Positions 1 through 64,000 of a stretch of DNA of 64,000 bases are shown here, piece after piece; positions within the stretch are counted from its first letter, which is position 1, and each line of letters starts with the position of its first letter. The stretch is from Acidimicrobiia bacterium (lineage in GTDB: Bacteria; Actinomycetota; Acidimicrobiia; Spongiisociales; ZC4RG35): NCBI GenBank assembly GCA_965209025.1, contig OZ242375.1, positions 258,302-322,301 of the forward strand, given 5' to 3'. Under the pieces are notes generated by a model that was not told the origin of the DNA, did not search any database, and saw only the letters and a list, made by a program, of their open reading frames with translations. The translations under genes were made by a program, and so were the position numbers.

Positions 1-650
1 GCGACCTCCGGATGTGGGACGTGGCGGAGGACGCCCTCCTGCAGTCGATAAGGACCGGCGGCGTCTCCCACCGGGTGGCGGAGGGCGAGGGCGCCTTCTA
101 CGGACCCAAGATCGACATTCACGTGCGGGACGCCATCGGTAGGAGGTGGCAGATGTCCACCATCCAGGTTGACTTTGCGCTTCCCGAGAACTTCGGATTG
201 GAGTATGCCGACTCCGACAACGTGTTTCGTCGGCCTGTGATGATCCACTGCGCGAAAGCCGGATCCATCGAACGGTTCTTCGGAGTGCTGGTGGAGCACT
301 ACGCGGGGGCCTTCCCTCTGTGGCTGGCGCCGGTCCAGGTATCGGTGACGCCGGTGGCAGACCGGCATCTGGACTATGCCCGGGAGGTGGGAGGGCGGCT
401 GGAGTCGGCAGGTCTGCGGACCGAGGTGGATGCTTCGTCCGATCGGCTGGGAGAGAAGATCCGGCGGGCAATGACCTCCAAGCACCCTGCGGTTTTGGTG
501 GTGGGCGACCAGGATGTGGAGAACGGGACCGTGGGCGTGCGCCGTCATGGGGAGAGGCGTGAGAGAAGGGCGGTTCCGCTGGCCGAGGTCGTGCAGAGCC
601 TTGCGGACGAGGCTCTCCCTCCCGGCGGCCTGCCTGAGGGGCGTCCATGA
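1..650 (+). CDS. thrS: Threonyl-tRNA synthetase, C-terminal part (5' end lies outside the window)
   Basis: Translation contains FYGPKIDIHVRDAIGRRWQMSTIQVDFALPENFGLEY and the anticodon-binding region typical of ThrRS. The ORF runs to the window edge. Confidence 0.9.
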   Translation, partial: DLRMWDVAEDALLQSIRTGGVSHRVAEGEGAFYGPKIDIHVRDAIGRRWQMSTIQVDFALPENFGLEYADSDNVFRRPVMIHCAKAGSIERFFGVLVEHYAGAFPLWLAPVQVSVTPVADRHLDYAREVGGRLESAGLRTEVDASSDRLGEKIRRAMTSKHPAVLVVGDQDVENGTVGVRRHGERRERRAVPLAEVVQSLADEALPPGGLPEGRP

Positions 651-1138
651 GCTACCGGAGATCCGATGGGATCGTCATTCCCGAGGAGACGGCGCGCGCC
701 GAGGCCGTCCCCGACGACCTCGATGCAGGGGCGCCGGGCCCCTATCGCTTCCCGGACCCCGGTCGACGTCGGTGGGCCGCCTGGATTTACCTGGCGATGG
801 CCGGGCTCCTGGCGGGACTGGCCCTCTCGGAGCCCGGGCTGTGGATAACCGCTCTCCTCCTGGCCGCGATCGGCGCGTATCAGTGGTGGGCGTCGTGGCC
901 TCTAGTTCTCGACCAGGCCGGCGCCTTGCAGACCGCGGCCGCAAGAGTGCCCTTCGGGGTCGGGCACGCCTCGGTGGCGGTGACGTTCGCGGGGATACGG
1001 TCCCGTCCCCGCTGGCAGGTGATCGTCTACTCCTCGGAGAGCCCGCCGAAGCGCAGGGCGCTGGTGGAGATCGACGGCGTCACCGGAGAGTCCCCCGAGG
1101 ATGTGTTCATAGAGGACCTGGAACCTCCGCAAACCTGA
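647..1138 (+). CDS. Hypothetical membrane protein, 163 aa
   Basis: ATGA overlap with the thrS stop. Two predicted TM segments (WAAWIYLAMAGLLAGLAL, LWITALLLAAIGAYQWW). GC3-rich coding frame. No recognisable domain. Confidence 0.5.
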   Translation: MSYRRSDGIVIPEETARAEAVPDDLDAGAPGPYRFPDPGRRRWAAWIYLAMAGLLAGLALSEPGLWITALLLAAIGAYQWWASWPLVLDQAGALQTAAARVPFGVGHASVAVTFAGIRSRPRWQVIVYSSESPPKRRALVEIDGVTGESPEDVFIEDLEPPQT

Positions 1139-1161
1139 GGTCGGCGGATTCTCAGCTGCCT

Positions 1162-2433
1162 TTAGGAGAGTTTCCTCTCGGTCCGACCCACATAGACCTG
1201 CCGGGGTCGAAAGATGCGCCCCTTGGGATCGGACGCCATCTCCCTCCAGTGGGACAACCATCCCGGCAACCGGCCTATCGCGAACAGCACCGTGAACATC
1301 GCGGTCGGGAACCCCAGTGCCCGGTACAAAAACCCCGAGTAGAAGTCGACGTTGGGGTAGAGGCGCCGCTTTGCGAAGTACTCATCGGCCAACGCCGCAG
1401 CCTCCAAGTCCTTGGCAAGCTGCAGCAGGGGGTCGTCCTTGCCCAACCGGGACAACACCTCCCCGGCTGTCGCCTTGATGATTCTGGCTCTGGGGTCGAA
1501 GTTGCGATACACCCGGTGCCCGAAACCCATCAACCGGAACGGATCGGAGCGGTCCTTGGCGCGGTGCAGGGCCTTCTCGATGTCTCCCCCCTCGGATTGG
1601 ATCTCCTCCAGCATCCCCAGCACCGCCCGGTTGGCTCCTCCGTGGAGCGGTCCGGAGAGGGCGCTGATCCCCGCGGCGATCGACGAGAAAATGCTGGCCC
1701 CGCCCGAGCCCACCAGCCGCACCGCCGATGAAGAACAGTTCTGACCATGGTCGATGTGGAGGATCTGCAGCAAGTCCAACACAGCCACCTCTTCGGGGTC
1801 GGGAAGGGGGGACGAGTCGGATTCCGCCAGGGCGGTGTGGAAGAAACGGGAGGTGTAGGGAAGGTCTTCTCTGACTCTTATGGGTCCCAGTCCCAGCAGG
1901 CGGCGGTTGATGAGCGCGGCCAGCGTGGGAATGTCGGCCAGAAGGATCCGGACCGCCTCTTCGACGGCCTCCGGTCTGCTGGACTGTGAGAACTCCGGGT
2001 GGAGTCCGGCCATGGCCAGGACGCCGGCCGCCAGGGATGCCATCGGATCGCTGGTGGCGGGGAAGGTATCGAGAAAGTCGTCCATGTAGGGTCGGTCGAC
2101 GGCGTAGCGACCGATCTCCTCCTCGAACCGGCCGATGTCGTGGCGGGCGGGAAGGTCCTCATACAGCAACAGCCAGGCAGCCTCCAGGAAGCTGACCCGG
2201 CCGGCCAACTCCTCTATCGGATAGCCGCGGTAGCTCAAGGCTCCGTTCTCGCCGTCCACATAGCTGACGGCGCTGGGATTCTCCGAACTGTTGGCAAAGC
2301 CCCGGTCAACGGTGATAACCCCCAGGTCGGAGCGAAGACGGGAGATGTCAAGCCCCCGATCGCCGCGCGTGGGCTCTACCAGGGGCAACTCCAGCTCGCG
2401 GTCCCCGAGCAGGATTCTTGCATCATCACCCAT
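1162..2433 (-). CDS. gltA: Citrate synthase
   Basis: Motifs LSYRGYPIEELA, GFGHRVYRNFDPRA and NVDFYSGFLYRALGFP are typical of type II citrate synthase. 423 aa. Confidence 0.88.
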   Translation of the reverse strand: MGDDARILLGDRELELPLVEPTRGDRGLDISRLRSDLGVITVDRGFANSSENPSAVSYVDGENGALSYRGYPIEELAGRVSFLEAAWLLLYEDLPARHDIGRFEEEIGRYAVDRPYMDDFLDTFPATSDPMASLAAGVLAMAGLHPEFSQSSRPEAVEEAVRILLADIPTLAALINRRLLGLGPIRVREDLPYTSRFFHTALAESDSSPLPDPEEVAVLDLLQILHIDHGQNCSSSAVRLVGSGGASIFSSIAAGISALSGPLHGGANRAVLGMLEEIQSEGGDIEKALHRAKDRSDPFRLMGFGHRVYRNFDPRARIIKATAGEVLSRLGKDDPLLQLAKDLEAAALADEYFAKRRLYPNVDFYSGFLYRALGFPTAMFTVLFAIGRLPGWLSHWREMASDPKGRIFRPRQVYVGRTERKLS

Positions 2434-2437
2434 GCGC

Positions 2438-4489
2438 TTAATTATCGTCCTTCCGGGAGGCGTTAATGACCTTTTGTGCTTCCTGGGGAGGGATTTCGGA
2501 GTAGTGGTCGAAGGCCACTTCGAAAGTCCCCCGCCCGCTGGTCATGGAGCGGAGGTCCACGGCGTAACGCTGGATCTCCGCCATTGGCACCTCGGCGGAA
2601 ATGATCCGAAGGGACCCGTCGGTGTCCATGCCGTACACGCGGCCCCGCTTGGAGTTGATGTCCCCGATCACGTCCCCTGTGTACTCTTCGGGCACCTTCA
2701 CGGAAAGCTGGGTGATCGGCTCCAAGAGGACGGGACGAAGCTCCTGCGCGGCGGCCCGGACGGCGGCGATCCCGGCCATCCGGAAGGAGAGTTCGTCCGA
2801 GTCCACCGAGTGATACTTCCCGTCGTACACCTCGGCGGAGACGTCGATCACCGGGAATCCGGCCAGCACGCCCCGGGCGAAGGCCTCCTGGATCCCCTTG
2901 TTCACCGCCGGTATGTACTGGCGGGGGATGGATCCTCCCTTGATGGAGTCGATGAACTCATATCCCTCGCCCTGGGCCTGAGGGGCGAACCGCACGAAGG
3001 CGACGCCGAACTGCCCGCGTCCCCCGGTCTGCTTCTTGTGCTTGCCTTCCGCTTCGGCCCTTCCCGTGATCGTCTCGCGATAGGGGATCTTGGGCAGGGC
3101 AGTGTCCACTTCCACCCCGAACTTGCGGTTGATACGGGCCAGGGTCACGTCGAGATGGACGTCTCCAAGCCCTGCCAGGATCGTCTCGCCGGTCTCGGAG
3201 CGTCGCTCCACGGCCAGGGTGGGGTCTTCCTCCACAGCCCTCTGCAGGGCAGTGGAGAGCTTCTCCTCGTCCTGGGTGGAGCGGGGAAACACCGCCAACT
3301 CCATCACCGGCTTCGGGTAGACGGCCGGTAGTATCACGGCGTCCGATCCGGGAGAGCGCAGGGTGGACCCGGTGGTGGCCTTGTCCACCTTGGCCACCGC
3401 GGCCACGTCCCCGCACAGGATCCGGTCGGTGGTGATCGGGTTGCGACCCTGGAGGAAGAACAGGTTGCTGACCCGTACCGCCTGCCCTCCCGCCAACTCC
3501 AGGGTGTCGTCGGACTGGATAGACCCGCTGAACACGCGCAGGATGGAGATCCGCCCCACGTAGGGGTCCCCGATCGTCTTGAACACATATGCCGCCGCCG
3601 CGCCGTCCTCGTCTATCTCGACAGAGCCCTCCGAGAGTGGAGGAGCGGGACGCTCGAGCGGGGATGGAGCGAAACTCTTGACAAAGTCGGCAAGGACGTC
3701 GATCCCGATCATCTGACTGGAAGAGCCCGCCAGTACCGGGAAGATCTCTCCGGCCCGCATGGCTTCCCGGATGACCGACACGATCACCGCCTGTTCGGGT
3801 TCCTCTCCCTCGAAGTAGGCGGTCATCAGGTCATCATCGGTCTCCACCACCGACTCGACCAATTCCAAGTGGGCCTCTTCCAGGACGGCCGCCACCTCCG
3901 CAGGCGCACTGGTAGCCACCGTGCCCCGGGGATTGCCTTCCTCGTAGAGGTCCACCTGGCCCGAACTGACCCGGGCCACGCCCCTCAAGCCTGCCTCCTC
4001 TCCCACGTTGATCACCAGCGGCGCTATCCCCTTGCCGAACGCTTCCCGCAGTTCATCCAGGGTGCGGTTCAGGGAGGAGCGATCCCGGTCGAGCTTGGTG
4101 ACGAACACCGCCCGGGGAGTGCCCTCTTCGGCCGCCACCTTCCACATCAACTCGGTCTGCACCTCCACACCGTCCACTCCAGAGACGACGAAGAGGGCGA
4201 GGTCCGCAACCCGGATGGCGGACCGGGCGTCACCCGAGAAGTCGGCGTATCCAGGGGTGTCGATCAGGTTTATCTTGCATCCGTCCCACTCGAGGGAGGC
4301 GACCGACAGGTTGAGAGAGAGTTTTCTCTCCTCTTCTTCCGGCTCGTGGTCCAACATGGTGGTCCCCCGGTCCACCGACCCCAACCGGGTCGTGACGCCC
4401 GCGGTGAACAGCAGAGCTTCGGCGAGGGAAGTCTTACCACTCCCCCCGTGGCCTATCAGGGCGATGGTGCGAATCGAATCAGGTGACAA
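2438..4489 (-). CDS. Elongation factor G-like GTPase (EF-G paralog)
   Basis: GTPase G1-G4 motifs (GHGGSGKT, DTPGYADF, TKLD) and EF-G domain II-V architecture. Start placed at TTG 4489, which is preceded by GAGGAG with a 5-nt spacer. The ORF-track start at 4609 is probably an N-terminal over-extension. Confidence 0.8.
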   Translation of the reverse strand: MSPDSIRTIALIGHGGSGKTSLAEALLFTAGVTTRLGSVDRGTTMLDHEPEEEERKLSLNLSVASLEWDGCKINLIDTPGYADFSGDARSAIRVADLALFVVSGVDGVEVQTELMWKVAAEEGTPRAVFVTKLDRDRSSLNRTLDELREAFGKGIAPLVINVGEEAGLRGVARVSSGQVDLYEEGNPRGTVATSAPAEVAAVLEEAHLELVESVVETDDDLMTAYFEGEEPEQAVIVSVIREAMRAGEIFPVLAGSSSQMIGIDVLADFVKSFAPSPLERPAPPLSEGSVEIDEDGAAAAYVFKTIGDPYVGRISILRVFSGSIQSDDTLELAGGQAVRVSNLFFLQGRNPITTDRILCGDVAAVAKVDKATTGSTLRSPGSDAVILPAVYPKPVMELAVFPRSTQDEEKLSTALQRAVEEDPTLAVERRSETGETILAGLGDVHLDVTLARINRKFGVEVDTALPKIPYRETITGRAEAEGKHKKQTGGRGQFGVAFVRFAPQAQGEGYEFIDSIKGGSIPRQYIPAVNKGIQEAFARGVLAGFPVIDVSAEVYDGKYHSVDSDELSFRMAGIAAVRAAAQELRPVLLEPITQLSVKVPEEYTGDVIGDINSKRGRVYGMDTDGSLRIISAEVPMAEIQRYAVDLRSMTSGRGTFEVAFDHYSEIPPQEAQKVINASRKDDN

Positions 4490-4647
4490 GCGGGCTCCTC
4501 GTGACAATTTGGCAGGTGAATTCAGGATAGCGCAAACAGCCCGCCCCCTATTTGGCTGCGGCACGCGGTAATTTCGGGGAGCATGGCTCTGTTTGGCAGT
4601 GACGGACAATTGCCGCTTGTCCTGAGAACGGTTAGCGTGAGGGAACC

Positions 4648-5220
4648 GTGATAGACATTTGGGTGCGCCCTCACCTGAGAAGGGTGCTTGATCCTATCGG
4701 GCGTTTCCTGAACCGGTGCGGGATCAGTCCTGCCGCCCTCACCTTCTTCGGTTTGGGGGTGACCATCGTCGGGGCCGTGATCATTTCCCTCGAGTTCCTG
4801 GTGACCGGTTCGGTGATCGCCCTGGCAGGTTCGGCTATCGACGGTCTGGACGGCTCGCTTGCCCGTGCGGCCGACAAGGTCACCAAGAGAGGGGCGTTCC
4901 TGGATGCCTCGGTGGACCGGCTCGGCGAGGTCGCCTGCTTCTCGGGGTTGGCGGTGGCCCGCGCCGGCGAGCCGCGGACGCTGATGCTGATCGTCCTCTC
5001 GGTGTCCGGCGCCCTGATGATCCCATACCTGCGGGCCCGGGCCGAAGCGGAAGGACTGAGGGGGACCGGGGGCTTCATGGGCAGGGCCGAGAGGGTGATT
5101 CTCTTTGCTCTGGGGCTGCTGACCGGATGGGTCGAGCCTATGTTGTGGGCCATGACCGTTCTCTGCTGGATTTCTGCCCTGCCCCGCTTCGTGGTGGCCT
5201 ACCGAGAACTGAAGCGGTGA
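4648..5220 (+). CDS. pgsA: CDP-alcohol phosphatidyltransferase (phosphatidylinositol-phosphate synthase type)
   Basis: DG(x2)AR...G(x3)D(x3)D motif in AIDGLDGSLARAADKVTKRGAFLDASVDRLGE. Multi-TM protein. First gene of the conserved pgsA-acyltransferase-pimA triad. Confidence 0.8.
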   Translation: MIDIWVRPHLRRVLDPIGRFLNRCGISPAALTFFGLGVTIVGAVIISLEFLVTGSVIALAGSAIDGLDGSLARAADKVTKRGAFLDASVDRLGEVACFSGLAVARAGEPRTLMLIVLSVSGALMIPYLRARAEAEGLRGTGGFMGRAERVILFALGLLTGWVEPMLWAMTVLCWISALPRFVVAYRELKR

Positions 5221-6095
5221 AATCCCGTATCGCCTACTGGGGCGTCAGGGCGGCCTCGGGATTCATGCGCATCTGGCCGCTGTGGGTGGTGCAACCCCTG
5301 GGCGGCGCCGCCGGAGTGGTGGCTTCCCTGCTCCTGCCTCGGCGTCGCCGCATGGCCGGAAGGCACGCCGGCAGGACGGGACTGGACGAGAAGCTGGGCA
5401 GCCGCTCCCGAGCGGTCAGAAAGATTTTCGCCAGTTACGGCCAGTACTGGGGGGAGTCCCTCTGGGCCGCTCCCCGCAATGTGAGGCGGATGGCCGGGCG
5501 CTTCCATCTGGAGGGGGCCGAGGTGCTGGAGAACGCCCTGGAAGACGGGAAGGGCGTGGTGGTTGTGTTACCCCACCTGGGCAACTGGGAGATGGCCGGC
5601 GCAGCCGTCTGGGACATGAACGTGGAGGTGGTGGCGGTGGCCGAAAACCTGGCGAACTCCTACATTCGCGATTGGTTTTCCCGGATGCGGGGATTGACGG
5701 GCATAAACGTCGTGTTCGCCCACCGGGGTCTTCTCGGCGAACTCGAGAAAAAGCTTGACAGCCGGACCGCGGTTTGCCTTCCTTCTGATCGGGACCTGAG
5801 CGGCAGGGGCATCCCGGTGCAGTTCTTCGGGGAGGAGACGACCCTGCCGGCCGGGCCGTTGCTGCTGGGCATTCGTTCCGGTCGCCCGGTAATCCCGGTG
5901 GCCGTCTACTTCGAGAAGAAGAGCCGTTACCGGGCCGCTCTGAGGCCGCCCCTGGCCATTCCCGGGGAGGGAAGCCTCTCCGAGAGGCTCAGCAAGGGCG
6001 CGCAACTCATGGCATGCGCATTCGAGGACCTGATCAAGGCCGCTCCCGAGCAGTGGCATCTCCTCCAGCCCAACTGGCCCTCCGACCGGGTTTGA
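5217..6095 (+). CDS. Lysophospholipid / PIM acyltransferase (HtrB/LpxL family, PatA-like)
   Basis: GTG at 5217 overlaps the pgsA stop (GTGA). LPHLGNWE acyltransferase motif. Conserved position between pgsA and pimA. The ORF-track frame starting at 4716 is an upstream extension overlapping pgsA. Confidence 0.78.
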   Translation: MKSRIAYWGVRAASGFMRIWPLWVVQPLGGAAGVVASLLLPRRRRMAGRHAGRTGLDEKLGSRSRAVRKIFASYGQYWGESLWAAPRNVRRMAGRFHLEGAEVLENALEDGKGVVVVLPHLGNWEMAGAAVWDMNVEVVAVAENLANSYIRDWFSRMRGLTGINVVFAHRGLLGELEKKLDSRTAVCLPSDRDLSGRGIPVQFFGEETTLPAGPLLLGIRSGRPVIPVAVYFEKKSRYRAALRPPLAIPGEGSLSERLSKGAQLMACAFEDLIKAAPEQWHLLQPNWPSDRV

Positions 6096-6104
6096 CCCTG
6101 GCTC

Positions 6105-7148
6105 ATGAGGGTCTGCCTGGTCTCACCGTATGACCTGACCCAGGACGGGGGTGTCCAAATGCAGGTGCTGGGCCTGGCAGCATGGCTGACGGGCCAGGGC
6201 GACGAGGTGCGGGTTGTCGCTCCTCGCCTGCCCGGGGACTCCCAAGGGGTGGAGGTGGGAAGGGTGGTGCGAGTCCGGGCCAACCGGTCGGTGGCGCCCA
6301 TCTGCCTGTCGCCGACAGTCTCCGTCCGGATGAAGGAGACCCTCGGCTGGGGTGAGGTGGCGCACATTCACGAGCCGCTCATGCCCATGGTGGGGTTGGC
6401 GGCGTTGCGGACTCGGGGTCCCAAGGTGGCCACCTTCCACGCCGACCCCCCGGGATGGGTGAGCCGGCTCTACCGCGGTCTGCATCCCTGGGTGCGCTCC
6501 CTCAAAGCGCCCCGGACCCTGGTTACCGCGGTCAGCCGTCAGGCGGCGGTGGCCCTGCCCTCCGGGTGGAAACCCGAGGAGATCGTTCCCAACGGAGTGG
6601 AGACGGCCATCGGTGGGGCGGGGGCCGAACGTAGGAGGGGGAGGGTGGTGTTCCTGGGCCGGGACGAGCCGCGCAAGGGTCTGGGCGTCTTGCTGGAAGC
6701 CTGGCCGCGGATCAGGAGTCGCCATCCCCATGCGGAGTTGGTGGTGATGGGCGCCGAGCGCCCGGATCCGCCCGAGGGCGCCGTCTTCCTGGGGAGGGTG
6801 GACACCGACGTCAAGATACGGACGCTGCGGTCGGCCGAGGTCTATGTCGCCCCCAACCTGGGAGGGGAGAGCTTCGGGATAGTGCTGGTTGAGGCGATGG
6901 CGGCAGGTTGCGCGGTAATCGCCTCCGACCTGGCGTCCTTCCGGGATGTCGCCGGCTCTGCGGCCAGGTATTTCACGCCTGGCAGCGTCGATGGGATGGT
7001 GGAACAGGTCCACCGGGTCCTGGAGAGTCCCCCGGTCACGGCTCGGCTCTCGGAGGCGGGCCCGTTGCGGGCGGACAGGTATTCCTGGGACAGGGTGGGT
7101 CCGGCCTACCGGGATTGCTACGAAAGGGTGATTCGCCGGAGCGCATGA
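6105..7148 (+). CDS. pimA: GT4 glycosyltransferase, phosphatidylinositol alpha-mannosyltransferase-like
   Basis: N-terminus MRVCLVSPYDLTQDGGVQ and C-terminal GT4 E(x7)E region (ESFGIVLVEAMAAG). Synteny with pgsA and the acyltransferase. Confidence 0.78.
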   Translation: MRVCLVSPYDLTQDGGVQMQVLGLAAWLTGQGDEVRVVAPRLPGDSQGVEVGRVVRVRANRSVAPICLSPTVSVRMKETLGWGEVAHIHEPLMPMVGLAALRTRGPKVATFHADPPGWVSRLYRGLHPWVRSLKAPRTLVTAVSRQAAVALPSGWKPEEIVPNGVETAIGGAGAERRRGRVVFLGRDEPRKGLGVLLEAWPRIRSRHPHAELVVMGAERPDPPEGAVFLGRVDTDVKIRTLRSAEVYVAPNLGGESFGIVLVEAMAAGCAVIASDLASFRDVAGSAARYFTPGSVDGMVEQVHRVLESPPVTARLSEAGPLRADRYSWDRVGPAYRDCYERVIRRSA

Positions 7149-7201
7149 CGTCGGAACCCTCCGGGTAAACCGTCGCTATTGCGGCCCGCCCGACCGCAAA
7201 G

Positions 7202-8119
7202 ATGGCTACGATTAGGGGGATGGACCAGAGCAACGGTATGAAGACCGGCACGGAGTTGGTCAAGCGGGGACTTGCCGACATGCTGAAGGGAGGCGTGATC
7301 ATGGACGTGGTCGACGCCGACCAAGCTCGGATCGCCGAGGATGCGGGGGCGGTGGCGGTGATGGCATTGGAGCGGGTCCCGGCCGACATCCGCAAGGACG
7401 GAGGAGTGGCGCGGATGGCCAATCCCGCCAAGGTGACCGAGATCATGGGGGCTGTGACCATACCGGTGATGGCCAAGTGCCGGATCGGGCACTTCCTCGA
7501 GGCCCGTGTCCTGGAGGATTTGGGGGTGGATTACATAGACGAGTCAGAGGTGCTCACCCCCGCCGACGAGGAGTTCCACGTGGACAAGTGGCCGTTCACC
7601 ACTCCCTTCGTCTGTGGCGCCCGTGACCTGGGGGAGGGGCTGCGACGGCTGTCGGAGGGCGCCGCCATGATCCGTACCAAGGGAGAAGCCGGTACCGGCA
7701 ACGTGGTGGAAGCGGTGCGGCACATTCGGGCCATCACCAGCCAGATGGAGGCGCTGGCCGACATGACCGACGAAGAGCAGGCACACCAGGCCGAGATGAT
7801 GAGGGTCTCTCCCGAACTGGTCAAGGAGGTGGCTTCCCTGGGTCGCCTGCCGGTGGTCAATTTCGCGGCGGGAGGGATCGCCACGCCCTCCGATGCGGCC
7901 CTGATGATGGCCCTCGGCTGTGACGGGGTGTTCGTGGGCAGCGGCATTTTCAAGAGCTCCCAACCCGCCGCCTACGCCGCAGCAATCGTGGAGGCGACTA
8001 CTTACTGGGACAACCCCGGGGTAATCGCCAAGGTGTCGCGGGGTCTGGGAGAGCCCATGCGGGGCAAAGAGATAGGAACCCTGGAACCAGCTGAGCGTTT
8101 GGCCGCCCGGGGTTGGTGA
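7202..8119 (+). CDS. pdxS: Pyridoxal 5'-phosphate synthase subunit PdxS
   Basis: KGGVIMDVV...AKCRIGHF...[14 protein letters not shown] motifs. Start could be ATG 7202 or 7220 (AGGGGG immediately upstream of 7220). Confidence 0.9.
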
Positions 8120-8694
8120 CCGTGCCGCCCACCATCGGGGTGTTGGCGCTCCAGGGAGACGTGCGGGAGCACCTTGTCGCTCTTGAGCGTCTGGGCGTCC
8201 CGACCCGATCGGTGCGTCTGCCGGAGGACCTGACGGGACTGGACGGGTTGGTCATTCCGGGCGGCGAGTCCACCACCATCGGCCGCCTCGCCGAACGGTT
8301 CGGGCTACTACACCCCCTGCGCGCCGCCCTGGCCGACGGGCTTCCCACCCTGGCCACCTGCGCGGGGATGATTCTGGTGGCAGGCGCCATCGTGGAGGGG
8401 GACCAGCCACTGCTGGGAGCGCTGGACGTGGTGGTGCGCCGCAACGCCTTCGGACGACAGAACGAGTCCTTCGAGATGGACCTGGACGTAAAGGGTCTGG
8501 ACCGGCCTTTTCACGGTGTGTTCATCCGGGCGCCCTGGGTGGAGAAGGTGGGGAGCGACGTCGAGGTGCTGGCCCGGATCGGGGACCGCCCGGTGATGGT
8601 CAGGTCCGGCCGGATTGTCGCCACGTCATTTCATCCGGAGTTGACCGACGACTCCCGCATCCACCGGCTGTGGATGGAAGACACAGGGGGCTAG
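8113..8694 (+). CDS. pdxT: Pyridoxal 5'-phosphate synthase glutaminase subunit PdxT
   Basis: [13 protein letters not shown], catalytic Cys in LATCAGMIL, His/Glu in SFHPEL. Overlaps the pdxS stop. Confidence 0.9.
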
Positions 8695-8700
8695 AGGACC

Positions 8701-9444
8701 GTGGCCGGCCATTCCAAGTGGGCGAACATCAAGCATCGCAAGGGGCGACAGGACGCGGCCCGCGGGAAGCTCTTCGCCAAGATGGCCAAGGCCATCGAGA
8801 CCGAAGCTCGCAAGGGCGGGGGGGATCCGGAGGCCAACTATGCATTGGCGGCGGCGGTTTCGAAGGCCAAGGCGGTATCCATGCCCAATGACAACATCCT
8901 CCGGGCGATCAAGCGGGGGACCGGGGAGAGTGCGGGGGTCGCCTACGACGAGTTGTGGTACGAGGGGTACGCTCCCGGGGGAGTGGCGGTCTACGTGCAG
9001 GTCCTCACCGACAATCGTCGCCGGGCCGCCGCCGACGTGCGGGCGGTGTTCACCCGCAACGGGGGGAGCCTGGGAGAGCCGGGATCGGTGGGTTACCTCT
9101 TCCAGCCCAAGGGGCTGATCGCCACGGCCGGGGACGAGGACGATGTGCTGCTGGCGGCGCTGGAGGCGGGAGCGGAGGACGTAAGGGAGACGGGTGACTC
9201 CTGGGAGGTGATCACCCCGCCGAGGGCCATGGCCGGAGTGCGGGCGGCGATGGAGGAGTCGGGCTTGGCCGTGGAGTCGGCGGAACTGACCCAACTCCCC
9301 ATCTCGGAGGTGGCCGTGGACCGACGCACCGCTCCCCGGGTGCTGAGGCTGGTGGACGCCCTGGAGGACCTCGACGACGTGCAGAGCGTCTTCTCGAACT
9401 TCGAGATCAGCGATCAGATCCTGGAGGCGCTGGCCGGCCCGTGA
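8701..9444 (+). CDS. yebC: YebC/PmpR family probable transcriptional regulator
   Basis: MAGHSKWANIKHRKG N-terminus. Conserved position between pdxT and ruvC. Confidence 0.9.
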   Translation: MAGHSKWANIKHRKGRQDAARGKLFAKMAKAIETEARKGGGDPEANYALAAAVSKAKAVSMPNDNILRAIKRGTGESAGVAYDELWYEGYAPGGVAVYVQVLTDNRRRAAADVRAVFTRNGGSLGEPGSVGYLFQPKGLIATAGDEDDVLLAALEAGAEDVRETGDSWEVITPPRAMAGVRAAMEESGLAVESAELTQLPISEVAVDRRTAPRVLRLVDALEDLDDVQSVFSNFEISDQILEALAGP

Positions 9445-9516
9445 CAGGCGCCGGGGAGGGCGACGGGAGAGGAAAAGGCCGGGATGAGAGTCCGCCTTTC
9501 CTTACACTTTAACTAG

Positions 9517-9999
9517 GTGTTGGTATTGGGAGTAGATCCTGGTCTGGCCCGCACCGGGTACGCAGTGGTAAGCCGGGGCAGCCCCCATCGGGTGGTGGCC
9601 ATGGGGGTGATCAGCACACCGGTGAAGTGGCCGCTCGAAAACCGGCTGCAGGAGTTGGCCGGCGACCTCTCCGACGTCATCCGACGTTACCAACCGGGCG
9701 CCCTTGCCTTGGAGAAGGTCTACATAAAGGGGAACCGCTCGGCGGCGTCGGCGGTGGAGAGAGCCACCGGAGTGGTGATGCTCACCTCTGCGGAGGCGGG
9801 GATACCCGTTCGGGAGTACATTCCCAGCACTATCAAGAAGGTGGTCACCGGTGATGGGCGCGCCACCAAGGAGGCGGTGCAACGGTCCCTGTGGAGGACC
9901 CTGAGGCTGTCGGAGAACGGCCTGCCCCATGACGCCTTTGACGCGGTGGCGGTGGCGATCTGTCACCTCCAGCACCTGCACTTGGAAATCGTGCCGTGA
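9517..9999 (+). CDS. ruvC: Holliday junction resolvase RuvC
   Basis: N-terminus LVLGVDPGLARTGYAVV. Acidic catalytic residues present. GTG start. Confidence 0.88.
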   Translation: MLVLGVDPGLARTGYAVVSRGSPHRVVAMGVISTPVKWPLENRLQELAGDLSDVIRRYQPGALALEKVYIKGNRSAASAVERATGVVMLTSAEAGIPVREYIPSTIKKVVTGDGRATKEAVQRSLWRTLRLSENGLPHDAFDAVAVAICHLQHLHLEIVP

Positions 10000-10565
10000 T
10001 AGGATCCTTACGGGGAACGCTGACCGAGAGAAAACCGGAGGGGATCGTCATTGATGTGGGGGGTGTGGGATACGAGGTGACCATGGCGCCGTCTGCAGTG
10101 GAGGACCTCCCCGGGGAAAGGAGGGAGATTGTGATTAGCACCCACATGCACGTGTGGGCCGACGGGATGAGATTGTACGGATTCGGCCACTCCGAGGAGC
10201 GGGACCTGTTCCGGGTGTTGCTGTCCGCACAGGGGGTGGGGCCCAAGATGGCCCTGGCGGTCCTATCCACCCTGGCCGCACAGGAGGTTCGCGAGGCGGT
10301 GCGCCAGGAGGACGTGGCGGTTTTCACCCGGGTGAACGGAGTGGGGAAGAAGACCGCCCAGCGACTGATCCTGGACCTCAAGGGCAAGCTGGAGTCTTCC
10401 GAAGCCAATGTGTTGGAAGGCGCATCCCGCTCCGCCGACCTGTGGGCGGCGCTCTCGGGTCTGGGCTATCGCAGTCACGAGATCCGGCGGGCCACCGAGG
10501 CGATTGACACCGGCGTCGGGTTCGAGGACCAGCTGAAGGCCGCGCTGGCGGAGCTGGGAAGATGA
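9996..10565 (+). CDS. ruvA: Holliday junction branch-migration protein RuvA
   Basis: MIGSLRGTL...GVGYEV N-terminus, followed by HhH region. Overlaps the ruvC stop. Confidence 0.9.
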   Translation: MIGSLRGTLTERKPEGIVIDVGGVGYEVTMAPSAVEDLPGERREIVISTHMHVWADGMRLYGFGHSEERDLFRVLLSAQGVGPKMALAVLSTLAAQEVREAVRQEDVAVFTRVNGVGKKTAQRLILDLKGKLESSEANVLEGASRSADLWAALSGLGYRSHEIRRATEAIDTGVGFEDQLKAALAELGR

Positions 10566-11584
10566 GAGAGGAACGAGTGGTCGCCCAGCAGCCGGTGAGG
10601 GCGGAGGCCGAGTTGGAAGCCTCCTTGCGCCCCCGGTCTCTGGGGGAGTTCATCGGCCAACCCCTCCTGCAGGAGAGGCTCCGGATCTCCATCGAGGCGG
10701 CGGCGAAGATGGGCATTCCCATGGGGCACGTGCTCTTCTCCGGTCCGCCCGGACTGGGAAAGACCTCCATGGCGGGGGTGATCGCCCAGGAGTTGGGGGC
10801 GAACATGCGAAGAAGCTCGGGCCCCGCCCTGGATCGGCCGGGAGACCTGGCTTCGATCCTGTCGGGCTTGGAGAGAGGCGACATCTTCTTCGTGGACGAG
10901 CTTCACCGTCTGTCCCGGATAGTGGAAGAGGTCCTGTATCCGGCGATGGAGGACTTTGCCCTGGACATCGTGGTCGGGAGAGGGGCGGGCGCCACTACCT
11001 ACCGGCTCAATCTCCAGCCGTTCACCCTGGTGGGCGCCACGACCCGGCTGGGGATGATCTCCTCCCCCCTGAGGGATCGTTTCCAGATCATCGAGCGCTT
11101 CGATTACTACACGCCCGAGGAACTCCGGCAAATAGTCGTCCGCTCCGCAGGGATTCTGGGAGTGAAGATCACCGGCGCCGGCGCGGAGATAATCGCGGCG
11201 CGGAGCAGGGGCACCGCCCGGGTGGCCAACCGGCTCCTTGCCCGGGTGCGCGACTACGCGATCGCCCGGTCGGACGGGTCCGTGACCGGCGAGGTGGCCC
11301 GCCGGGCCCTGGAGATGCTGGAGGTGGACGATCTGGGACTGGACAAGGTGGATCGCTCGATCCTGGAGTCGGTGGTCCACAAGTTCGGTGGCGGGCCGGT
11401 CGGCCTGGGGACCCTGGCCATCGCGGTCGGCGAGGAACCGGAGACGGTGGAGGAGGCCTACGAGCCATTCCTGCTGCAGGCAGGACTTCTGCAGAGGACC
11501 CCGAGGGGGAGGGTCGCCACCGAGGGGACTTACCTCCACCTCGGACTGACCCCTCCGGCCGATCCCCAACTCCGTTTGGTCTGA
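10562..11584 (+). CDS. ruvB: Holliday junction helicase RuvB
   Basis: LRPRSL..FIGQ, Walker A GPPGLGKTS, FVDELHRL, and the winged-helix C-terminus. Confidence 0.93.
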   Translation: MREERVVAQQPVRAEAELEASLRPRSLGEFIGQPLLQERLRISIEAAAKMGIPMGHVLFSGPPGLGKTSMAGVIAQELGANMRRSSGPALDRPGDLASILSGLERGDIFFVDELHRLSRIVEEVLYPAMEDFALDIVVGRGAGATTYRLNLQPFTLVGATTRLGMISSPLRDRFQIIERFDYYTPEELRQIVVRSAGILGVKITGAGAEIIAARSRGTARVANRLLARVRDYAIARSDGSVTGEVARRALEMLEVDDLGLDKVDRSILESVVHKFGGGPVGLGTLAIAVGEEPETVEEAYEPFLLQAGLLQRTPRGRVATEGTYLHLGLTPPADPQLRLV

Positions 11585-11596
11585 CTCCGGCCGGAG

Positions 11597-12625
11597 ATGC
11601 TCACCGTCGAGCTGGATTATCCCCTTCCACCGGAAGCGGTGGCGCAGACCCCGGTCGAGCCGCGCCACGCCTCGCGGCTGCTGGACACCCGGACCCTCAC
11701 GCACCGGACCTTCCTGGAACTGGCCGACCTCCTGGAGGCGGGAGACCTGTTGGTGGTCAACCGGACCAGGGTGCGGGCTGCCCGTCTTCACGGCGTGAAG
11801 GTGGGGACGGGGGGCAAGGTAGAGGCGTTGGTGCTGCGCCGACTCTCCGCGGAGCGGTGGGAGGCGCTCCTGCGTCCGTCCCGGAGGCTTCGCCCGGGGG
11901 TCCTGTTGCAGTTCGGCCCGCTTCGGGCCGAGGTGGTCTCCGGCCCGGTTAACGGAGTGGCGGTGCTGGAGTTGTCCGGCCCCGGCGAGGTGGAGGAACT
12001 CGTGGAAGAGGAAGGGGAGGTGCCGCTTCCCCCTTACATCAGCCGGTCCCTCGAGGACCCCGAGCGTTACCAGACTGTCTTCGCCTCCCGGCTCGGATCA
12101 TCCGCGGCGCCCACCGCCGGGCTGCACTTCACGGACCGGGTCCTGGAGGCCCTGGCCCGAAAGGGGGTGGAGCGAACCGAGATCGACCTGGAGGTGGGGT
12201 GGGCCACCTTCCGCCCGATCGGCGCCGCGCGGATCGAGGACCATCCCATGGGCGTGGAGCGGTTCCGGCTCCCTGCCGAGGCGGCGGCGGCGGTGGAACG
12301 CTGCCGGGCCAGGGGCGGCCGGGTGGTGGCGGTGGGCACCACCGTGGTCAGGACCCTGGAGACGCGCGCAACCTCGGGCGGGCTGGTCACGGCCGGCGAG
12401 GGGCAGACCCGACTGTACGTGACGCCGGGCTACCGATTCCGGGTGGTGGATCTCATGGTCACCAACTTCCACGCACCCAGGTCGAGTTTGCTGGCCCTGG
12501 TGTGGGCGTTCATGGGCGAGGAATGGAGGGAGGCGTACCGGACCGCCTTGGAGCACGGGTACCGCTTTCTCTCCTTCGGGGACGCCATGCTGGCCGAGCG
12601 CCACCCCGGGATGGGCCGGGAATGA
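11597..12625 (+). CDS. queA: S-adenosylmethionine:tRNA ribosyltransferase-isomerase
   Basis: TAGLHFT and VTNFHAPRSSLLALV motifs are typical of QueA. Confidence 0.9.
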   Translation: MLTVELDYPLPPEAVAQTPVEPRHASRLLDTRTLTHRTFLELADLLEAGDLLVVNRTRVRAARLHGVKVGTGGKVEALVLRRLSAERWEALLRPSRRLRPGVLLQFGPLRAEVVSGPVNGVAVLELSGPGEVEELVEEEGEVPLPPYISRSLEDPERYQTVFASRLGSSAAPTAGLHFTDRVLEALARKGVERTEIDLEVGWATFRPIGAARIEDHPMGVERFRLPAEAAAAVERCRARGGRVVAVGTTVVRTLETRATSGGLVTAGEGQTRLYVTPGYRFRVVDLMVTNFHAPRSSLLALVWAFMGEEWREAYRTALEHGYRFLSFGDAMLAERHPGMGRE

Positions 12626-13746
12626 CCCCGGTCTCCTGGACGCCGGAGGCGACCGACGGCCCTGCCCGGGCGGGGACGCTTCACACCCCGCACGGGGACG
12701 TCCCCACACCGGTGTTCATGCCGGTCGGCACCCGCGCCTCCGTCAAGGGCCTGGACGCCGCCGACCTGGAGGGGATAGGGACCACCATGGTGCTGGCCAA
12801 CACCTATCACCTGATGCTGAGACCGGGGTCGGATCTGATCCACCGGATGGGGGGTCTGCACGGTTTCATGTCCTGGCGCCGTCCGGTCCTCACCGATTCG
12901 GGTGGGTACCAGGTCTTCTCCCTCGGTCCTCGGATCACCGAGGAAGGAGCGGTCTTTCGCTCCGTCTACGACGGGTCGGAAGTGAGCCTCACCCCCGAGC
13001 AGGCCGTGCGCCACCAGGAGAGGCTGGGAGCGGACGTCGCCATGGTGCTCGACATCTGCCTGGGCCTTCCCTCCCCGCGGTCCGAACTAGAGGAGGCGAT
13101 GGAGCGCACACTCCGCTGGTCGGAGCGGTCCCTGGCCGCCCATCGCCGTCCCGACCAGGCCCTGTTCGGGATCGTGCAGGGCGGCGTGTCGCCCGACCTC
13201 CGCCGGGCCAGCGCCGCGGCCACCGCCGCCCTGGGCTTTCCGGGTTTCGGCATCGGAGGCCTGTCGGTGGGCGAGCCGGCGTCGGAGCGCAACCTGGCGT
13301 TGGAGGCCACCATGACAGAACTTCCCACCGAGCGTCCTCGTTACCTGATGGGCGTCGGGGACCCGCAGGGGATGCTCGACGCCATCGCCAGGGGCGTGGA
13401 CATGTTCGACTGTGTCTGGCCCACCCGCCTTGCCCGGCACGGGAAGGTCCTGGGACGAAGGGGCGACTACAACCTGCGCTCAGCACCCTTCGCCACCGAC
13501 GAGCGGCCTCTCGACCCCGACTGTGAATGCTCGGTCTGTGGTCGTTACACCCGTTCCTATCTGCGACATCTGCTCCGGGTGCGGGAGATGTCTTCTCAGC
13601 GTCTGATCTCCATTCACAACCTCGCCTATGTGACAGGGTTGATGAGCGCCGCCCGCCAGGCGATAGTTGTGGAAGATTTCTCCGGGTTCTGTCGCCGGTT
13701 CGCAGAACTGAGAGTTTCCCGCGACGCACCCGGCCCGCTAATCTGA
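12622..13746 (+). CDS. tgt: Queuine tRNA-ribosyltransferase
   Basis: ATG at 12622 overlaps the queA stop (ATGA). PVFMPVGT, DSGGYQ, zinc site CECSVCGRY...H. The ORF-track frame from 12199 is an upstream extension inside queA. Confidence 0.9.
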   Translation: MTPVSWTPEATDGPARAGTLHTPHGDVPTPVFMPVGTRASVKGLDAADLEGIGTTMVLANTYHLMLRPGSDLIHRMGGLHGFMSWRRPVLTDSGGYQVFSLGPRITEEGAVFRSVYDGSEVSLTPEQAVRHQERLGADVAMVLDICLGLPSPRSELEEAMERTLRWSERSLAAHRRPDQALFGIVQGGVSPDLRRASAAATAALGFPGFGIGGLSVGEPASERNLALEATMTELPTERPRYLMGVGDPQGMLDAIARGVDMFDCVWPTRLARHGKVLGRRGDYNLRSAPFATDERPLDPDCECSVCGRYTRSYLRHLLRVREMSSQRLISIHNLAYVTGLMSAARQAIVVEDFSGFCRRFAELRVSRDAPGPLI

Positions 13747-13773
13747 TAGCTTTCAGGCGCACTTAAACAGGAG

Positions 13774-14070
13774 TTGTCGGTAATGATTTTCGCTCAAGAG
13801 TCGGCAGGAAGCCCGATTTTCACCTGGCTGGTCCTCGGCGGGTTTCTTTTGTTCTTTTACTTTCTGCTCATCAGGCCCCAGCGCAAGCGGGCCCGCCAGC
13901 AGCAGGAACTGGTGTCGAACCTGGAGTTGGGCGACCAGGTGCAGACCATCGGGGGAATCATGGGACAGGTCCGCAGCGTGGAGGAGGACTCAGTTGTGAT
14001 CGAACTTGAGTACGGGTCGATACGCATCGCCAAGAGGGCCATAGCTTCCAAACAGGCCGTGGAAGGCTGA
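13774..14070 (+). CDS. yajC: Preprotein translocase subunit YajC
   Basis: Single TM segment followed by LELGDQVQTIGGIMGQV, the YajC signature. Start may be ATG 13783. Confidence 0.8.
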   Translation: MSVMIFAQESAGSPIFTWLVLGGFLLFFYFLLIRPQRKRARQQQELVSNLELGDQVQTIGGIMGQVRSVEEDSVVIELEYGSIRIAKRAIASKQAVEG

Positions 14071-14073
14071 TCC

Positions 14074-15603
14074 GTGCTTCGGCGGGTCATCGGCCTGCTG
14101 ATTGTCGCAGGGATCGCCTGGGGAGGCCTGGCTGCCGTCTACCTGCTGGGCATCGAGCCCAAGCTGGGACTGGACCTGCAGGGCGGTACCTCGGTGGTGC
14201 TGACCGCACCCGACGACACGGACCCCGATGTGATGGAGTATGCGGTGGAGATCATGCGCAGCCGCATTGAGGACGTGGGCGGGGTCCAGGAGCCGGAGAT
14301 CTCCATCTCGGGCGGCACCACGGTGCTGGTACAGCTACCCGGGGTCCAGAACGAGCAGCAGGCGCTCGACGCCATCGGCCGGACCGGCCGGCTGTCGTTC
14401 CGCCCGGTGCTGGAGTCCACTCCGGGCCTTGACGGTCCCCTGGTCACCACCACCACTGTGACCACCACCACCATTGCACCGTCGGAGGGTGATGAAGCCG
14501 CCGCGGAAGAGTCGGCTACGACCACCACCGCCCCCGTCACCACCACCACTCTGCCGGACGTCCCGGAGGGAGTGGACCCGGTCACCGGCCTAACGGTCTC
14601 CGATGACCCCGACACCATTGCCTACCTGCCCAACTTCACCCTGTTCGGGATGGAGGTCCTGACCGTCGGCCCCGCCGCCATGACCGGATCGGACGTCTCG
14701 CAGGCCCTTCCCGGTTTCAACAGCGTCTCGGCCCAATGGGTGGTGAATCTCTCTCTCACCTCGGAGGGGGGTGACCTGTTCGCCGCACTCACCGGTGAGG
14801 CCGCCGGCTACCGGATCGGCGACCCCCGCCGCCAGATCGCCATCGTGCTGGACGGACAGATCATCGCCTCTCCCCAGGTCGCCGAGGACGTGGCCGCCGG
14901 GGTGGGCATCACGGGAGGGGACGCGATCATCACCCTGGGCGCCGATCCCGCCGCGGAGGACCAGGCTCAGAACCTGGCGGTGATCCTCCGCTACGGTTCA
15001 CTGCCGGTTGCCTTCGAGAGGAGCCAGGTGGAGAAGGTCTCGGCCACCCTGGGATCGGATTCGCTGCAGATCGGCCTCATCTCGGGAATTGCGGGGTTGG
15101 TCCTGGTGGCGGTGGTGCTGTTGCTCTACTACCGTGCGCTGGGCTTGGTGGCGGTGCTGGGGATCGCGGTCTTCGGATCCCTCCTGATCGCTATCTACGC
15201 CCTGTTGGGCCATTACCAGGGGGTCACCCTCACATTGGCCGGGGTGACCGGAATCATCGTGGCGGTTGGCATCACCGCCGACTCCTACATCGTTTACTTC
15301 GAGCGGATCAAGGACGAACTCCGGGCGGGAAGGACCGTTCCCTCCGCCGCCTCCCAGGGTTTTCGCACCGCGTTTCGCACCATCCTGACCGCCGACACCG
15401 TCTCCATCCTGGGCGCCACGCTCCTGTGGTTGTTGACGGTCGGAGCGGTCAGGGGGTTCGCCCTGTCGTTGGGGATCGCCACCGTCCTGGACATCTTCGT
15501 GGCCCGGACCTTCACCCGCCGGGCCGCCTGGGTGCTGGCGCACAGTCCATTGGGTAGGAAGGGTTGGTTCTCCATGCCCGCCGCCGCGGGAGAGAGCCGA
15601 TGA
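14074..15603 (+). CDS. secD: Protein-export membrane protein SecD (with a Thr-rich periplasmic insertion)
   Basis: SecD periplasmic domain and C-terminal 6-TM bundle. Contains an inserted TTTTVTTTTIAPSEG...TTTTAPVTTTTLP low-complexity stretch. Confidence 0.9.
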   Translation: MLRRVIGLLIVAGIAWGGLAAVYLLGIEPKLGLDLQGGTSVVLTAPDDTDPDVMEYAVEIMRSRIEDVGGVQEPEISISGGTTVLVQLPGVQNEQQALDAIGRTGRLSFRPVLESTPGLDGPLVTTTTVTTTTIAPSEGDEAAAEESATTTTAPVTTTTLPDVPEGVDPVTGLTVSDDPDTIAYLPNFTLFGMEVLTVGPAAMTGSDVSQALPGFNSVSAQWVVNLSLTSEGGDLFAALTGEAAGYRIGDPRRQIAIVLDGQIIASPQVAEDVAAGVGITGGDAIITLGADPAAEDQAQNLAVILRYGSLPVAFERSQVEKVSATLGSDSLQIGLISGIAGLVLVAVVLLLYYRALGLVAVLGIAVFGSLLIAIYALLGHYQGVTLTLAGVTGIIVAVGITADSYIVYFERIKDELRAGRTVPSAASQGFRTAFRTILTADTVSILGATLLWLLTVGAVRGFALSLGIATVLDIFVARTFTRRAAWVLAHSPLGRKGWFSMPAAAGESR

Positions 15604-16670
15604 GCCTCTGGCGAGACATCTCCCGGGGCGAGACCCGCATCGACTTCGTGGGCTTGCGACGCCGGTGGTTCTACATCTCGGCCGTCCTGCTGCTGGTGTC
15701 GGTGGCGACGGTGACGGCGCTGGGTCTCAATCTCGGCTTGGAGTTCACCGGGGGTGTCCAGGTCCAGACCGAGAACCGGAGCGGAGTGACGGTTGGGGAG
15801 TTGGAGAGCGCCATGACGGGCTTGGGGGTCGTCGACTTCCGCATCCAGGAGATAGACGAGGGACAGTCGATTCGCATCCACACCGGGCCGATCTCCTCCG
15901 CGCTGGAGGACGAGATGGTCGCTTCCCTGGCGGTGCTGGTGGGCGCCCCGCCCGAGGACGTCAACCGCCAGGCCGTGGGTCCCACCTTCGGGGCCCTGGT
16001 GGCCCGGAGGGCGCTGTGGGCGCTGGGAGTGTTCCTGGGGGCGGTGGTGATATTCATCTCGATCCGCCTCCAATGGAAGATGGCCCTCTCGGGGATCGTC
16101 GCCCTCCTCCACGACCTGGTGCTGACCATCGGGATATACGCGATCACCCGCTTCGAGGTGACACCCGCCACGGTGGTGGCGGCGCTCACCGTGTTGGGCT
16201 ACTCCCTCTACGACACGGTGGTGGTCTTCGATCGGGTGAGAGAACTCGAGGGTGACTTCTCGGACATTCTCACCTATTCGGAGATTGTCAACCGGTCGAT
16301 GAACATGGTGCTGGCCCGCTCCATCAACACCTCTCTCACCTCGCTGATCCCGGTGGGCAGCATCCTGTTCGTGGGGTCGTTGATACTGGGCGCCGCGCCT
16401 CTGAGGGACTTCTCCCTGGCGCTGTTCGTGGGGATCGCGGCGGGTACCTACTCGTCCATATTCGTCGCCTCCCCCCTGCTGGCCCTGTGGAGGGAGAGGG
16501 AGGTCGCCTGGACTGATCAGCGACGCAGGGTGGCAAAGAAGCGGGGCGGGTCCGACCGGGACTTGCCGGAGGAACCAACCGAGCCCTCCGAGCCGCCCAC
16601 CACCTCCGAATTGTTCTCCATGGAGGGAGGAGCCTCACCTCGCCCGCCCCGCCGAAGGCGTCGCAGATAG
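15600..16670 (+). CDS. secF: Protein-export membrane protein SecF
   Basis: ATG 15600 overlaps the secD stop (ATGA). SecF TM bundle. Basic Pro-rich C-terminal tail. Confidence 0.9.
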   Translation: MSLWRDISRGETRIDFVGLRRRWFYISAVLLLVSVATVTALGLNLGLEFTGGVQVQTENRSGVTVGELESAMTGLGVVDFRIQEIDEGQSIRIHTGPISSALEDEMVASLAVLVGAPPEDVNRQAVGPTFGALVARRALWALGVFLGAVVIFISIRLQWKMALSGIVALLHDLVLTIGIYAITRFEVTPATVVAALTVLGYSLYDTVVVFDRVRELEGDFSDILTYSEIVNRSMNMVLARSINTSLTSLIPVGSILFVGSLILGAAPLRDFSLALFVGIAAGTYSSIFVASPLLALWREREVAWTDQRRRVAKKRGGSDRDLPEEPTEPSEPPTTSELFSMEGGASPRPPRRRRRR

Positions 16671-16700
16671 GTCCTCGCCGGACGGCGGTCGGCTAGACTG

Positions 16701-18923
16701 TTGAGGGTGGCCGAGACCTCGGCGCAGCGCACCGCCTCCAGTCGAATCCCCGGGTCGGACGACCCGCTGGCGAGAGTGATATCGCGCTTTGTGCACCATC
16801 ATCCCCGAGGCGACGTGGAGTTGTTGCGCCGGGCGTACGACGTTGCCGAGAAAGCCCATCGCGGCCAGTTCCGCAAGTCGGGCGACCCCTTCATCGTTCA
16901 CCCCCTCACGGTCACCCGGATCCTGGCCGACCTGGGGATGGACACGGCCACCCTGGCGGCCGGTCTGCTGCACGACACCCTCGAGGACACCGACCTCAGC
17001 TACAAGGTCGTGAAGAAGGCGTTCGGCGCCGAGATAGCCGACCTGATAGACGGGGTCACCAAGCTGGACCGGATCACCTATCCGAACCGGGAGGAAGCGC
17101 AGGCGGCGACCATTCGCAAGATGGTGGTTGCCATGGCTCGCGATGTGCGGGTCCTGGTCATCAAGCTCTGCGACCGTCTTCACAACATGCGGACGGTGAG
17201 CGCTCTCCGCCCGTCCAAGCAGAAGGCGGTGGCGACCGAGACCCTGGATGTGTACGCCCCGCTGGCCCACCGGCTGGGCATCCAGGAGATAAAGCACGAA
17301 CTGGAGGACCGCTGCCTGGCCATCCTCCACCCTGGCCCCTACGCCGAGATCGACGCCAAGTTGCTGAACCTGGCCCCCGAGCGGGGAGTGGTGATAGACA
17401 AAATGGTCGAAGAAGTCTCCGGCGTCCTGTCGGACGCGGGAATCCCCACCGAGGTGAGCGGGAGGCCGAAGCACCACTATTCCATCTACCGGAAGATGAT
17501 GGAGACCGGCAAGCAGTTCGATGAGATCTACGACCTGATCGGGATCAGGGTGGTGGTCCCCCGGATAAGGGACTGCTACGCCACCTTGGGCGAGATTCAC
17601 TCCCACTGGCAGCCGTTGAGCGGGCGGTTCAAGGACTTCATCGCCATGCCCAAGATCAATCTCTACCAGAGCCTTCACACCACGGTGGTGGGGACCGACG
17701 GCAAGGCCATTGAGATCCAGATCCGCACCACGGAGATGCACCAGCTGGCCGAGCGAGGCATCGCCGCCCACTGGCGCTACAAGGAGGGGTCCGGCGCGGT
17801 GGACCTGGAGTGGGTGGGCGACCTGGGGGGACTCCGGGAAGAGTTCGAAGACCCCCGCGAGTTCCTGGATCATCTCAAGTTGGACCTCTACCGAGACGAG
17901 GTGTTCGTGATCACTCCCCGCGGCGAGGTGAAGTCCTTCCCGGCGGGCGCCACCCCGGTGGACTTTGCCTATGCCATCCACACCGAGGTGGGGGACCGGT
18001 GCGTGGGAGCGCGGATCAACGGCCGGCTGCTGCCTCTCTCCACGCCGCTCGCCTCGGGCGACATCGTGGAGATCATCACCTCCCGTTCCCAGGGCGGCGG
18101 GCCCAGCCGGGACTGGTTGAAGACCGTTCAGACCTCCCGGGCGCGGTCCAAGATAAAGCAGTGGTTTTCCAAGGAGCGCCGGTCGATTTCCATCGCCGAG
18201 GGCCGGGAGGTGCTCCTGGCCGAGCTTCGCAAGGCCAAGCTGGGACTGACCGCGGCCGGGCGGGACCGATTGCTGGCCTCCATCGCCGTGGACCTCGGCA
18301 AGTCCGAGGTCGACCATCTCTTCCTGGCGGTGGGACAGGGTGAGATGTCCGCCTCCACCGTGATCCAGCGGCTGGAGAGGGCGGTGAGGCCCACCCTTCC
18401 GGAGGAAAAGGAGAAGGTGAGTCTGCTGACGCCCCCCGTCCGCCGTCGCCGGACCGATACCGAGGGTCCGGGGGTGCTGGTGGAGGGGATGGGGGACACC
18501 ATGGTGAACCTCGCCCGGTGCTGCGCTCCGGTTCCCTCCGACAACATCATCGGGTACGTGACGACCGGCCGAGGGGTCTCGGTGCACCGGACCGAGTGCA
18601 CCAACTTGAAGGTCCGCACCCCGGGAATGGAACGGATGGTGGAGGTGGCCTGGTCTCGGGAACTGATCAGTTCCTTCACCGTCTGGGTGCAGGTGGAGGC
18701 GCTGGACCGCTACCGGTTGCTGCGGGACGTCACCGCGGTGATCTCCGAGATGGGAGGCAACATCGTGGCGGCCACCTCGGCGGTGGGCGACGACCGGGTG
18801 GCTGTCCTGCAGTACGAGGTGGAACTCTCCGACGCCGAACTGTTGCGCCGCCTCTTCTCCGACCTGAGAGGGGTTGACGGGGTGTTCAAGGCTTTCCGGA
18901 TCACCTCCGACGCGCCGTCCTGA
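16701..18923 (+). CDS. rel: Bifunctional (p)ppGpp synthetase/hydrolase Rel
   Basis: HD domain (HDTLEDT), synthetase domain (RVVVPRIRDCYATLGEIH), TGS and ACT domains. TTG start. Confidence 0.92.
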   Translation: MRVAETSAQRTASSRIPGSDDPLARVISRFVHHHPRGDVELLRRAYDVAEKAHRGQFRKSGDPFIVHPLTVTRILADLGMDTATLAAGLLHDTLEDTDLSYKVVKKAFGAEIADLIDGVTKLDRITYPNREEAQAATIRKMVVAMARDVRVLVIKLCDRLHNMRTVSALRPSKQKAVATETLDVYAPLAHRLGIQEIKHELEDRCLAILHPGPYAEIDAKLLNLAPERGVVIDKMVEEVSGVLSDAGIPTEVSGRPKHHYSIYRKMMETGKQFDEIYDLIGIRVVVPRIRDCYATLGEIHSHWQPLSGRFKDFIAMPKINLYQSLHTTVVGTDGKAIEIQIRTTEMHQLAERGIAAHWRYKEGSGAVDLEWVGDLGGLREEFEDPREFLDHLKLDLYRDEVFVITPRGEVKSFPAGATPVDFAYAIHTEVGDRCVGARINGRLLPLSTPLASGDIVEIITSRSQGGGPSRDWLKTVQTSRARSKIKQWFSKERRSISIAEGREVLLAELRKAKLGLTAAGRDRLLASIAVDLGKSEVDHLFLAVGQGEMSASTVIQRLERAVRPTLPEEKEKVSLLTPPVRRRRTDTEGPGVLVEGMGDTMVNLARCCAPVPSDNIIGYVTTGRGVSVHRTECTNLKVRTPGMERMVEVAWSRELISSFTVWVQVEALDRYRLLRDVTAVISEMGGNIVAATSAVGDDRVAVLQYEVELSDAELLRRLFSDLRGVDGVFKAFRITSDAPS

Positions 18924-18934
18924 CCAGTCCTTAG

Positions 18935-19582
18935 ATGCTGATTGACAGTGTCCCTCTGTGGTACACGCAGACCAACTGCTACGTGGTGGCCCCGGAGGCA
19001 GGCGGCCCGTGCGTGGTGATCGACGCACCTCCGGATCCCCGGGGAGTGGCCGAACTGTGTGCCAGGCGCGATCTGGCGCCGGTGGCGTTGGTGGTCACCC
19101 ACGGCCACGTCGACCACATCGGCGGGGCCGGGGCGGTTGAGGAACAACTGGGAGTGGTCACCTACGTGCATCCCGACGACGACTTCCTGTCGCTCAATCC
19201 CCTCCGTCAGGTCATCGCCCTCATGGGAGAGGTACTGCCCGGTGAGTACCGGCCCCCGGCCTCCCGGCGCCCGTTGGCCGACGGCGACGTCCTGGCCCTG
19301 GCCGGGCTGGAGATGGCAGTGCTGCACACCCCCGGGCACACTCCGGGGCATTGTTGTTTCCACCTCTCAGAGGAGGGGGTCCTCTTCTCGGGGGACCAAC
19401 TCTTCCGGGATTCGATCGGACGCACCGACCTGCCGGGCGGCGACTTCGAGACCCTGATGGAGAGCATGCGCCGCAAGATCCTGGGTCTGCCCCCCGACAC
19501 CGCCGTGTATCCGGGACACGGGGAGACCACTACCCTCGGTCGGGAACGTCTTCACAACCCCTTTCTGACTTCCCTTCTCTAG
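18935..19582 (+). CDS. MBL-fold metallo-hydrolase (glyoxalase II-like)
   Basis: THGHVDHIGG and HTPGHTPGH metal-binding motifs. It sits in the rel-hisS interval where mycobacteria carry a glyoxalase II-like gene. Confidence 0.8.
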   Translation: MLIDSVPLWYTQTNCYVVAPEAGGPCVVIDAPPDPRGVAELCARRDLAPVALVVTHGHVDHIGGAGAVEEQLGVVTYVHPDDDFLSLNPLRQVIALMGEVLPGEYRPPASRRPLADGDVLALAGLEMAVLHTPGHTPGHCCFHLSEEGVLFSGDQLFRDSIGRTDLPGGDFETLMESMRRKILGLPPDTAVYPGHGETTTLGRERLHNPFLTSLL

Positions 19583-19585
19583 ACG

Positions 19586-20809
19586 ATGATTATCCGCTCC
19601 CCCAAGGGAACCGACGTGATCGGTCCGCCTCGCTCCGCCCGCTGGAGAGAGGTGCTGACCCTATGGGAGAACCTCTCCGGCTCCTACGGGTACGAGTTGG
19701 TAATCACTCCGGTCTTCGAGTTCACCGAACTGTTCGAGAGGGGAGTCGGCGAGACCAATGAGATGGTCACCAAGCAGATGTACACCTTCCCAGACCGTCG
19801 GGGACGCTCCCTCAGCCTTCGTCCGGAGGGCACCGCCGGGGTGATGAGGGCGTACCTCGCCCAGGGAGGGACGGGACGCTGGAAGGTCGCCTATTCGGGA
19901 CCGATGTTCCGCTACGAACAGCCCCAGGGCGGGCGGCGCCGCCAGTTCTGGCAGATCGGGGTGGAGTGTGTGGGGTCGGCCTCGGCCGCGGCGGATGTGG
20001 AGGTGATCGCCCTGGCCGAAGAGTTCCTGTCGGCGGTGGGAGTGGAGAACGAACTGCTGATCAACAGCCTTGGCGATGCGGAGTGTCGGGGGGCCCATCT
20101 GGAGGACCTGAAGGCGGCGATGGTCCGGTCGATGGCCGACTTGTGCTCCAGCCACCGCGACGTTGTGGAGTTGAACCCTCTCCGGATTCTGGACTGTAAG
20201 CTGTGCCGACCCGATCCCGAGGCCCTGCCGGACATCGCCGATTACTGGTGCGGGCATTGCAGGGACCACTTCGGGGAGGTCAGACAGGGCCTCGACGACC
20301 TGGGAATCGCATACCGGAGGTCGTCCCGGCTGGTGCGGGGGCTCGACTACTACTCCAGGACGACGTTCGAGTATGTCGCCACCACCCTGGAGACTTCCCA
20401 GTCCACCGTGCTGGGGGGAGGCCGGTACGACGGCCTGGCCGAGACCCTGGGCGGCCGTCCGGTGCCCGGGGTGGGGTTTGCCGGGGGGATCGACCGGATG
20501 CTCCTGGCGGCGCCGGGAGAGGACGCCGGCCTGGATGTCTTCCTGGTTGGCGAAGGAGGGATCACGGCCCTCGACCTGATGGAGTGGGCTGCGCCGCTTC
20601 GCAGGGCGGGACTCCGGGTGGGGTTCGAGTTGGACGCCCGGAGCGTCAAGGCGCAATTCCGGGCCGCCACCCGTTCGCGGGCCAGGTATGTCGGAGTCGT
20701 GAGCGGTGTGGGATTGGAGATGCGCGAGGGACGGGATCGCGAGACTCTGGGCCTGGAAGACCTGGAGAAGTGGGGAATGAAGGCGTTCGACGCGGAGACA
20801 AGAGCGTGA
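19586..20809 (+). CDS. hisS: Histidyl-tRNA synthetase
   Basis: Class II motifs: RPEGTAGVMRAY, FRYEQPQGGRRRQFWQ, GGGRYDGL. Confidence 0.9.
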   Translation: MIIRSPKGTDVIGPPRSARWREVLTLWENLSGSYGYELVITPVFEFTELFERGVGETNEMVTKQMYTFPDRRGRSLSLRPEGTAGVMRAYLAQGGTGRWKVAYSGPMFRYEQPQGGRRRQFWQIGVECVGSASAAADVEVIALAEEFLSAVGVENELLINSLGDAECRGAHLEDLKAAMVRSMADLCSSHRDVVELNPLRILDCKLCRPDPEALPDIADYWCGHCRDHFGEVRQGLDDLGIAYRRSSRLVRGLDYYSRTTFEYVATTLETSQSTVLGGGRYDGLAETLGGRPVPGVGFAGGIDRMLLAAPGEDAGLDVFLVGEGGITALDLMEWAAPLRRAGLRVGFELDARSVKAQFRAATRSRARYVGVVSGVGLEMREGRDRETLGLEDLEKWGMKAFDAETRA

Positions 20810-22557
20810 GGAGCCACACCGCCTCCCAGATAGGGTTGGAGACCGTGGGGGAGACGGTCACTCTGGCTGGGTGGGTGGACCGGAGACGGCACCACGGCGG
20901 GGTGGTGTTCGTGGACCTGCGGGACCACACCGGGATGGTGCAGGTGGTGCTGGATCCTGCGGGCATCCGGGAGTCGGCCGAGTTGCGGCGGGAGTTCTGC
21001 GTGCAGGTGGAGGGAAAGACCGTGCGTCGCCCCGAGGGCTCGGAGAATCCCGACATGGCCAGCGGGATGGTGGAGGTGGAGGCCTCGGAGTTGAGCATCC
21101 TGAGCCGGTCGGAGGAACTTCCCTTCCTCATCGAGGACCGCATCACCGCCGAGGAACTGCTTCGGCTGGAATACCGGTACCTGGACTTGCGCCGCCCCCG
21201 CATGGCCCGCAATCTCCGGGCCCGATCGGAGGCGCTGCGTACCGTTCGGCGGACGCTGGAGGACCTGGGGTTCTGGGAGGTGGAGACGCCCACCCTGATC
21301 CGGTCCACCCCCGAGGGGGCCCGGGACTTGCTGGTCCCGAGCCGCCACAACCCGGGGAGCTTCTACGCCCTTCCCCAGTCTCCCCAGATCTACAAGCAAC
21401 TGCTGATGGTGGCGGGGGTGAGCCGCTACTACCAGATGTGCCGGTGCTACCGGGACGAGGACTTCCGGTCCGACCGGCAACTCGAGTTCACCCAGATCGA
21501 CATCGAGGGGTCCTTCTGGGGACAGGAGGACGTGCTGGCCACCGTGGAGAAGGTGATCCTGGCAGTGGCGGCGGCGCTTCGACCGGATCAGACGCTCGAT
21601 GCCCCTTTCCGGCGGCTCACCTACTCAGAGGCGATGAGCCGCTACGGCACAGACAAACCAGACCTTCGCTTCGGCATGGAGATAGTCGAGTTGTCGGACG
21701 TGTTCGCCGACACCGGCTTCCGGGCGTTCGCCGGTGTCCTGGCGGCGGGAGGGGTGGTGAGGGGAATAAACGCCGGCCCGATATCCATGAGCCGGGCCCG
21801 GGCCGACGCCCTGATAGAGAAGGCCCGGCAGTTCGGAGCGGGAGGGCTGGTGTGGATGGTGGTGGAGGACGGGGGTGGTCTTCGCTCGCCGGTTGCGAAG
21901 TTCCTGTCCGACGCCGAACTCGACGGGGTGGTCCGGGGCCTGGGGGGGAATCCGGGCGACGCCCTGCTGCTGGTGGCGGACGCCGAGCGGACCGTCTCCG
22001 ACGTCCTGGGGCGTCTGCGGTCGGAGTTGGGACAGCCCGACGATCCCGAACGGCTGGAGTTCCTGTGGGTGGTGGACTTCCCCATGTTCGAGGAGCGTGA
22101 TGGAGAGATAACCTTCCTCCATCATCCGTTCACCTCCCCGGCGGACGTGGAGACGATGAGGGACCGTCCGCTGGAAGCCGCGGCGAAAGCCTACGACCTG
22201 GTCCTCAACGGCGTGGAGCTTGGTTCGGGGAGTGTCCGGATTCACGACTCCGACGTCCAGCGGAGGGTCTTCGAGATCCTGGGGATCTCCGACGACGAGG
22301 CGGAGGAGCGCTTCGGATGGTTCATCCGGGCCCTGCGTTTCGGCACGCCGCCCCATGCCGGCTTCGCGGTGGGATTCGACCGGCTGGTGGCGGTGCTTCG
22401 CGGGGTGGCGAGCATCCGGGAGATCATTCCGTTTCCCAAGACCCAGACCGGCGCCGAACCGCTGAGTCGCACTCCCGCCTCGGTCAGCAACCGGCAGTTG
22501 AAGGAACTGGGCATCGCGGTCGATCCCCGCCGGATCAAGGCCTCTCCGCCGGCTTAG
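20806..22557 (+). CDS. aspS: Aspartyl-tRNA synthetase
   Basis: GTG 20806 overlaps the hisS stop. OB-fold N-terminus (LAGWVDRRRHHGGVVFVDLRD), QSPQIYKQLLM and FRDEDFRSDRQLEFTQID motifs. The ORF-track frame from 20203 is a 5' over-extension. Confidence 0.9.
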   Translation: MRSHTASQIGLETVGETVTLAGWVDRRRHHGGVVFVDLRDHTGMVQVVLDPAGIRESAELRREFCVQVEGKTVRRPEGSENPDMASGMVEVEASELSILSRSEELPFLIEDRITAEELLRLEYRYLDLRRPRMARNLRARSEALRTVRRTLEDLGFWEVETPTLIRSTPEGARDLLVPSRHNPGSFYALPQSPQIYKQLLMVAGVSRYYQMCRCYRDEDFRSDRQLEFTQIDIEGSFWGQEDVLATVEKVILAVAAALRPDQTLDAPFRRLTYSEAMSRYGTDKPDLRFGMEIVELSDVFADTGFRAFAGVLAAGGVVRGINAGPISMSRARADALIEKARQFGAGGLVWMVVEDGGGLRSPVAKFLSDAELDGVVRGLGGNPGDALLLVADAERTVSDVLGRLRSELGQPDDPERLEFLWVVDFPMFEERDGEITFLHHPFTSPADVETMRDRPLEAAAKAYDLVLNGVELGSGSVRIHDSDVQRRVFEILGISDDEAEERFGWFIRALRFGTPPHAGFAVGFDRLVAVLRGVASIREIIPFPKTQTGAEPLSRTPASVSNRQLKELGIAVDPRRIKASPPA

Positions 22558-22562
22558 GAGCG

Positions 22563-23927
22563 ATGGCCAGCTACGGCGCCGATGACCTGTTCGCCGCCCG
22601 GCGGGCGGAGGTCCTGGCGGAGGTGGCGCCGCTGGCCGAGCGCATGCGTCCGAGGAGCCTGGACGAAGTGGTGGGATTGCCCGATCTCCTGGGCGCCGGG
22701 TCCGCCTTCCGGGTTCTGGTCGAGTCGGGCAGGCCCGTCTCGATGGTGTTGTGGGGCCCTCCGGGGAGCGGCAAGACCACCCTGGCCCGGTTGGTGGCCC
22801 TGCACTGTTCGGCGGCCTTCGAGACGCTCAGCGCCACCTCCGCCGGCGTAAAGCAGGTGAGGGAGATCCTGGCGTCCGCCCGTCGCCGCCTGGAGGGCGA
22901 CGGCCGGCGCACGGTGTTGTTCCTCGATGAGATACACCGCTTCTCCAAGAGCCAGCAGGACGCTCTGTTGCCGGGGGTGGAGAGCGGGACCCTGATCCTG
23001 ATCGGGGCGACCACCGAGAACCCCTTTTTCGAGATCAACAGTCCGCTGATGAGCCGGATGGTGTTGTTCCGCACTCACAAGATCCCTGACGAGGCGCTGG
23101 AGGTGCTGGTGGACAGGGCGCTGTCGGCGAGGCGACGAGGATTGGGAGAGGACGACCTGCAGATTGCCGGGGACGCCCGGGAGGCGCTGGTGACCAGGGT
23201 CGGCGGAGACGCCCGGGGACTGCTGAACGCCTTGGAGGTGGCGGCGCGTCTGGCCAAGGGCAGGGGGTCAGGAGTCATCGAGACCGATGACGTCTCCGAA
23301 GCGCTGGGACGTCGGATAGTTCGATACGACAAGGCGGGAGACCGTCACTACGACGTGATCTCCGCTTTTATCAAGAGCGTGCGAGGTTCTGATCCCGACG
23401 CCGCCCTGTACTGGCTGTTTCTCATGCTCGAGGGCGGCGAGGACCCCGAGTTCATCGCCCGCCGGCTCGTCATCCTCGCATCGGAGGACGTCGGTATGGC
23501 CGACCGGTGGGCGCTTCCGGTGGCGACTGCGGCGGCCCAGGCCCTCTCGTACGTGGGGATGCCCGAGGCCGCCTATCACCTGGCCCACGCCACCCTGTTC
23601 CTGGCTCAGGCGCCCAAGTCGAACTCGGTCACCTCCGCCATGGCCCGGGCGCGGTCGGCGGTCCGGGAGGGGCCCAGTCCCTCCGTCCCCCTTCATCTTC
23701 GCAGTGGTGGCTATCGTGGAGCAGACGTTATCGGACACGGGGAAGGCTACGTATACCCCCATGACCATCCGCACCACATCGTTCCCCAGGAATACTTCCC
23801 GCCCGAGGTGAATCCACAGGTGTTCTTCCGTCCCACCCAGAGCGGTTTCGAAGCTGAAGTCCGGCGACGCCTGATCGAGATCGATCACGTGTTGGGACGA
23901 GCCGGACGCCAGGAGGACCAGGCGTGA
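22563..23927 (+). CDS. rarA: Replication-associated recombination protein A (AAA+ ATPase RarA/MgsA)
   Basis: Walker A GPPGSGKTT, Walker B LFLDEIHRF, MgsA C-terminal helical domain. ATG at 22563. Confidence 0.85.
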   Translation: MASYGADDLFAARRAEVLAEVAPLAERMRPRSLDEVVGLPDLLGAGSAFRVLVESGRPVSMVLWGPPGSGKTTLARLVALHCSAAFETLSATSAGVKQVREILASARRRLEGDGRRTVLFLDEIHRFSKSQQDALLPGVESGTLILIGATTENPFFEINSPLMSRMVLFRTHKIPDEALEVLVDRALSARRRGLGEDDLQIAGDAREALVTRVGGDARGLLNALEVAARLAKGRGSGVIETDDVSEALGRRIVRYDKAGDRHYDVISAFIKSVRGSDPDAALYWLFLMLEGGEDPEFIARRLVILASEDVGMADRWALPVATAAAQALSYVGMPEAAYHLAHATLFLAQAPKSNSVTSAMARARSAVREGPSPSVPLHLRSGGYRGADVIGHGEGYVYPHDHPHHIVPQEYFPPEVNPQVFFRPTQSGFEAEVRRRLIEIDHVLGRAGRQEDQA

Positions 23928-24700
23928 CGGCTTTGGGAATAGACATAGGAGGATCGGGAGTCAAAGGCAATCTGGTGGACACCGCCACCGGAGCGCTCCT
24001 GTCCGAACGCTTTCGCATACCCACTCCCCGCTCGGGGTCCACCGAGGCGGTGGGCGAGGTGGTGGCGGAGATAGCCGAGCACTTCCGGCAAGAGAGCGGG
24101 CATGAAACCCTCCCGGTGGGGTGCGGGTTTCCCGGGGTGATCAGATCGGGCGTCGTAAGCGCCGCCACCCACCTGGACAAGGCCTGGCTGGGCGCCGACG
24201 TGGTCGCCATTCTCTCCGGGGCGGTCGGGAGCCCGGTCACCGTTCTCAACGATGCGGATGCGGCCGGGGTGGCCGAGATCACCTTCGGGTCGGCCAAGGA
24301 TCGGAGCGGCACGATCCTGATGATCACCCTCGGCACCGGGATAGGGAGCGGGATGTTCCGGGACGGCCGGCTGGTCCCCAATTTCGAACTGGGCATGCTG
24401 GAACTGGGCGGTCATCACCCCATCGAGGACCGGGTGGCCTACCGCGTATTCAAGCAGGGGGAGTTGAGTTGGAAGAAGTGGGCCAGACGGTTGAACCGCT
24501 ACCTACGGCATGTCAACGCGCTCTTCGCTCCGGACCTGATAGTTCTCGGGGGAGGAGGGGTGAACAAGTGGTCCCGCTTCGGCCACCGCCTGGATGTGCC
24601 GGTGGATGTGGCCCCCGCCCACTTCGGGAACCATGCCGGCATCGTCGGCGCCGCCCTGGCCGCGGTGAACCCGGGCGCCCTGATGGGGGATCCCGCCTAA
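23924..24700 (+). CDS. ppgK: ROK-family / polyphosphate glucokinase
   Basis: MTALGIDIGGSGVK sugar-kinase N-terminus and ROK-like core. GTG overlaps the rarA stop. Confidence 0.75.
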   Translation: MTALGIDIGGSGVKGNLVDTATGALLSERFRIPTPRSGSTEAVGEVVAEIAEHFRQESGHETLPVGCGFPGVIRSGVVSAATHLDKAWLGADVVAILSGAVGSPVTVLNDADAAGVAEITFGSAKDRSGTILMITLGTGIGSGMFRDGRLVPNFELGMLELGGHHPIEDRVAYRVFKQGELSWKKWARRLNRYLRHVNALFAPDLIVLGGGGVNKWSRFGHRLDVPVDVAPAHFGNHAGIVGAALAAVNPGALMGDPA

Positions 24701-24858
24701 GAGGACCTGGCCCGGTGTGGGTAGGGCTGGCGTACCAGTCATCACGTCCTTGTCCGTTTGGATCACCGGTTCTGAAACACTTTGGATACGGGTCTCCCCA
24801 CCACTCCAGAGGCTTTGGTTGGTCTCCGGGGTCGGTGCTGGGGTTCCGATCCGTGTGT

Positions 24859-25962
24859 TTAGCTGCTGTGGATGGGGGTGGGTAGGGTTTGGTCACCGCA
24901 GTACAGGGTTTGGTCACCGCGGTACGGGGATTGGGGTGGTTCGTTTGTCCAGTATTGGGCCGATGATCCTTTGGGGTAGTCCGCTCCGGGAATGGGTGGT
25001 GGTAACACGGTGGAGTTCTCCGAGCCATCGTAGACCGCACCTACCGCCTTGTAGTAGGTGCGGAGTTCATTGGCGTCGGTGACCAGCAACGGCAGTTTGC
25101 CTATCCCGATCCTCCCTCCGGTGACCGCGGTGCGGTTCTCTGCCGCCGCGCGTACTTGCTGTTCCAACTCGGCGAGGGGCATATTCAACCGGGCACGCGC
25201 TTCCGGAGTCCGAGCCAACCGTATGTTCTGGGAGACAGCTTTGGGTGGGTTGTCATCAGTTTTCTGCACAAACCACACGGCCAGTTCCAACTCGGTGGCC
25301 CAGGCTTCCACGGTGAGAGTGGGGATTCCAAGAAACAGTACGAGTTCTTTTCCTGCGTAGACTTCCTCGGCTCTGCTGGCCGGGAAATTCAACGTGTTGT
25401 CCACCCATGCATCCTCGCCTCCCTGCTGTTCTATAAAGCATTCCCGATACCCTCCATCGGTGGAAAGAAGTAACGACCGGCGATGTAGCGACGCGGTGAG
25501 GACCGGGGGTCCTTCTCCCACCAGATACTCATTTACCCTGACCTCCGCAAAACAATGCACATGCACGTGAGGCCTAGCAATTGAGTGGACACTCTCGCTT
25601 GTAAAGTTCGGCGGTTTGGCCTGGTAGTCGTCACACCGGAACGTGTCCGGTCGCACCGTTCCTCGGATAACTATATGCGGCATCAGTAGAGGTGATGTAA
25701 GATGCACCGGGCCCCATCCCCCTAGTAGTAGTTCGTTGGGGGTTGGCAGAGGATCCGGGAGACGTTCAGACAATTTCAACGAACTATCCGGTTCCCCTGG
25801 TTCGCAGGGATCTATGTCGCTTCCATCGATAGGAACACAGGGAGGGATCACTTGCTCAAGATGTGATTTCAATGTGGGTGTAGCAGCCGAAAACCAACAA
25901 CCGATTAGCCCCACAGCCAAGACCAGTCCCAGGGTTGCCAGTGTTGTTTTGGTTCTGGTCAT
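24859..25962 (-). CDS. Island paralog 1: secreted (possibly lipo-) protein of an unassigned family, 367 aa
   Basis: Signal peptide MTRTKTTLATLGLVLAVGLIGC. Shares with paralogs 2-4 the conserved blocks IPPC.P..G...DPC, VHCF..VRVNEYL.G.GPP, LFLGIPTLTVEAW and LPLLVTDAN.L..YY.AVGAVYD. C-terminus carries a YRGDQTL/YCGDQTL 7-aa tandem repeat. Confidence 0.7.
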   Translation of the reverse strand: MTRTKTTLATLGLVLAVGLIGCWFSAATPTLKSHLEQVIPPCVPIDGSDIDPCEPGEPDSSLKLSERLPDPLPTPNELLLGGWGPVHLTSPLLMPHIVIRGTVRPDTFRCDDYQAKPPNFTSESVHSIARPHVHVHCFAEVRVNEYLVGEGPPVLTASLHRRSLLLSTDGGYRECFIEQQGGEDAWVDNTLNFPASRAEEVYAGKELVLFLGIPTLTVEAWATELELAVWFVQKTDDNPPKAVSQNIRLARTPEARARLNMPLAELEQQVRAAAENRTAVTGGRIGIGKLPLLVTDANELRTYYKAVGAVYDGSENSTVLPPPIPGADYPKGSSAQYWTNEPPQSPYRGDQTLYCGDQTLPTPIHSS

Positions 25963-26095
25963 TCTGGTTCTCTTTGGCTTTGGATGGTCTCCTAGGTTCA
26001 GGGGTCTAGGGGTTCCGAGCCGGGTGGTTGGTCGTCGGCTCCGGGTATGGGTGGTGGTTTGGCGGGTGTTAGGGTGGGGTCGTCGTAGACAGCAT
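25921..26095. repeat. Paralog junction cassette, copy 1 (tail-coding, stop, about 40-nt spacer, start, signal-peptide coding)
   Basis: The tctggttctctttg(g/c)ctttggatggtctcc(t/a/g)aggttc(a/g)gg block and flanking sequence recur at the 5' ends of paralogs 1 and 3 and of the fragment. Confidence 0.6.
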
Positions 26096-26189
26096 CCGTT
26101 GGTGGTGAGTTAGCGGGCGCGGTGCCGCAGCTTTGCCCGACAGCAAGGACCAGTCCCAGAGTCACCAGTGTGGTTTTGGTTCTGGTCAT
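25998..26189 (-). pseudogene. Internally deleted remnant of a family member: signal peptide fused directly to the Pro-rich C-terminal tail (63 aa)
   Basis: The N-terminus MTRTKTTLVTLGLVLAVGQSCGTAPANSPPTDAV is near-identical to the paralog 3 N-terminus. It is followed immediately by YDDPTLTPAKPPPIPGADDQPPGSEP, which matches the paralog C-terminal tails. The whole core is missing. Confidence 0.55.
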
Positions 26190-26330
26190 TCTGGTTCTCT
26201 TTGCCTTTGGATGGTCTCCAAGGTTCGGGCGTTTAGGGGTTACGAGCCGGGTGGTTGGTCGTCTTCACCGGGGGTGGGTGGGGTTCCGTTCGGGGTTTCG
26301 TTTTCTCCGGTGTTGGCGGGCGGGCCGGGG
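26131..26330. repeat. Paralog junction cassette, copy 2
   Basis: Near-identical to 25921-26095 and 28655-28960 by eye. Confidence 0.6.
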
Positions 26331-27475
26331 AGTTGATCGGCACCAGGGACCGGTGGGGGTAGGACGGTGGAGTTTTCCGAACCGTCGTAGACCGCTCCGA
26401 CCGCTCCATAAAAGTCCCGCAGTTTGTTGGCGTCGGTTACCAGCATCGGAAGATCAGATGCCATCCCGATCCGCCCTCCGGTGACGGCAACACGGTTAGT
26501 GGCTGCCGCTTTCACTTGTCGTTCTAGTTCTGCCAATGTCAGGTTCATCCGGGCACGCTGCTCAGAAGTACGCGCCAGCCTTATGTTCCGTTCAACAACT
26601 CTCGGCGGGTTATTACCAGTTTGCTGCACAAACCACACGGCCATTAGCAACTCCGTCTCCCATGCTTCCACAGTGAGCGTGGGGATTCCAAGAAACAGCA
26701 CAAGTTCTTTACCTTCGTAAACCGCGCCTGTTCGGCGAGCAGGAAAGTCGAGGGCATTGTCCACCCATTGGTCCTCGCCCCCGTGCAGAGCTATAAACGA
26801 ATCACGATAGCCTCCATCAGTGGGAAGGTGTACTATTTCCCGGTGCAGCGACACAGTCAATTCTGGAGGTCCTGTCCCTACCAGATACTCGCTTACACGG
26901 ATTTGAGCGAAACAATGAACATGGACGATTAAGTCATGATATGGATGCAGTTCGGCAGCGTAGCTCGCGACCTTTAGTGGATAGTCTTCGCATCTGGTTG
27001 TACCAGGTTGCGGTGTGCCTCTGATGACTACGTGCGGCAGCAACAACGGGTCCGCAGTGCCTTGGGGACTCCACTTTCCTAATAGCAGGTCAGCCATGGT
27101 TGGCAGTGGGTCTGGCAGACCCTCAGAGGAGCCTTCCGCGGCGGCTTTCCGGACTCTGGTCGGTTCTCCAGGAACGCAGGGATCAGCGTCGCTGCCGTCT
27201 ATGGGTGTGCAGGGGGGAATGACTTCTTCCAGATATGCAGGAGGTGTTTCTTCTCGAGCCTGACCTGCCGTCACGTCTCTATAAGTATTGGCATCTTGCG
27301 TTCGCGCAGTTGTGGCTGTTGGTTCTTGAAGTGTGGTTACAGGGGTGGGAACGGTTACGTCGGGTTGGTCCGTGGTAGGTCCTGTTCCTGTAGCGGTTGT
27401 TTTGCAGGCTTGGATAAAAACCAGTGTTGCCAATAGCCACGGCAACGCTCTCCTCTTAGTTGTTGCACCTTTCAT
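26240..27475 (-). CDS. Island paralog 2: secreted protein of the same family, about 411 aa
   Basis: Start chosen at ATG 27475 (AGGAAG SD with 6-nt spacer). ATG 27493 is the alternative. Signal peptide ...LPWLLATLVFIQAC, Thr/Pro linker, conserved family blocks. Pro-rich tail PPPVPGADQLPGPPANTGENETPNGTPPTPGEDDQPPGS. Confidence 0.7.
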   Translation of the reverse strand: MKGATTKRRALPWLLATLVFIQACKTTATGTGPTTDQPDVTVPTPVTTLQEPTATTARTQDANTYRDVTAGQAREETPPAYLEEVIPPCTPIDGSDADPCVPGEPTRVRKAAAEGSSEGLPDPLPTMADLLLGKWSPQGTADPLLLPHVVIRGTPQPGTTRCEDYPLKVASYAAELHPYHDLIVHVHCFAQIRVSEYLVGTGPPELTVSLHREIVHLPTDGGYRDSFIALHGGEDQWVDNALDFPARRTGAVYEGKELVLFLGIPTLTVEAWETELLMAVWFVQQTGNNPPRVVERNIRLARTSEQRARMNLTLAELERQVKAAATNRVAVTGGRIGMASDLPMLVTDANKLRDFYGAVGAVYDGSENSTVLPPPVPGADQLPGPPANTGENETPNGTPPTPGEDDQPPGS

Positions 27476-27568
27476 GGCATTCTTCCTTGTCATCCGTTTA
27501 TCCGCAATGGATGAATCTTGGGCTCTACCTTCCCATGGGGTTCGAGGAGGCCGAAGGATGGCGGTGTG

Positions 27569-28723
27569 TCAGGGTGTGGGAGGAGGTGTTTGGTCATCGT
27601 CTCCGGGCACAGGGGGTTGGTTGTCATCTCCGGGGGTGGGTGGGGTTCCGTTCGGGGTCTCTTCTTCGCCGGTGTTGGCTGGTGGTTCTTCGGGGTCTTC
27701 TGCTCCGGGTACGGGTGGTGGTTTGGCGGGTGTTTGGGCGGGGTCGTCGTAGACGGCGCCGATGGCTCCGTAGTAGGTACTGAGCTGGTTGGCGTCGGTG
27801 ATGAGCAGGGGCAGGTTGGGGTCGGTTCCGACCCGTCCGCCGGTGTTCGCCTTTCGGGTGGCGTCCGCTTGGGTGATCTTGGTTCGGAAGTCGGTTAAGG
27901 AGAAGTCCAATAGTGCTAGGTTTTCGGGTGTCTGGGGGTATTCGTGTTTGTCGGGGGCGATCACCCTTATTACACCGCCTACTTGCTGCACATCCCAGAA
28001 AAACGTCATTTCCCAAGCTTCCATCCGAACGCTGAAGCCAGCGGAGAGGAACAGGACTCCTTCGACACCTTCGTATGTGTCGATGACCTGTTCGTCCAGG
28101 GGCTGGGAGTGTCCAGGATTCGACGGCCAATTCAAACCTGTGATGACGCTCAGTTGGGGAGGTCCTGTTCCCAGCAGGTATTCGTTCACCCGCACATCGG
28201 AGAAACAAAAGAGATATTCCCATCCTGCAAAAGCCTTTCGGATGCGTTCCTCCAAATACGTTGGCAGCGTTGTGGCGTGGATCTCACACCTGGTTGTGTC
28301 TGGCAGTACAGTGCCACGGATAAGAATGTGCGTGGAGCTAGTAGCTACCAGGTCCCAGTAGTTCAAGACTTCGTGGAGTGGGGGAGCGTGAACCTTTGTT
28401 TCTTCTGATAGCATTACACCGTCAGCGGGTTCGATGGAGGGTGGTGGTCCGGTTGCGCATGGGTCTCGGTTGGTTCCGGCCACCGGGGTGCACGGAGGAA
28501 TCGTTTCCTCCAGGTATGTGAGATTCGCCTCTTCTAGTGCAGGTGCGGTAGTTGTAGGGGTAGCCGTGGTAGTTGTGGTTGACCGTGGCTCTTTAGAGGG
28601 ACTGTGAGTGGTGGTTGTGACAACAGCATCCGTTGGTGGTGAGTTAGCGGGCGCGGTGCCGCAGCTTTGTCCGACAACAAGGACCAGTCCCAGAGTCACC
28701 AGTGTGGTTCTTGTTCTGGTCAT
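27569..28723 (-). CDS. Island paralog 3: secreted protein of the same family, about 384 aa
   Basis: Start at ATG 28723 (MTRTRTTLVTLGLVLVVGQSCG). The ORF-track start at 28825 would overlap the paralog 4 tail. Thr-rich linker, conserved blocks, Pro-rich tail. Confidence 0.7.
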   Translation of the reverse strand: MTRTRTTLVTLGLVLVVGQSCGTAPANSPPTDAVVTTTTHSPSKEPRSTTTTTATPTTTAPALEEANLTYLEETIPPCTPVAGTNRDPCATGPPPSIEPADGVMLSEETKVHAPPLHEVLNYWDLVATSSTHILIRGTVLPDTTRCEIHATTLPTYLEERIRKAFAGWEYLFCFSDVRVNEYLLGTGPPQLSVITGLNWPSNPGHSQPLDEQVIDTYEGVEGVLFLSAGFSVRMEAWEMTFFWDVQQVGGVIRVIAPDKHEYPQTPENLALLDFSLTDFRTKITQADATRKANTGGRVGTDPNLPLLITDANQLSTYYGAIGAVYDDPAQTPAKPPPVPGAEDPEEPPANTGEEETPNGTPPTPGDDNQPPVPGDDDQTPPPTP

Positions 28724-28960
28724 TCTGGTTCTCTTTGCCTTTGGATGGTCTCCGAGGTTCGGGCGTTTAGGGTTCCGAGCCGGGTGGTTCATCATCGTCA
28801 CCGGGGACGGGTGGGGTTTGATCATCGCCGGGGGTGGGTGGGGTTCCGTTCGGAGTCTCGTTTTCGCCGGTGTTGGCGGGTGGGTTTTCGGGGTCTTCGG
28901 CTCCGGGGACTGGTGGTGGTTTGGCGGGTGTTTGGGTGGGGTCGTCGTAGACGGCGCCGA
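28655..28960. repeat. Paralog junction cassette, copy 3 (paralog 4 tail / paralog 3 start)
   Basis: Same conserved block. The Pro-rich tail coding sequence of paralog 3 (27590-27760) is also shared. Confidence 0.6.
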
Positions 28961-29939
28961 TGGCTCCGTAGTGGGTACTGAGTTTGTTGGCGTCGGTGAT
29001 CAGCAGGGGCAGGTTTGGGTCGGTGCCGACCCGCCCTCCGGTGTTCGCCGTTCGGGTGGCTGCTGCTTGGGTGATCTTGGTCCGGAAGTCTTCAAGGGTG
29101 TTGTCCAACAGTGCAAGGTTCTCTGTTGTTTGGGGGTATTCGTGTTTGTCGGGAGCGATCACCCTTGTTACACCGCCGACTTGCTGCACGTCCCAGAAGT
29201 ACACCATTTCCCAGGCTTCAAGTTGAAGGTTGAAACCCGTGGAGAGAAAGAGGATCCCTTCGACGCCCTCGTATGTGTCGATGACCTGTTCGTCCAGAGG
29301 CGGCCCCAGACGGTACTCAGGACCCAGCGGCCGATCCCAATTCGTAATCACGCTCAGTTGGGGAGGTCCTGTTCCCAGCAGGTACTCGTTTACCCGCACA
29401 TCGGAGAAACAATAGAGATGCTCCCATCCGGCAAAACGCTTTCGGTCAAAATCATCCCAATACGTTGGCAGAGTTAAGAGGAAGATCTGACACCTGGTCG
29501 TGTCTGGCAGTACAGTGCCCCGCAGAACTATATGAACCGACCTAGCAGGATCCCTGTCTCTGTAATTCAAGACTTCGTGGAGTGGGGGAGCGTAAACCTT
29601 TGCTGCTTCTGATATCATTACACCATCATCGGGCTCGATGGAGGGTGGTGTTCCGGCAGCGCAGGGGTCTCGGTTTGTTCCGGCTACCGGGGTGCATGGA
29701 GGAATCGTTTCCTCTAGATATGCAGCGTTCGCTTCCTCTTTTGCGACCCTTGACGGAGTTGCGGTTGTTGTAGGCGCAGCCGTGATGGTTGTGGTTGGCC
29801 GCAACTCTAATGAAGGGTTGTGAGTGGTGGTCGTGACAACAGCATCCGTTGGCGGTGAGTTAGCGGGTGCGGTGCCGCAGGCTTGCGCGATGACCCATAC
29901 CAAACTTGTGACAACTAGCAGGGTTTTGGGGGTGTTCAT
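28767..29939 (-). CDS. Island paralog 4: secreted protein of the same family, about 390 aa
   Basis: Start at ATG 29939 (MNTPKTLLVVTSLVWVIAQAC, with an AXA-type cleavage site), AAGGA 8 nt upstream, 29 nt after the giant gene's stop. About 80% identical to paralog 3. Confidence 0.7.
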   Translation of the reverse strand: MNTPKTLLVVTSLVWVIAQACGTAPANSPPTDAVVTTTTHNPSLELRPTTTITAAPTTTATPSRVAKEEANAAYLEETIPPCTPVAGTNRDPCAAGTPPSIEPDDGVMISEAAKVYAPPLHEVLNYRDRDPARSVHIVLRGTVLPDTTRCQIFLLTLPTYWDDFDRKRFAGWEHLYCFSDVRVNEYLLGTGPPQLSVITNWDRPLGPEYRLGPPLDEQVIDTYEGVEGILFLSTGFNLQLEAWEMVYFWDVQQVGGVTRVIAPDKHEYPQTTENLALLDNTLEDFRTKITQAAATRTANTGGRVGTDPNLPLLITDANKLSTHYGAIGAVYDDPTQTPAKPPPVPGAEDPENPPANTGENETPNGTPPTPGDDQTPPVPGDDDEPPGSEP

Positions 29940-29968
29940 CTTCTTTGTCCTTTCGTTCTCCCCTGGTG

Positions 29969-32900
29969 TTATGGTGTGTTGTCTGATTGGTAGAGTGCTT
30001 TGAGGGCGACGATGTCCATCGGTTGTGGTGCACATATGCGATTCGTTGTAGGGGCGGTGTCAGTTTTCTTTCTCATGATGCTTTCGTTGGGGTTTGTCGT
30101 GGCGTGTCCCAGACCCCAGATGTGACCCGCTTCGTGAGTGGCAACTTCGAGGCGCAGAGAGCAGTTGTTTCCTCCTGCCCATGTGGCATCCGTGGGTCCT
30201 TTCACGAAAAACATGGCGTATTTGGTGTATCCGCTTACATTGGGATCGAACGGCGGTACGACAGCTAATGCTGTGTCCGAGAGTTTCGGGTAGTACACCT
30301 TTACCTGTGTGCTGGTTTGGAGTGAGACTCTTCTGGTGTCTTCTTCAAGGCAGTTGTCGCCGGATTCTTGGGTGATTACGGATGAGCTGATGTTTCGGCC
30401 GTCTGGTGTGGTGAAGCCTTGCATGGCTGTGGTCCATTTGGTGAATCCTTGTTTGATTTCGTTGATCCATGTTTGGGTCATATCTTTTGTGCATATTTTG
30501 TAGGCGTAGTGGAGGGGTGACAGATCGTGACGGTAGGGTATCCCGGCTACGCTAAACCCGCCGCTGGTTGATGGTTCCTCCGCAGTTGTAAAAACGAGAA
30601 TGGTTTCGCTGGACCAGGGCGATTGGTCTGCTGCGTTGCCGGATCGCACTTGGACGGCGTAAAGGCGGCTGATCCGCAGCCCGGTGATCGCATAAGATGT
30701 GCTGGTGATCTTGTCGGATACCGGGGTCCAGGTGCCGCTGCAGGTCGGGGGATCGGCGCACGTTTTGTATCGGACCTTGTAGTACTCGGCGGTGGTGGCC
30801 GGAGCGTCGGTGGTGGACACGGGGTTCCATGTCATCTTGATCTGGGCTTCGTCGGGTCGTAGATGAACGTGTGCGGTTGGGCTGTGTCCGTTGGCGCGTA
30901 GTCCTGTGGGCGTGGGTGGAGCGCCTGTGACTGTCCAGGTGGTGACGGGTTCGGACCATTGGGATTGGTGGTGTTGGTAGCCGGTGGTGGTGTCGTTGGC
31001 GCGGATGTGGATCCGGTAGTTTCGGCCGATGGTGAGGGTGCTGTGGGTTCCGGTGTTTTTGACTATTTTGACCGTGAACACTCCTTGGGAGTCGGGTGCG
31101 ATTTCCAGTTGGTTTGTGCCGGTGCAGTCGTTCCCGGTGCCGTCTCCTACGCAGTAGGCCTGTTGGGTGGTTACCGTGTCGGGGCAGTCGCTGCCTGTTT
31201 CGACGCAGTATGTGATGTCGTAGCCTTGTGCGTGGGCTACTTGGTTCCATTTGATGTTCAACGCGGGGGTTTGTGGGTGGGCCAGGTTGAACCCGTCGGC
31301 GACTACTCCGGTGGGTTTTGCCAGTAGTAGGGATGTTTCGATGGTGTGGGATCCGAGGTTGGTGGTGGTGGTGCTGGTGCGGCTGATCTCGATCCGGTAG
31401 TCAACGGATCCGGTGGTGAGCCCGGGTGGGTTCCATTCGACGAGGTTGCCGTGCACGGTGGAGGTTTGGGAGGCAAGGTCGGTGGTGGTTCCGACGGTTC
31501 CTGCTGTTATTTCTGCCCAGGTGAGGACGAACGGCACGCTTGAGGAGACCTCGAGTTTGATCTTGTCGGGTGTTACGTCTCTAAGGGTGTATCGCTTGGC
31601 GTAGACGGTTTCGGTGGTGCTGGTGCGATGGACGGCCTTGCAGTCGGTGGTCCAGTCGTGTCTGGTGGTTGTTTGTGGCAGGTCCGTGGTGCAGGCGTCT
31701 GTGGAGGGCGGAACAGTGGTCGTAGTAGTAGTGGTGGTGGTGGTCGTAGTGGTGGTGGTGGTGGAGCGGGTGGTTTGTTTGGTGACGGTTCGTTCGCAGG
31801 TGGGCGGGTTGGTGGTTTTGTTCAGGGTGTATTCGGTTGGGCAGGACCAAACGGGATCGATTGTGGTCGGTCGGGTGGTTTGTTTGGTTACGGTCCTTTT
31901 GCAGGTGGGTGGATCGGTGGTTTCGTCCAAGGTGTAGCCGGTTCCGCAGGACCATTGGGTTTCGGTTGTGGTCGGTTGGGTGGTTTCTCGGGTTACTGGG
32001 CGGGAGCAGGTGGGCGAGAGCCCGGATTCGCCTTCCACACCACCTCCGCTGGCTCCTGATTGGGGACCGATGCCTTTTTGGTATCCGGGCGGGCAGGAAT
32101 AGGTTGTTTGGATGGTGGCGTTGCGCGTGGTTTCTCGGGTGATTGTGCGGGAGCAGGTGGGTGAGAGACCCGATTCACCCTCGACGCCGCCGCTGTTGCC
32201 GGTGGGTCCTGTTTGGCCGCCGATGCCTTTTTGGTATCCGGGGGGACAGGAGAAGGTGGTTTGGGTGGTGGCGTTGCGCGTGGTTTCTCGGGTGATTGTG
32301 CGGGAGCACGTGGGCGAGAGCCCGGATTCGCCTTGGGCGCCACCGTCGCCGCTGCTGCCGGTGGGTCCTGTTTGGCTGCCGAGGCCTTTTTGGTATCCGG
32401 GGGGACAGGTCCAGTCTGTCCGTGATGAAGCGTTGCGGGTGGTGTCGCGAGTGATGGTGCGGGAGCAGGTGGGTGAGAGCCCGGATTCGCCTTCCACGCC
32501 GCCGTCGTCGTTGTTGTTTCCGCTGCTGCCGCCGGCTTGTGATTGGCCGCCGAGGCCTTTTTGGTATCCGTCGGGGCAGGTGAAAGTTGTCCGGATTGAA
32601 GCGGTAAGAGTGGTGGAACCCGACCGCCTGTAAGAACAGATGGACTCGTTTCGGCTGCTGTACGAGTAAGTGGCCGGTGCCGACGGGCACGAATACGATG
32701 TGGTGGCGGTGCGGGTGGTGCTGGTCGACCGCGTGTAAGTACAAGTAGTTCCGCTGCGGCTGCTGTACGTATAGGTGGCCGGCGCCGACGGGCACGAATA
32801 CGATGTGGTGGCGGTGCGGGTGGTGCTGGTCGACCGCGTGTAAGTACAAGTAGTTCCGCTGCGGCTGCTGTACGAATAGGTGGAAGGCGCCGACGGGCAG

Positions 32901-34471
32901 GAGTAGAGGGTGGTGGCGGTGCGGGTGGTGCTGGTCGATCGGGTGTAGGTGCAGGTGGTGCCGCTGCGGCTGCTGTACGAATAGGTGGAAGGCGCCGACG
33001 GGCACGAATATGACGTTCGGGCGGTGCGGGTGGTGGAACCCGACCGCGTGTAATAACACGTCGACCCGACCCGATGACTATACGAAAACGTAGAAGGAGC
33101 ACCGGGGCAGTTATACCCCGCAGTGGGGTGTGCCACAGCCCTGCGGGTAGTGGTCGTGGATCGGGTGTACGTACAGGTGGTGCCGTTTCGGCTGCTGTAG
33201 GAGTAGGTAGATGGCGCCGACGGGCACGAATATGAGGTGGTGGCGGTGCGGGTGGTGGAACCCGACCGCGTGTAATAACAGGTGGAACCACTCCTCCTGC
33301 TATAGGTGAAGGTCCCCAACGAACCGGGACACGAATACGACGTGTTAGCGGTGCGGGTAGTGGAACTCGACCGCGTGTACGTACAAGTGGACCCGCTCCG
33401 GCTGCTGTACGAATACGTAGAAGGAGCAGAGGGGCACGAGTAGGAGGTGTTGGCGGTGCGGGTGGTGGACCCCGACCTCGTGTACGTGCAAGTGGACCCG
33501 CTTCGGCTGCTGTACGAGAACGTGGAAGGCGCAGAAGGGCACGAATACGATGTGGTGGCGGTGCGGGTGGTGCTGGTCGACCGGGTGTAAGTGCAGGTTC
33601 TGCCGCTCCTGCTGCTGTAGGTGTAGGTGGCGGGCGCAGCCGGACACGTGTACACCGTCGTCCCGGTGGCGTCGATCGTCTCGGTGTCCTCATACGTGTA
33701 ATGACAGACAGACCCGTCTCGTCGGACGAACGCCAATCCGTCCTCGGTCGGACACGTGTACACCGTCGTTCCGGTGGCGTCGATCGTCTCGGTGTCCTCG
33801 TAGGTGTAGTGACAGACAGACCCGTCTCGTCGGACGAACGTCAGTCCGTCCTCGGTGGGACAGGTGTACACGGTGGTGCCGGTGGCGTCGATCGTTTCGG
33901 TGTCCTCGTAGGTGTAGTGGCAGACAGACCCGTCCCGCCGAACAAATGTCAGGGTGGCTTCGGTCGGACACGAGTAGGTCGTGGTTCCGGTGGCGTCGAT
34001 GGTTTCTGTGTCCTCGTAGGTGTAGTGGCAGACAGACCCGTCTCGTCGGACGAACGTGTACCCCGCAGGCGACGGACACTCCTCAACGGTCGACGAAGTC
34101 GCTGCTGTGCTTTCGACGCTCTCGTAGGTGTAATGACACGTTGACCCGTCCTTCCGGACCAGCGTGTACCCCGCAGGCGACGGGCACACCTCTTCGGTCG
34201 TGCCCGTGTCAGTAGCAGGTACGCTCTCAACCTCCTCGTAGGTGTAATGACACGTCGAACCGTCCCGCCGGACAAACGTCAGCCCCTCCGGCATCGGGCA
34301 GGCACCGTTGGAACCAGCCTCCAAACTGACCCACCCATTGTCCTCCAGTCCCATCCCGCCGACCGCCAACGGCACAACCGACAACAAAGCCCCCAACGCC
34401 ACAACGGCCACCAGTCCCGACCTTCCCCTCCTCGACCTTCCCCCCCTCGCTCTCCGGTAGGGACTGGCCAT
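29969..34471 (-). CDS. Giant secreted multi-repeat protein (1500 aa) with C-terminal metzincin-type zinc metalloprotease domain
   Basis: ATG 34471 is preceded by AGGAGG with a 5-nt spacer. Arg-rich signal peptide. Three families of Cys-containing tandem repeats, a run of about 17 Thr, beta-rich modules, and HEAGHIWGLGH (encoded at 30104-30136, minus strand) followed by a SIM Met-turn. Confidence 0.85.
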   Translation of the reverse strand: MASPYRRARGGRSRRGRSGLVAVVALGALLSVVPLAVGGMGLEDNGWVSLEAGSNGACPMPEGLTFVRRDGSTCHYTYEEVESVPATDTGTTEEVCPSPAGYTLVRKDGSTCHYTYESVESTAATSSTVEECPSPAGYTFVRRDGSVCHYTYEDTETIDATGTTTYSCPTEATLTFVRRDGSVCHYTYEDTETIDATGTTVYTCPTEDGLTFVRRDGSVCHYTYEDTETIDATGTTVYTCPTEDGLAFVRRDGSVCHYTYEDTETIDATGTTVYTCPAAPATYTYSSRSGRTCTYTRSTSTTRTATTSYSCPSAPSTFSYSSRSGSTCTYTRSGSTTRTANTSYSCPSAPSTYSYSSRSGSTCTYTRSSSTTRTANTSYSCPGSLGTFTYSRRSGSTCYYTRSGSTTRTATTSYSCPSAPSTYSYSSRNGTTCTYTRSTTTTRRAVAHPTAGYNCPGAPSTFSYSHRVGSTCYYTRSGSTTRTARTSYSCPSAPSTYSYSSRSGTTCTYTRSTSTTRTATTLYSCPSAPSTYSYSSRSGTTCTYTRSTSTTRTATTSYSCPSAPATYTYSSRSGTTCTYTRSTSTTRTATTSYSCPSAPATYSYSSRNESICSYRRSGSTTLTASIRTTFTCPDGYQKGLGGQSQAGGSSGNNNDDGGVEGESGLSPTCSRTITRDTTRNASSRTDWTCPPGYQKGLGSQTGPTGSSGDGGAQGESGLSPTCSRTITRETTRNATTQTTFSCPPGYQKGIGGQTGPTGNSGGVEGESGLSPTCSRTITRETTRNATIQTTYSCPPGYQKGIGPQSGASGGGVEGESGLSPTCSRPVTRETTQPTTTETQWSCGTGYTLDETTDPPTCKRTVTKQTTRPTTIDPVWSCPTEYTLNKTTNPPTCERTVTKQTTRSTTTTTTTTTTTTTTTTVPPSTDACTTDLPQTTTRHDWTTDCKAVHRTSTTETVYAKRYTLRDVTPDKIKLEVSSSVPFVLTWAEITAGTVGTTTDLASQTSTVHGNLVEWNPPGLTTGSVDYRIEISRTSTTTTNLGSHTIETSLLLAKPTGVVADGFNLAHPQTPALNIKWNQVAHAQGYDITYCVETGSDCPDTVTTQQAYCVGDGTGNDCTGTNQLEIAPDSQGVFTVKIVKNTGTHSTLTIGRNYRIHIRANDTTTGYQHHQSQWSEPVTTWTVTGAPPTPTGLRANGHSPTAHVHLRPDEAQIKMTWNPVSTTDAPATTAEYYKVRYKTCADPPTCSGTWTPVSDKITSTSYAITGLRISRLYAVQVRSGNAADQSPWSSETILVFTTAEEPSTSGGFSVAGIPYRHDLSPLHYAYKICTKDMTQTWINEIKQGFTKWTTAMQGFTTPDGRNISSSVITQESGDNCLEEDTRRVSLQTSTQVKVYYPKLSDTALAVVPPFDPNVSGYTKYAMFFVKGPTDATWAGGNNCSLRLEVATHEAGHIWGLGHATTNPNESIMRKKTDTAPTTNRICAPQPMDIVALKALYQSDNTP
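31990..32600. repeat. Intragenic tandem repeat family C (about 156 nt / 52 aa, 4 copies)
   Basis: Protein unit: CPPGYQKGIGGQTGPTGNSGGVEGESGLSPTCSRTITRETTRNATIQTTYS. DNA copies are more than 90% identical. Confidence 0.75.
32600..33640. repeat. Intragenic tandem repeat family B (about 105 nt / 35 aa, roughly 10 copies)
   Basis: Protein unit: SYSCPSAPSTYSYSSRSGTTCTYTRSTSTTRTATT. Near-identical DNA copies (the ggtggcggtgcgggtggtgctggtcgaccgcgtgtaagtacaagtagttcc block recurs). Confidence 0.8.
33640..34300. repeat. Intragenic tandem repeat family A (about 108 nt / 36 aa, roughly 8 copies)
   Basis: Protein unit: CPTEDGLTFVRRDGSVCHYTYEDTETIDATGTTVYT. Several copies are nucleotide-identical. Confidence 0.8.
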
Positions 34472-34637
34472 AAATGCCTCCTACCACCCACCCTAAACAC
34501 CATCCGCACACTATGCACACAGAGTTTTCATAAAAATCCCAATCATCTTCACTAAAATATCAACAATTCGACCCGATCACTCCCTATATGGCCACCAAGT
34601 GGGAGCGACTCCCGTCCGGGCCCCGAGCGGGGGTGGG
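34472..34637 (-). promoter_or_regulatory. AT-rich putative promoter/leader of the giant gene, with a consensus Shine-Dalgarno
   Basis: Contains gagttttcataaaaatcccaatcatcttcactaaaatatcaacaattcg. This is the most AT-rich stretch in the window. AGGAGG lies 5 nt before the ATG. Confidence 0.4.
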
Positions 34638-35963
34638 TCAGATGTCGTCGGTCTGGCGGTTAATGAAGGCAGAGAAGCGACTCACCTGGTCGGGGGGGAG
34701 CCTGACTACCAAATCCATTCCTTCGGGGCCCTCGCTCGAGGAGAGAACTTCTCCTGTGCGGTGGAGAGCCGCTAACGCATCTCCTCGGGCGTAGGGCACC
34801 CGCACCGAGATGGTCGAGGAGCGGGCGTTCAGCCATTGGGTGAGGGTCTCCATCAGTTTCTCGGTTCCCTCTCCGGTGAGCGCCGACACGGCGACTGCGG
34901 TCTCGGAGGCTCCTAAGAGGCGCCGGACCACTGTGGAAGACGCCTCATCGATCTTGTTCACCACGATGATGGTCGGCACCGAGTCCGCCCCGATCTCGGC
35001 CAGGACCTCCCGGACCGCCTCGATTTGGCCTTCCGGATCGGATTCGGCGGCGTTCACGAGATGGAGTATCAGGTCGGCGTCGCGGACCTCCTCCAGAGTG
35101 GACTGGAAAGCTTCGACCAGGCGGTGGGGGAGTCTCCGCACGAATCCCACGGTGTCGGCCATGAGCATCTCCCGGCCTCCTGGTAGCCGGAGGCGGCGGA
35201 TGGTGGGATCCAGGGTGGTGAACAGGCGGTCTTCGGTGAGCACCCCGGCGCCGGTCAGCTGGTTTAGGAGGGTCGACTTGCCGGCGTTGGTGTAACCGAC
35301 CAGGGCGATGATGGGCACTGCGGCCTGGACGCGGGATTGGCGCCGGGTTTGGTTCTGCCGCCTAAGGGCGGCGAGGTCCTTCTCGAGGGAGGTGATCCTC
35401 TGGCGGATGCGGCGGCGGTCGCTCTCGAGGCGGGTCTCTCCCGGTCCCCGGGTTCCGATCCCTCCCGCCTGCTGGGAAAGCTCCTCGCCCGTGCCGCGAA
35501 GACGGGGCAGCCGGTAGCGCAGCAGCGCAAGTTCCACCTGGAGCGCTCCCTCCCGGGAGTTGGCGTGCTGGGCGAAGATGTCGAGGATCACCGCTTCGCG
35601 GTCCACGACGTCACATTCGAACAGTCCCTGCAGGTTGCGTTGCTGTGCGGGGGTGAGGGCATTGTCGAACACCACCACGTCGATGTCCTCTGCTTTGGTG
35701 ATGTCGGCCACTGACGCTGCCTGGCCCTTGCCGATGAACAGCCCCGGATCGGGAGCGGGCCGGTTGAACACCTCCCGGTCGACCGGCTCGGACCCGGCGG
35801 TGTCGGTCAGCAGAGCCAACTCTTCGAGGGACTGTTCCACCTCGAGAGATGAGTTGCGCCCCAAACGCACTCCCACCAGGAAGGCTCTCTGGCGGGGTAC
35901 CTCGAGGTCTGCAACCGTGGCGGTGAGCCGGCGGCGTTCCCGGCCGAGATGTTGATAAGTCAT
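34638..35963 (-). CDS. hflX: GTPase HflX
   Basis: HflX N-terminal domain plus G-domain GYTNAGKSTLLN, DTVGF, NKID. Confidence 0.9.
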   Translation of the reverse strand: MTYQHLGRERRRLTATVADLEVPRQRAFLVGVRLGRNSSLEVEQSLEELALLTDTAGSEPVDREVFNRPAPDPGLFIGKGQAASVADITKAEDIDVVVFDNALTPAQQRNLQGLFECDVVDREAVILDIFAQHANSREGALQVELALLRYRLPRLRGTGEELSQQAGGIGTRGPGETRLESDRRRIRQRITSLEKDLAALRRQNQTRRQSRVQAAVPIIALVGYTNAGKSTLLNQLTGAGVLTEDRLFTTLDPTIRRLRLPGGREMLMADTVGFVRRLPHRLVEAFQSTLEEVRDADLILHLVNAAESDPEGQIEAVREVLAEIGADSVPTIIVVNKIDEASSTVVRRLLGASETAVAVSALTGEGTEKLMETLTQWLNARSSTISVRVPYARGDALAALHRTGEVLSSSEGPEGMDLVVRLPPDQVSRFSAFINRQTDDI

Positions 35964-35987
35964 TTCTCCGTCCGGAGGGTTGGGAAC

Positions 35988-36293
35988 CTACAGATACTGA
36001 CCCTCGTCGAGAGCCTGCTCGGGCTCTTCCTCGGCGATGATCTGCGATTGGCGGACCGCCACCACCGGCTTTCCGGTGGGCGGCCACAGAAAACGCCAGG
36101 CGCCGGTGGGGACCGCCCAGAAGTGTCGGCCGGTCACCACGTCGATCAGCGACAGCGCGTCGTTCTGGCCGTTGGCGCCGGTTGACACCAGGAGTCCCGA
36201 GCGGGTGGTGGATTCCTGCGGGACGTGGCCCACCCGCCATCCATTGGACACTTTGTATTCGGTCGCTTCGTTCTGATTGGAACCCATGTTCAC
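35988..36293 (-). CDS. Hypothetical protein, 101 aa
   Basis: GC3-rich frame immediately upstream of hflX on the same strand. No recognisable domain. Confidence 0.35.
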   Translation of the reverse strand: MNMGSNQNEATEYKVSNGWRVGHVPQESTTRSGLLVSTGANGQNDALSLIDVVTGRHFWAVPTGAWRFLWPPTGKPVVAVRQSQIIAEEEPEQALDEGQYL

Positions 36294-36340
36294 TTAGTTT
36301 GGCGCGTCAGCGGGGGACTCTGTCTGTTTCGGTCAGCATC

Positions 36341-37366
36341 TCACCCGCCTATGTAGCTCATCTCCACCTTTTGCCCGATCCCCACCGTCTCGCCCGAGCG
36401 TAGCTCCGAGTACTGGTCCACCCGCTCCGACCAGACCGAGCCGATCTGCCGGCGAAGCTCCTCATCGGATGCCCCGGAGCGGACCGCCTCCCGGAGATCG
36501 GTCCCGAACACCGCGAACAGGCAGGTGTAGAGCTTTCCGTCGGCCGAGAGTCTGGCGCGGGTGCAGTCACCGCAGAAAGGCTGGGTCACCGATGCGATCA
36601 CCCCCAACTCTCCCTGACCGTCGGCGTACCGCCAGCGCTTCGCCACCTCGCCCCGGTAGTTGGGGTCGAGTGGCTCGATGGGAAAGACGGCGTTGACGGT
36701 GCTGATGATCTCGTGCGCCGGGGTCACGTCGTCCAGCCTCCAGCCGTTGGTGACGCCGACATCCATGTATTCGATGAAGCGGAGGATGTGGCCGCTCCCC
36801 CGGAAGTGCTCCGCCATCTCCAGGATGGAGTGGTCGTTTACCCCCCTCCGGACCACCATGTTGACCTTGATGGGAGTGAGCCCCGCATCGGCTGCCGCGT
36901 CGATCCCGGCCAGCACGTCGGACACCTTGGCGCCCACGTCGTTCATGGTCGAGAAGACCTCGTCGGAGAGAGAGTCGAGGCTCACCGTCACCCGGTCCAA
37001 TCCGGCCTCGGCCAGCGCTGGCGCCTTTCGGGGAAGCAAGACTCCGTTGGTGGTGAGGGTAAGATCGGCGACGCCGGGCACCTCGGCCAGCATTCTGACC
37101 AGCTTCTCCAGGCCGGCTCTCAGGAGGGGTTCGCCGCCGGTGAGCCGTACCTTCCTCGCGCCCAGGGAGGTGAAGATCCGGGCGAGGCGGGTTATCTCCT
37201 CGAAGCTGAGGAGCGCCGTGCGTTCTAAGAACTTGTAGTCGCGATTGAAGATCTCCTTGGGCATGCAGTACGTGCACCGGAAATTGCACCGGTCGGTGAC
37301 CGAGATGCGCAGGTCCGCCAGGATCCGGCCCAGGCGGTCGAAAGGCTTGACGTCGAGGTTGCTCAC
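36341..37366 (-). CDS. moaA: GTP 3',8-cyclase (molybdenum cofactor biosynthesis protein A)
   Basis: Radical-SAM CNFRCTYC, C-terminal 4Fe-4S Cys cluster (CGDCTRAR) and GG-tail-interacting region. Confidence 0.9.
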
Positions 37367-37474
37367 TTGGCCATGACCTTAGCAAGGACCGCCCCTCCCC
37401 GATTCGCGGTATTTCCGCCGCTTAGCACCCCGGATCGGCCAGACTAAACCACCAAGCTATCGGTTAGGAGTGCC

Positions 37475-38227
37475 ATGCGAAGCCACGACATCGACTATGA
37501 GATCCGTGGAGACGACCTGCAGTTCGTGGAGGTGTACCTGGACCCGGAGGAGACGGCGGTTGCGGAAGCCGGAACCATGATCTTCATGGACGAGGGCGTC
37601 ACCTTCGAAGCCAAGATGGGGGACGGGTCCGAGCCCGAGGGAGGAGGCGGTTTCTTCCGGAAGGCGAAGAGCGCGGCCGGAAGGGTCCTGAGCGGCGAGT
37701 CCCTGTTCATGACCCACTTCACCAACTCGGGAGGCGGACGGGCCAAGGTGGCTTTCGGCGCCTCGGTGCCGGGCAAGATCGTGCCTCTCGACTTGGCCCA
37801 GATAGGGCGGCCGGTGATCTGCCAGCGTGACGCCTTCCTGTGCGCGGCCCTGGGGACCAAGGTCTCCATGCACTTCAATCGCCGCTTCGGCAGCGGCCTG
37901 TTCGGCGGCGAGGGCTTCATCCTCCAGAAACTGGAGGGCGACGGGATCGCGTTCGTGAACGCCGGCGGCATGGTCGTGGAGCGCCATCTGGCGGGAGAGA
38001 CCATTCGTCTCGACACCGGGTGCCTGGTCGGCTTCGAAGAGGGAATGGAGTACTCCATCGAGCGGGCCGGGGGGCTCAAGACGATGGCCTTCGGCGGCGA
38101 GGGGATCTTCCTGGCCACGATAAGCGGGGTGGGGCGGGTCTGGGTTCAGTCCCTTCCCTTCTCCCGGCTGGCCGATCCCATCATCAGCGCGGCAGTGGCC
38201 GCGGCGGTAGCCGCCTCCAGCAAATAG
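37475..38227 (+). CDS. TIGR00266 / AIM24 (DUF124) family protein
   Basis: Typical length. Gly-rich beta segments ([36 protein letters not shown]). Confidence 0.65.
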
Positions 38228-38230
38228 CTC

Positions 38231-38587
38231 CTAGAGGGCGTGCTTCTTCAGGTCGTCCAGGTTGATCCACTCCAGGGCGGCCACCGAGGTTGACTCCAGC
38301 CGCACCCGCGGGGCCATCCCGGCTTCGAAGGCCTCCTGCCAACGGGAGGCGCACAGGCACCAGCAGTCACCTGGCGCCAGTCCTTCGAACCCGTAGAGAG
38401 GCATCGGGGTGCTGAGATCGTTGCCCCGGGACTTGCTGAACTCGAGGAACTCCTCGGTCATCTCGGCGCACACCGCGTGCACACCTATGTCATCGCCCCG
38501 GGTCTCACAGGACCCGGTCCGGTAGTACCCGGTGAGAGGCTGGATGGAGCAGAGCTCCAGTTCACCTCCGAGCACGTTCACCCGCAT
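38231..38587 (-). CDS. DUF2237 family protein
   Basis: NVLG.EL..CS..PLTG..R.G.C.T...D.G.H.VCA.MT.EFL.FS...GNDLSTP pattern characteristic of DUF2237. Confidence 0.65.
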   Translation of the reverse strand: MRVNVLGGELELCSIQPLTGYYRTGSCETRGDDIGVHAVCAEMTEEFLEFSKSRGNDLSTPMPLYGFEGLAPGDCWCLCASRWQEAFEAGMAPRVRLESTSVAALEWINLDDLKKHAL

Positions 38588-38618
38588 CGATTGCCTCTCT
38601 CCGCCAGCTCGGTCCCGT

Positions 38619-39626
38619 TCACGTGACTTCCCACGTCCCCGCCGAACCGAACAGGGCGTCGAGGTCCGCCGGTCCCCGGTTTTGAGCGTCCACTATCTGC
38701 TGTTGCATCTCGCTTCCATAGGTGGGACGGGAGATGTTGCGGAAGACCCCCAGCGGAGTGGGGCCGTGGGGGGTGTGGGAGAGCCGGCTGATGGAGAACG
38801 CCACGCTGGGGTTCTCCCGGGACGGGTCGTGGACCAGAATCTGGTCGGGATCGACCGAGGACGTGGGCCTGATCCGGGCCTCGCCATCCTCCATCACCAC
38901 GCAACTCTCCCCCGAGCCGCCGAAGACGACCGGCTTGCCCTCCTGCAGGTTGATCCGGTTGACGGTCCGCTCGGCCCGGCCGGTCAGGGCGATGAAGGCC
39001 TTGTCGTTGAAGACGTTGCAATTCTGGTAGATCTCGATGAACGCCGAACCGGTGTGGTTGACGGCCTCGCCGAGGACGTACTGGGTGTGATTGCGGTCCA
39101 TGTCCAGGGTTCTCGCCACGAAGGAGGCTTCGGACCCGATGGCCAGGCTGACCGGGTTGAAGGGAAAGTCGATCGAGCCGAAGGGAGTGGACTTGGTGCG
39201 CTTCCCCACCTCGGAGGTGGGTGAGTACTGACCCTTGGTGAGCCCGTAGATCTGGTTGTTGAATAACAGGATCTTTATGTTGACGTTGCGGCGCAGGGCG
39301 TGAATCAGATGGTTCCCCCCGATGGAGAGGGCGTCGCCGTCACCGGTCACCACCCATACCGACAGATCGGGGCGCGAGGTCGCCAAGCCGGTGGCGATGG
39401 TCGGCGCCCGCCCGTGAATGGTGTGGAACCCGTAGGTATTCATGTAATAGGGAAAGCGGGCGGCGCAGCCGATCCCCGAGACGACCACGATGTTCTCTCG
39501 CGGTATCCCCATCTGGGTCATGAAGCTCTGCACCGAAGCGAGGACCGTGTAGTCGCCGCACCCCGGGCACCACCGGACCTCCTGGTCGCTCTGGAAGTCG
39601 GACCGGGTGTAGGTCAATTTGCTCAC
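38619..39626 (-). CDS. korB: 2-oxoacid:ferredoxin oxidoreductase beta subunit
   Basis: TPP-binding GDG...N motif (VVTGDGDALSIGGNHLIHALRRN) and WCPGCGDY N-terminus. Confidence 0.85.
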   Translation of the reverse strand: MSKLTYTRSDFQSDQEVRWCPGCGDYTVLASVQSFMTQMGIPRENIVVVSGIGCAARFPYYMNTYGFHTIHGRAPTIATGLATSRPDLSVWVVTGDGDALSIGGNHLIHALRRNVNIKILLFNNQIYGLTKGQYSPTSEVGKRTKSTPFGSIDFPFNPVSLAIGSEASFVARTLDMDRNHTQYVLGEAVNHTGSAFIEIYQNCNVFNDKAFIALTGRAERTVNRINLQEGKPVVFGGSGESCVVMEDGEARIRPTSSVDPDQILVHDPSRENPSVAFSISRLSHTPHGPTPLGVFRNISRPTYGSEMQQQIVDAQNRGPADLDALFGSAGTWEVT

Positions 39627-41512
39627 GACTCGAGCACCTCCAGGATCCGGTCCCTTATCTCCCCGATGTAGAAGGGAGTGCCGGTCACCTTGTTGAGACC
39701 GTAGGCGTCCTTCAGGAAGTTGGCCCGGATCACATAGCGCAACTGGCCGGTGTTGAGTTCCGGGATCAACACCTTCTCGTAGGAGTGCACCACATCCCCC
39801 AGGTTGGCAGGGAGGGGATTCAGGTATCGAAGGTGGGCGTAGGCGACCTTGTAACCCTCCCGGTTCAGGTTGCGACAGGCCGCTCCCATCGTGCCTTTGC
39901 TGGAACCCCAGCCCAGCACCAGGAGGTTGGAGTCCAACTCCCCGTGTACCTCAACGGGTGGGATGTCGTTGGCGATGTTCGCCACCTTCCAGGCTCGGGA
40001 GTCGGTCATCAACTGGTGGTTGTCCGGGTTGTAGGAGATGTCGCCGCTGATGTTCTCCTTTTCCAGGCCCCCGATCCGATGTTCCAGGCCCTTGGTGCCG
40101 GGGATGGCCCAGGGACGGGAGAAGGTGTTGAAGTCGCGCAGGTAGGGCAAGAAGCGCCCACCGGCGCCGTTCGGGGCCGACGCGAACCGAACGCTTATGT
40201 CCGGCAGGTCCGCCGCAGCCGGGATCCTCCAGGGCTCGGAGCCGTTGGCGATGTGGTTGTCGGAGAGGAGGATCACCGGGGTCATGTACTTGAGTGCGAT
40301 CCGGGCCGCCTCGATGGTGGTCTCCACCACGTCCGAGGGAGTCGCACAGGCCAGCACCGGGAGGGGCGACTCCCCGTGCCTGCCGAACAGGGAGAACAGC
40401 AGGTCGGTCTGTTCCGGCTTGGTCGGCATCCCCGTCGACGGGCCGGCCCGTTGCACGTTGACGACCACCAGCGGCAACTCGGCGGTCAGCGCCAGGCTGA
40501 TCGCTTCGCTCTTCAGCGAGATCCCCGGCCCCGAGGAACCGGTGACCGCCAGGCTTCCCCCGAAGGAGGCGCCGATCACCGCGCCGATGGCGGCGATCTC
40601 GTCCTCGGCCTGGAAAGTGCGCACCCCCAGCCGCTTGTGGCGGGCCAGTTCATGGAGGATGTCGGAAGCCGGCGTGATCGGGTACGACCCGTAGTAGAGC
40701 GGCAGCTTCGCGCAGTAGGAGGCGGCGATCAACCCCCACGCCAGCGCGGTGTTCCCGGTGATGCTGGTGTAGACGCCGGAGGGAAGGCTGGCCGGCTTGA
40801 CCTGGAAGATGCTCCGCGACGTCTCGGTTGTGATTCCGAAGTTGTACCCCGCCCTCAGGGCGGCCAGGTTGGCGGCGACGACCATCGGGAGTTTGGCGAA
40901 CTTGTTCTCGGTCCAGGTAATGATGGGTTCGAGCGGCCGCTGGAACAGCCACGCCAGGAACCCGAGCGCCACGAAGTTGCGGGAGCGGAGAACCGATCGC
41001 CCGCTGACCTTGTCCGCTACCGCCTCTTTGGTGATGGTGTTCATGGGGATTTCTATCAGGTCGTATTGATTGAGGCTGCCGTCCATCAGGGGACTGTCCT
41101 CGTATCCGGCCTTGGCGAGGCCCCGCTCGTCGAAGGCCTCGCTGTTGACTATCAGGGTCCCTCCCTGGCGAAGATCGGCGAGGTCTGTTTTGAGAGCAGC
41201 CGGGTTCATCGCCACCAGGCAGTCGGGCCGATCACCGGAAGTGGAGATGTCCCAGTCGGCGATCTGGATCTGGAAGGAGGAGACTCCGGGGAGGGTGCCG
41301 GCGGGCGCCCGGATCTCGGCCGGGAAGCTGGGCAGGGTGAACAGGTCGTTCCCGAAGGCGGCAGAGGTGTCGGCAAAACGGTTGCCTGCCAACTGCATTC
41401 CGTCGCCGGAGTCGCCGGCGAAGCGGACGGTTACTTGTCTTAGGGGGGTGATATCGCCGTTGGGGGACGGGTCGGAAACGTCCGCCTCGGCGTGGGCGGT
41501 TGGTGATGTCAC
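39623..41512 (-). CDS. korA: 2-oxoacid:ferredoxin oxidoreductase alpha subunit
   Basis: Pyruvate/2-oxoglutarate:ferredoxin oxidoreductase domains I/III, 629 aa. Stop overlaps the korB start. Confidence 0.85.
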   Translation of the reverse strand: MTSPTAHAEADVSDPSPNGDITPLRQVTVRFAGDSGDGMQLAGNRFADTSAAFGNDLFTLPSFPAEIRAPAGTLPGVSSFQIQIADWDISTSGDRPDCLVAMNPAALKTDLADLRQGGTLIVNSEAFDERGLAKAGYEDSPLMDGSLNQYDLIEIPMNTITKEAVADKVSGRSVLRSRNFVALGFLAWLFQRPLEPIITWTENKFAKLPMVVAANLAALRAGYNFGITTETSRSIFQVKPASLPSGVYTSITGNTALAWGLIAASYCAKLPLYYGSYPITPASDILHELARHKRLGVRTFQAEDEIAAIGAVIGASFGGSLAVTGSSGPGISLKSEAISLALTAELPLVVVNVQRAGPSTGMPTKPEQTDLLFSLFGRHGESPLPVLACATPSDVVETTIEAARIALKYMTPVILLSDNHIANGSEPWRIPAAADLPDISVRFASAPNGAGGRFLPYLRDFNTFSRPWAIPGTKGLEHRIGGLEKENISGDISYNPDNHQLMTDSRAWKVANIANDIPPVEVHGELDSNLLVLGWGSSKGTMGAACRNLNREGYKVAYAHLRYLNPLPANLGDVVHSYEKVLIPELNTGQLRYVIRANFLKDAYGLNKVTGTPFYIGEIRDRILEVLES

Positions 41513-41606
41513 GTTAGATATTCAGACCTCAGTGTCAGGCAACCAATAATACTTGGAGCCGCGACTTTTCAAACCTCTAATTGCAACCTTACCGGGAATC
41601 GTAGCC

Positions 41607-43034
41607 TTACCGGGACTGACGGTGCGGCCAGGCCCCGACTGCCAGGACCGAGCGGGCCACACCTTCCTTCTCCAGGATCGCCGATGCTCGGAGCAACAGG
41701 TCCTCTCTCCACCATGGAGCCACCAATTGCAGGGAAAAGGGGACGCCGGAGGTCTGGTCCGGCTGGGGAACGGGGATGCTGATCGCCGGACAACCGGACA
41801 CGTTGACCAGGGAGTTGAACCAGGACAGCACCGCCCGGTAAGCAAGCCTGCCGTGAGTGACCGTGTCTATCTCCTGGTCGCCGATGACTTTGCGGAGGGC
41901 GCCGGCGGTGGGAAGGGCCAGCAGGTGGAAGCGTTGGAAGGCGGCGCCCATCCGGTGCTGCAGATGGGCCTGCCAGCGTTTGGCGTCCAGCAGCGCCTCT
42001 GCGGGGTGGTCTCCGCCGACTTCCAGCGTCTCCCTGATCCGCCCCGCCACCTCCCTGCCGTAGGGTCGTCCCTCCTCCCACCACCGACGGTGCACCGCGG
42101 CCACCTGGGGGTAGAAGAAGTTTTCGAGCCTTCCCGGAGGGAGCAGAACCGGGTCGTCGAATTGTTCGACAACGGCACCCAGGCTCTCCAGTTGGCCGAT
42201 GATCACGTCGAAGCGCTCCCTGTACCCCGCCGCATAGGGAGCGTTCGCTATCCACTGCTCGGGCAGACCCACCCGGAGGTCCCGGGGTTCCAGAGGGGCG
42301 TTGAGGAGGTCGAGATCGGTGGGCCGGGGAGCCGACCAAGGATCTTCAGGATGCCATCCCGCCAGCGACGCGTAGGCGACGGCGAGGTCCCCGGTGTTGG
42401 CCGCTAGGGGTCCCACCGTGTCGAGGGAAGCGCCCAGCGGGAAGACTCCGGTGAGCGGCACGCGCCCGTGGGTCACCTTGAGTCCGAAGATCCCGCACAG
42501 CGCAGCCGGGACCCGGATGGAGCCGCCGGTGTCCGTGCCTATGGAGATCGGCGCCACACCGGACGCCACCACGGCGCCGGATCCGCCCGACGATCCTCCC
42601 GGGGAAGTGGCCGGGTCGTGGGGATTCCGCACCGGGCCGAACCATGGGTTCTCGGAAGAAAAGCCGAAGGCGAACTCGTGCAGGCCGGCCCGAGCCACGA
42701 TCACCGCGCCGGCTCTCTCCAGCCGTTCGACGACCGGTGCCGAGTGTCGGGGATAGGCCCTATAGAAGGCCGATCCGCAAGTGGTGGGAACTCCGGCCTG
42801 ATCGATCAGGTCCTTGATCACCACCGGCACTCCGCACAGCGGACCGGGATCCTCGCCCGCCGCCACCCGCCTGTCCAACTCCTCGGCGCGGGAGATCGCG
42901 CTTTCGTCTATGAAGGTGGTGAGATTCAGTGCGTCCTGGGAATTGTGAAGGTCGGCCAGGGCCTCTGCGACGCCGTCTCGCGCCGATCGTTGTCCGGTTC
43001 GGACTTGCCGGGCCAGGAACCGGGCGCTCTCCAA
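41607..43034 (-). CDS. Amidase (amidase-signature family)
   Basis: GGSSGGSGAVVASG and Ser-cisSer-Lys triad context (KDLIDQAG...GTDTGGSIRVPA). Start placed at TTG 43034 (GGAGA 4-5 nt upstream). The ORF-track start at 43172 would overlap the upstream gene by 124 nt. Confidence 0.78.
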   Translation of the reverse strand: MESARFLARQVRTGQRSARDGVAEALADLHNSQDALNLTTFIDESAISRAEELDRRVAAGEDPGPLCGVPVVIKDLIDQAGVPTTCGSAFYRAYPRHSAPVVERLERAGAVIVARAGLHEFAFGFSSENPWFGPVRNPHDPATSPGGSSGGSGAVVASGVAPISIGTDTGGSIRVPAALCGIFGLKVTHGRVPLTGVFPLGASLDTVGPLAANTGDLAVAYASLAGWHPEDPWSAPRPTDLDLLNAPLEPRDLRVGLPEQWIANAPYAAGYRERFDVIIGQLESLGAVVEQFDDPVLLPPGRLENFFYPQVAAVHRRWWEEGRPYGREVAGRIRETLEVGGDHPAEALLDAKRWQAHLQHRMGAAFQRFHLLALPTAGALRKVIGDQEIDTVTHGRLAYRAVLSWFNSLVNVSGCPAISIPVPQPDQTSGVPFSLQLVAPWWREDLLLRASAILEKEGVARSVLAVGAWPHRQSR

Positions 43035-43048
43035 CGGGTCTCCAACGC

Positions 43049-44344
43049 CTACCAGGAAACAAGACGCCCGTCTGGAAAGAGGCTGATCCAGGGGCGACCG
43101 GCGGGAACCGTTATGGGAGAACCATCGGACAGCATGAAAGAGAAGGGCTGGGCCGTGTCCGCCCGCTCCCATCTTCCGTCCACCACCTGGCCCTCGGCGA
43201 ACACCAGCGCCCTTCCCTCGCCGGTGGTCTCCATGGTGGGGAGAGTCACACCGCCCTGGGGGGGTGTGGTGTAGAACAATCGGGAGAAGATCACCACCAG
43301 GACATCGGCGGTGATCACTTCCTCCGCCCCCTCGACGTGGGTCCAGGTGTGGGGACCGTCCTCCAGGTGCCGCTCATACGTGCTTCCGTTCCACTTCCAG
43401 GTGACGGTGTTGGTCGGCGCCCACTCCATGGTCACTCTGGAGACTCCGCCCGGGATGCCCGAGAGCGGCAGGTCCCCGATCTCGAACAGAGGGGGTGGGG
43501 GAGTGTTGGGATAGAGGCGCTGGTCGGCCGTGGGCCGGAACTCGGCCGTGTTTACGAAGTAGTTGTGAGGCGCCCGCCGAGTCTCCTCGCGGTACCCTCC
43601 CACGCCGATCTCTCCGATCACCCCCACCCCGTTGCGCGGAAAGGTGTTGATGATCCAGTCCTGGCCCCCGCTGGCCAGCACGGTGGTGTTCAGGTGTCGG
43701 AGCAGGTGGGGATCGGTGGGCCGCACCGAGCGCACCGGCCCCACGTAGGTGGAGTCGACGGAGTGGAACAAGGCTATGAAGCGAGTTATCCCCGACTCGA
43801 CCAGCAGTTCGAATACCGCTTCGGCTTCGCCGATGCCGACCTGGGGACGGGAGTCCCAATGATTGTCGACTTTCACCGCCATGGTCCGTCGGTTCAAAGA
43901 GTCCGGGTCGGCCACGCCCAAACCTGTCAGCGGACTGGGCGTCGGGGGCGGCCCGGGAACGGCGGTGGTCGTGGTGGTGTCCTCGGTGGGGGTGGTCGTA
44001 GCGCCGGGGGTTGCGCTCGTGGTTGTTGTGGTGGTGTCCTCGGGGGTGGTGCCCTCGGTGGTGGTGTCGGTGGTGTCCTCGGTGGGGGTGGTCGTAGCGC
44101 CGGGGGTTGCGCTCGTGGTTGGGGTCTCGCCGGTTGGGGTTGCTGTTGTGGAGGAGGCTGTCGTGTCGGAGGTCTCCGCCGAGGCCTCGGTGGTGGGCGA
44201 CTGGGAGGTGGTTCCCGGTTCTTCTCCGGAGTCTCCGCCGCACGCCGCCGCCAGGACAGCCACAACCGTCGCCACCAGTATTCTTCGCATTAGGAGGGAT
44301 GCTAAACCACCGGCGGCGTTGTTCTGTTTCTTTACTTCTCGCAA
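43049..44344 (-). CDS. DUF3048 domain lipoprotein (YerB-like) with long Thr-rich linker
   Basis: Lipobox LAAAC. About 100-aa T/E/P-rich linker. The MAVKVDNHWDSRPQVGIGEAEAVFELLVESGITRFIALFHS block matches DUF3048. Alternative start ATG 44290. Confidence 0.7.
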   Translation of the reverse strand: MREVKKQNNAAGGLASLLMRRILVATVVAVLAAACGGDSGEEPGTTSQSPTTEASAETSDTTASSTTATPTGETPTTSATPGATTTPTEDTTDTTTEGTTPEDTTTTTTSATPGATTTPTEDTTTTTAVPGPPPTPSPLTGLGVADPDSLNRRTMAVKVDNHWDSRPQVGIGEAEAVFELLVESGITRFIALFHSVDSTYVGPVRSVRPTDPHLLRHLNTTVLASGGQDWIINTFPRNGVGVIGEIGVGGYREETRRAPHNYFVNTAEFRPTADQRLYPNTPPPPLFEIGDLPLSGIPGGVSRVTMEWAPTNTVTWKWNGSTYERHLEDGPHTWTHVEGAEEVITADVLVVIFSRLFYTTPPQGGVTLPTMETTGEGRALVFAEGQVVDGRWERADTAQPFSFMLSDGSPITVPAGRPWISLFPDGRLVSW

Positions 44345-45243
44345 CCCGTTCCACCGGAGATGGACACGAGCGTGTCCTCCGGCCCGGCTCCGGTGAAGAC
44401 TCCCGTCAGGTAGCCCGGTCCGGGGACGTCCACTTCCAGAATCGCTTCCTGCGCCTCAGGGGCCTCCTCGATGGCGTCCTGCGCCTCAGGGATCTCCTCG
44501 GAGGAGTCGTCGGGTGTTTCGGAGGAGTCGTCGGGCGGTTCCGGTGCAAAAATGTAGGTAATGGCGGCCTCGCCGTAGATCGAAGACGCACGGGCCAGGG
44601 TTGTGCCCAGTCTCACGCCCTCGGAGGTGCGGAGTTCGGGTCCGGCCGGCAGAGACTGCCCCTCCAGGAGGGAATAGGTGAAAGAGAACAGGTGCTCGTG
44701 GCCGTCCGGCCCCCAGTCGGTGGGACCGTCGGAGAGATAGACCGTGAGGCTTCCCCAGTTGACCACCCGCGCCCTGACCCCCGGACACCGGAGGATGTCG
44801 AGGTCCGCCGGTACCCATCCCGTGTCGTTGTCCGGGTTCCCGAGCGCTCCGGTCAGAACGGCGATGGTCCTCTGTGCGCCGCTTCCGAAGGGAAGAGGTC
44901 CCAGCCCTTCGGGTTGGAGGTAGAGATCCGCCGCCGCGATGGGCTCCTCCACGAATGTGGCGGGAGGAAGAGTGGTGGCGGGCGGGGACGTCTCGGGAAC
45001 CGGAGTGGTGGCGGGCTGGGTTGGCCCGGTCCCGGGGCTCTGCGACGGAGTGGTGGTGGCGGCGGTGACGGTGGTTGTGTCGGCGCCGGCCGGTCCGCCG
45101 GTCAGACCGGAGCTTCCCAGAGCGTTTCGAATGACCAGCACCACCGCAGTGACGGCCATGATCACCACCAGCGTCCCCAGGGTCACGAGCAGGGTCCTCT
45201 GCCATCTCTCCAAGCGATTGGTGGGCGGGCGTGGCGGATGCAT
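44332..45243 (-). CDS. Membrane-anchored hypothetical protein with Thr/Pro-rich linker
   Basis: N-terminal TM anchor (LLVTLGTLVVIMAVTAVVLVI), T/P-rich linker, acidic C-terminal repeats (ETPDDSSE). Confidence 0.5.
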   Translation of the reverse strand: MHPPRPPTNRLERWQRTLLVTLGTLVVIMAVTAVVLVIRNALGSSGLTGGPAGADTTTVTAATTTPSQSPGTGPTQPATTPVPETSPPATTLPPATFVEEPIAAADLYLQPEGLGPLPFGSGAQRTIAVLTGALGNPDNDTGWVPADLDILRCPGVRARVVNWGSLTVYLSDGPTDWGPDGHEHLFSFTYSLLEGQSLPAGPELRTSEGVRLGTTLARASSIYGEAAITYIFAPEPPDDSSETPDDSSEEIPEAQDAIEEAPEAQEAILEVDVPGPGYLTGVFTGAGPEDTLVSISGGTGCEK

Positions 45244-45259
45244 TGTCCTCGATGACCTT

Positions 45260-45718
45260 CTATGCGGGATGGCCCCCGGACGGCCGGACGGCCGGGGCGC
45301 TCCGGCTCGGGTACCTGAGGATCATCCTGTACATGCAGTCGGTCCCTACCGGCCCGAAGGTTCGGGAGTCGTCCCTGGTAAGTGGCCGCTGGTCCGAGAG
45401 CACGAACACCCTTTCCTGGGGCACTGCCCACCGCCCCTCGGGCACCGAGAACCCGGTTCCCCAGTGGTCGAGACCCGCTTTCCCGTCGATCAGAACTTCT
45501 CCCCCCTCGATGGTAACCATCTCGCCTCCCATCCCCACCACTCGCTTGACCATCCAGAACCCACCTCGGACCGGATGCGGGAAGGCAACGATGCTCCCCC
45601 GGCGGATGGACTCTGCCCGGTGGGCGAGCCGTCCGATGAAGCGGGCGCCATCACCCAGGGCAGGGCTCATCGAGGCGCCGGAGACCGCGAACCGTCTGAG
45701 GCGGAGTCTGCTCATCAT
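45260..45718 (-). CDS. sodX: S26-family peptidase, Ni-SOD maturation protease (SodX-like)
   Basis: Ser/Lys dyad context (VSGASMSPAL ... KRVVG). Short single-domain form. Divergently adjacent to sodN. Confidence 0.72.
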   Translation of the reverse strand: MMSRLRLRRFAVSGASMSPALGDGARFIGRLAHRAESIRRGSIVAFPHPVRGGFWMVKRVVGMGGEMVTIEGGEVLIDGKAGLDHWGTGFSVPEGRWAVPQERVFVLSDQRPLTRDDSRTFGPVGTDCMYRMILRYPSRSAPAVRPSGGHPA

Positions 45719-45768
45719 CGCTATTCTGGCTACAACAGGCTTCCTGTTACCCCCAGAGAGGAGTTAAC

Positions 45769-46186
45769 CATGCCGCTATTCAGGCCTGCCACCGTCGTTC
45801 ATGCCCACTGCGACCTCTTTTGTGGAGTTTATGACCCCGCCCAGGCAATGATCGAGGCTCGCTCGGTGCTCAACGCCTGCACCAAGTACGCCGAATCCGA
45901 CGATCCGGTGTTCCGGGACAGGTGCATCATCATCAAAGAGCAGCAGGCCGAGTTGGTGAAGCACCACCTCTCGGTGCTGTGGTCGGACTTCTTCAAGCCC
46001 CACCACGTTGAATCGTTCCCCCAGTTGCATGATTTGTTCTGGCGGGCCCTCAAAGCGGCCAGTGACGCCAAGAAGTCGATGGACCCCGCTGTCTCCCAGG
46101 GCCTCGTCGACCTGATCGGGGAAATCTCCGGCATCTTCTGGCAGACCGAAGAGTCCAAGGCCGCGGGCGTTTACCCACCCGCCTAA
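45769..46186 (+). CDS. sodN: Nickel-containing superoxide dismutase precursor
   Basis: Propeptide MPLFRPATVVHA, then Ni-hook HCDLFCGVYDPAQ and conserved KEQ.AEL.KHH.SVLWSDFFKP core. The ORF-track frame from 44939 is a 5' over-extension. Confidence 0.9.
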
Positions 46187-46203
46187 CCCGGCTTGTGGCG
46201 GGG

Positions 46204-46221
46204 TAGGGTCGACACCTGCCG
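46204..46221 (+). terminator. Putative intrinsic terminator after sodN
   Basis: ACCTG-ccg-CAGGT hairpin followed by TTTTT, 18 nt after the stop codon. Confidence 0.4.
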
Positions 46222-46537
46222 CAGGTTTTTCCAGAAGCTGTGAAGAAAGTTGCGCGCGGGAGGTTGATTCTGTCCCACCGACGTCTCAAACTGACACCAG
46301 CTAAGCACCAAGGCCGGTCCGCAATGGCGCCGCCCGGACCGCGTCGAGGGATCAAGTCGATCTGATAGGAAGGCCCTGTCCCATGCTGGACGGAGCCCGT
46401 TCGACCCATGGAAAGGTGGTGGCGGGGGAGGGCTTCCCAAAATAGGGGCCGGGAATTTCGCGAGTTACCGCTGTGACAGAGCAGACCCGTTATGTGACCG
46501 CGCAGCCCGGACGATTCGCGTCGGCCTTGGACGGGGC

Positions 46538-48190
46538 TCAGTCCAGGAGGTCCTCGTCCAGCTTGGCGAACAGCGGCCGGGGCGCTTCCAGGACGGCCGG
46601 GACCAACGGGGACCTGGTCCAGCCTCCATCCGCCACCGATCCCGGCTGTCCGAGCATCTCATGGAGCCTGTCTGAGGAAAAGGCCAGGTAGGGAGCGAAG
46701 GCCGTCTTCAGCCCGTTGATGGCCGAGAGGGCGGTGTGAAGCACCGTCTCGGCCCGGCGGGGGTCCTCTCTGCGCAATAGCCATGGGGCCTGGGCGTTGA
46801 GGTAGATGTTGACTGCCTGGGCGCCCTCCATCGCCTGGCGCAGGCCCGCTCGTAACTCCACCTTCTCCAGCATCTTGCCGGTTTGGGTCAGCCCTGCGTC
46901 GACCTTGGCCAGGAGAGCCACATCGTCGGTAGCCGGGGATTGGCCCTCCGGCGTCCTCCCCCCGTACCAGGAATAAGCCATGGAGAGCACCCTGTGCACG
47001 AGGTTGCCCCAGGTGGCCACCAACTCGTCGTTGACCCTCCGGATCAACTCGGCGTCGGAGAAGTCGGTGTCGTTCTGTTCGGGGAGCACCGATCCCAACG
47101 CGTACCGGAGGGCGTCGGGTTGGATGCGGTCGGCGTACCAGCCTATCGAGCGGCCCACTCCCCGGCTGCTGGAGGCCTTTTCCTGGCGGAAGGTCACGTA
47201 CTGGTTGGCGGGTACATCGGTTGGAAGGTTGAGCCCTCCGTATCCCATCAGCATGGCCGGCCAGATGACCGCGTGAAAGGGGATGTTGTCTTTTCCGATG
47301 AAGTAGTAGGACTCGGCGTCCGGGTCCTCCCACCAGCGCTTCCACTCGTCCGGGGTTCCCCGAATCTGTGCCCACTCCTTGGCAGCCGACAGATAGCCGA
47401 TCACCGCGTCGAACCACACGTAGATGCGCTTTTGGTCTCCCAGCCGGTCGGCGGGCGGGGGGAGGGGCACTCCCCAGGAGAGATCACGGGTTATGGCCCG
47501 CTGGGGTAGCCCTTCGTTCACCATGCCCATCGCCCAGTTCTTCACGTGGCGCCGCCATCCCTGTCTGGTGGTCAGCCACTCGGCCAGCCGGTCCCCGAAG
47601 GCGTCCAGGCGCAGGAAGTAGTGCCTGGTCTCCCGGGTTACCGGCGTGGCGTTCGACATCTTGCTGCGGGGATCGATCAACTCGATGGCGTCCAGGGTGC
47701 GGCCGCAGTCGTCACACTGGTCTCCCCGGGCGTCGCGGTAGCCGCAGTTCGGGCAGGTCCCCTCCACGTAGCGGTCGGGAAGGAACCGCTCCGCCTGCGG
47801 ATCGTACAACTGGATGGAGGCCCCTTCGGTTATGTAGCCCTTCTCCAGGAGGCGGGAGAAGACGTCCTGGGTCACGGCGAAGTGATTGGGGGTGCCGGTG
47901 GAGGTGTACAGATCCCAGGAAATGCCCAGCTTCTCCCAATCGGCGACGAACTCGGCGTGATAGCGGTCCACGATCGCCTGGGGCTCCACCCCCTCCTGGT
48001 CGGCGAGCACGGTGATGGGTGTCCCGTGGACATCGCTGCCCGAAACCATCAGCACCCGGTTGCCCGCCAGGCGGTGGTAGCGGGCAAAGATGTCAGCGGG
48101 CAGGTAGGCCCCGGCCAGGTGCCCCAGGTGGCGGGAGCCTGCTGCATAGGGCCACGCCACCGCAACCAGTATGTGACGTGAGGAGTTCAC
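46538..48190 (-). CDS. metG: Methionyl-tRNA synthetase
   Basis: Class I HLGH (AGSRHLGHLAG), zinc knuckle CPNCGY...CDDCG, and KMSNAT(P) = KMSKS. Confidence 0.92.
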   Translation of the reverse strand: MNSSRHILVAVAWPYAAGSRHLGHLAGAYLPADIFARYHRLAGNRVLMVSGSDVHGTPITVLADQEGVEPQAIVDRYHAEFVADWEKLGISWDLYTSTGTPNHFAVTQDVFSRLLEKGYITEGASIQLYDPQAERFLPDRYVEGTCPNCGYRDARGDQCDDCGRTLDAIELIDPRSKMSNATPVTRETRHYFLRLDAFGDRLAEWLTTRQGWRRHVKNWAMGMVNEGLPQRAITRDLSWGVPLPPPADRLGDQKRIYVWFDAVIGYLSAAKEWAQIRGTPDEWKRWWEDPDAESYYFIGKDNIPFHAVIWPAMLMGYGGLNLPTDVPANQYVTFRQEKASSSRGVGRSIGWYADRIQPDALRYALGSVLPEQNDTDFSDAELIRRVNDELVATWGNLVHRVLSMAYSWYGGRTPEGQSPATDDVALLAKVDAGLTQTGKMLEKVELRAGLRQAMEGAQAVNIYLNAQAPWLLRREDPRRAETVLHTALSAINGLKTAFAPYLAFSSDRLHEMLGQPGSVADGGWTRSPLVPAVLEAPRPLFAKLDEDLLD

Positions 48191-49206
48191 GGGTGATCGC
48201 GAAGTTTACCCGCGGCGGGAGGACCGGCGGATGCCGCCCGTCGCCGGTCGTCCTCTCGGTCGGGGCGGTCGCTGACCACGATTCCAATGGCCACCGCCGT
48301 CATTCCCACCACCAGTTGGAGGGTGACCGGCTCCGACAGCAGGACCACTCCCAGAGTGACTCCCAAGAGAGGCGAGAAGTACCCGGTGAGGGATGCCCGG
48401 GCGGCGGTGGTGATGCGGCAGGCCCACATGAAAGCGGCGAAAGAGATGGTGGTGGGAACCACTCCCATATATACGATCAGCCACAGCCCGGTGGCGTCGA
48501 TGGTGAGATACCCCTGGTACCCGTCGAAGGGAATCGACAACAGAGAGAGGATTACCGCCGAGGTCAGGTACTGGGAGACGATCAGGGGGGCGTTCCGGTG
48601 CCGGACCGCGTAACGACGGGTCAACGCGCCGCCCAGCCCTGCCGACAGGGCGCCTCCGGTCATCAGGACTATCCCCAGAATCCATCGGGAGGAGGGCTGT
48701 CCCACCGGCGCCCATCCCATCACGGCGATACCCCCGACGGCCATGGCCAGGCCCGGTAGGCGGGCGATCCTGAAGGTCTCTCCCGGTACCACCCAGTGGG
48801 TCAGGAGGATGGTGGTCAGGGGGATGATCGCCACGATCACCGCCCCGATGCTGGCCGGTATCACCAGGAACCCCAATGTGAACAGGATGGTGGGAATAGT
48901 CATGTTGAACACCCCGATGGCTGCCCCGGCCACCAGCGTTGCCCGGTCCATTCTGAGATTGCGCCTGGTCAGTGCCAGAGTGCTGATGATCGCCGCTGTT
49001 CCGATTGCCTGTTTGAGCGGAAAGATGGTGAATGGGCTGACCCCGAGGAGGAGAATCGCTCGGTTGGCGGCCGGCGCGCTTCCCCAGGCCAGGGAGGCGA
49101 TCATGATGGGAATCCACGGGTTGTGGGTGACTGCGAGCCAGCGCCCGCTCTCCCCGGACGCGGCCCCGCCCAGCCCGTTACGGATGGGGGTCTTGTGGCC
49201 GAACAT
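48187..49206 (-). CDS. DMT/EamA-family transporter (copy 1)
   Basis: 10-TM profile with two EamA halves. Overlaps the metG start. Confidence 0.8.
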   Translation of the reverse strand: MFGHKTPIRNGLGGAASGESGRWLAVTHNPWIPIMIASLAWGSAPAANRAILLLGVSPFTIFPLKQAIGTAAIISTLALTRRNLRMDRATLVAGAAIGVFNMTIPTILFTLGFLVIPASIGAVIVAIIPLTTILLTHWVVPGETFRIARLPGLAMAVGGIAVMGWAPVGQPSSRWILGIVLMTGGALSAGLGGALTRRYAVRHRNAPLIVSQYLTSAVILSLLSIPFDGYQGYLTIDATGLWLIVYMGVVPTTISFAAFMWACRITTAARASLTGYFSPLLGVTLGVVLLSEPVTLQLVVGMTAVAIGIVVSDRPDREDDRRRAASAGPPAAGKLRDHP

Positions 49207-49373
49207 GATTGGCGGTCTCTCCAGATCTGGATTTGGGGCGGCTGGGGTGGTGTGATTCCCTCAGGTGGCTTGTCGGGTTGGAGAGACCCACGGGCGAGAA
49301 AGAGGCGGGGGGCGAGAATGGACACTCTCGCTCCCGCTCCTCCAGCCCTTCGGGGTGACCCTCCCGGATGACT

Positions 49374-50372
49374 TTAGCAACGCGGAGCTGTCCGGGCTGC
49401 GGCTCTCCTTCGGTCGTCCTCTCGGTCTGGACGGTCGCTGAACACGACGCCTACCGCCACCGCCACCACTCCCACGATCAGCTGCAGCGTGACCGGTTCC
49501 GACAGGAGCGCCACTCCCCCCATGGCTCCCAACACCGGCACCAGGTAACCGATCAGGGCGGCCCGGGCGGCGGTGGCGATACGGGAAGCCCACATGAAGG
49601 CCGCGAAGGAGATCACGGTGGGCACCGCCGCCATATAGACGATCAGCCACAGGCTGGCCGCGTCGATGGTCAGGTATCCGGCGTAGCCGTCGAAGGGTAT
49701 CGAGATCAACGAGAGGAGCACCGCCGAGGTGATGAACTGGACGACGATCAAAGAGCGGTTCTGGTAGCGGACCGCGAATCGACGGGTGAAGGCTCCTCCC
49801 AACCCGGCGCAGGCCGCTCCGAGAGTGGTCAGGACCACGCCCAGGACCCATCGGGAGGAGGGTTGGCCGACCGGCGCCCATCCCATGATCGCCACCCCGA
49901 ACATCCCCATCAGAAGGCCTGGCAGCCTGCCTGCCCGGAAGCGTTCTCCGGGCACGACCCAGTGGCTGAAGACAATGGTGGTGAGGGGGATGATGCCCAC
50001 GATCACGGCCCCGATGCTGGCCGGGATTGTTTCGAACCCCAATGTGAACAAGATGGTGGGCACTGTCATGTTGAAGATGCCGATCACGATTCCCGCTTTG
50101 AGCGTGGCAGGGTCGATCCTGGGCAGGCGTCCCACCAGGGCCAGGGCGGAGATCACCATCAGGGCCCCTCCGGCTTGTTTGAGAGGGAAGATGGTGAAGG
50201 GACTCACACCGTTCAACAGAACCGCCTTGGTGGCGGCCGGCGCGCTTCCCCAGGTCAGCGAGGCGATGGCGATCGGTATCCAGGGATTGTGGGTGATACC
50301 ATGCCACCGGGTTCCGGCGCCTGTCCCATAGGCGGGACGCTTTCCTACAATCGGGGCTTCATGGCTGAACAT
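49374..50372 (-). CDS. DMT/EamA-family transporter (copy 2, tandem paralog)
   Basis: About 70-75% identical to copy 1 over its full length. Confidence 0.8.
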   Translation of the reverse strand: MFSHEAPIVGKRPAYGTGAGTRWHGITHNPWIPIAIASLTWGSAPAATKAVLLNGVSPFTIFPLKQAGGALMVISALALVGRLPRIDPATLKAGIVIGIFNMTVPTILFTLGFETIPASIGAVIVGIIPLTTIVFSHWVVPGERFRAGRLPGLLMGMFGVAIMGWAPVGQPSSRWVLGVVLTTLGAACAGLGGAFTRRFAVRYQNRSLIVVQFITSAVLLSLISIPFDGYAGYLTIDAASLWLIVYMAAVPTVISFAAFMWASRIATAARAALIGYLVPVLGAMGGVALLSEPVTLQLIVGVVAVAVGVVFSDRPDREDDRRRAAARTAPRC

Positions 50373-51320
50373 GCGGTGACTATTGCTCCGGGTCGAGCGG
50401 GCGCGGGATTGTCAGAGCGAGAACTCCGGTCTCTTGTGAGATCGGCCCCGCCGACCGACGAGGTGATGGTGGAGGAGCGGGTTGCGGCTCTCGCCACTCG
50501 TTCGATCAAGCGGGAAGCCAAGATGTGGGCCCTGCGGGCCGCCATATCCATGACCGACTTGACCACCCTCGAGGGGATGGACACCAAAGAAAAGGTAAGA
50601 CAACTCTGCCACAAGGCTATCAGGCCGGACCCTACCGACGCCTCCATTCCCTCGGTGGCGGCGGTGTGCGTGTACCCCAACCTGGTGGGGACCGCGGCGG
50701 AGGTTCTGGGGGGCAGTCCGGTCAAGGTGGCGGCGGTCTCCACATATTTTCCCTCGGGGCAGGCCCCACTCGACTTGAAGGTCGCCGAGACTGGGCGGGT
50801 GGTCGCCGACGGGGCGGACGAGGTGGACATGGTGATCGACCGCGGGGCTTTTCTTGCCGGGGACTATGTGAAGGTCTTCGCCGAGGTGGCGGCTGTCCGG
50901 GAAGCGGCGGGGGATGCATGCCTGAAGGTGATACTGGAGACCGGAGAGCTTGGGTCCTATGACAACGTTCGAAGAGCCTCGATGCTGGCCATGGCGGCCG
51001 GCGCCGACTTCATCAAGACCTCCACCGGCAAGGTCTCCCCGGCCGCCACCCCGGCTGTGACCCTAGTGATGCTGGAGTCGATCAGGGACTTTCATCGCAA
51101 CACCGGAAGGGCGGTGGGGATGAAACCCGCCGGGGGGATTGGCTCTGCCAAACAGGCCATCAGGTGGCTCGTGCTGCTCAACGAGACCCTGGGTGTGGAG
51201 TGGATGACTCCCCGACTCTTCCGTTTCGGGGCCTCAAGCCTGCTCAACGACCTGCTGATGCAAATCAGGTGGTTGGAGACGGAGAGGTATCAATCCCCTG
51301 ACTACTTCACCAAGGCCTGA
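50361..51320 (+). CDS. deoC: Deoxyribose-phosphate aldolase (long form)
   Basis: Schiff-base Lys region (ADFIKTSTGK), VCVYP and ADEVDMVI motifs. The ATG at 50361 overlaps the divergent EamA start by 12 nt, so the true start is uncertain. The ORF-track frame from 49368 is an over-extension. Confidence 0.78.
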   Translation: MAEHAVTIAPGRAGAGLSERELRSLVRSAPPTDEVMVEERVAALATRSIKREAKMWALRAAISMTDLTTLEGMDTKEKVRQLCHKAIRPDPTDASIPSVAAVCVYPNLVGTAAEVLGGSPVKVAAVSTYFPSGQAPLDLKVAETGRVVADGADEVDMVIDRGAFLAGDYVKVFAEVAAVREAAGDACLKVILETGELGSYDNVRRASMLAMAAGADFIKTSTGKVSPAATPAVTLVMLESIRDFHRNTGRAVGMKPAGGIGSAKQAIRWLVLLNETLGVEWMTPRLFRFGASSLLNDLLMQIRWLETERYQSPDYFTKA

Positions 51321-51324
51321 GAGC

Positions 51325-52806
51325 ATGGTCAGCCACGACTCCTTGGCGCCGCGTTCCGGGACAGGCCCGCCCATGTGGGAGTACCAGGAGTCCCGGGAGA
51401 ATCCCGACCTGGCCGGGATCCGCCAGCGGTCAGGGTTGTGGATTAACGGAGAGGAAACCGAACCTCTATCCGGAAAGTGGTTCTCCACCATCGACCCGGC
51501 CACCGAGGAGCATCTGTCGATGGTCGCCGAAGCGGGGCCGGCCGACGTGGAACGTGCGGTGGGCGCCGCCCGGGACGCGGCGGCGGGATGGTCCGGCATG
51601 CCCGCCACCGAAAGGGCAAAGTCCCTTTTCCGTCTCGCCCGTTTGGTCCAGGAGCGAAGCCGCGAGTTGGCTGTTCTGGACACGCGGGACGGGGGGAAGC
51701 CGATCCGTGAGGCGCGGGATGTCGATCTTCCCCTGGTGGCCGCCCACTTCTTCTATCACGCCGGGTGGGCCGACAAGCTGGAGTACGCCTTTCCGGGCGT
51801 CGAGCCCCGGCCGATTGGGGTTGTGGGACAAGTGATTCCCTGGAACTTCCCGTTGCTCATGGCGGCCTGGAAAGTCGCTCCCGCCCTGGCCACCGGAAAC
51901 ACCGTGGTCCTCAAACCGGCGGAGACCACCCCGCTCTCGGCGCTGCGATTGGCCGAGATCGCCGCCGAAGCCGGTCTCCCCCCGGGTGTGCTGAACGTGA
52001 TTCCCGGGGCGGGGGAGACCGGGGCTGAACTGGTGGGCCATCGCGGAGTGGACAAGGTGGCGTTCACCGGCTCGACCCAGGTGGGAAAGGAGATACGAAG
52101 GCGCCTGGCGGGCTCGGGGAGGGCGCTCACCCTGGAGCTGGGAGGGAAGGGAGCGCACGTGGTCTTCGAGGATGCACCGTTGGACCAGGCGGTGGAGGGG
52201 GTCGTGAACGGCATCTTCTTCAATCAGGGACAAGTCTGCTGCGCGGGCAGCAGGCTCCTGGTGCAGGAGTCGGTCGCCCCCGAGTTCGTGGACCGTCTCC
52301 GCCTGCGGCTGTCCACCCTGCGGGTGGGGGACCCCCTGGACAAGAACACCGACATCGGCGCCATCAACTCGGCGGCCCAGTTGCAGAGGATCACCGAGTT
52401 GGTGGAATCCGGGCAGGAGGAGGGCGCCCTCATCTACCAGCCCCCGTGCGAACTTCCCGAGAGGGGATTCTGGTTCCCGCCGACCCTCTTCACCGACGTC
52501 TCGCAGTCCCACCGCATCGCCCGGGAGGAGATCTTCGGCCCGGTGCTGTCGATACTCACCTTCCGCACCCCGGCCGAGGCGGTGGAGCGGGCCAACAACA
52601 CGCCCTACGGGCTGGCCTCGGGGGTATGGACCTCCAAGGGGTCGCGCATCCTGTGGATGGCCGACCGCCTGGCGGCAGGGGTGGTATGGGCCAACACCTA
52701 CAACAAGTTCGACCCGGCCTCCCCGTTCGGGGGAGTGAAGGAATCCGGATTCGGCAGGGAGGGGGGCCGGCACGGTCTTGCGGCCTATCTGAGAGGAGTC
52801 GGATGA
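51325..52806 (+). CDS. Aldehyde dehydrogenase (NAD(P)+)
   Basis: GQVIPWNFP, ELGGKG, FFNQGQVCCAGSR (catalytic Cys) and EEIFGPV motifs. Confidence 0.85.
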   Translation: MVSHDSLAPRSGTGPPMWEYQESRENPDLAGIRQRSGLWINGEETEPLSGKWFSTIDPATEEHLSMVAEAGPADVERAVGAARDAAAGWSGMPATERAKSLFRLARLVQERSRELAVLDTRDGGKPIREARDVDLPLVAAHFFYHAGWADKLEYAFPGVEPRPIGVVGQVIPWNFPLLMAAWKVAPALATGNTVVLKPAETTPLSALRLAEIAAEAGLPPGVLNVIPGAGETGAELVGHRGVDKVAFTGSTQVGKEIRRRLAGSGRALTLELGGKGAHVVFEDAPLDQAVEGVVNGIFFNQGQVCCAGSRLLVQESVAPEFVDRLRLRLSTLRVGDPLDKNTDIGAINSAAQLQRITELVESGQEEGALIYQPPCELPERGFWFPPTLFTDVSQSHRIAREEIFGPVLSILTFRTPAEAVERANNTPYGLASGVWTSKGSRILWMADRLAAGVVWANTYNKFDPASPFGGVKESGFGREGGRHGLAAYLRGVG

Positions 52807-53651
52807 TGGGCGAGCGGATGGCCGTTCGGAAGACCTACAAGCTCTTTGTCGACGGGGGGTTTCCACGGTCCGAATCGGGACGCACCTTCCCGTTTGTCTC
52901 CGAAAACGGCTCGGAAGTGGTCCAGATTTCGCGGGCTTCCCGCAAGGATCTGCGGATGGCGGTGCGCGCCGCCCGCGGCGCCTTGGCCGGATGGAAGGGG
53001 CGGTCCGGATACAACCGGGGCCAGATCCTCTATCGGGTGGCCGAGATGGTCGAAGACCGTGCGGCGACCTTCGCCGCCCAACTGGAGTTGGGAGGCTCCT
53101 CGGTCTCCGGCGCCCGCGCGGAGGTGGCGGAGGCCGCAGACCTCCTGGTCTGGTACGCGGGGTGGTGCGACAAATACGTGCAGGTGACCGGGAACATGAA
53201 CCCGGTGGCCGGGCCCTTCTTCAACATCTCCGTCCCCGAGCCGGTGGGGGTGGTGGGGGTGGTCGCCCCCTCCGCACCGGTCTTGCGGGGGCTTGTGGCC
53301 GGACTGGCACCGGTCCTTTCCAGCGGGAACACGGCGGTGGTGGTGGCGTCACCCGCCCAGCCGATGGTCGCCATCACCCTGGCGGAGGCGCTGGCCACGG
53401 CCGATGTCCCGGCGGGGGTGGTGAACATGCTCACCGGCTTTCCCGGAGAACTGGCGCCCTGGCTGGCTGGTCACATGGACGTCAACGCCGTAGACCTTTC
53501 CGGTGTTAATCCCGATGCCCTCCAGGACCTGGAGGAAGCCGCGTCCCACAACCTGAAACGCACCGGCCGCTGGGAGAGCCCCGACGCCAGTCTCTACAGA
53601 ATCTCGGCTTTCACCGAGATCAAGACCGTCTGGCATCCCAAGGGCCGCTAG
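52803..53651 (+). CDS. Truncated ALDH-like protein (about 280 aa, cofactor-binding half only)
   Basis: ATGA-coupled to the preceding ALDH. Aligns by eye to the ALDH N-terminal/NAD-binding region but terminates before the catalytic Glu/Cys region. Confidence 0.6.
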   Translation: MMGERMAVRKTYKLFVDGGFPRSESGRTFPFVSENGSEVVQISRASRKDLRMAVRAARGALAGWKGRSGYNRGQILYRVAEMVEDRAATFAAQLELGGSSVSGARAEVAEAADLLVWYAGWCDKYVQVTGNMNPVAGPFFNISVPEPVGVVGVVAPSAPVLRGLVAGLAPVLSSGNTAVVVASPAQPMVAITLAEALATADVPAGVVNMLTGFPGELAPWLAGHMDVNAVDLSGVNPDALQDLEEAASHNLKRTGRWESPDASLYRISAFTEIKTVWHPKGR

Positions 53652-53744
53652 CAGTCTCCACAGCGACCGGCGGGGCCGCCGGCAGGGAGAGGGCGCCGAG
53701 AATGGAGCCTCTTTTCGTTTACATTCCGTTAAGAAAGGGGGTAT

Positions 53745-53760
53745 CATCTCCAGCGTTCAT
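53745..53760. promoter_or_regulatory. Perfect inverted repeat GTTCA-N6-TGAAC, 47 nt upstream of the liv substrate-binding protein gene
   Basis: Reads gcGTTCAttgaagTGAACaa, inside an AT-rich leader. Confidence 0.3.
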
Positions 53761-53806
53761 TGAAGTGAACAACTTACAGAATTCCTTCGGAACAGAGGAG
53801 AGAAAC

Positions 53807-56377
53807 ATGCTCCGCTTACCAACAACTACAAGGGCTAGGGGACTGCTCAAGTTCCTGGTCGTGCTCTCTTGCGCAGCGCTTGTCCTTTCGGCTTGCGGCG
53901 ACGACGAGACCGAAGAACCGACCGCCACCGCGGCTCCGACCACTGCCGCCCCGGATGAACCTACGGAGGAGATGCCCATGATGGACCATCTCGGAGATGG
54001 TTCGTTGGGTGTTGTGGAGGTGGAGCCGGGTGAGGCTGTCCAGATCCGTTCGTTGAACGCGATCACGGGTGATGTGGCCTTCTTCGGCCTGCCGATCGAG
54101 CGGTCCGTGGTTTTGGCGATCGCCGACTACGGGCAGATTCATGGTTTTGATGTGGATATGGGTACCGGCTTGGATGACCTGTGTTCCAATGATGGGGGTC
54201 AGGCTGCGGCTCAGATCATCGTTGCCGACGAGGATGTGATCGGTGTGATCGGGACTTCGTGTTCCGGGGCGGCCACGGCTGCGGCGCCGTTGATCACCGA
54301 TGCTGGGATGGTGCTGATCTCGGGTGGTAACACCTCGCCTGCGCTTACTTCGGACCTGGCTGGTACGGCTGGAGCGAACTACAGCTACGGGTATTACCGG
54401 ACGGCTCATAACGACCTGTTCCAGGGTCGGGTGATGGCTGAGTTCGTGTTCAACGAACTGGGCATCTCCACTGCGGCTGCTATTCACGACGGAGACCCCT
54501 ATACGCAGGGTTTGGCGAAGGCTTTCACCGATGCGTTTGACGCGTTGGGTGGTGATGTGACCGGTTTCTCGGCTGTGAACAAGGAGGACACCGACATGGT
54601 GCCGGTGCTCACCGAGATCGCGGCGGGGAGTCCCGGGGCATTGTTCTTCCCGATCTTCCAGCCCGCCGGCGACTTCGTAGCCGAACAGGCCCCCGGTGTC
54701 TCCGGCTTGGAGAACACGGTGCTGTTGGCGGCTGATGGTTTGTTGAATACCTCGTATCTGGCTTTGTCGCAGACCGAGGGGATGTACTTCTCGGGTCCGG
54801 ACACCCGGTTCGGTCAGAACGTCAACGCCAGCACCGGTAAGACGGCCCAGGATTTCCTGGCTGCCTACGAAGGGGATTACGGCGAGGCGCCTGCCGCGCC
54901 TTTCTGGGCTCACGGCTATGACGCCACCACCTTGCTGCTCGACGCCATCACCGCCGCCTCCTACGTTTCCGAGGACGGCTCGTTGATGGTTGACCGCCAG
55001 GGAGTCCGCGAGTATCTCGACAACGTAAGGGACTACCAGGGTCTGATCGGCTTGATCAGTTGCGATGACTTCGGTGACTGCGGTTCGCAGTTGATCACCG
55101 TGGTCTACCACCAGAGCGCCGACAATCCGGAAGCCACCATGGGCAATGTCGTCTACTCCGGAGGCGGAAGCGGAGAGGGGACGATGGAGCCCCTCGGCGA
55201 CGGTTCTTTGGGCACCGTTACCGTGGAGCCCGGTGAGGCTGTCCAAATCCGTTCGCTGAACGCGATCACCGGTGATGTGGCCTTCTTCGGCCTGCCGATC
55301 GAGCGGTCCGTGGTGCTGGCCATCTCCGACTACGGGCAGATCCACGGTTTCGATGTCGATATGGGTACCGGCTTGGATGACCTGTGTTCCAATGATGGGG
55401 GTCAGGCTGCTGCTCAGATCATCGTTGCCGATGAGGATGTGATCGGTGTGATCGGGACTTCGTGCTCGGGTGCGGCCACGGCTGCGGCGCCGTTGATCAC
55501 CGATGCGGGTATGGTGCTGATCTCGGGTGGTAACACCTCGCCTGCGTTGACTTCGGACCTGGCCGGGACGGCGGGAGCGAACTACAGCTACGGCTATTAC
55601 CGGACGGCTCATAACGATCTGTTCCAGGGTCGGGTGATGGCGGAGTTCGTCTTCAACGAACTGGGTATCTCCTCTGCGGCTGCCATTCATGACGGCGATC
55701 CTTATACGCAGGGTCTGGCGAAGGCTTTCACCGATGCGTTCGACGCGTTGGGTGGTGATGTGACTGGTTTCTCGGCTGTGAACAAGGAGGACACCGACAT
55801 GGTGCCGGTCCTCACCGAGATCGCGGCGGGGAGTCCGGGTGCGTTGTTCTTCCCGATCTTCCAGCCCGCCGGCGACTTCATCGCTGAGCAGGCGCCAGGG
55901 GTTTCGGGCTTGGAGAGCACGGTGCTGTTGGCGGCTGATGGTTTGCTGAACACCTCGTATCTGGCTTTGTCGCAGACTGAAGGCATGTACTTCTCGGGTC
56001 CGGACACGCGGTTCGGCGAGAATGTCAACGCCAGTACCGGGAAGTCGGCCCAGGATTTCCTGGCTGCTTACGAGCGCGACTACGGTGAACCGCCTGCGGC
56101 GCCTTTCTGGGCGCATGGCTATGACGCCACCACGATGCTGCTGGACGCCATCGCCGCGGCTTCGCACCTCGCTGACGACGGTTCCTTGATAGTCGACCGG
56201 CAGGGAGTGCGTGCTTTCTTGGACGGCGTCCGCAACTATCAGGGTCTGATCGGGCTGATCAGCTGTGATGACTTCGGTGACTGCGGTTCGCAGTTGATCA
56301 CCGTGGTCCACCACCAGAGCGCCGACAACCCGGAGGCGAGCATGGGCAATGTCGTCTACTCCGGCGGAGGCAACTGA
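53807..56377 (+). CDS. Branched-chain amino-acid ABC transporter substrate-binding lipoprotein, tandem double-domain (two LivJ/LivK-like modules fused in frame)
   Basis: ATG 53807 with GGAGAG SD. Lipobox LSAC. Two type-I periplasmic-binding-protein modules, each about 390 aa, with DNA more than 90% identical by eye, joined by an SGEGT linker. Confidence 0.8.
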   Translation: MLRLPTTTRARGLLKFLVVLSCAALVLSACGDDETEEPTATAAPTTAAPDEPTEEMPMMDHLGDGSLGVVEVEPGEAVQIRSLNAITGDVAFFGLPIERSVVLAIADYGQIHGFDVDMGTGLDDLCSNDGGQAAAQIIVADEDVIGVIGTSCSGAATAAAPLITDAGMVLISGGNTSPALTSDLAGTAGANYSYGYYRTAHNDLFQGRVMAEFVFNELGISTAAAIHDGDPYTQGLAKAFTDAFDALGGDVTGFSAVNKEDTDMVPVLTEIAAGSPGALFFPIFQPAGDFVAEQAPGVSGLENTVLLAADGLLNTSYLALSQTEGMYFSGPDTRFGQNVNASTGKTAQDFLAAYEGDYGEAPAAPFWAHGYDATTLLLDAITAASYVSEDGSLMVDRQGVREYLDNVRDYQGLIGLISCDDFGDCGSQLITVVYHQSADNPEATMGNVVYSGGGSGEGTMEPLGDGSLGTVTVEPGEAVQIRSLNAITGDVAFFGLPIERSVVLAISDYGQIHGFDVDMGTGLDDLCSNDGGQAAAQIIVADEDVIGVIGTSCSGAATAAAPLITDAGMVLISGGNTSPALTSDLAGTAGANYSYGYYRTAHNDLFQGRVMAEFVFNELGISSAAAIHDGDPYTQGLAKAFTDAFDALGGDVTGFSAVNKEDTDMVPVLTEIAAGSPGALFFPIFQPAGDFIAEQAPGVSGLESTVLLAADGLLNTSYLALSQTEGMYFSGPDTRFGENVNASTGKSAQDFLAAYERDYGEPPAAPFWAHGYDATTMLLDAIAAASHLADDGSLIVDRQGVRAFLDGVRNYQGLIGLISCDDFGDCGSQLITVVHHQSADNPEASMGNVVYSGGGN
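53990..56370. repeat. About 1.18-kb in-frame tandem direct duplication (copy A about 53990-55170, copy B about 55190-56370)
   Basis: Long runs of identical sequence between the two halves of the SBP gene. Confidence 0.75.
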
Positions 56378-56395
56378 ACCGATAAATAACCACTG

Positions 56396-56450
56396 GACGA
56401 TGCCGGAGCTGCCACGGTCTTCCGTGTAAGCTTCGGCATCGTCTCTTTAA
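56396..56450 (+). terminator. Stem-loop (about 13-bp imperfect stem) plus U-rich tail between the SBP gene and livH: candidate partial terminator/attenuator
   Basis: GACGATGCCGGAGC...GCTTCGGCATCGTC followed by tctttaagg. Confidence 0.3.
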
Positions 56451-56467
56451 GGCTTTAAGGAGCGGCA

Positions 56468-57576
56468 ATGGCGAGCGCGAGCATGTGGGTTCCCAGAACC
56501 AAGGTCGACTGGTTTCTGACGGTCCTGCGAGTCCTCGCTCTTACCGTGGTCACCGTGGGCCTGCTGGCGTTCATCGCCCAGCAGATAAATGTCGACAACC
56601 CCTTTGCCCGGGTAGTGAATCCCGACGCCACGGGTCTCACCGGTCCCCAGTTCCGGGGTTTGGTGATCTCGGGGTTTGCGCAGGGGGCAATGTACGGGTT
56701 GATCGCCCTGGGCTATTCGATGGTCTACGGTGTGCTCGGGTTTATCAACTTCGCGCACGGGGAGGTGTTCATGGTCGGGGCCATGACCGGGATGATCACC
56801 TCCAACAAATTGGACGACGCGGGCCTGTGGGAGACCAACTTCATCGGGTCGCTGCTCTTCATCGTGGCAGTGTCCATGTTGGTCTGCACCCTGACCGCGG
56901 TGATCATGGAGAGGGTTGCTTACCGACCCCTCAGAAAGGCGCCCCGCCTTATCCCGCTGATCACCTCGATCGGCATCTCCTTCTTCATCCAGAACACGTC
57001 GGTGGTGCTGTTGGGCCCGACCAGCAAGGCATACCCCGACATGCCCGATTGGCTCACCGCCAAGCGCACTTTCCTGGAGATCGAAGGCACCAAGATCATG
57101 GTGATTTGCGTGGCGGCGGTGGCGATGCTGGGTCTGTGGCTCCTAGTCGAGCGCACCAAGACCGGCAAGGCGATGCGAGCCGTCGCCGAGGACCAGGAGA
57201 TCGCCGGGCTCATGGGCGTGGACGTCAACCGCACCATCGTAAAGGTCTTCGCGGTAGGCGGCGCCATGGCCGGGGTGGCCGGCATCCTGTGGGGGGTCCT
57301 GTTCCGGAGCGTCATCCACTACACGGGATTCCTGCCCGGAATCAAGGCCTTCAGTTCGGCGGTGGTGGGGGGCATCGGCAACCTGGGAGGCTCCATGGCC
57401 GGCGGACTGTTCATCGGCCTGGCCGAGTCGACCGGGCCCCTGCTGATCCTGGAACCGCTGGGCGTCAGCGGGGTGTCGCAACTGCGGGACGCGGTCGCCT
57501 TCGCCATGCTGATCGGCGTCTTGCTCCTCAAACCCAGCGGCCTGTTCGGCGAACGCCTGTCGGCTGAGGACCGGGC

Positions 57577-57580
<4 letters not shown>
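56468..57580 (+). CDS. livH: Branched-chain amino-acid ABC transporter permease LivH
   Basis: AAGGAG SD. LivH-type TM topology, including a GL..G..MG.MIT-like segment. Confidence 0.85.
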
Positions 57581-59390
<1,810 letters not shown>

Positions 59391-59394
<4 letters not shown>

Positions 59395-60179
59395 ACGGAA
59401 CACCTCTTCTCGACATCCGCAACCTGACTGTGGAGTTTGGAGGCCTTCGCGCCCTGGACGGAGTCGACATCCAGGTGAACGAGGGAGAGATAGTCTCGGT
59501 CATCGGTCCGAACGGGGCGGGAAAGACCACCCTCTTCAACGCCATAACCGCCTCGGTGGAAGCCAACGGGGAGATCCTCTTCGAGGGGGAGACCCTGCTG
59601 GGTCTCGATCCCAACCAGGTGACCTCCAGGGGCGTGGCCCGGACGTTTCAGAACGTCCGCCTCTTCGCCAACATGACGGTGCTCGAGAACGTGATGGTCT
59701 CCCAGCACTGCCGGACCAAGCAGGGCACGTTCGGCGCGCTCTTTTACACGAAGGCCTTCCGGCAGGAGGAGGCCGAGATCCGCGCCCGGGCGGAGAAGAT
59801 CCTCGGCTTCTTCGGGACCCGCCTGGTGGGGTTCCGGCTTGACCAACCCGCCGCGGTGCTCTCCTATGCCAACCGTCGCCGGCTGGAGATCGCCCGGGCC
59901 ATGGCCACCCAGCCCAAGCTGTTGTTGCTCGACGAGCCGGTGGCGGGAATGAACCCGGTCGAGTCGGCCGAACTCACCGGTCTGATCGGTCGCCTTCGGG
60001 AGGAGTGGGGCTTCACGATCGTGGTCATAGAACACGATATGGAGGTTGTGCGGGAGGTGTCCGATCGGGTGATCGTTCTCGACCACGGCGTCATGATCGC
60101 CGACGGGGACTACGAGGAGGTCTCGTCCGATCCTCGCGTTATAGAGGCTTATCTGGGTCACGGGGCCACGACCAAATGA
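59391..60179 (+). CDS. livG: ABC transporter ATP-binding protein LivG
   Basis: Walker A GPNGAGKTT, ABC signature LSYANRRRLEIARA, Walker B LLLLDEP. Confidence 0.9.
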
Positions 60180-60907
60180 CAGACTCCAAGCCCCTGTTGG
60201 AGATGCGTTCGGTCAATGCCCACTACGGCGCCGTCCATGCCTTGAAAGACGTGGACCTGGCCATTTACGAGGGCGAGCTGGTGTGCCTGCTGGGCGGAAA
60301 CGCCAGCGGGAAATCCACCACCCTCAAGACATTGCTCGGCATGCTGATCCCCACCTCGGGCGACGTCCTCCTGGACGGCGAAGTGGTGACCGACCGCCCG
60401 ATCAGCTACCGGGTACGCAAGGGCGTGACCATGGTTCCGGAGAACCGACGCCTGTTCAAGCGCCTGAGCGTGAGGGACAACCTGGAACTGGGCGCCTACC
60501 TGCGGAAGGACACCGGACAGATCGCAGCCGACATGGAGCGGGTCTTCGAGTTGTTCCCCCGCGTCAAGGAACGCCTGACTCAGAAGGCGGGCACGCTGTC
60601 GGGGGGAGAACAGCAGATGGTGGCCATAGGCCGGGCGCTCATGGCGGGACCTCGGGTCCTGTTGATGGATGAGCCTTCCATGGGTCTGGCGCCGGCACTG
60701 GTGCAGCAGAATTTCGAGTTGATCCAGCAGATTCACGAAGCGGGCATGACGGTGTTCATGGTGGAACAGAACGCCAACATGGCTCTCTCCATCGCCGACC
60801 GCGGCTGGGTGCTGCAGACCGGGCGCGTGGTGTTGGACGACTCGGCCCAGAACCTGCTGGCCCATCCTGACCTGCGCACCTCCTACCTGGGTGGTGGAGA
60901 CTCCTGA
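60176..60907 (+). CDS. livF: ABC transporter ATP-binding protein LivF
   Basis: ATG 60176 overlaps the livG stop. Walker A GGNASGKST, signature LSGGEQQMVAIGRA, Walker B LLMDEP. Confidence 0.9.
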   Translation: MTDSKPLLEMRSVNAHYGAVHALKDVDLAIYEGELVCLLGGNASGKSTTLKTLLGMLIPTSGDVLLDGEVVTDRPISYRVRKGVTMVPENRRLFKRLSVRDNLELGAYLRKDTGQIAADMERVFELFPRVKERLTQKAGTLSGGEQQMVAIGRALMAGPRVLLMDEPSMGLAPALVQQNFELIQQIHEAGMTVFMVEQNANMALSIADRGWVLQTGRVVLDDSAQNLLAHPDLRTSYLGGGDS

Positions 60908-60921
60908 CCCGTCCTTCACCG

Positions 60922-61833
60922 ATGGCGGATCACCTAGCTCCCGACGGGGTGCGATCGATCGATCTGGAGGGCCGACATCTCGATTTGAGATCAACCCTGG
61001 CGCCCTTGGGAAAGATGGTCGCCCGTTTCAACGAGGGCGGATGGTGGCGGGCTGCCCGGACCCCCGATGGTGCGGTCACCGTGCAGGTGAGCCGGCCGGA
61101 GAGAGGACGGGTGCTGATCAGGACGTGGGGCGAAGGGACCGACTGGGTCTGTGAACGGGCCGAACGCTGGGTGGGACTGGGTGACGAACCCCGGAGCTTT
61201 GTCACAGACCATCCCTTGGTCAGAAGACTGCATCACTTGAACCCGGGATGGCGATTCGGGGCCACCGGCCTGGTTTCCGAGGGGCTGTGGGCGGCGATCT
61301 TCGCCCAGAAGGTGACCGGACGGGAGGCGGCCAGGAGCATTCGTGCCCTGATCCGGAAGTGGGGAGAGCCGGCGCCGGGTCCGCAGGTGGGGGTGCGCCT
61401 CCTGCCTGATCCCCGAAGGCTGGCTTCGCTCGGCTATTACGACCTCCATCCGCTGGGGCTGGAGCGGAAGAGGGCGGTAACCCTTCTGAGGGCGGCCCAG
61501 TGGCACGATCGCATCGAGAAGACCGCTGATCTCCCATCCGGGGAGGCCCGGCTGTTCCTGGAACGGCTGCCCGGGATCGGCGAATGGACCTCGGCCAAGA
61601 CCGTGGCGATCAGCCACGGGGACGCCGACGCGGTGGCGGTGGGGGATTACCACCTCAAGAATGTGGTGGCGTGGCACATGACTGGTCGCCCGCGGGGGAC
61701 GGATGAGGAGATGATGGAACTGCTGGAGCCGTTTCGTCCGCATCGGGGGCGTGTGGTGAGGCTGCTGGAGAGGGCGGGAAAGGCGCCGCAGTTCGGACCG
61801 AGGATGCCATTGAGAGACTTCCGAAATCATTGA
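60922..61833 (+). CDS. HhH-GPD DNA glycosylase, AlkA (3-methyladenine glycosylase II)-like
   Basis: HhH-GPD motif (LPGIGEWTSAKTVAI...D). AlkA-like N-terminal domain. Confidence 0.65.
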   Translation: MADHLAPDGVRSIDLEGRHLDLRSTLAPLGKMVARFNEGGWWRAARTPDGAVTVQVSRPERGRVLIRTWGEGTDWVCERAERWVGLGDEPRSFVTDHPLVRRLHHLNPGWRFGATGLVSEGLWAAIFAQKVTGREAARSIRALIRKWGEPAPGPQVGVRLLPDPRRLASLGYYDLHPLGLERKRAVTLLRAAQWHDRIEKTADLPSGEARLFLERLPGIGEWTSAKTVAISHGDADAVAVGDYHLKNVVAWHMTGRPRGTDEEMMELLEPFRPHRGRVVRLLERAGKAPQFGPRMPLRDFRNH

Positions 61834-61882
61834 GCGGGGAGCCTTCGGGCGCGGTCCTGTGGGGGGCAGTTGGGTTGTTTGG

Positions 61883-63202
61883 TCAGGAGGCCCCGGCGAC
61901 GAAGGCGTGGATCAATTCCCCGACTCTCTCCGGATCCGTCAGGGCAGCGTGGTTGGTGTGGGGTACCACCTCGAGCGAGACGTGGTGGCCGCCCGCCAGC
62001 AAGGCCTCGGCAAAGCGTTGGGAGTGGAGAGGGAATATCAACTCGTCTTCATCACCCGTGACCAGCAGGAAGGAGCGCTCCGGATACCGGTCGGCCAAGG
62101 TGAGGGGGTTGAGTTCTCTCCACTCCACGGCTTGGTCCGGGGAGGCGCCGGTCAACAGGTAGAGGAACAGTTGCATGGCCATCAGGTCTCCCTGCTCGAG
62201 CAGGGATGCGAGGTTGGGTAGCTCTCCGACGAGGGCTTCGGCATCGAAGAAGTAGTCGGGGACGCCACCGTTCCACAGATCATCGAGGTCATATGGTCCA
62301 CCCAGCCCGATCATGCCCGCGATCTCACCAGAGGCATGGGGGCATCGTGGTGGAAGAGAGCGGTCGGTGAGGGTGGCAAGCGCGGCTAGGTGGGCTCCCG
62401 ACGAGTAGCCCAGCAGCCAGACCGGAGGGGCAGGCAGGGTCAAATGGTCCGCCGCCAGGTGCGGGGCGGCCGCCGCCAGGCAGGCCACCTCGCCTGCCAT
62501 GGAAGAGAGGCGGCGGAGCCGCAGCAGGGTTCGGTGTTCTCCGTTAATCGCCACCACCCCCCGGGAGGCGAGGTAGTGGGACAATTCCGAGAGTTGGGTG
62601 CGGTCACCGATGCTCCAGCCTCTTCCGAAGGTGAGGGTGATGACCGGGTAATTGCCCGGCTGGGTGGGAGCGTGAACGTCGGCGTACAGGCCGGGCATGA
62701 ACTCCACGGTGGAGACCGAGACTTCGTGGAAGGTTGGGGTGCTGACAGTCTCGGGTTCGGGAGCATGGGTGGTGGTCGTGGTTGTAGCGGCGGGGAGGGT
62801 GGTTGTGGTGGTGGTCGGATCGGGGGCAGTAGTAGTTGTGGTGGTGGCGGGGAGAGTTGTGGTGGGAGCAGTTGTCGTGGTGGGGGCTGTTGTGGTAGTA
62901 GTGGCCGGGAGAGTTGTGGTGGTGGTGGTGAGCGGGGGAGACGTGGAGGTCGTGGTCGCTCTCGTAGTCGCCGGTACGGCGGTGGTGGTTGTAGCGAGAG
63001 TGTTGTCCGGGGCGGCGGGGGAGGTGGGGCTGGAGGATGGAGGGGGAGAGGGTGGGTCCGGAGGAGTGATCGTCGTGGCTGAGGTGATCGAGGTGCTCGG
63101 GGCGGGTGGATCGGCGGGGGTCAGTGTGTCCTCCGATCCGGTGACGCATGCTCCCAGGAGCAACGGGGCCATTACCACCCAAGCCGTCAGTTTTCTCGGC
63201 AT
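61883..63202 (-). CDS. Alpha/beta-hydrolase lipoprotein with about 130-aa Thr/Pro-rich linker
   Basis: Start at ATG 63202 (MPRKLTAWVVMAPLLLGACV lipobox). Nucleophile elbow GYSSG, C-terminal His. The ORF-track start at 63466 is an over-extension. Confidence 0.7.
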   Translation of the reverse strand: MPRKLTAWVVMAPLLLGACVTGSEDTLTPADPPAPSTSITSATTITPPDPPSPPPSSSPTSPAAPDNTLATTTTAVPATTRATTTSTSPPLTTTTTTLPATTTTTAPTTTTAPTTTLPATTTTTTAPDPTTTTTTLPAATTTTTTHAPEPETVSTPTFHEVSVSTVEFMPGLYADVHAPTQPGNYPVITLTFGRGWSIGDRTQLSELSHYLASRGVVAINGEHRTLLRLRRLSSMAGEVACLAAAAPHLAADHLTLPAPPVWLLGYSSGAHLAALATLTDRSLPPRCPHASGEIAGMIGLGGPYDLDDLWNGGVPDYFFDAEALVGELPNLASLLEQGDLMAMQLFLYLLTGASPDQAVEWRELNPLTLADRYPERSFLLVTGDEDELIFPLHSQRFAEALLAGGHHVSLEVVPHTNHAALTDPERVGELIHAFVAGAS

Positions 63203-63278
63203 TTGTCCGGAGCGTAGAACTGTTCGGGAGCAATGTTGCCAGGCTATTCGTGAGGGTTCCCCCGGTAGTCTTGGATGG

Positions 63279-63965
63279 ATGGAGTTGGCCGCCGTCCGGG
63301 TGAAGTGGGCTCCGGGAAAGTGGACCACCCTGTGGCCGGCGGGTGATCCGGCTTCGAGGCACACCCTGATTCTGGCCCACGGCGCCGGGGCCGGCGCCGG
63401 CCACCCCTTGGTGACCGGACTCCGGGACCAACTGGTTGCAGCCGGAGCGTTTTGCGTCACCTTCAATTACCCGTATACCGAGGAGGGTCGCCGCCGTCCC
63501 GATCGGATCGACCGGCTATTGGCCTGCCACCGCGCGGTCGCCGACTGGGTTAGGGGCGAGGTGTGCGAGGCGCCGGTTTTGGCGGGCCGCTCCATGGGCG
63601 GCCGTATGGGTACTTACCTGGCTGCCGACGGCGATCCGGTCCGGGCCTTGGTGCTCTACGCCTATCCCCTCCATCTGCCCCGCCGACCCGACCGGCTCCG
63701 TTCCGAGCACCTGATCCGCATTTCGGTTCCCATGCTGTTCTTCCGGGGTAGTCGGGACGCCTTTGCCACTCCCGAACTGTTTGATCGGGAGGTGAGGCCT
63801 CTCAGAACGGCTACGGTGGTCGATCTGGAAGGGCTGGACCACTCGTTTCGCGGTCGGGGCCACCGGGCCGACGAAGTGAATCAGCGCCTGGCCGAGATGA
63901 CCGTCTCCTGGCTGGAGACTCTCGGTCCGAACGGCTTTGGAAAAAGCGCCCGGTCCGGGGCATAA
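63279..63965 (+). CDS. Alpha/beta-fold hydrolase (dienelactone hydrolase / KANL3-Tex30-like), about 228 aa
   Basis: HGAGAGAGHP oxyanion region, nucleophile elbow GRSMGG, C-terminal His (GLDHSF). Start uncertain (ATG 63279). Confidence 0.62.
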   Translation: MELAAVRVKWAPGKWTTLWPAGDPASRHTLILAHGAGAGAGHPLVTGLRDQLVAAGAFCVTFNYPYTEEGRRRPDRIDRLLACHRAVADWVRGEVCEAPVLAGRSMGGRMGTYLAADGDPVRALVLYAYPLHLPRRPDRLRSEHLIRISVPMLFFRGSRDAFATPELFDREVRPLRTATVVDLEGLDHSFRGRGHRADEVNQRLAEMTVSWLETLGPNGFGKSARSGA

Positions 63966-64000
63966 TTGCCTTTCCCCGAACAGGTATGGAGAAAACCACC

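Follow-up and report, generated by a model that had tools for sequence, protein, structure and literature searches.

An aromatic residue in place of the hook proline in a nickel superoxide dismutase clade of Acidimicrobiia

Can a nickel superoxide dismutase (NiSOD) do without the proline of its nickel hook? Both metal binding and catalysis have been said to require the motif H-C-x-x-P-C-G-x-Y, which has also been applied as a hard filter in surveys (PMC4460010). In the window, by which we mean the whole 64-kb stretch of Acidimicrobiia DNA analyzed here, a sodN gene departs from this motif at position 5, where Phe is encoded. A previous sequence-only reading of the locus had left two options for this residue: a lineage that tolerates Phe5, or a sequencing or assembly error at a critical codon. 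The locus raises three further questions. How far does the rest of the protein conform to the known enzyme, what is the peptidase encoded next to it, and how could a hook lacking proline work?

The sodN locus and its product

The stretch from 45260 to 46186 comprises exactly two genes, since sodN occupies 45770–46186 on the plus strand and the open reading frame of an S26 peptidase occupies 45260–45718 on the minus strand. The features are listed below in window coordinates.

45260–45718, minus strand: sodX-like soluble S26 peptidase, 152 aa; Peptidase_S26, 68.9 bits; divergent from sodN at a distance of 51 bp
45719–45769, no strand: divergent intergenic region, 51 bp; Shine–Dalgarno-like agaggag upstream of the sodN ATG, read from the sequence
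45770–46186, plus strand: sodN, encoding the 138-aa precursor of the nickel superoxide dismutase; ATG at 45770, stop taa at 46184–46186
45770–45805, plus strand: propeptide MPLFRPATVVHA, 12 residues; its predicted removal would expose His1
45806–45832, plus strand: nickel hook HCDLFCGVY, mature residues 1–9, read from the sequence
45818–45820, plus strand: Phe5 codon ttt in place of the canonical hook proline, read from the sequence
45989–45991, plus strand: Phe62 codon ttc, Tyr62 in S. coelicolor-type NiSODs (WSDFFKP vs. WSDYFKP of 1t6u)
46166–46183, plus strand: C-terminal tail GVYPPA, part of an extension of about nine residues that the Streptomyces-type NiSOD lacks

The identity of sodN is established. 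Its product scored 134.1 bits against Pfam PF09055 Sod_Ni (cutoff 25) and 140.3 bits against NCBIfam TIGR02753 sodN (cutoff 90), which bears out the NiSOD assignment made in the sequence-only reading. The translation begins with MPLFRPATVVHA, followed across the predicted cleavage point by HCDLFCGVYDPAQ. The alignment with the S. coelicolor NiSOD (1t6u/1t6q, E ~4e-40) starts at His1, that is, at His13 of the precursor. The nickel ligands His1, Cys2, and Cys6 lie at the predicted mature N-terminus, read as MPLFRPATVVHA directly followed by HCDLFC. Inspection of the hook codons (His, 45806–45808; Cys, 45809–45811; Asp, 45812–45814; Leu, 45815–45817; Phe, 45818–45820; Cys, 45821–45823) confirmed the ttt triplet at position 5. 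The Phe codon had been noticed before and placed at 45814–45816, a position that is four nucleotides off and straddles the Asp and Leu codons. Eight of the nine hook positions conform to H-C-x-x-P-C-G-x-Y, and in the alignment to 1t6u/1t6q the exchange of Pro5 for Phe is the sole difference from the nine-residue hook of the S. coelicolor enzyme.

The AF2 model of mature SodN yielded a pLDDT value of 90.2 and a four-helix bundle composed of helices 12–30, 34–62, 74–90, and 94–111. The top Foldseek matches of this model were 1t6u, 1q0d, and 3g4x, having TMt values of 0.91–0.96 and 59% identity. Compared with the NiSODs of Streptomyces coelicolor and S. seoulensis (1t6u, 1q0d), the window SodN is 59% identical over 116 residues, with a TMt of 0.91. 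The PDB matches obtained in the sequence and Foldseek searches were Streptomyces NiSODs and their point mutants only, all of them having Pro5. The model is metal-free, and its hook residues 1–7 (pLDDT below 50) and its tail (about 64) are uninformative on cis/trans geometry and packing.

By every profile and fold criterion, the prediction that 45770–46186 encodes a genuine NiSOD is solid. The protein shares with the Streptomyces enzyme the four-helix bundle, the precursor-plus-cleavage architecture, the residues H1, C2, D3, L4, C6, G7, V8, Y9, D10, and P11, and Glu17. It differs in the replacements Pro5 to Phe, Tyr62 to Phe, and Arg47 to Gln, the last of which is subclade-specific and falls at a family-variable site. 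It also differs in its 12-residue propeptide and in the nine-residue C-terminal extension ending in GVYPPA, so that the mature protein has 126 residues vs. 116–119 in the Streptomyces type. The view that the protein is otherwise a typical NiSOD thus holds for the family profiles and the ligands, but not for residue 62 or the extended C-terminus.

Position 5 in relatives and across the NiSOD family

The Phe5 codon could, in principle, reflect a sequencing or assembly error or a mutation private to one strain, the true residue being Pro. The prior expectation of an invariant Pro5, as laid down in the published motif (PMC4460010), is the only point in favor of this explanation. The conversion of Pro (CCN) to Phe (TTY) requires two base changes, which already speaks against a simple error. 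The 120 closest database homologues are 73–95% identical to the window SodN and stem from many independent assemblies. Position 5 was Phe in 114 of the 117 that could be scored, Met in two, and Tyr in one; Pro was found in none. The three unscorable entries comprise two without an N-terminus and P0089, which has HCDLFCG outside the search window.

A scan with one genome per species returned 282 species-level genomes containing a SodN relative. Among the best 80 of these, 79 carried HCDLFCGVY and one carried HCDLACGVY (L082), and none had Pro5. These 80 genomes are labelled mostly as Acidimicrobiia, the others as bacterium or Actinomycetota, except for two that are labelled Gemmatimonadales and Myxococcota. 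Together with four further contigs, the best 80 gave a set of 84 related loci, 83 of which carry Phe5 (54 as TTC and 29 as TTT) and one Ala. Such synonymous variation at a fixed Phe indicates selection and not an artefact. The identical SodN protein is also recorded for a 2.6-Mb contig and belongs to a cluster that has 68 members at 90% identity. The nearest genomes, having 98–99% SodN identity, are the MAGs RHO1_bin_22, RHO3_bin_31, and SB0665_bin_24, which we take from their naming schemes to be marine-sponge metagenome bins. The next clade out has Tyr5, which again argues against Pro as the true residue. Phe5 is therefore real and is the usual residue throughout a branch of Acidimicrobiia, and the chance that it is an error is practically negligible. 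The lineage does tolerate Phe5, the first of the two options left by the sequence-only reading, and the second can be abandoned.

The family as a whole presents a different picture. We scanned metagenomes with the DNA pattern CAYTGY-N9-TGYGG-N4-TAYGAYCC, in which H1, C2, C6, G7, Y9, D10, and P11 are fixed and residues 3–5 and 8 are left free. The first 120 matches included 118 NiSODs, and position 5 was Pro in 112, Tyr in four, and Phe in two of them, corresponding to about 5% aromatic residues. A HMMER search of 1.84 billion representatives at 50% identity yielded 761 NiSOD family clusters. In the best 150 of these clusters, a sample skewed to the neighborhood of the query SodN, 105 had a recognizable hook, with Pro in 90, Tyr in eight, Phe in four, and Met in three. 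A search seeded with a Tyr5 protein gave, among the 120 matches listed, 117 with Tyr and two with Phe at position 5. The sources of the Tyr5 matches include an Ilumatobacter sp. (4.1-Mb contig, carrying no MAG label), Ilumatobacter coccineus (a MAG), and Acidimicrobiaceae. The aromatic-5 clade comprises hundreds of 90%-identity clusters. Taken together, Pro in 112 of the 118 metagenome NiSODs and Phe in the clade of the window mean that residues other than Pro are rare family-wide and fixed in one clade. Whether Phe5 is common, as the survey was to decide, depends on the scope: it is so within this clade, but Pro accounts for about 95% of the family.

In a neighbor-joining tree of 185 NiSODs computed with column 5 masked, all 53 non-Pro tips (28 Tyr, 24 Phe, and 1 Met) fell into one clade, which contained no Pro tip. 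The Phe subclade, to which the window belongs, consists largely of Acidimicrobiia MAGs from sponge, coral, sediment, and soil. The non-Pro group of the masked tree also contains the Tyr subclade, the Ilumatobacter type (HCDLYCGVY). A few switches between Phe and Tyr occurred within both subclades. The Ilumatobacter-type proteins, which the tree places in the clade of the window, are about 60–69% identical to the window SodN and have Phe62, the GVYPP[A/S] tail, and an aromatic position 5 in common with it. They differ from the subclade of the window in having Tyr5 and in having Ala or Thr at position 64 instead of Lys64.

When columns 5 and 62 were both masked and a cruder distance was used, strict monophyly was lost, the first bootstrap giving 17/48. 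This loss was due to P0292, a chimeric or frameshifted entry whose C-terminal half is unrelated to the NiSOD set. After its removal, with the same two columns masked, the non-Pro group was monophyletic with a bootstrap of 121/200. These results lend moderate support (bootstrap 60%) to the view that Pro5 was lost once in an ancestor, after which position 5 drifted among bulky residues. The clade is defined by a bulky, mostly aromatic residue at position 5 (Phe or Tyr, with Met or Ala in rare cases) and not by Phe specifically. One protein, P0236, has Met5 together with Tyr62 and is otherwise of the Pro type. It hints at an independent loss of Pro5 elsewhere, by way of a single, partly frameshifted representative.

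Given the departure of this clade from the motif, motif-based screens would yield too low a count of NiSODs, above all among the Acidimicrobiia of marine, sponge-associated, and soil habitats. As far as can be read from the sequences, the clade shows that a hook proline held to be diagnostic would be dispensable in nature. The textbook motif H-C-x-x-P-C-G-x-Y is broken at position 5 by a large and strongly conserved natural clade, and we regard this as an incremental and concrete correction. The clade does not amount to a novel type of system, and its proteins are already present in public databases, auto-annotated as 'superoxide dismutase, Ni'. In the searchable literature we found no description of an aromatic-5 hook or of the NiSOD of Acidimicrobiia or Ilumatobacter; a prior mention is possible.

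The divergent S26 peptidase

Proteolytic processing of the NiSOD proprotein initiates nickel-hook formation, and the hook provides all the interactions that bind the metal (PMC2707248). The gene beside sodN, recognized in the sequence-only reading as a short and divergently encoded S26 peptidase of the SodX-like type, is a candidate for this processing step. The peptidase assignment was corroborated by the Peptidase_S26 score given above. In the translation, the catalytic Ser16 lies in SGASMSP (codon 45671–45673) and Lys58 in VKRVVG (codon 45545–45547), and the motif LSDQRPLTRDDSR is also present. Ser16 is so near the N-terminus that, as read from the sequence, an N-terminal membrane anchor would not fit ahead of it.

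The closer classification of the peptidase gave a divided result. It scored 37.1 bits against TIGR02754 SodX, under the cutoff of 63.25, but 63.7 bits against TIGR02227 signal peptidase I, above the cutoff of 47. By HMM it is nearer to a generic signal peptidase I, and it is longer than the 90-position SodX model. These scores would suit an ordinary signal peptidase I that lies next to sodN by chance, SodN being processed in some other way. Such an enzyme is at odds with a catalytic Ser at residue 16 and the lack of an N-terminal anchor. Chance adjacency is also contradicted by the gene order. In 84/84 related loci, sodN has a divergently oriented S26 homologue directly upstream, with peptidase identities going down to about 35–40%, and a divergent S26 peptidase accompanies sodN in 6/6 aromatic-5 metagenome loci. 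This pairing is established as conserved. In the Pro5 loci, a tblastn search with the peptidase of the window detected a homologue in 19/98, a query too insensitive for divergent SodX and no fair measure of the pairing.

The propeptides point in the same direction. In the 84 related loci they end almost always in A-H-A or V-H-A and in a few cases in A-F-A, A-Y-A, or A-S-A, with Ala at –1 in all of them. S26 enzymes prefer Ala at –1, and a propeptide in which –1 is Ala and –3 is small or aliphatic fits the specificity of these enzymes. We consider the signal peptidase explanation very unlikely. On the grounds of conserved synteny and architecture, we treat the peptidase as a probable SodX-type maturation protease, which it resembles as a short soluble S26 Ser/Lys peptidase adjoining sodN, with Ala at –1 of the propeptide. 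The SodX-like label of the sequence-only reading is supported by gene order and architecture and not by the SodX profile score. As a side observation, public gene calls annotate the peptidase of the relatives L001–L003 as a protein of 97 aa. These calls are truncated, because in L001 the full 151-aa open reading frame, catalytic Ser included, is conserved with that of the window.

Accompanying changes and the working of a hook without proline

Position 5 is not the only residue that sets the clade apart. Position 62, a second-sphere site outside the formal hook motif, was Phe in 123/124 non-Pro5 sequences and Tyr in 97/104 Pro5 sequences. Further clade markers relative to the Pro5 sequences are Val35, Lys90, and Leu103. 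All aromatic-5 sequences carry the GVYPP[A/S] tail on a C-terminal extension of about nine residues. The co-occurrence of these changes is established. The association of residues 5 and 62 amounts to essentially one evolutionary event, so it indicates co-inheritance and not a demonstrated coupling.

Two other candidates for linked changes were set aside. The idea that the GVYPPA tail uniquely compensates for the missing Pro5 is weakened by long-type Pro5 NiSODs (143–151 aa), which also end in ..LVYP... The exchange of Arg47 for Gln does not qualify as a linked active-site change, Gln being present in just 15/118 sequences of the Phe subclade. Arg47 is retained in the Tyr subclade and in the aromatic-5 metagenome sequences, and positions 17 (Glu/Ala) and 47 (Arg/His/Gln) vary across the NiSOD family.

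The remaining active-site residues are kept. H1, C2, D3, L4, C6, V8, and Y9, the last of which sits near the open axial site, were invariant in the sequences scorable there, 118 from the Phe subclade and 112 from the Tyr subclade. Gly7 was conserved in all but three of the scored sequences of both subclades, the exceptions having Ala. Asp10 and Pro11 were invariant in the two subclades, and Glu17 was nearly so. The comparison of the mature region with 68 orthologues gave a median pairwise dN/dS of 0.09, with values of 0.04–0.09 for close pairs and of 0.04–0.07 for those that are close and unsaturated. Purifying selection on sodN is strong.

With all ligands and the protease conserved, cleavage, nickel binding, and redox cycling like those of the Streptomyces enzyme are to be expected. 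We infer the cleavage of SodN, its binding of nickel, and its SOD activity from sequence on this basis. By analogy with the family, the peptidase would cut after Ala12 of the precursor and expose His1. Ni(II) would then be bound by the His1 amine, the Cys2 amide nitrogen, and the two thiolates from Cys2 and Cys6, and the His1 imidazole would serve as an axial ligand in the Ni(III) state. Cycling between Ni(II) and Ni(III) would dismutate superoxide, as in the Streptomyces NiSOD. The combined evidence makes it highly probable that the locus encodes a functional NiSOD together with a dedicated cytoplasmic S26 maturation peptidase, and that this NiSOD represents an Acidimicrobiia-specific subfamily with a bulky aromatic residue at hook position 5.

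An alternative is that the aromatic-5 proteins derive from NiSOD and have diverged in function, the active-site gate having been reshaped by the loss of Pro5 and the change of Tyr62 to Phe. Weak or absent SOD activity, altered redox tuning, the use of another metal, or the turnover of another small oxidant would be examples of such divergence. Two residues around the Tyr9 gate do change together (P5 to F/Y and Y62 to F), and the clade-specific V35, K90, and L103 and the C-terminal tail add to these changes. Mutagenesis of the S. coelicolor enzyme bears on the alternative from both sides. Herbst et al. in 2009 reportedly probed the Tyr9 environment with the Y9F, Y62F, Y9F/Y62F, and D3A variants and found altered kinetics for Y9F, but the Tyr mutants are all said to have retained considerable activity. 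On the opposing side, the metal ligands, Asp3, and Tyr9 are invariant in the clade and Gly7 and Glu17 nearly so. The strength of the purifying selection and the retention in 84/84 loci of a protease dedicated to exposing His1 also speak against divergence. We therefore regard a diverged function as improbable. A motif scan of the 64-kb window gave no other SOD types, in a stretch too small to judge the genome.

If the aromatic-5 proteins are functional NiSODs, the hook has to close in another way. The peptide bond before Pro5 is cis in the Streptomyces NiSOD, with which the title of a 2010 study by Tietze et al. is consistent. Non-prolyl cis bonds are intrinsically rare. We offer the following as hypothesis only, for the geometry of the 4–5 bond as well as for the packing of the aromatic side chains. 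The turn preorganized by proline might be replaced by a trans 4–5 bond or by a non-prolyl cis bond stabilized by the metal. An aromatic cluster of Phe/Tyr5, Tyr9, and Phe62, perhaps joined by the C-terminal VYPP tail, might pack together and substitute for the rigidity of proline.

Synthetic nickel-hook metallopeptides (HCDLPCG...) provide a point of reference. They show the first 6–12 residues to be enough for nickel binding and catalysis (PMC5722923; PMC2707248), and even a six-residue NiSOD maquette is active (PMC2707248). Short Ni-metallopeptides of the sequence HCDLPCG(VY...) display catalytic activity, and in their models the Leu4–Pro5 bond is trans, which sets a precedent for a hook without the cis-proline turn and makes a trans hook chemically plausible (PMC5722923). 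Unlike the window SodN, these peptides are synthetic and still contain Pro5, and they are far less active than the enzyme.

A more far-reaching proposal is that the clade forms a structurally distinct NiSOD subclass. In such a subclass, the nickel hook would close without Pro through a trans or a metal-stabilized cis bond. An aromatic triad of Phe/Tyr5, Tyr9, and Phe62, possibly capped by VYPP, would replace Pro5 and Tyr62, and the subclass would differ measurably in its anion gating, its peroxide release, or its redox tuning. We hold this proposal to be possible but somewhat doubtful. If it were true, the textbook motif regarded as diagnostic would have to be revised, and about 5% of the NiSODs in the environment would have escaped surveys that filter by this motif. 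The natural Phe5, Tyr5, Met5, and Ala5 variants with Phe62 can be seen as experiments on the actual contributions of the hook proline and of Tyr62. The Tyr5 form appears to be present in Ilumatobacter, a genus available in culture, which would allow tests in vivo.

The surroundings of the locus are ordinary and syntenic with those of the relatives. An amidase, a DUF3048 protein, and a 303-aa membrane-anchored protein without a Pfam match are followed by the divergent sodX–sodN pair, a convergent metG, an EamA transporter, and others. The G+C content of the window is 64%.

Variants of the hook and of residue 47

The clade of NiSODs with mostly aromatic residues at position 5 was inspected for rarer hooks in the 120 closest homologues of the window SodN (P0001–P0120) and the 120 matches of the Tyr5-seeded search (P0286–P0405). 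Met5 was found in 2 of 120, and Gly7 was replaced by Ala in one HCDLFCAVY and two HCDLYCAVY hooks. An Ala5 hook, HCDLACGVY, occurred in a single MAG (locus L082, JALYHC010000206.1). After the loss of Pro, several residues are tolerated at position 5. The 50%-identity cluster representative P0236 carries HCDLMCGVY on an otherwise Pro-type protein that retains Tyr62 (WTDYF). It may represent an independent loss of Pro5 beyond the Acidimicrobiia clade, its garbled C-terminus making the sequence quality uncertain.

The window enzyme also differs from the S. coelicolor NiSOD at mature residue 47:

45944–45946: Gln47 codon of the window sodN (Arg47 in S. coelicolor)

Arg47 is a member of the His1–Glu17–Arg47 hydrogen-bond network. 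Gln47 was present in only 15 of the 118 sequences of the Phe5 clade, and both positions vary across the NiSOD family (Glu or Ala at 17; Arg, His or Gln at 47).

Integrity of the sodX-like peptidase

The sodX-like gene was located in the window and in three close relatives with public gene calls (L001–L003):

Window 45260–45718 (−): sodX-like peptidase
L001 3491–3946 (−): sodX-like peptidase
L002 1025–1318: sodX-like peptidase
L003 1234–1527: sodX-like peptidase

The public calls in these relatives span only 97 residues and begin past the catalytic serine. Protein-level conservation extends over the full ORF of 151–152 residues and takes in SGASMSP; therefore, the 97-residue calls are truncated. 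In two further relatives, L073 (125–370, −) and L072 (922–1110, −), the sodX-like match beside an intact sodN is either incomplete or interrupted by an in-frame stop, which may reflect peptidase decay or an assembly error.

Source labels and apparent chimeras

Aromatic-5 NiSODs labelled outside Acidimicrobiia came from Mycolicibacterium sarraceniae (P0362, 4.8-Mb contig), Candidatus Nanopelagicales MAGs (P0319/P0324), and Gemmatimonadales and Myxococcota MAGs (L069 and L072). Horizontal transfer, mis-binning or contamination are possible explanations. Two sequences look chimeric: P0235 joins a Tyr5 hook to a long-type (marine-like) body, and P0292 has a Tyr-clade N-terminal half and an unrelated C-terminal half. 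In one tree, the clade lost its monophyly solely through P0292.

Other genes of the window

43049–44344 (−): DUF3048 protein, N-terminus with repeated Thr-rich segments (..TTSATPGATTTPTEDTT.. twice)
44332–45243 (−): 303-residue protein between sodX and the DUF3048 gene, one predicted membrane helix, Thr/Pro-rich linker
53702–56377 (+): 891-residue ORF, two stretches matching Peripla_BP_6/ANF_receptor

The 303-residue protein gave no Pfam match; its gene and the DUF3048 gene are both syntenic in L001–L003. The 891-residue ORF is unusually long for a periplasmic binding protein, and its length might stem from a duplication or fusion, or from an ORF extended too far.

Follow-up and report, generated by a model that had tools for sequence, protein, structure and literature searches.

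Tandem substrate-binding domains (SBDs) of ABC importers have so far been studied almost only in GlnPQ, the domains of which differ from each other. We take the SBDs of GlnPQ to be of PBP type II (SBP_bac_3), and the modules described below are of type I (Peripla_BP_6). In GlnPQ of Lactococcus lactis and other Gram-positives, the tandem SBDs compete for docking (PMC8025302). Among type I proteins, LivJ and LivK of E. coli and the solved structures 3td9 and 4n0q are soluble periplasmic proteins with one module each. Gene conversion is known to cause the concerted evolution of duplicated bacterial genes such as tufA/tufB and the rRNA operons. Within a single gene, the homogenisation of repeats has been described for spidroins (PMC3933166). 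No description of LivJ-type homo-tandems or of their homogenisation was found in the literature searched, which had subscription journals outside its coverage and returned work on GlnPQ and OpuA and on the genomics of sponge Actinobacteriota.

The locus studied here lies in a window of 64,000 nt, by which we mean the whole stretch of DNA that was analysed. It belongs to a known kind, the tandem-SBD importers, and is a LivJ-type variant of it with near-identical modules. Our favoured reading, which we hold with good though not complete confidence, is that the gene encodes a genuine and functional anchored double-module lipoprotein, which works with the neighbouring LivHMGF-type ABC importer in a sponge-associated bacterium of the Acidimicrobiia, the doubling of which lipoprotein is old and the copies of which have been kept alike by recombination, with both modules binding the same ligand to the benefit of capture. 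Like GlnPQ, it carries two complete SBDs per polypeptide on a short flexible linker, held at the membrane beside the translocator; unlike GlnPQ, in which the SBDs are fused to the permease GlnP, the modules sit on a separate lipid-anchored protein. The SBDs of GlnPQ differ in specificity and affinity, whereas the two modules here are 93.7% identical in protein (25 differences) and their ligand contacts, as mapped by alignment, appear identical.

The two-module protein and its operon

The features of the gene and of the operon that it heads are as follows.

53794..53802, + strand: ribosome-binding site AGAGGAGAG, 6 nt 5′ of ATG 53807, read from the sequence
53807..53896, + strand: predicted lipoprotein signal peptide with lipobox L-S-A-C, by inspection; Cys30 is the predicted lipidated residue
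53897..53980, + strand: Pro/Thr/Glu/Ala-rich disordered tether from the lipid anchor to module A (pLDDT 30-37 over residues 30-59; composition of the translation)
53981..55168, + strand: module A (N-half), complete LivJ-type (Peripla_BP_6), 396 aa (sequence, Pfam, AF2, Foldseek)
55169..55183, + strand: linker SGEGT, the duplication junction (pLDDT <50 over residues 454-464)
55184..56371, + strand: module B (C-half), complete LivJ-type, 396 aa (sequence, Pfam, AF2)
56468..57580, + strand: livH-type permease (BPD_transp_2), by Pfam; syntenic in related loci
57577..59394, + strand: livM-type permease, 605 aa, with its Pfam domain at residues 276-553
59391..60179, + strand: livG-type ATPase (ABC_tran and BCA_ABC_TP_C), by Pfam
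60170..60907, + strand: livF-type ATPase, start placed by alignment with homologues, in a frame open from 60005

The ORF 53807-56377 (+) was read from the sequence to encode 856 aa when counted from ATG 53807. Counted from a further in-frame ATG, at 53702, the protein would have 891 aa; the start at 53807 is favoured because homologues measure 855-861 aa. The intergenic stretch 53652-53806, which contains the ribosome-binding site, is lower in GC than the window (54% vs 64%). At the N-terminus, MLRLPTTTRARGLLKFLVVLSCAALVLSAC, the lipobox LSAC (Cys30) is followed by the Pro/Thr/Glu-rich tether, and by inspection RARGLLKFLVVLSCAALVLSAC has the expected make-up, in which a positively charged n-region precedes a hydrophobic core and a lipobox with Cys as its last residue. 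Cys30 was found to be invariant across 73 homologues, and residues 9-27, in the region of the signal peptide, form a helix in the AF2 model. The reading frame stops at 56375-56377, and livH has an ORF of its own from 56468.

Module A runs from MDHLGDGSLG to VVYSGGG and module B from MEPLGDGSLG to VVYSGGG, each over 1188 nt. The offset between them is exactly 1203 nt, in frame and with zero indels, and their nucleotide identity of 88.7% (134 differences in 1188 nt) makes a repeat far beyond chance. The ORF and the repeat alignment thus bear out the preliminary description in its two complete modules, their start and end motifs and their joint at SGEGT, and also in its in-frame tandem duplication, which gives the liv operon a double LivJ-type lipoprotein as its first product, followed by livHMGF; the DNA identity of more than 90% given there was too high for the whole unit.

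In Pfam searches, Peripla_BP_6 (PF13458) matched in two stretches and scored 208 bits, where the cut-off is 31.7, and the only domains assigned to the protein were Peripla_BP_6 and ANF_receptor. The AF2 model had two confident modules (pLDDT ~90 each), a disordered tether and linker and a pTM of 0.51; as predicted, the modules are independent of each other and are carried by flexible linkers. When compared by Foldseek with 3td9, 4n0q and 4gnr, TM-scores of 0.84-0.87 relative to the target were obtained (E ~1e-20 to 1e-22), and each module shares the fold of LivJ/LivK, 3td9 and 4n0q with a TM-score of 0.86 relative to the target. The nearest solved structures are Leu/Ile/Val binders (3td9, 4n0q, LivJ, LivK); folds that bind aromatic acids or urea are also related by structure comparison. 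For LBP, we take the contacts to the alpha-amino acid to be S79, T102, Y150, Y202 and E226. In an alignment at ~23% identity, the equivalents of LBP C53/C78, S79, T102 and Y150 are conserved, Y202 is replaced by F and E226 by D, and the mapped contact positions are identical between the halves A and B. As judged from the aligned residues, both modules appear to share one ligand, and this is probably an amino acid of the hydrophobic or branched-chain kind.

The conserved disulfide pair and the livH/livM/livG/livF partners are shared with E. coli LivJ/LivK, and in the alignment most of the alpha-amino-acid contacts appear to be shared as well. The protein described here differs from LivJ/LivK, 3td9 and 4n0q in being a two-module lipoprotein, at ~22-24% identity to them. 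The partner set consists of two BPD_transp_2 permeases and two ABC ATPases, one with BCA_ABC_TP_C. Operon synteny is kept in >50 loci, and the order Ald-Ald-SBPx2-livHMGF-HhH is syntenic in the related loci L001, L002, L005 and L011, so that the comparison with orthologous liv operons, which had been proposed as a check, found the two-module gene at syntenic loci of relatives. LivM differs from that of the E. coli LivJ/LivK systems in a long hydrophobic N-terminal extension of ~275 aa, and relatives keep the length of this extension whether their SBP is single or double. The idea that the extension is an adaptation to the docking of a double SBP was rejected, since it is equally present beside single-module SBPs.

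Homogenisation of the modules and origin of the doubling

Two-module proteins of 829-885 aa made up ~97 of the best 120 homologues, at identities from 96% down to 43%, and ~95 homologues down to 60% identity have the two-module architecture. The loci belong to sponge-associated Acidimicrobiia MAGs, many of them on multi-megabase chromosomes; long-read complete chromosomes with the two-module gene (e.g. OZ242000.1, OZ241390.1 and OZ220692.1) have 0-119 A/B differences. Nearly all two-module homologues, among them some with no more than 60-80% identity to the query, have halves that match each other at 84-100% identity, and a half is closer to its own partner than to the matching half of other clades. 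In a tree of halves, the major clades each unite all halves whatever their position, and inside the clades same-protein pairs are mixed with N-with-N and C-with-C groupings. Over 24 species-level loci, within-gene dS was 0.000-0.47 against 0.17-1.07 to the nearest species.

Identical tracts in the relatives span 737-1187 nt and have sharp edges. In L001 the tract covers 1124 nt, with its 14 differences only at both ends, and in L003 it covers 737 nt; L004 has 1 difference in 1188 nt and L026 has none, and the halves of L005 consist of mosaic blocks. Discrete tracts with edges inside the unit were seen in L001, L003, L005, L014 and L019, and diagnostic sites give the direction of conversion as C-to-N in L001 and as N-to-C in L003. 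The family is thus evolving in concert by intragenic gene conversion and unequal recombination. As in tufA/tufB, the rRNA operons and spidroins, copies within a genome are closer than orthologues, identical tracts form mosaics and homogenisation extends to synonymous sites. Unlike in those cases, the partners are two whole 396-aa ligand-binding domains in one frame, and the module number varies from 1 to 3 among relatives. The locus is a clean bacterial case of whole-domain concerted evolution within one reading frame.

In the window gene, the 134 A/B differences are mostly synonymous and fall at first, second and third codon positions in the proportion 25/8/101, with dN 0.037, dS 0.468 and dN/dS 0.078, and each half is separately constrained between species (dN/dS 0.03-0.06); both modules are under purifying selection. 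Nucleotide identity between A and B is ~90-97% across most of the first 900 nt and falls to 57-80% near unit nt 950-1080. Two parts of the unit were distinguished by dS and quartet analysis.

54089..54904, + strand: interior of module A (unit nt 109-924), pairing with 55292-56107; by dS and quartets, homogenised in the window lineage once it had parted from the L002 and L005 lineages
54905..55102, + strand: 3′ segment of module A (unit nt 925-1122), of older divergence by dS and quartets, pairing with 56108-56305

The interior has an N-vs-C dS of 0.37 against 0.59-0.72 for the window-L002 orthologues, and nearly every quartet site in it belongs to the concerted class. The 3′ segment has an N-vs-C dS of 0.89 and holds 35 differences within a stretch of 132 nt, and its N/C-specific divergence is common to the window gene, L011, L002 and L005. 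Sites supporting orthology concentrate in unit nt 1-108 and in the 3′ segment: comparison of the window gene with L002 gave 30 of them, located at the ends of the unit, and 54 concerted ones, located inside it, and against L005 the counts are 17 and 79. Within the window pair itself, third-position differences are unevenly spread (binned chi-square, P 0.006), and the longest identical run was not significant in a permutation test (P 0.23). As this tract signal is modest, it is the quartets and dS values from the comparison with other species that make the case for conversion in the window lineage; the window pair is among the least recently homogenised.

The duplication predates the species splits within clade 1, as the unit ends carry orthologous copy-specific sites. 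It is older than the divergence between the window genome and no fewer than four other species-level lineages, and two-module proteins occur across a family-level radiation. By gene conversion, parts of either 1.2-kb copy are overwritten from its partner, and unequal recombination now and then alters how many modules there are (1, 2 or 3). In the window lineage, an interior of ~800 nt was last homogenised after the L002 and L005 lineages had split off, and the first ~100 nt and a 3′ segment of ~200 nt escaped and retain older N- or C-specific differences.

Another account of the same pattern is recurrent independent duplication, in which a single-module gene was doubled in many lineages by birth and death. 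Single, double and triple modules and unfused tandem genes all occur in the family, L031, L049 and the Poriferisodalis clade being single-module relatives, which appear viable, so that two modules are apparently not essential. On the transporter tree (LivH+G+F; unbootstrapped, midpoint-rooted NJ), single-module and two-module lineages are intermingled, and ~5 losses and ~5 gains are about equally parsimonious. The SGEGT linker is common to L001, L002, L005, L011 and the proteins P0001 and P0004, and linkers are conserved within clades and unrelated between them (SGEGT; GTTGAAEDA; LGSxAEAGSIPPIELETP), which gives no support from linker homology to a single origin of all clades. There is no interior N/C signature shared between the major clades; among the columns separating N from C across clades 1-4, only position 3 (H/P) was shared, in clades 1 and 2. 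From these alignments, some clades may have duplicated independently. As a general account, however, recurrent duplication seems unlikely to us, since in clade 1 the junction and the end sites are orthologous across species and the interiors were homogenised separately, and since sub-unit tracts (L001, L003) and mosaic blocks (L005) are conversion signatures; repeated in-frame fusion at one domain boundary would also be much less likely than recombination between 1.2-kb repeats. The single-module L028, L031 and L030 were compatible in pattern with chimeras of an N-type 5′ end and a C-type 3′ end, such as a deletion through unequal crossover would leave, although any single gene must carry these end contexts.

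Function of the paired modules

Under our favoured reading of an old doubling kept alike by recombination, the likeliest function of the pair would be to double the binding sites per lipid anchor near the translocator and so to raise the rate of capture and delivery. A gain of this kind is likely, rather than a broader specificity. Of the two outcomes offered in the preliminary description, increased capture is therefore the more plausible, and divergence of the halves in specificity finds little room beside identical contacts and the persistence of homogenised relatives.

The corresponding rival is that the modules are sub-functionalised, the halves differing through the 3′ segment in ligand or in role (docking vs capturing). 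It can point to the N/C-specific 3′ segment retained in the window gene, L011, L002 and L005, where aa 309-374 carry 12-14 substitutions and dN is 0.10 vs 0.015 in the interior, and to the tandem SBDs of GlnPQ, which differ in specificity (PMC8025302). We judge it quite improbable, as dN/dS in this segment is still only 0.12, the mapped ligand-contact positions agree in both halves, and the fully or almost fully homogenised L004, L026, L019, L001 and L014 persist, so that the asymmetry is dispensable.

A further idea, which we rate as speculative and rather doubtful, is that selection, beyond passive recombination, keeps the modules identical as a matched pair for the importer. If so, equivalent SBDs might alternate or hand over substrate at LivHM with its extended LivM, a stoichiometric mechanism not described for SBPs of the type I fold, and sponge symbionts might tune their uptake capacity via the module number (1, 2 or 3) by recombination. 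The natural series of one, two or three modules, or of two unfused genes, offers a comparison for the effect of tethered sites on the uptake kinetics of nutrient-scavenging symbionts.

Recent duplication and assembly

The preliminary description had inferred a very recent duplication, with the copies alike through little divergence time, and the 93.7% protein identity without indels would fit this. The A/B dS of 0.47 is comparable to values between species (window-L011 0.24-0.34; window-L002 0.56-0.67), however, and the copies are about as diverged as the genomes of separate species in this group (window vs L001/L002 86-88% nt). The junction and the end-specific N/C differences are common to L011, L002 and L005, and one recent event cannot give a mosaic dS of 0.37 in the interior and 0.89 in the 3′ segment. 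A recent origin is thus very improbable; the similarity of A and B is high because of repeated homogenisation and not because of youth.

That an assembler expanded a single-module gene or joined two strain alleles in tandem is hardly credible: the L030 contig is exactly 1203 bp, one repeat period, the single-module L028 derives from a short-read MAG and 456-aa members fall in the 90% cluster of the window protein, but the copies differ at 134 sites with the codon pattern of purifying selection, the in-frame linker is conserved in other species, the window protein sits on a 2.6-Mb contig, independent complete long-read chromosomes carry the two-module gene, and errors in short-read data are collapses, not expansions. 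The assembly expansion that had been raised as possible was rejected on these grounds. Module counts of this family in short-read MAGs, including the 456-aa 'single' versions, are unreliable, since assemblers collapse or break the 1.2-kb repeat.

It was also observed that L030, a 1203-bp orphan contig, had been binned into the wrong phylum.

Architecture of the gene and divergence of its halves

The two-module gene lies in a single long plus-strand ORF (53702-56377 in the ORF listing). Its start, ATG 53807, is located 6 nt downstream of AGAGGAGAG and gives a protein of 856 aa, which fits the length of the closest homologues in the homologue search (855-861 aa). At the N-terminus a lipobox (LSAC, Cys30) precedes a segment rich in Pro, Thr and Glu. 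The repeat search revealed a direct repeat inside the gene with an offset of 1203 nt, and the codon-level comparison delimited two modules in frame, without indels and with SGEGT between them:

53981-55168, +, module A (N-half), 1188 nt / 396 aa
55184-56371, +, module B (C-half), 1188 nt / 396 aa

Two Peripla_BP_6 stretches were also assigned to the protein by Pfam, and the two-copy lipoprotein proposed in the preliminary description was confirmed. By Pfam, four genes of the livH, livM, livG and livF types lie downstream and two aldehyde dehydrogenase genes upstream; the order Ald-Ald-SBP-livHMGF-HhH glycosylase (SBP, substrate-binding protein) was common to the window and the related loci L001, L002, L005, L011 and L028. 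LivM (57577-59394) is 605 aa long, a hydrophobic N-terminal extension of ~275 aa preceding its BPD_transp_2 domain, and this long form was kept in related operons with one- or two-module SBP alike.

Modules A and B were 93.7% identical in protein (25 differences) and 88.7% identical in DNA (134 differences), slightly below the >90% first estimated when the whole unit is measured. The 134 differences fell 25/8/101 by codon position (dN 0.037, dS 0.468, ratio 0.078). The near-identity of the copies had been taken to suggest a very recent duplication, with an assembly artefact as a further possibility. An assembly expansion would leave copies that are identical or differ by random errors, which disagrees with the number and codon-position pattern of the differences and with the presence of the exact 856-aa protein on a 2.6-Mb contig; a very recent duplication would leave a dS close to zero, far from the value obtained. 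The pair is neither an artefact nor recent. The window was 94.9% identical across 17.5 kb to its nearest relative, L011, 86-88% to L001 and L002 and ~80% to L005, and the halves have therefore diverged as far as the genomes of separate species.

Concerted evolution of the halves

Each homologue was divided into N- and C-halves for comparison. Among proteins 60-96% identical to the query, half-vs-half identity within one protein was 84-100% in nearly all; in P0075-P0091 the halves were 98-99% identical mutually at a query identity of only ~64%. In a neighbour-joining tree, the major clades each held all their halves irrespective of position, and inside clades some proteins had sister halves and others grouped N with N and C with C, a mixture characteristic of copies that were homogenised at different times.

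The DNA comparison agreed. Between the halves of one gene, the differences over 1188 nt numbered 134 in the window, 135 in L011, 119 in L005, 94 in L002, 44 in L003, 14 in L001 and 1 in L004, and between-genome differences 66-277 (130-277 leaving out the window-L011 pair, at 66-86). For 24 species-level loci, within-gene dS was 0.000-0.47, and dS to the closest other species was 0.17-1.07. The halves of L001, L004, L014, L019 and L026 shared identical tracts 1090-1187 nt long, and the most diverged half pairs among the loci compared were those of the window and L011. The L001 halves had 0 differences over 1124 nt, differences being restricted to both ends; L003 had a 737-nt identical block, and identical and divergent blocks alternated in L005. 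At diagnostic sites, the L001 N-half was C-type from nt 30 to ~1152 and both L003 halves were mostly N-type; transfer between halves ran in both directions in the relatives.

For the window's own pair, quartet site patterns were scored against species that have a two-module gene at this locus (nt counted within the module). With L002, 30 sites supported orthology, pairing N-halves with N-halves and C-halves with C-halves, 25 of them within nt 1-108 and 973-1188, and 54 concerted sites, at which halves agree within and differ between genomes, filled the interior; with L005, the counts were 17 versus 79. Interior N-vs-C dS was 0.37, lower than that of the window-L002 orthologues (0.59-0.72), and that of the 3' segment (nt 925-1122) was 0.89, about the window-L005 value. 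The orthology sites at the ends, the concerted interior and the segment dS values indicate that the duplication is older than the L002 and L005 splits, and the quartet sites and segment dS that the interior was converted afterwards in the window's lineage. The window pair alone gave a weaker signal (heterogeneity P 0.006; longest-run P 0.23). The gene encodes a conserved LivJ-type lipoprotein whose two modules evolve in concert.

Module number and origins among relatives

The homologue search with the two-module protein returned 734 matches, and modules were counted in the best 120. Two-module proteins of 829-885 aa made up ~97 of these, with one three-module protein (P0092, 1215 aa), one truncated protein (P0064) and a remaining 21 (P0098-P0113 and P0115-P0120, mostly 809-858 aa) having a single matching module. 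P0116 is a 636-aa partial, and in P0092, from a lineage ~40% identical to the query, the first two modules were 94% identical mutually. In the single-module set, an N-terminal module 77-81% identical to the window's is fused to a ~360-aa C-terminal domain (VVQTDWFPESEHGAMYHL...), with loci at L033-L040, L042, L044, L050, L051, L055, L058, L060, L061 and L072. Pfam gave no match for this domain, which we take to resemble NMT1/SsuA-type binding proteins; livHMGF was absent downstream in the locus comparison, and these lipoproteins may be hetero-tandem binding proteins.

The genome scan yielded 80 loci, essentially all in sponge-associated Acidimicrobiia MAGs (Candidatus Spongiisociaceae, Poriferisodalis, Aldehydirespirator and unnamed lineages), many on multi-megabase chromosomes. 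In L016 (two genes, 7983-10496) and L027 (three genes, 7986-11866) the tandem SBP genes are not fused, and every copy has a lipobox. L030 (JAAXHH010000134.1), binned as a Latescibacterota MAG, is a whole contig of 1203 bp, exactly one repeat period, 96% identical to the window's module; it is almost certainly a mis-binned short-read repeat contig, and P0276 and P0279 (456 aa, single-module, in the window protein's 90% cluster) may be similar collapses.

In the LivH+G+F tree, the deepest branches, and most of the clades, were made up of two-module operons. Operons with a single module were nested among doubles (L031 and L049, long-read; L028, short-read), and one large clade was all single-module; module number is dynamic. 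Linkers were conserved inside clades and different between them, and only one N/C signature column common to clades was found, at the boundary and shared by two clades. Conversion is demonstrated within clades, unlike a single origin covering all of them.

An exhaustive one-module search gave 8322 relatives. When the 150 best cluster representatives were inspected, two matched stretches appeared in several other families (P0123, P0130, P0150, P0151, P0162, P0226), many being long fusions, so fused substrate-binding domains (SBDs) are recurrent and fusion alone is not unique. Neither LivJ-type homo-tandems nor their homogenisation were described in the literature that we searched; the lipoprotein is a new form of the already known tandem-SBD theme.

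Predicted function and other features of the window

Each half was under strong constraint between species (ratio 0.03-0.06). The closest solved proteins were Leu/Ile/Val binders (3td9, 4n0q, LivJ, LivK), and both halves had the same residues at the positions that correspond to the LBP disulfide and to its mapped ligand contacts, with Y202 replaced by F and E226 by D relative to LBP. In the AF2 model both modules were predicted with confidence, and the tether (residues 30-59) and linker (454-464) were disordered; the pTM of 0.51 indicates no fixed orientation between the predicted modules. Every Foldseek match to the model spanned one module only, hence no LivJ-type tandem among solved structures. 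By analogy with the tethered SBDs of GlnPQ (PMC8025302), the best reading is that each lipid anchor carries a pair of equivalent binding sites, which would concentrate loaded SBD locally at LivHM. Direct 1.2-kb repeats should be readily deleted through recombination and single-module relatives appear viable, yet doubles persist in many lineages, which suggests that two modules may confer a benefit.

Further features were recorded in the window:

24859-30035, -, four tandem paralogous ORFs (367, 417, 418 and 422 aa; repeat comparison)
29969-34471, -, 1500-aa repeat ORF, largely 105/108-nt (35-36 aa) tandem repeats of several sub-families
48187-49206, -, EamA-family transporter gene (Pfam), linked by a 77% repeat to the neighbouring region
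49261-50307, -, ORF without Pfam match, overlapping the plus-strand DeoC-like ORF; either strand may be coding at 49.3-50.3 kb
49368-51320, +, DeoC-like ORF, 650 aa (Pfam)
61883-63466, -, predicted esterase/peptidase-like lipoprotein ORF (BD-FAE / Peptidase_S9 matches)

The four paralogous ORFs, another locally amplified gene family, shared patches of 62-97% nt identity and had no Pfam match whatever. In the 1500-aa ORF, Pfam signalled nothing but a Matrixin-like C-terminus, weakly and below threshold (E 7e-4); the ORF may encode a secreted or surface repeat protein. The direct repeat at 48187-50307 was 77% identical with a spacing of 1166 nt. Finally, the ORF at 61883-63466 contains a Thr/Pro-rich low-complexity tract (TTTT/PPS repeats, 62600-63100) resembling the SBP tether, which suggests that such linkers are common among the exported proteins of this organism.
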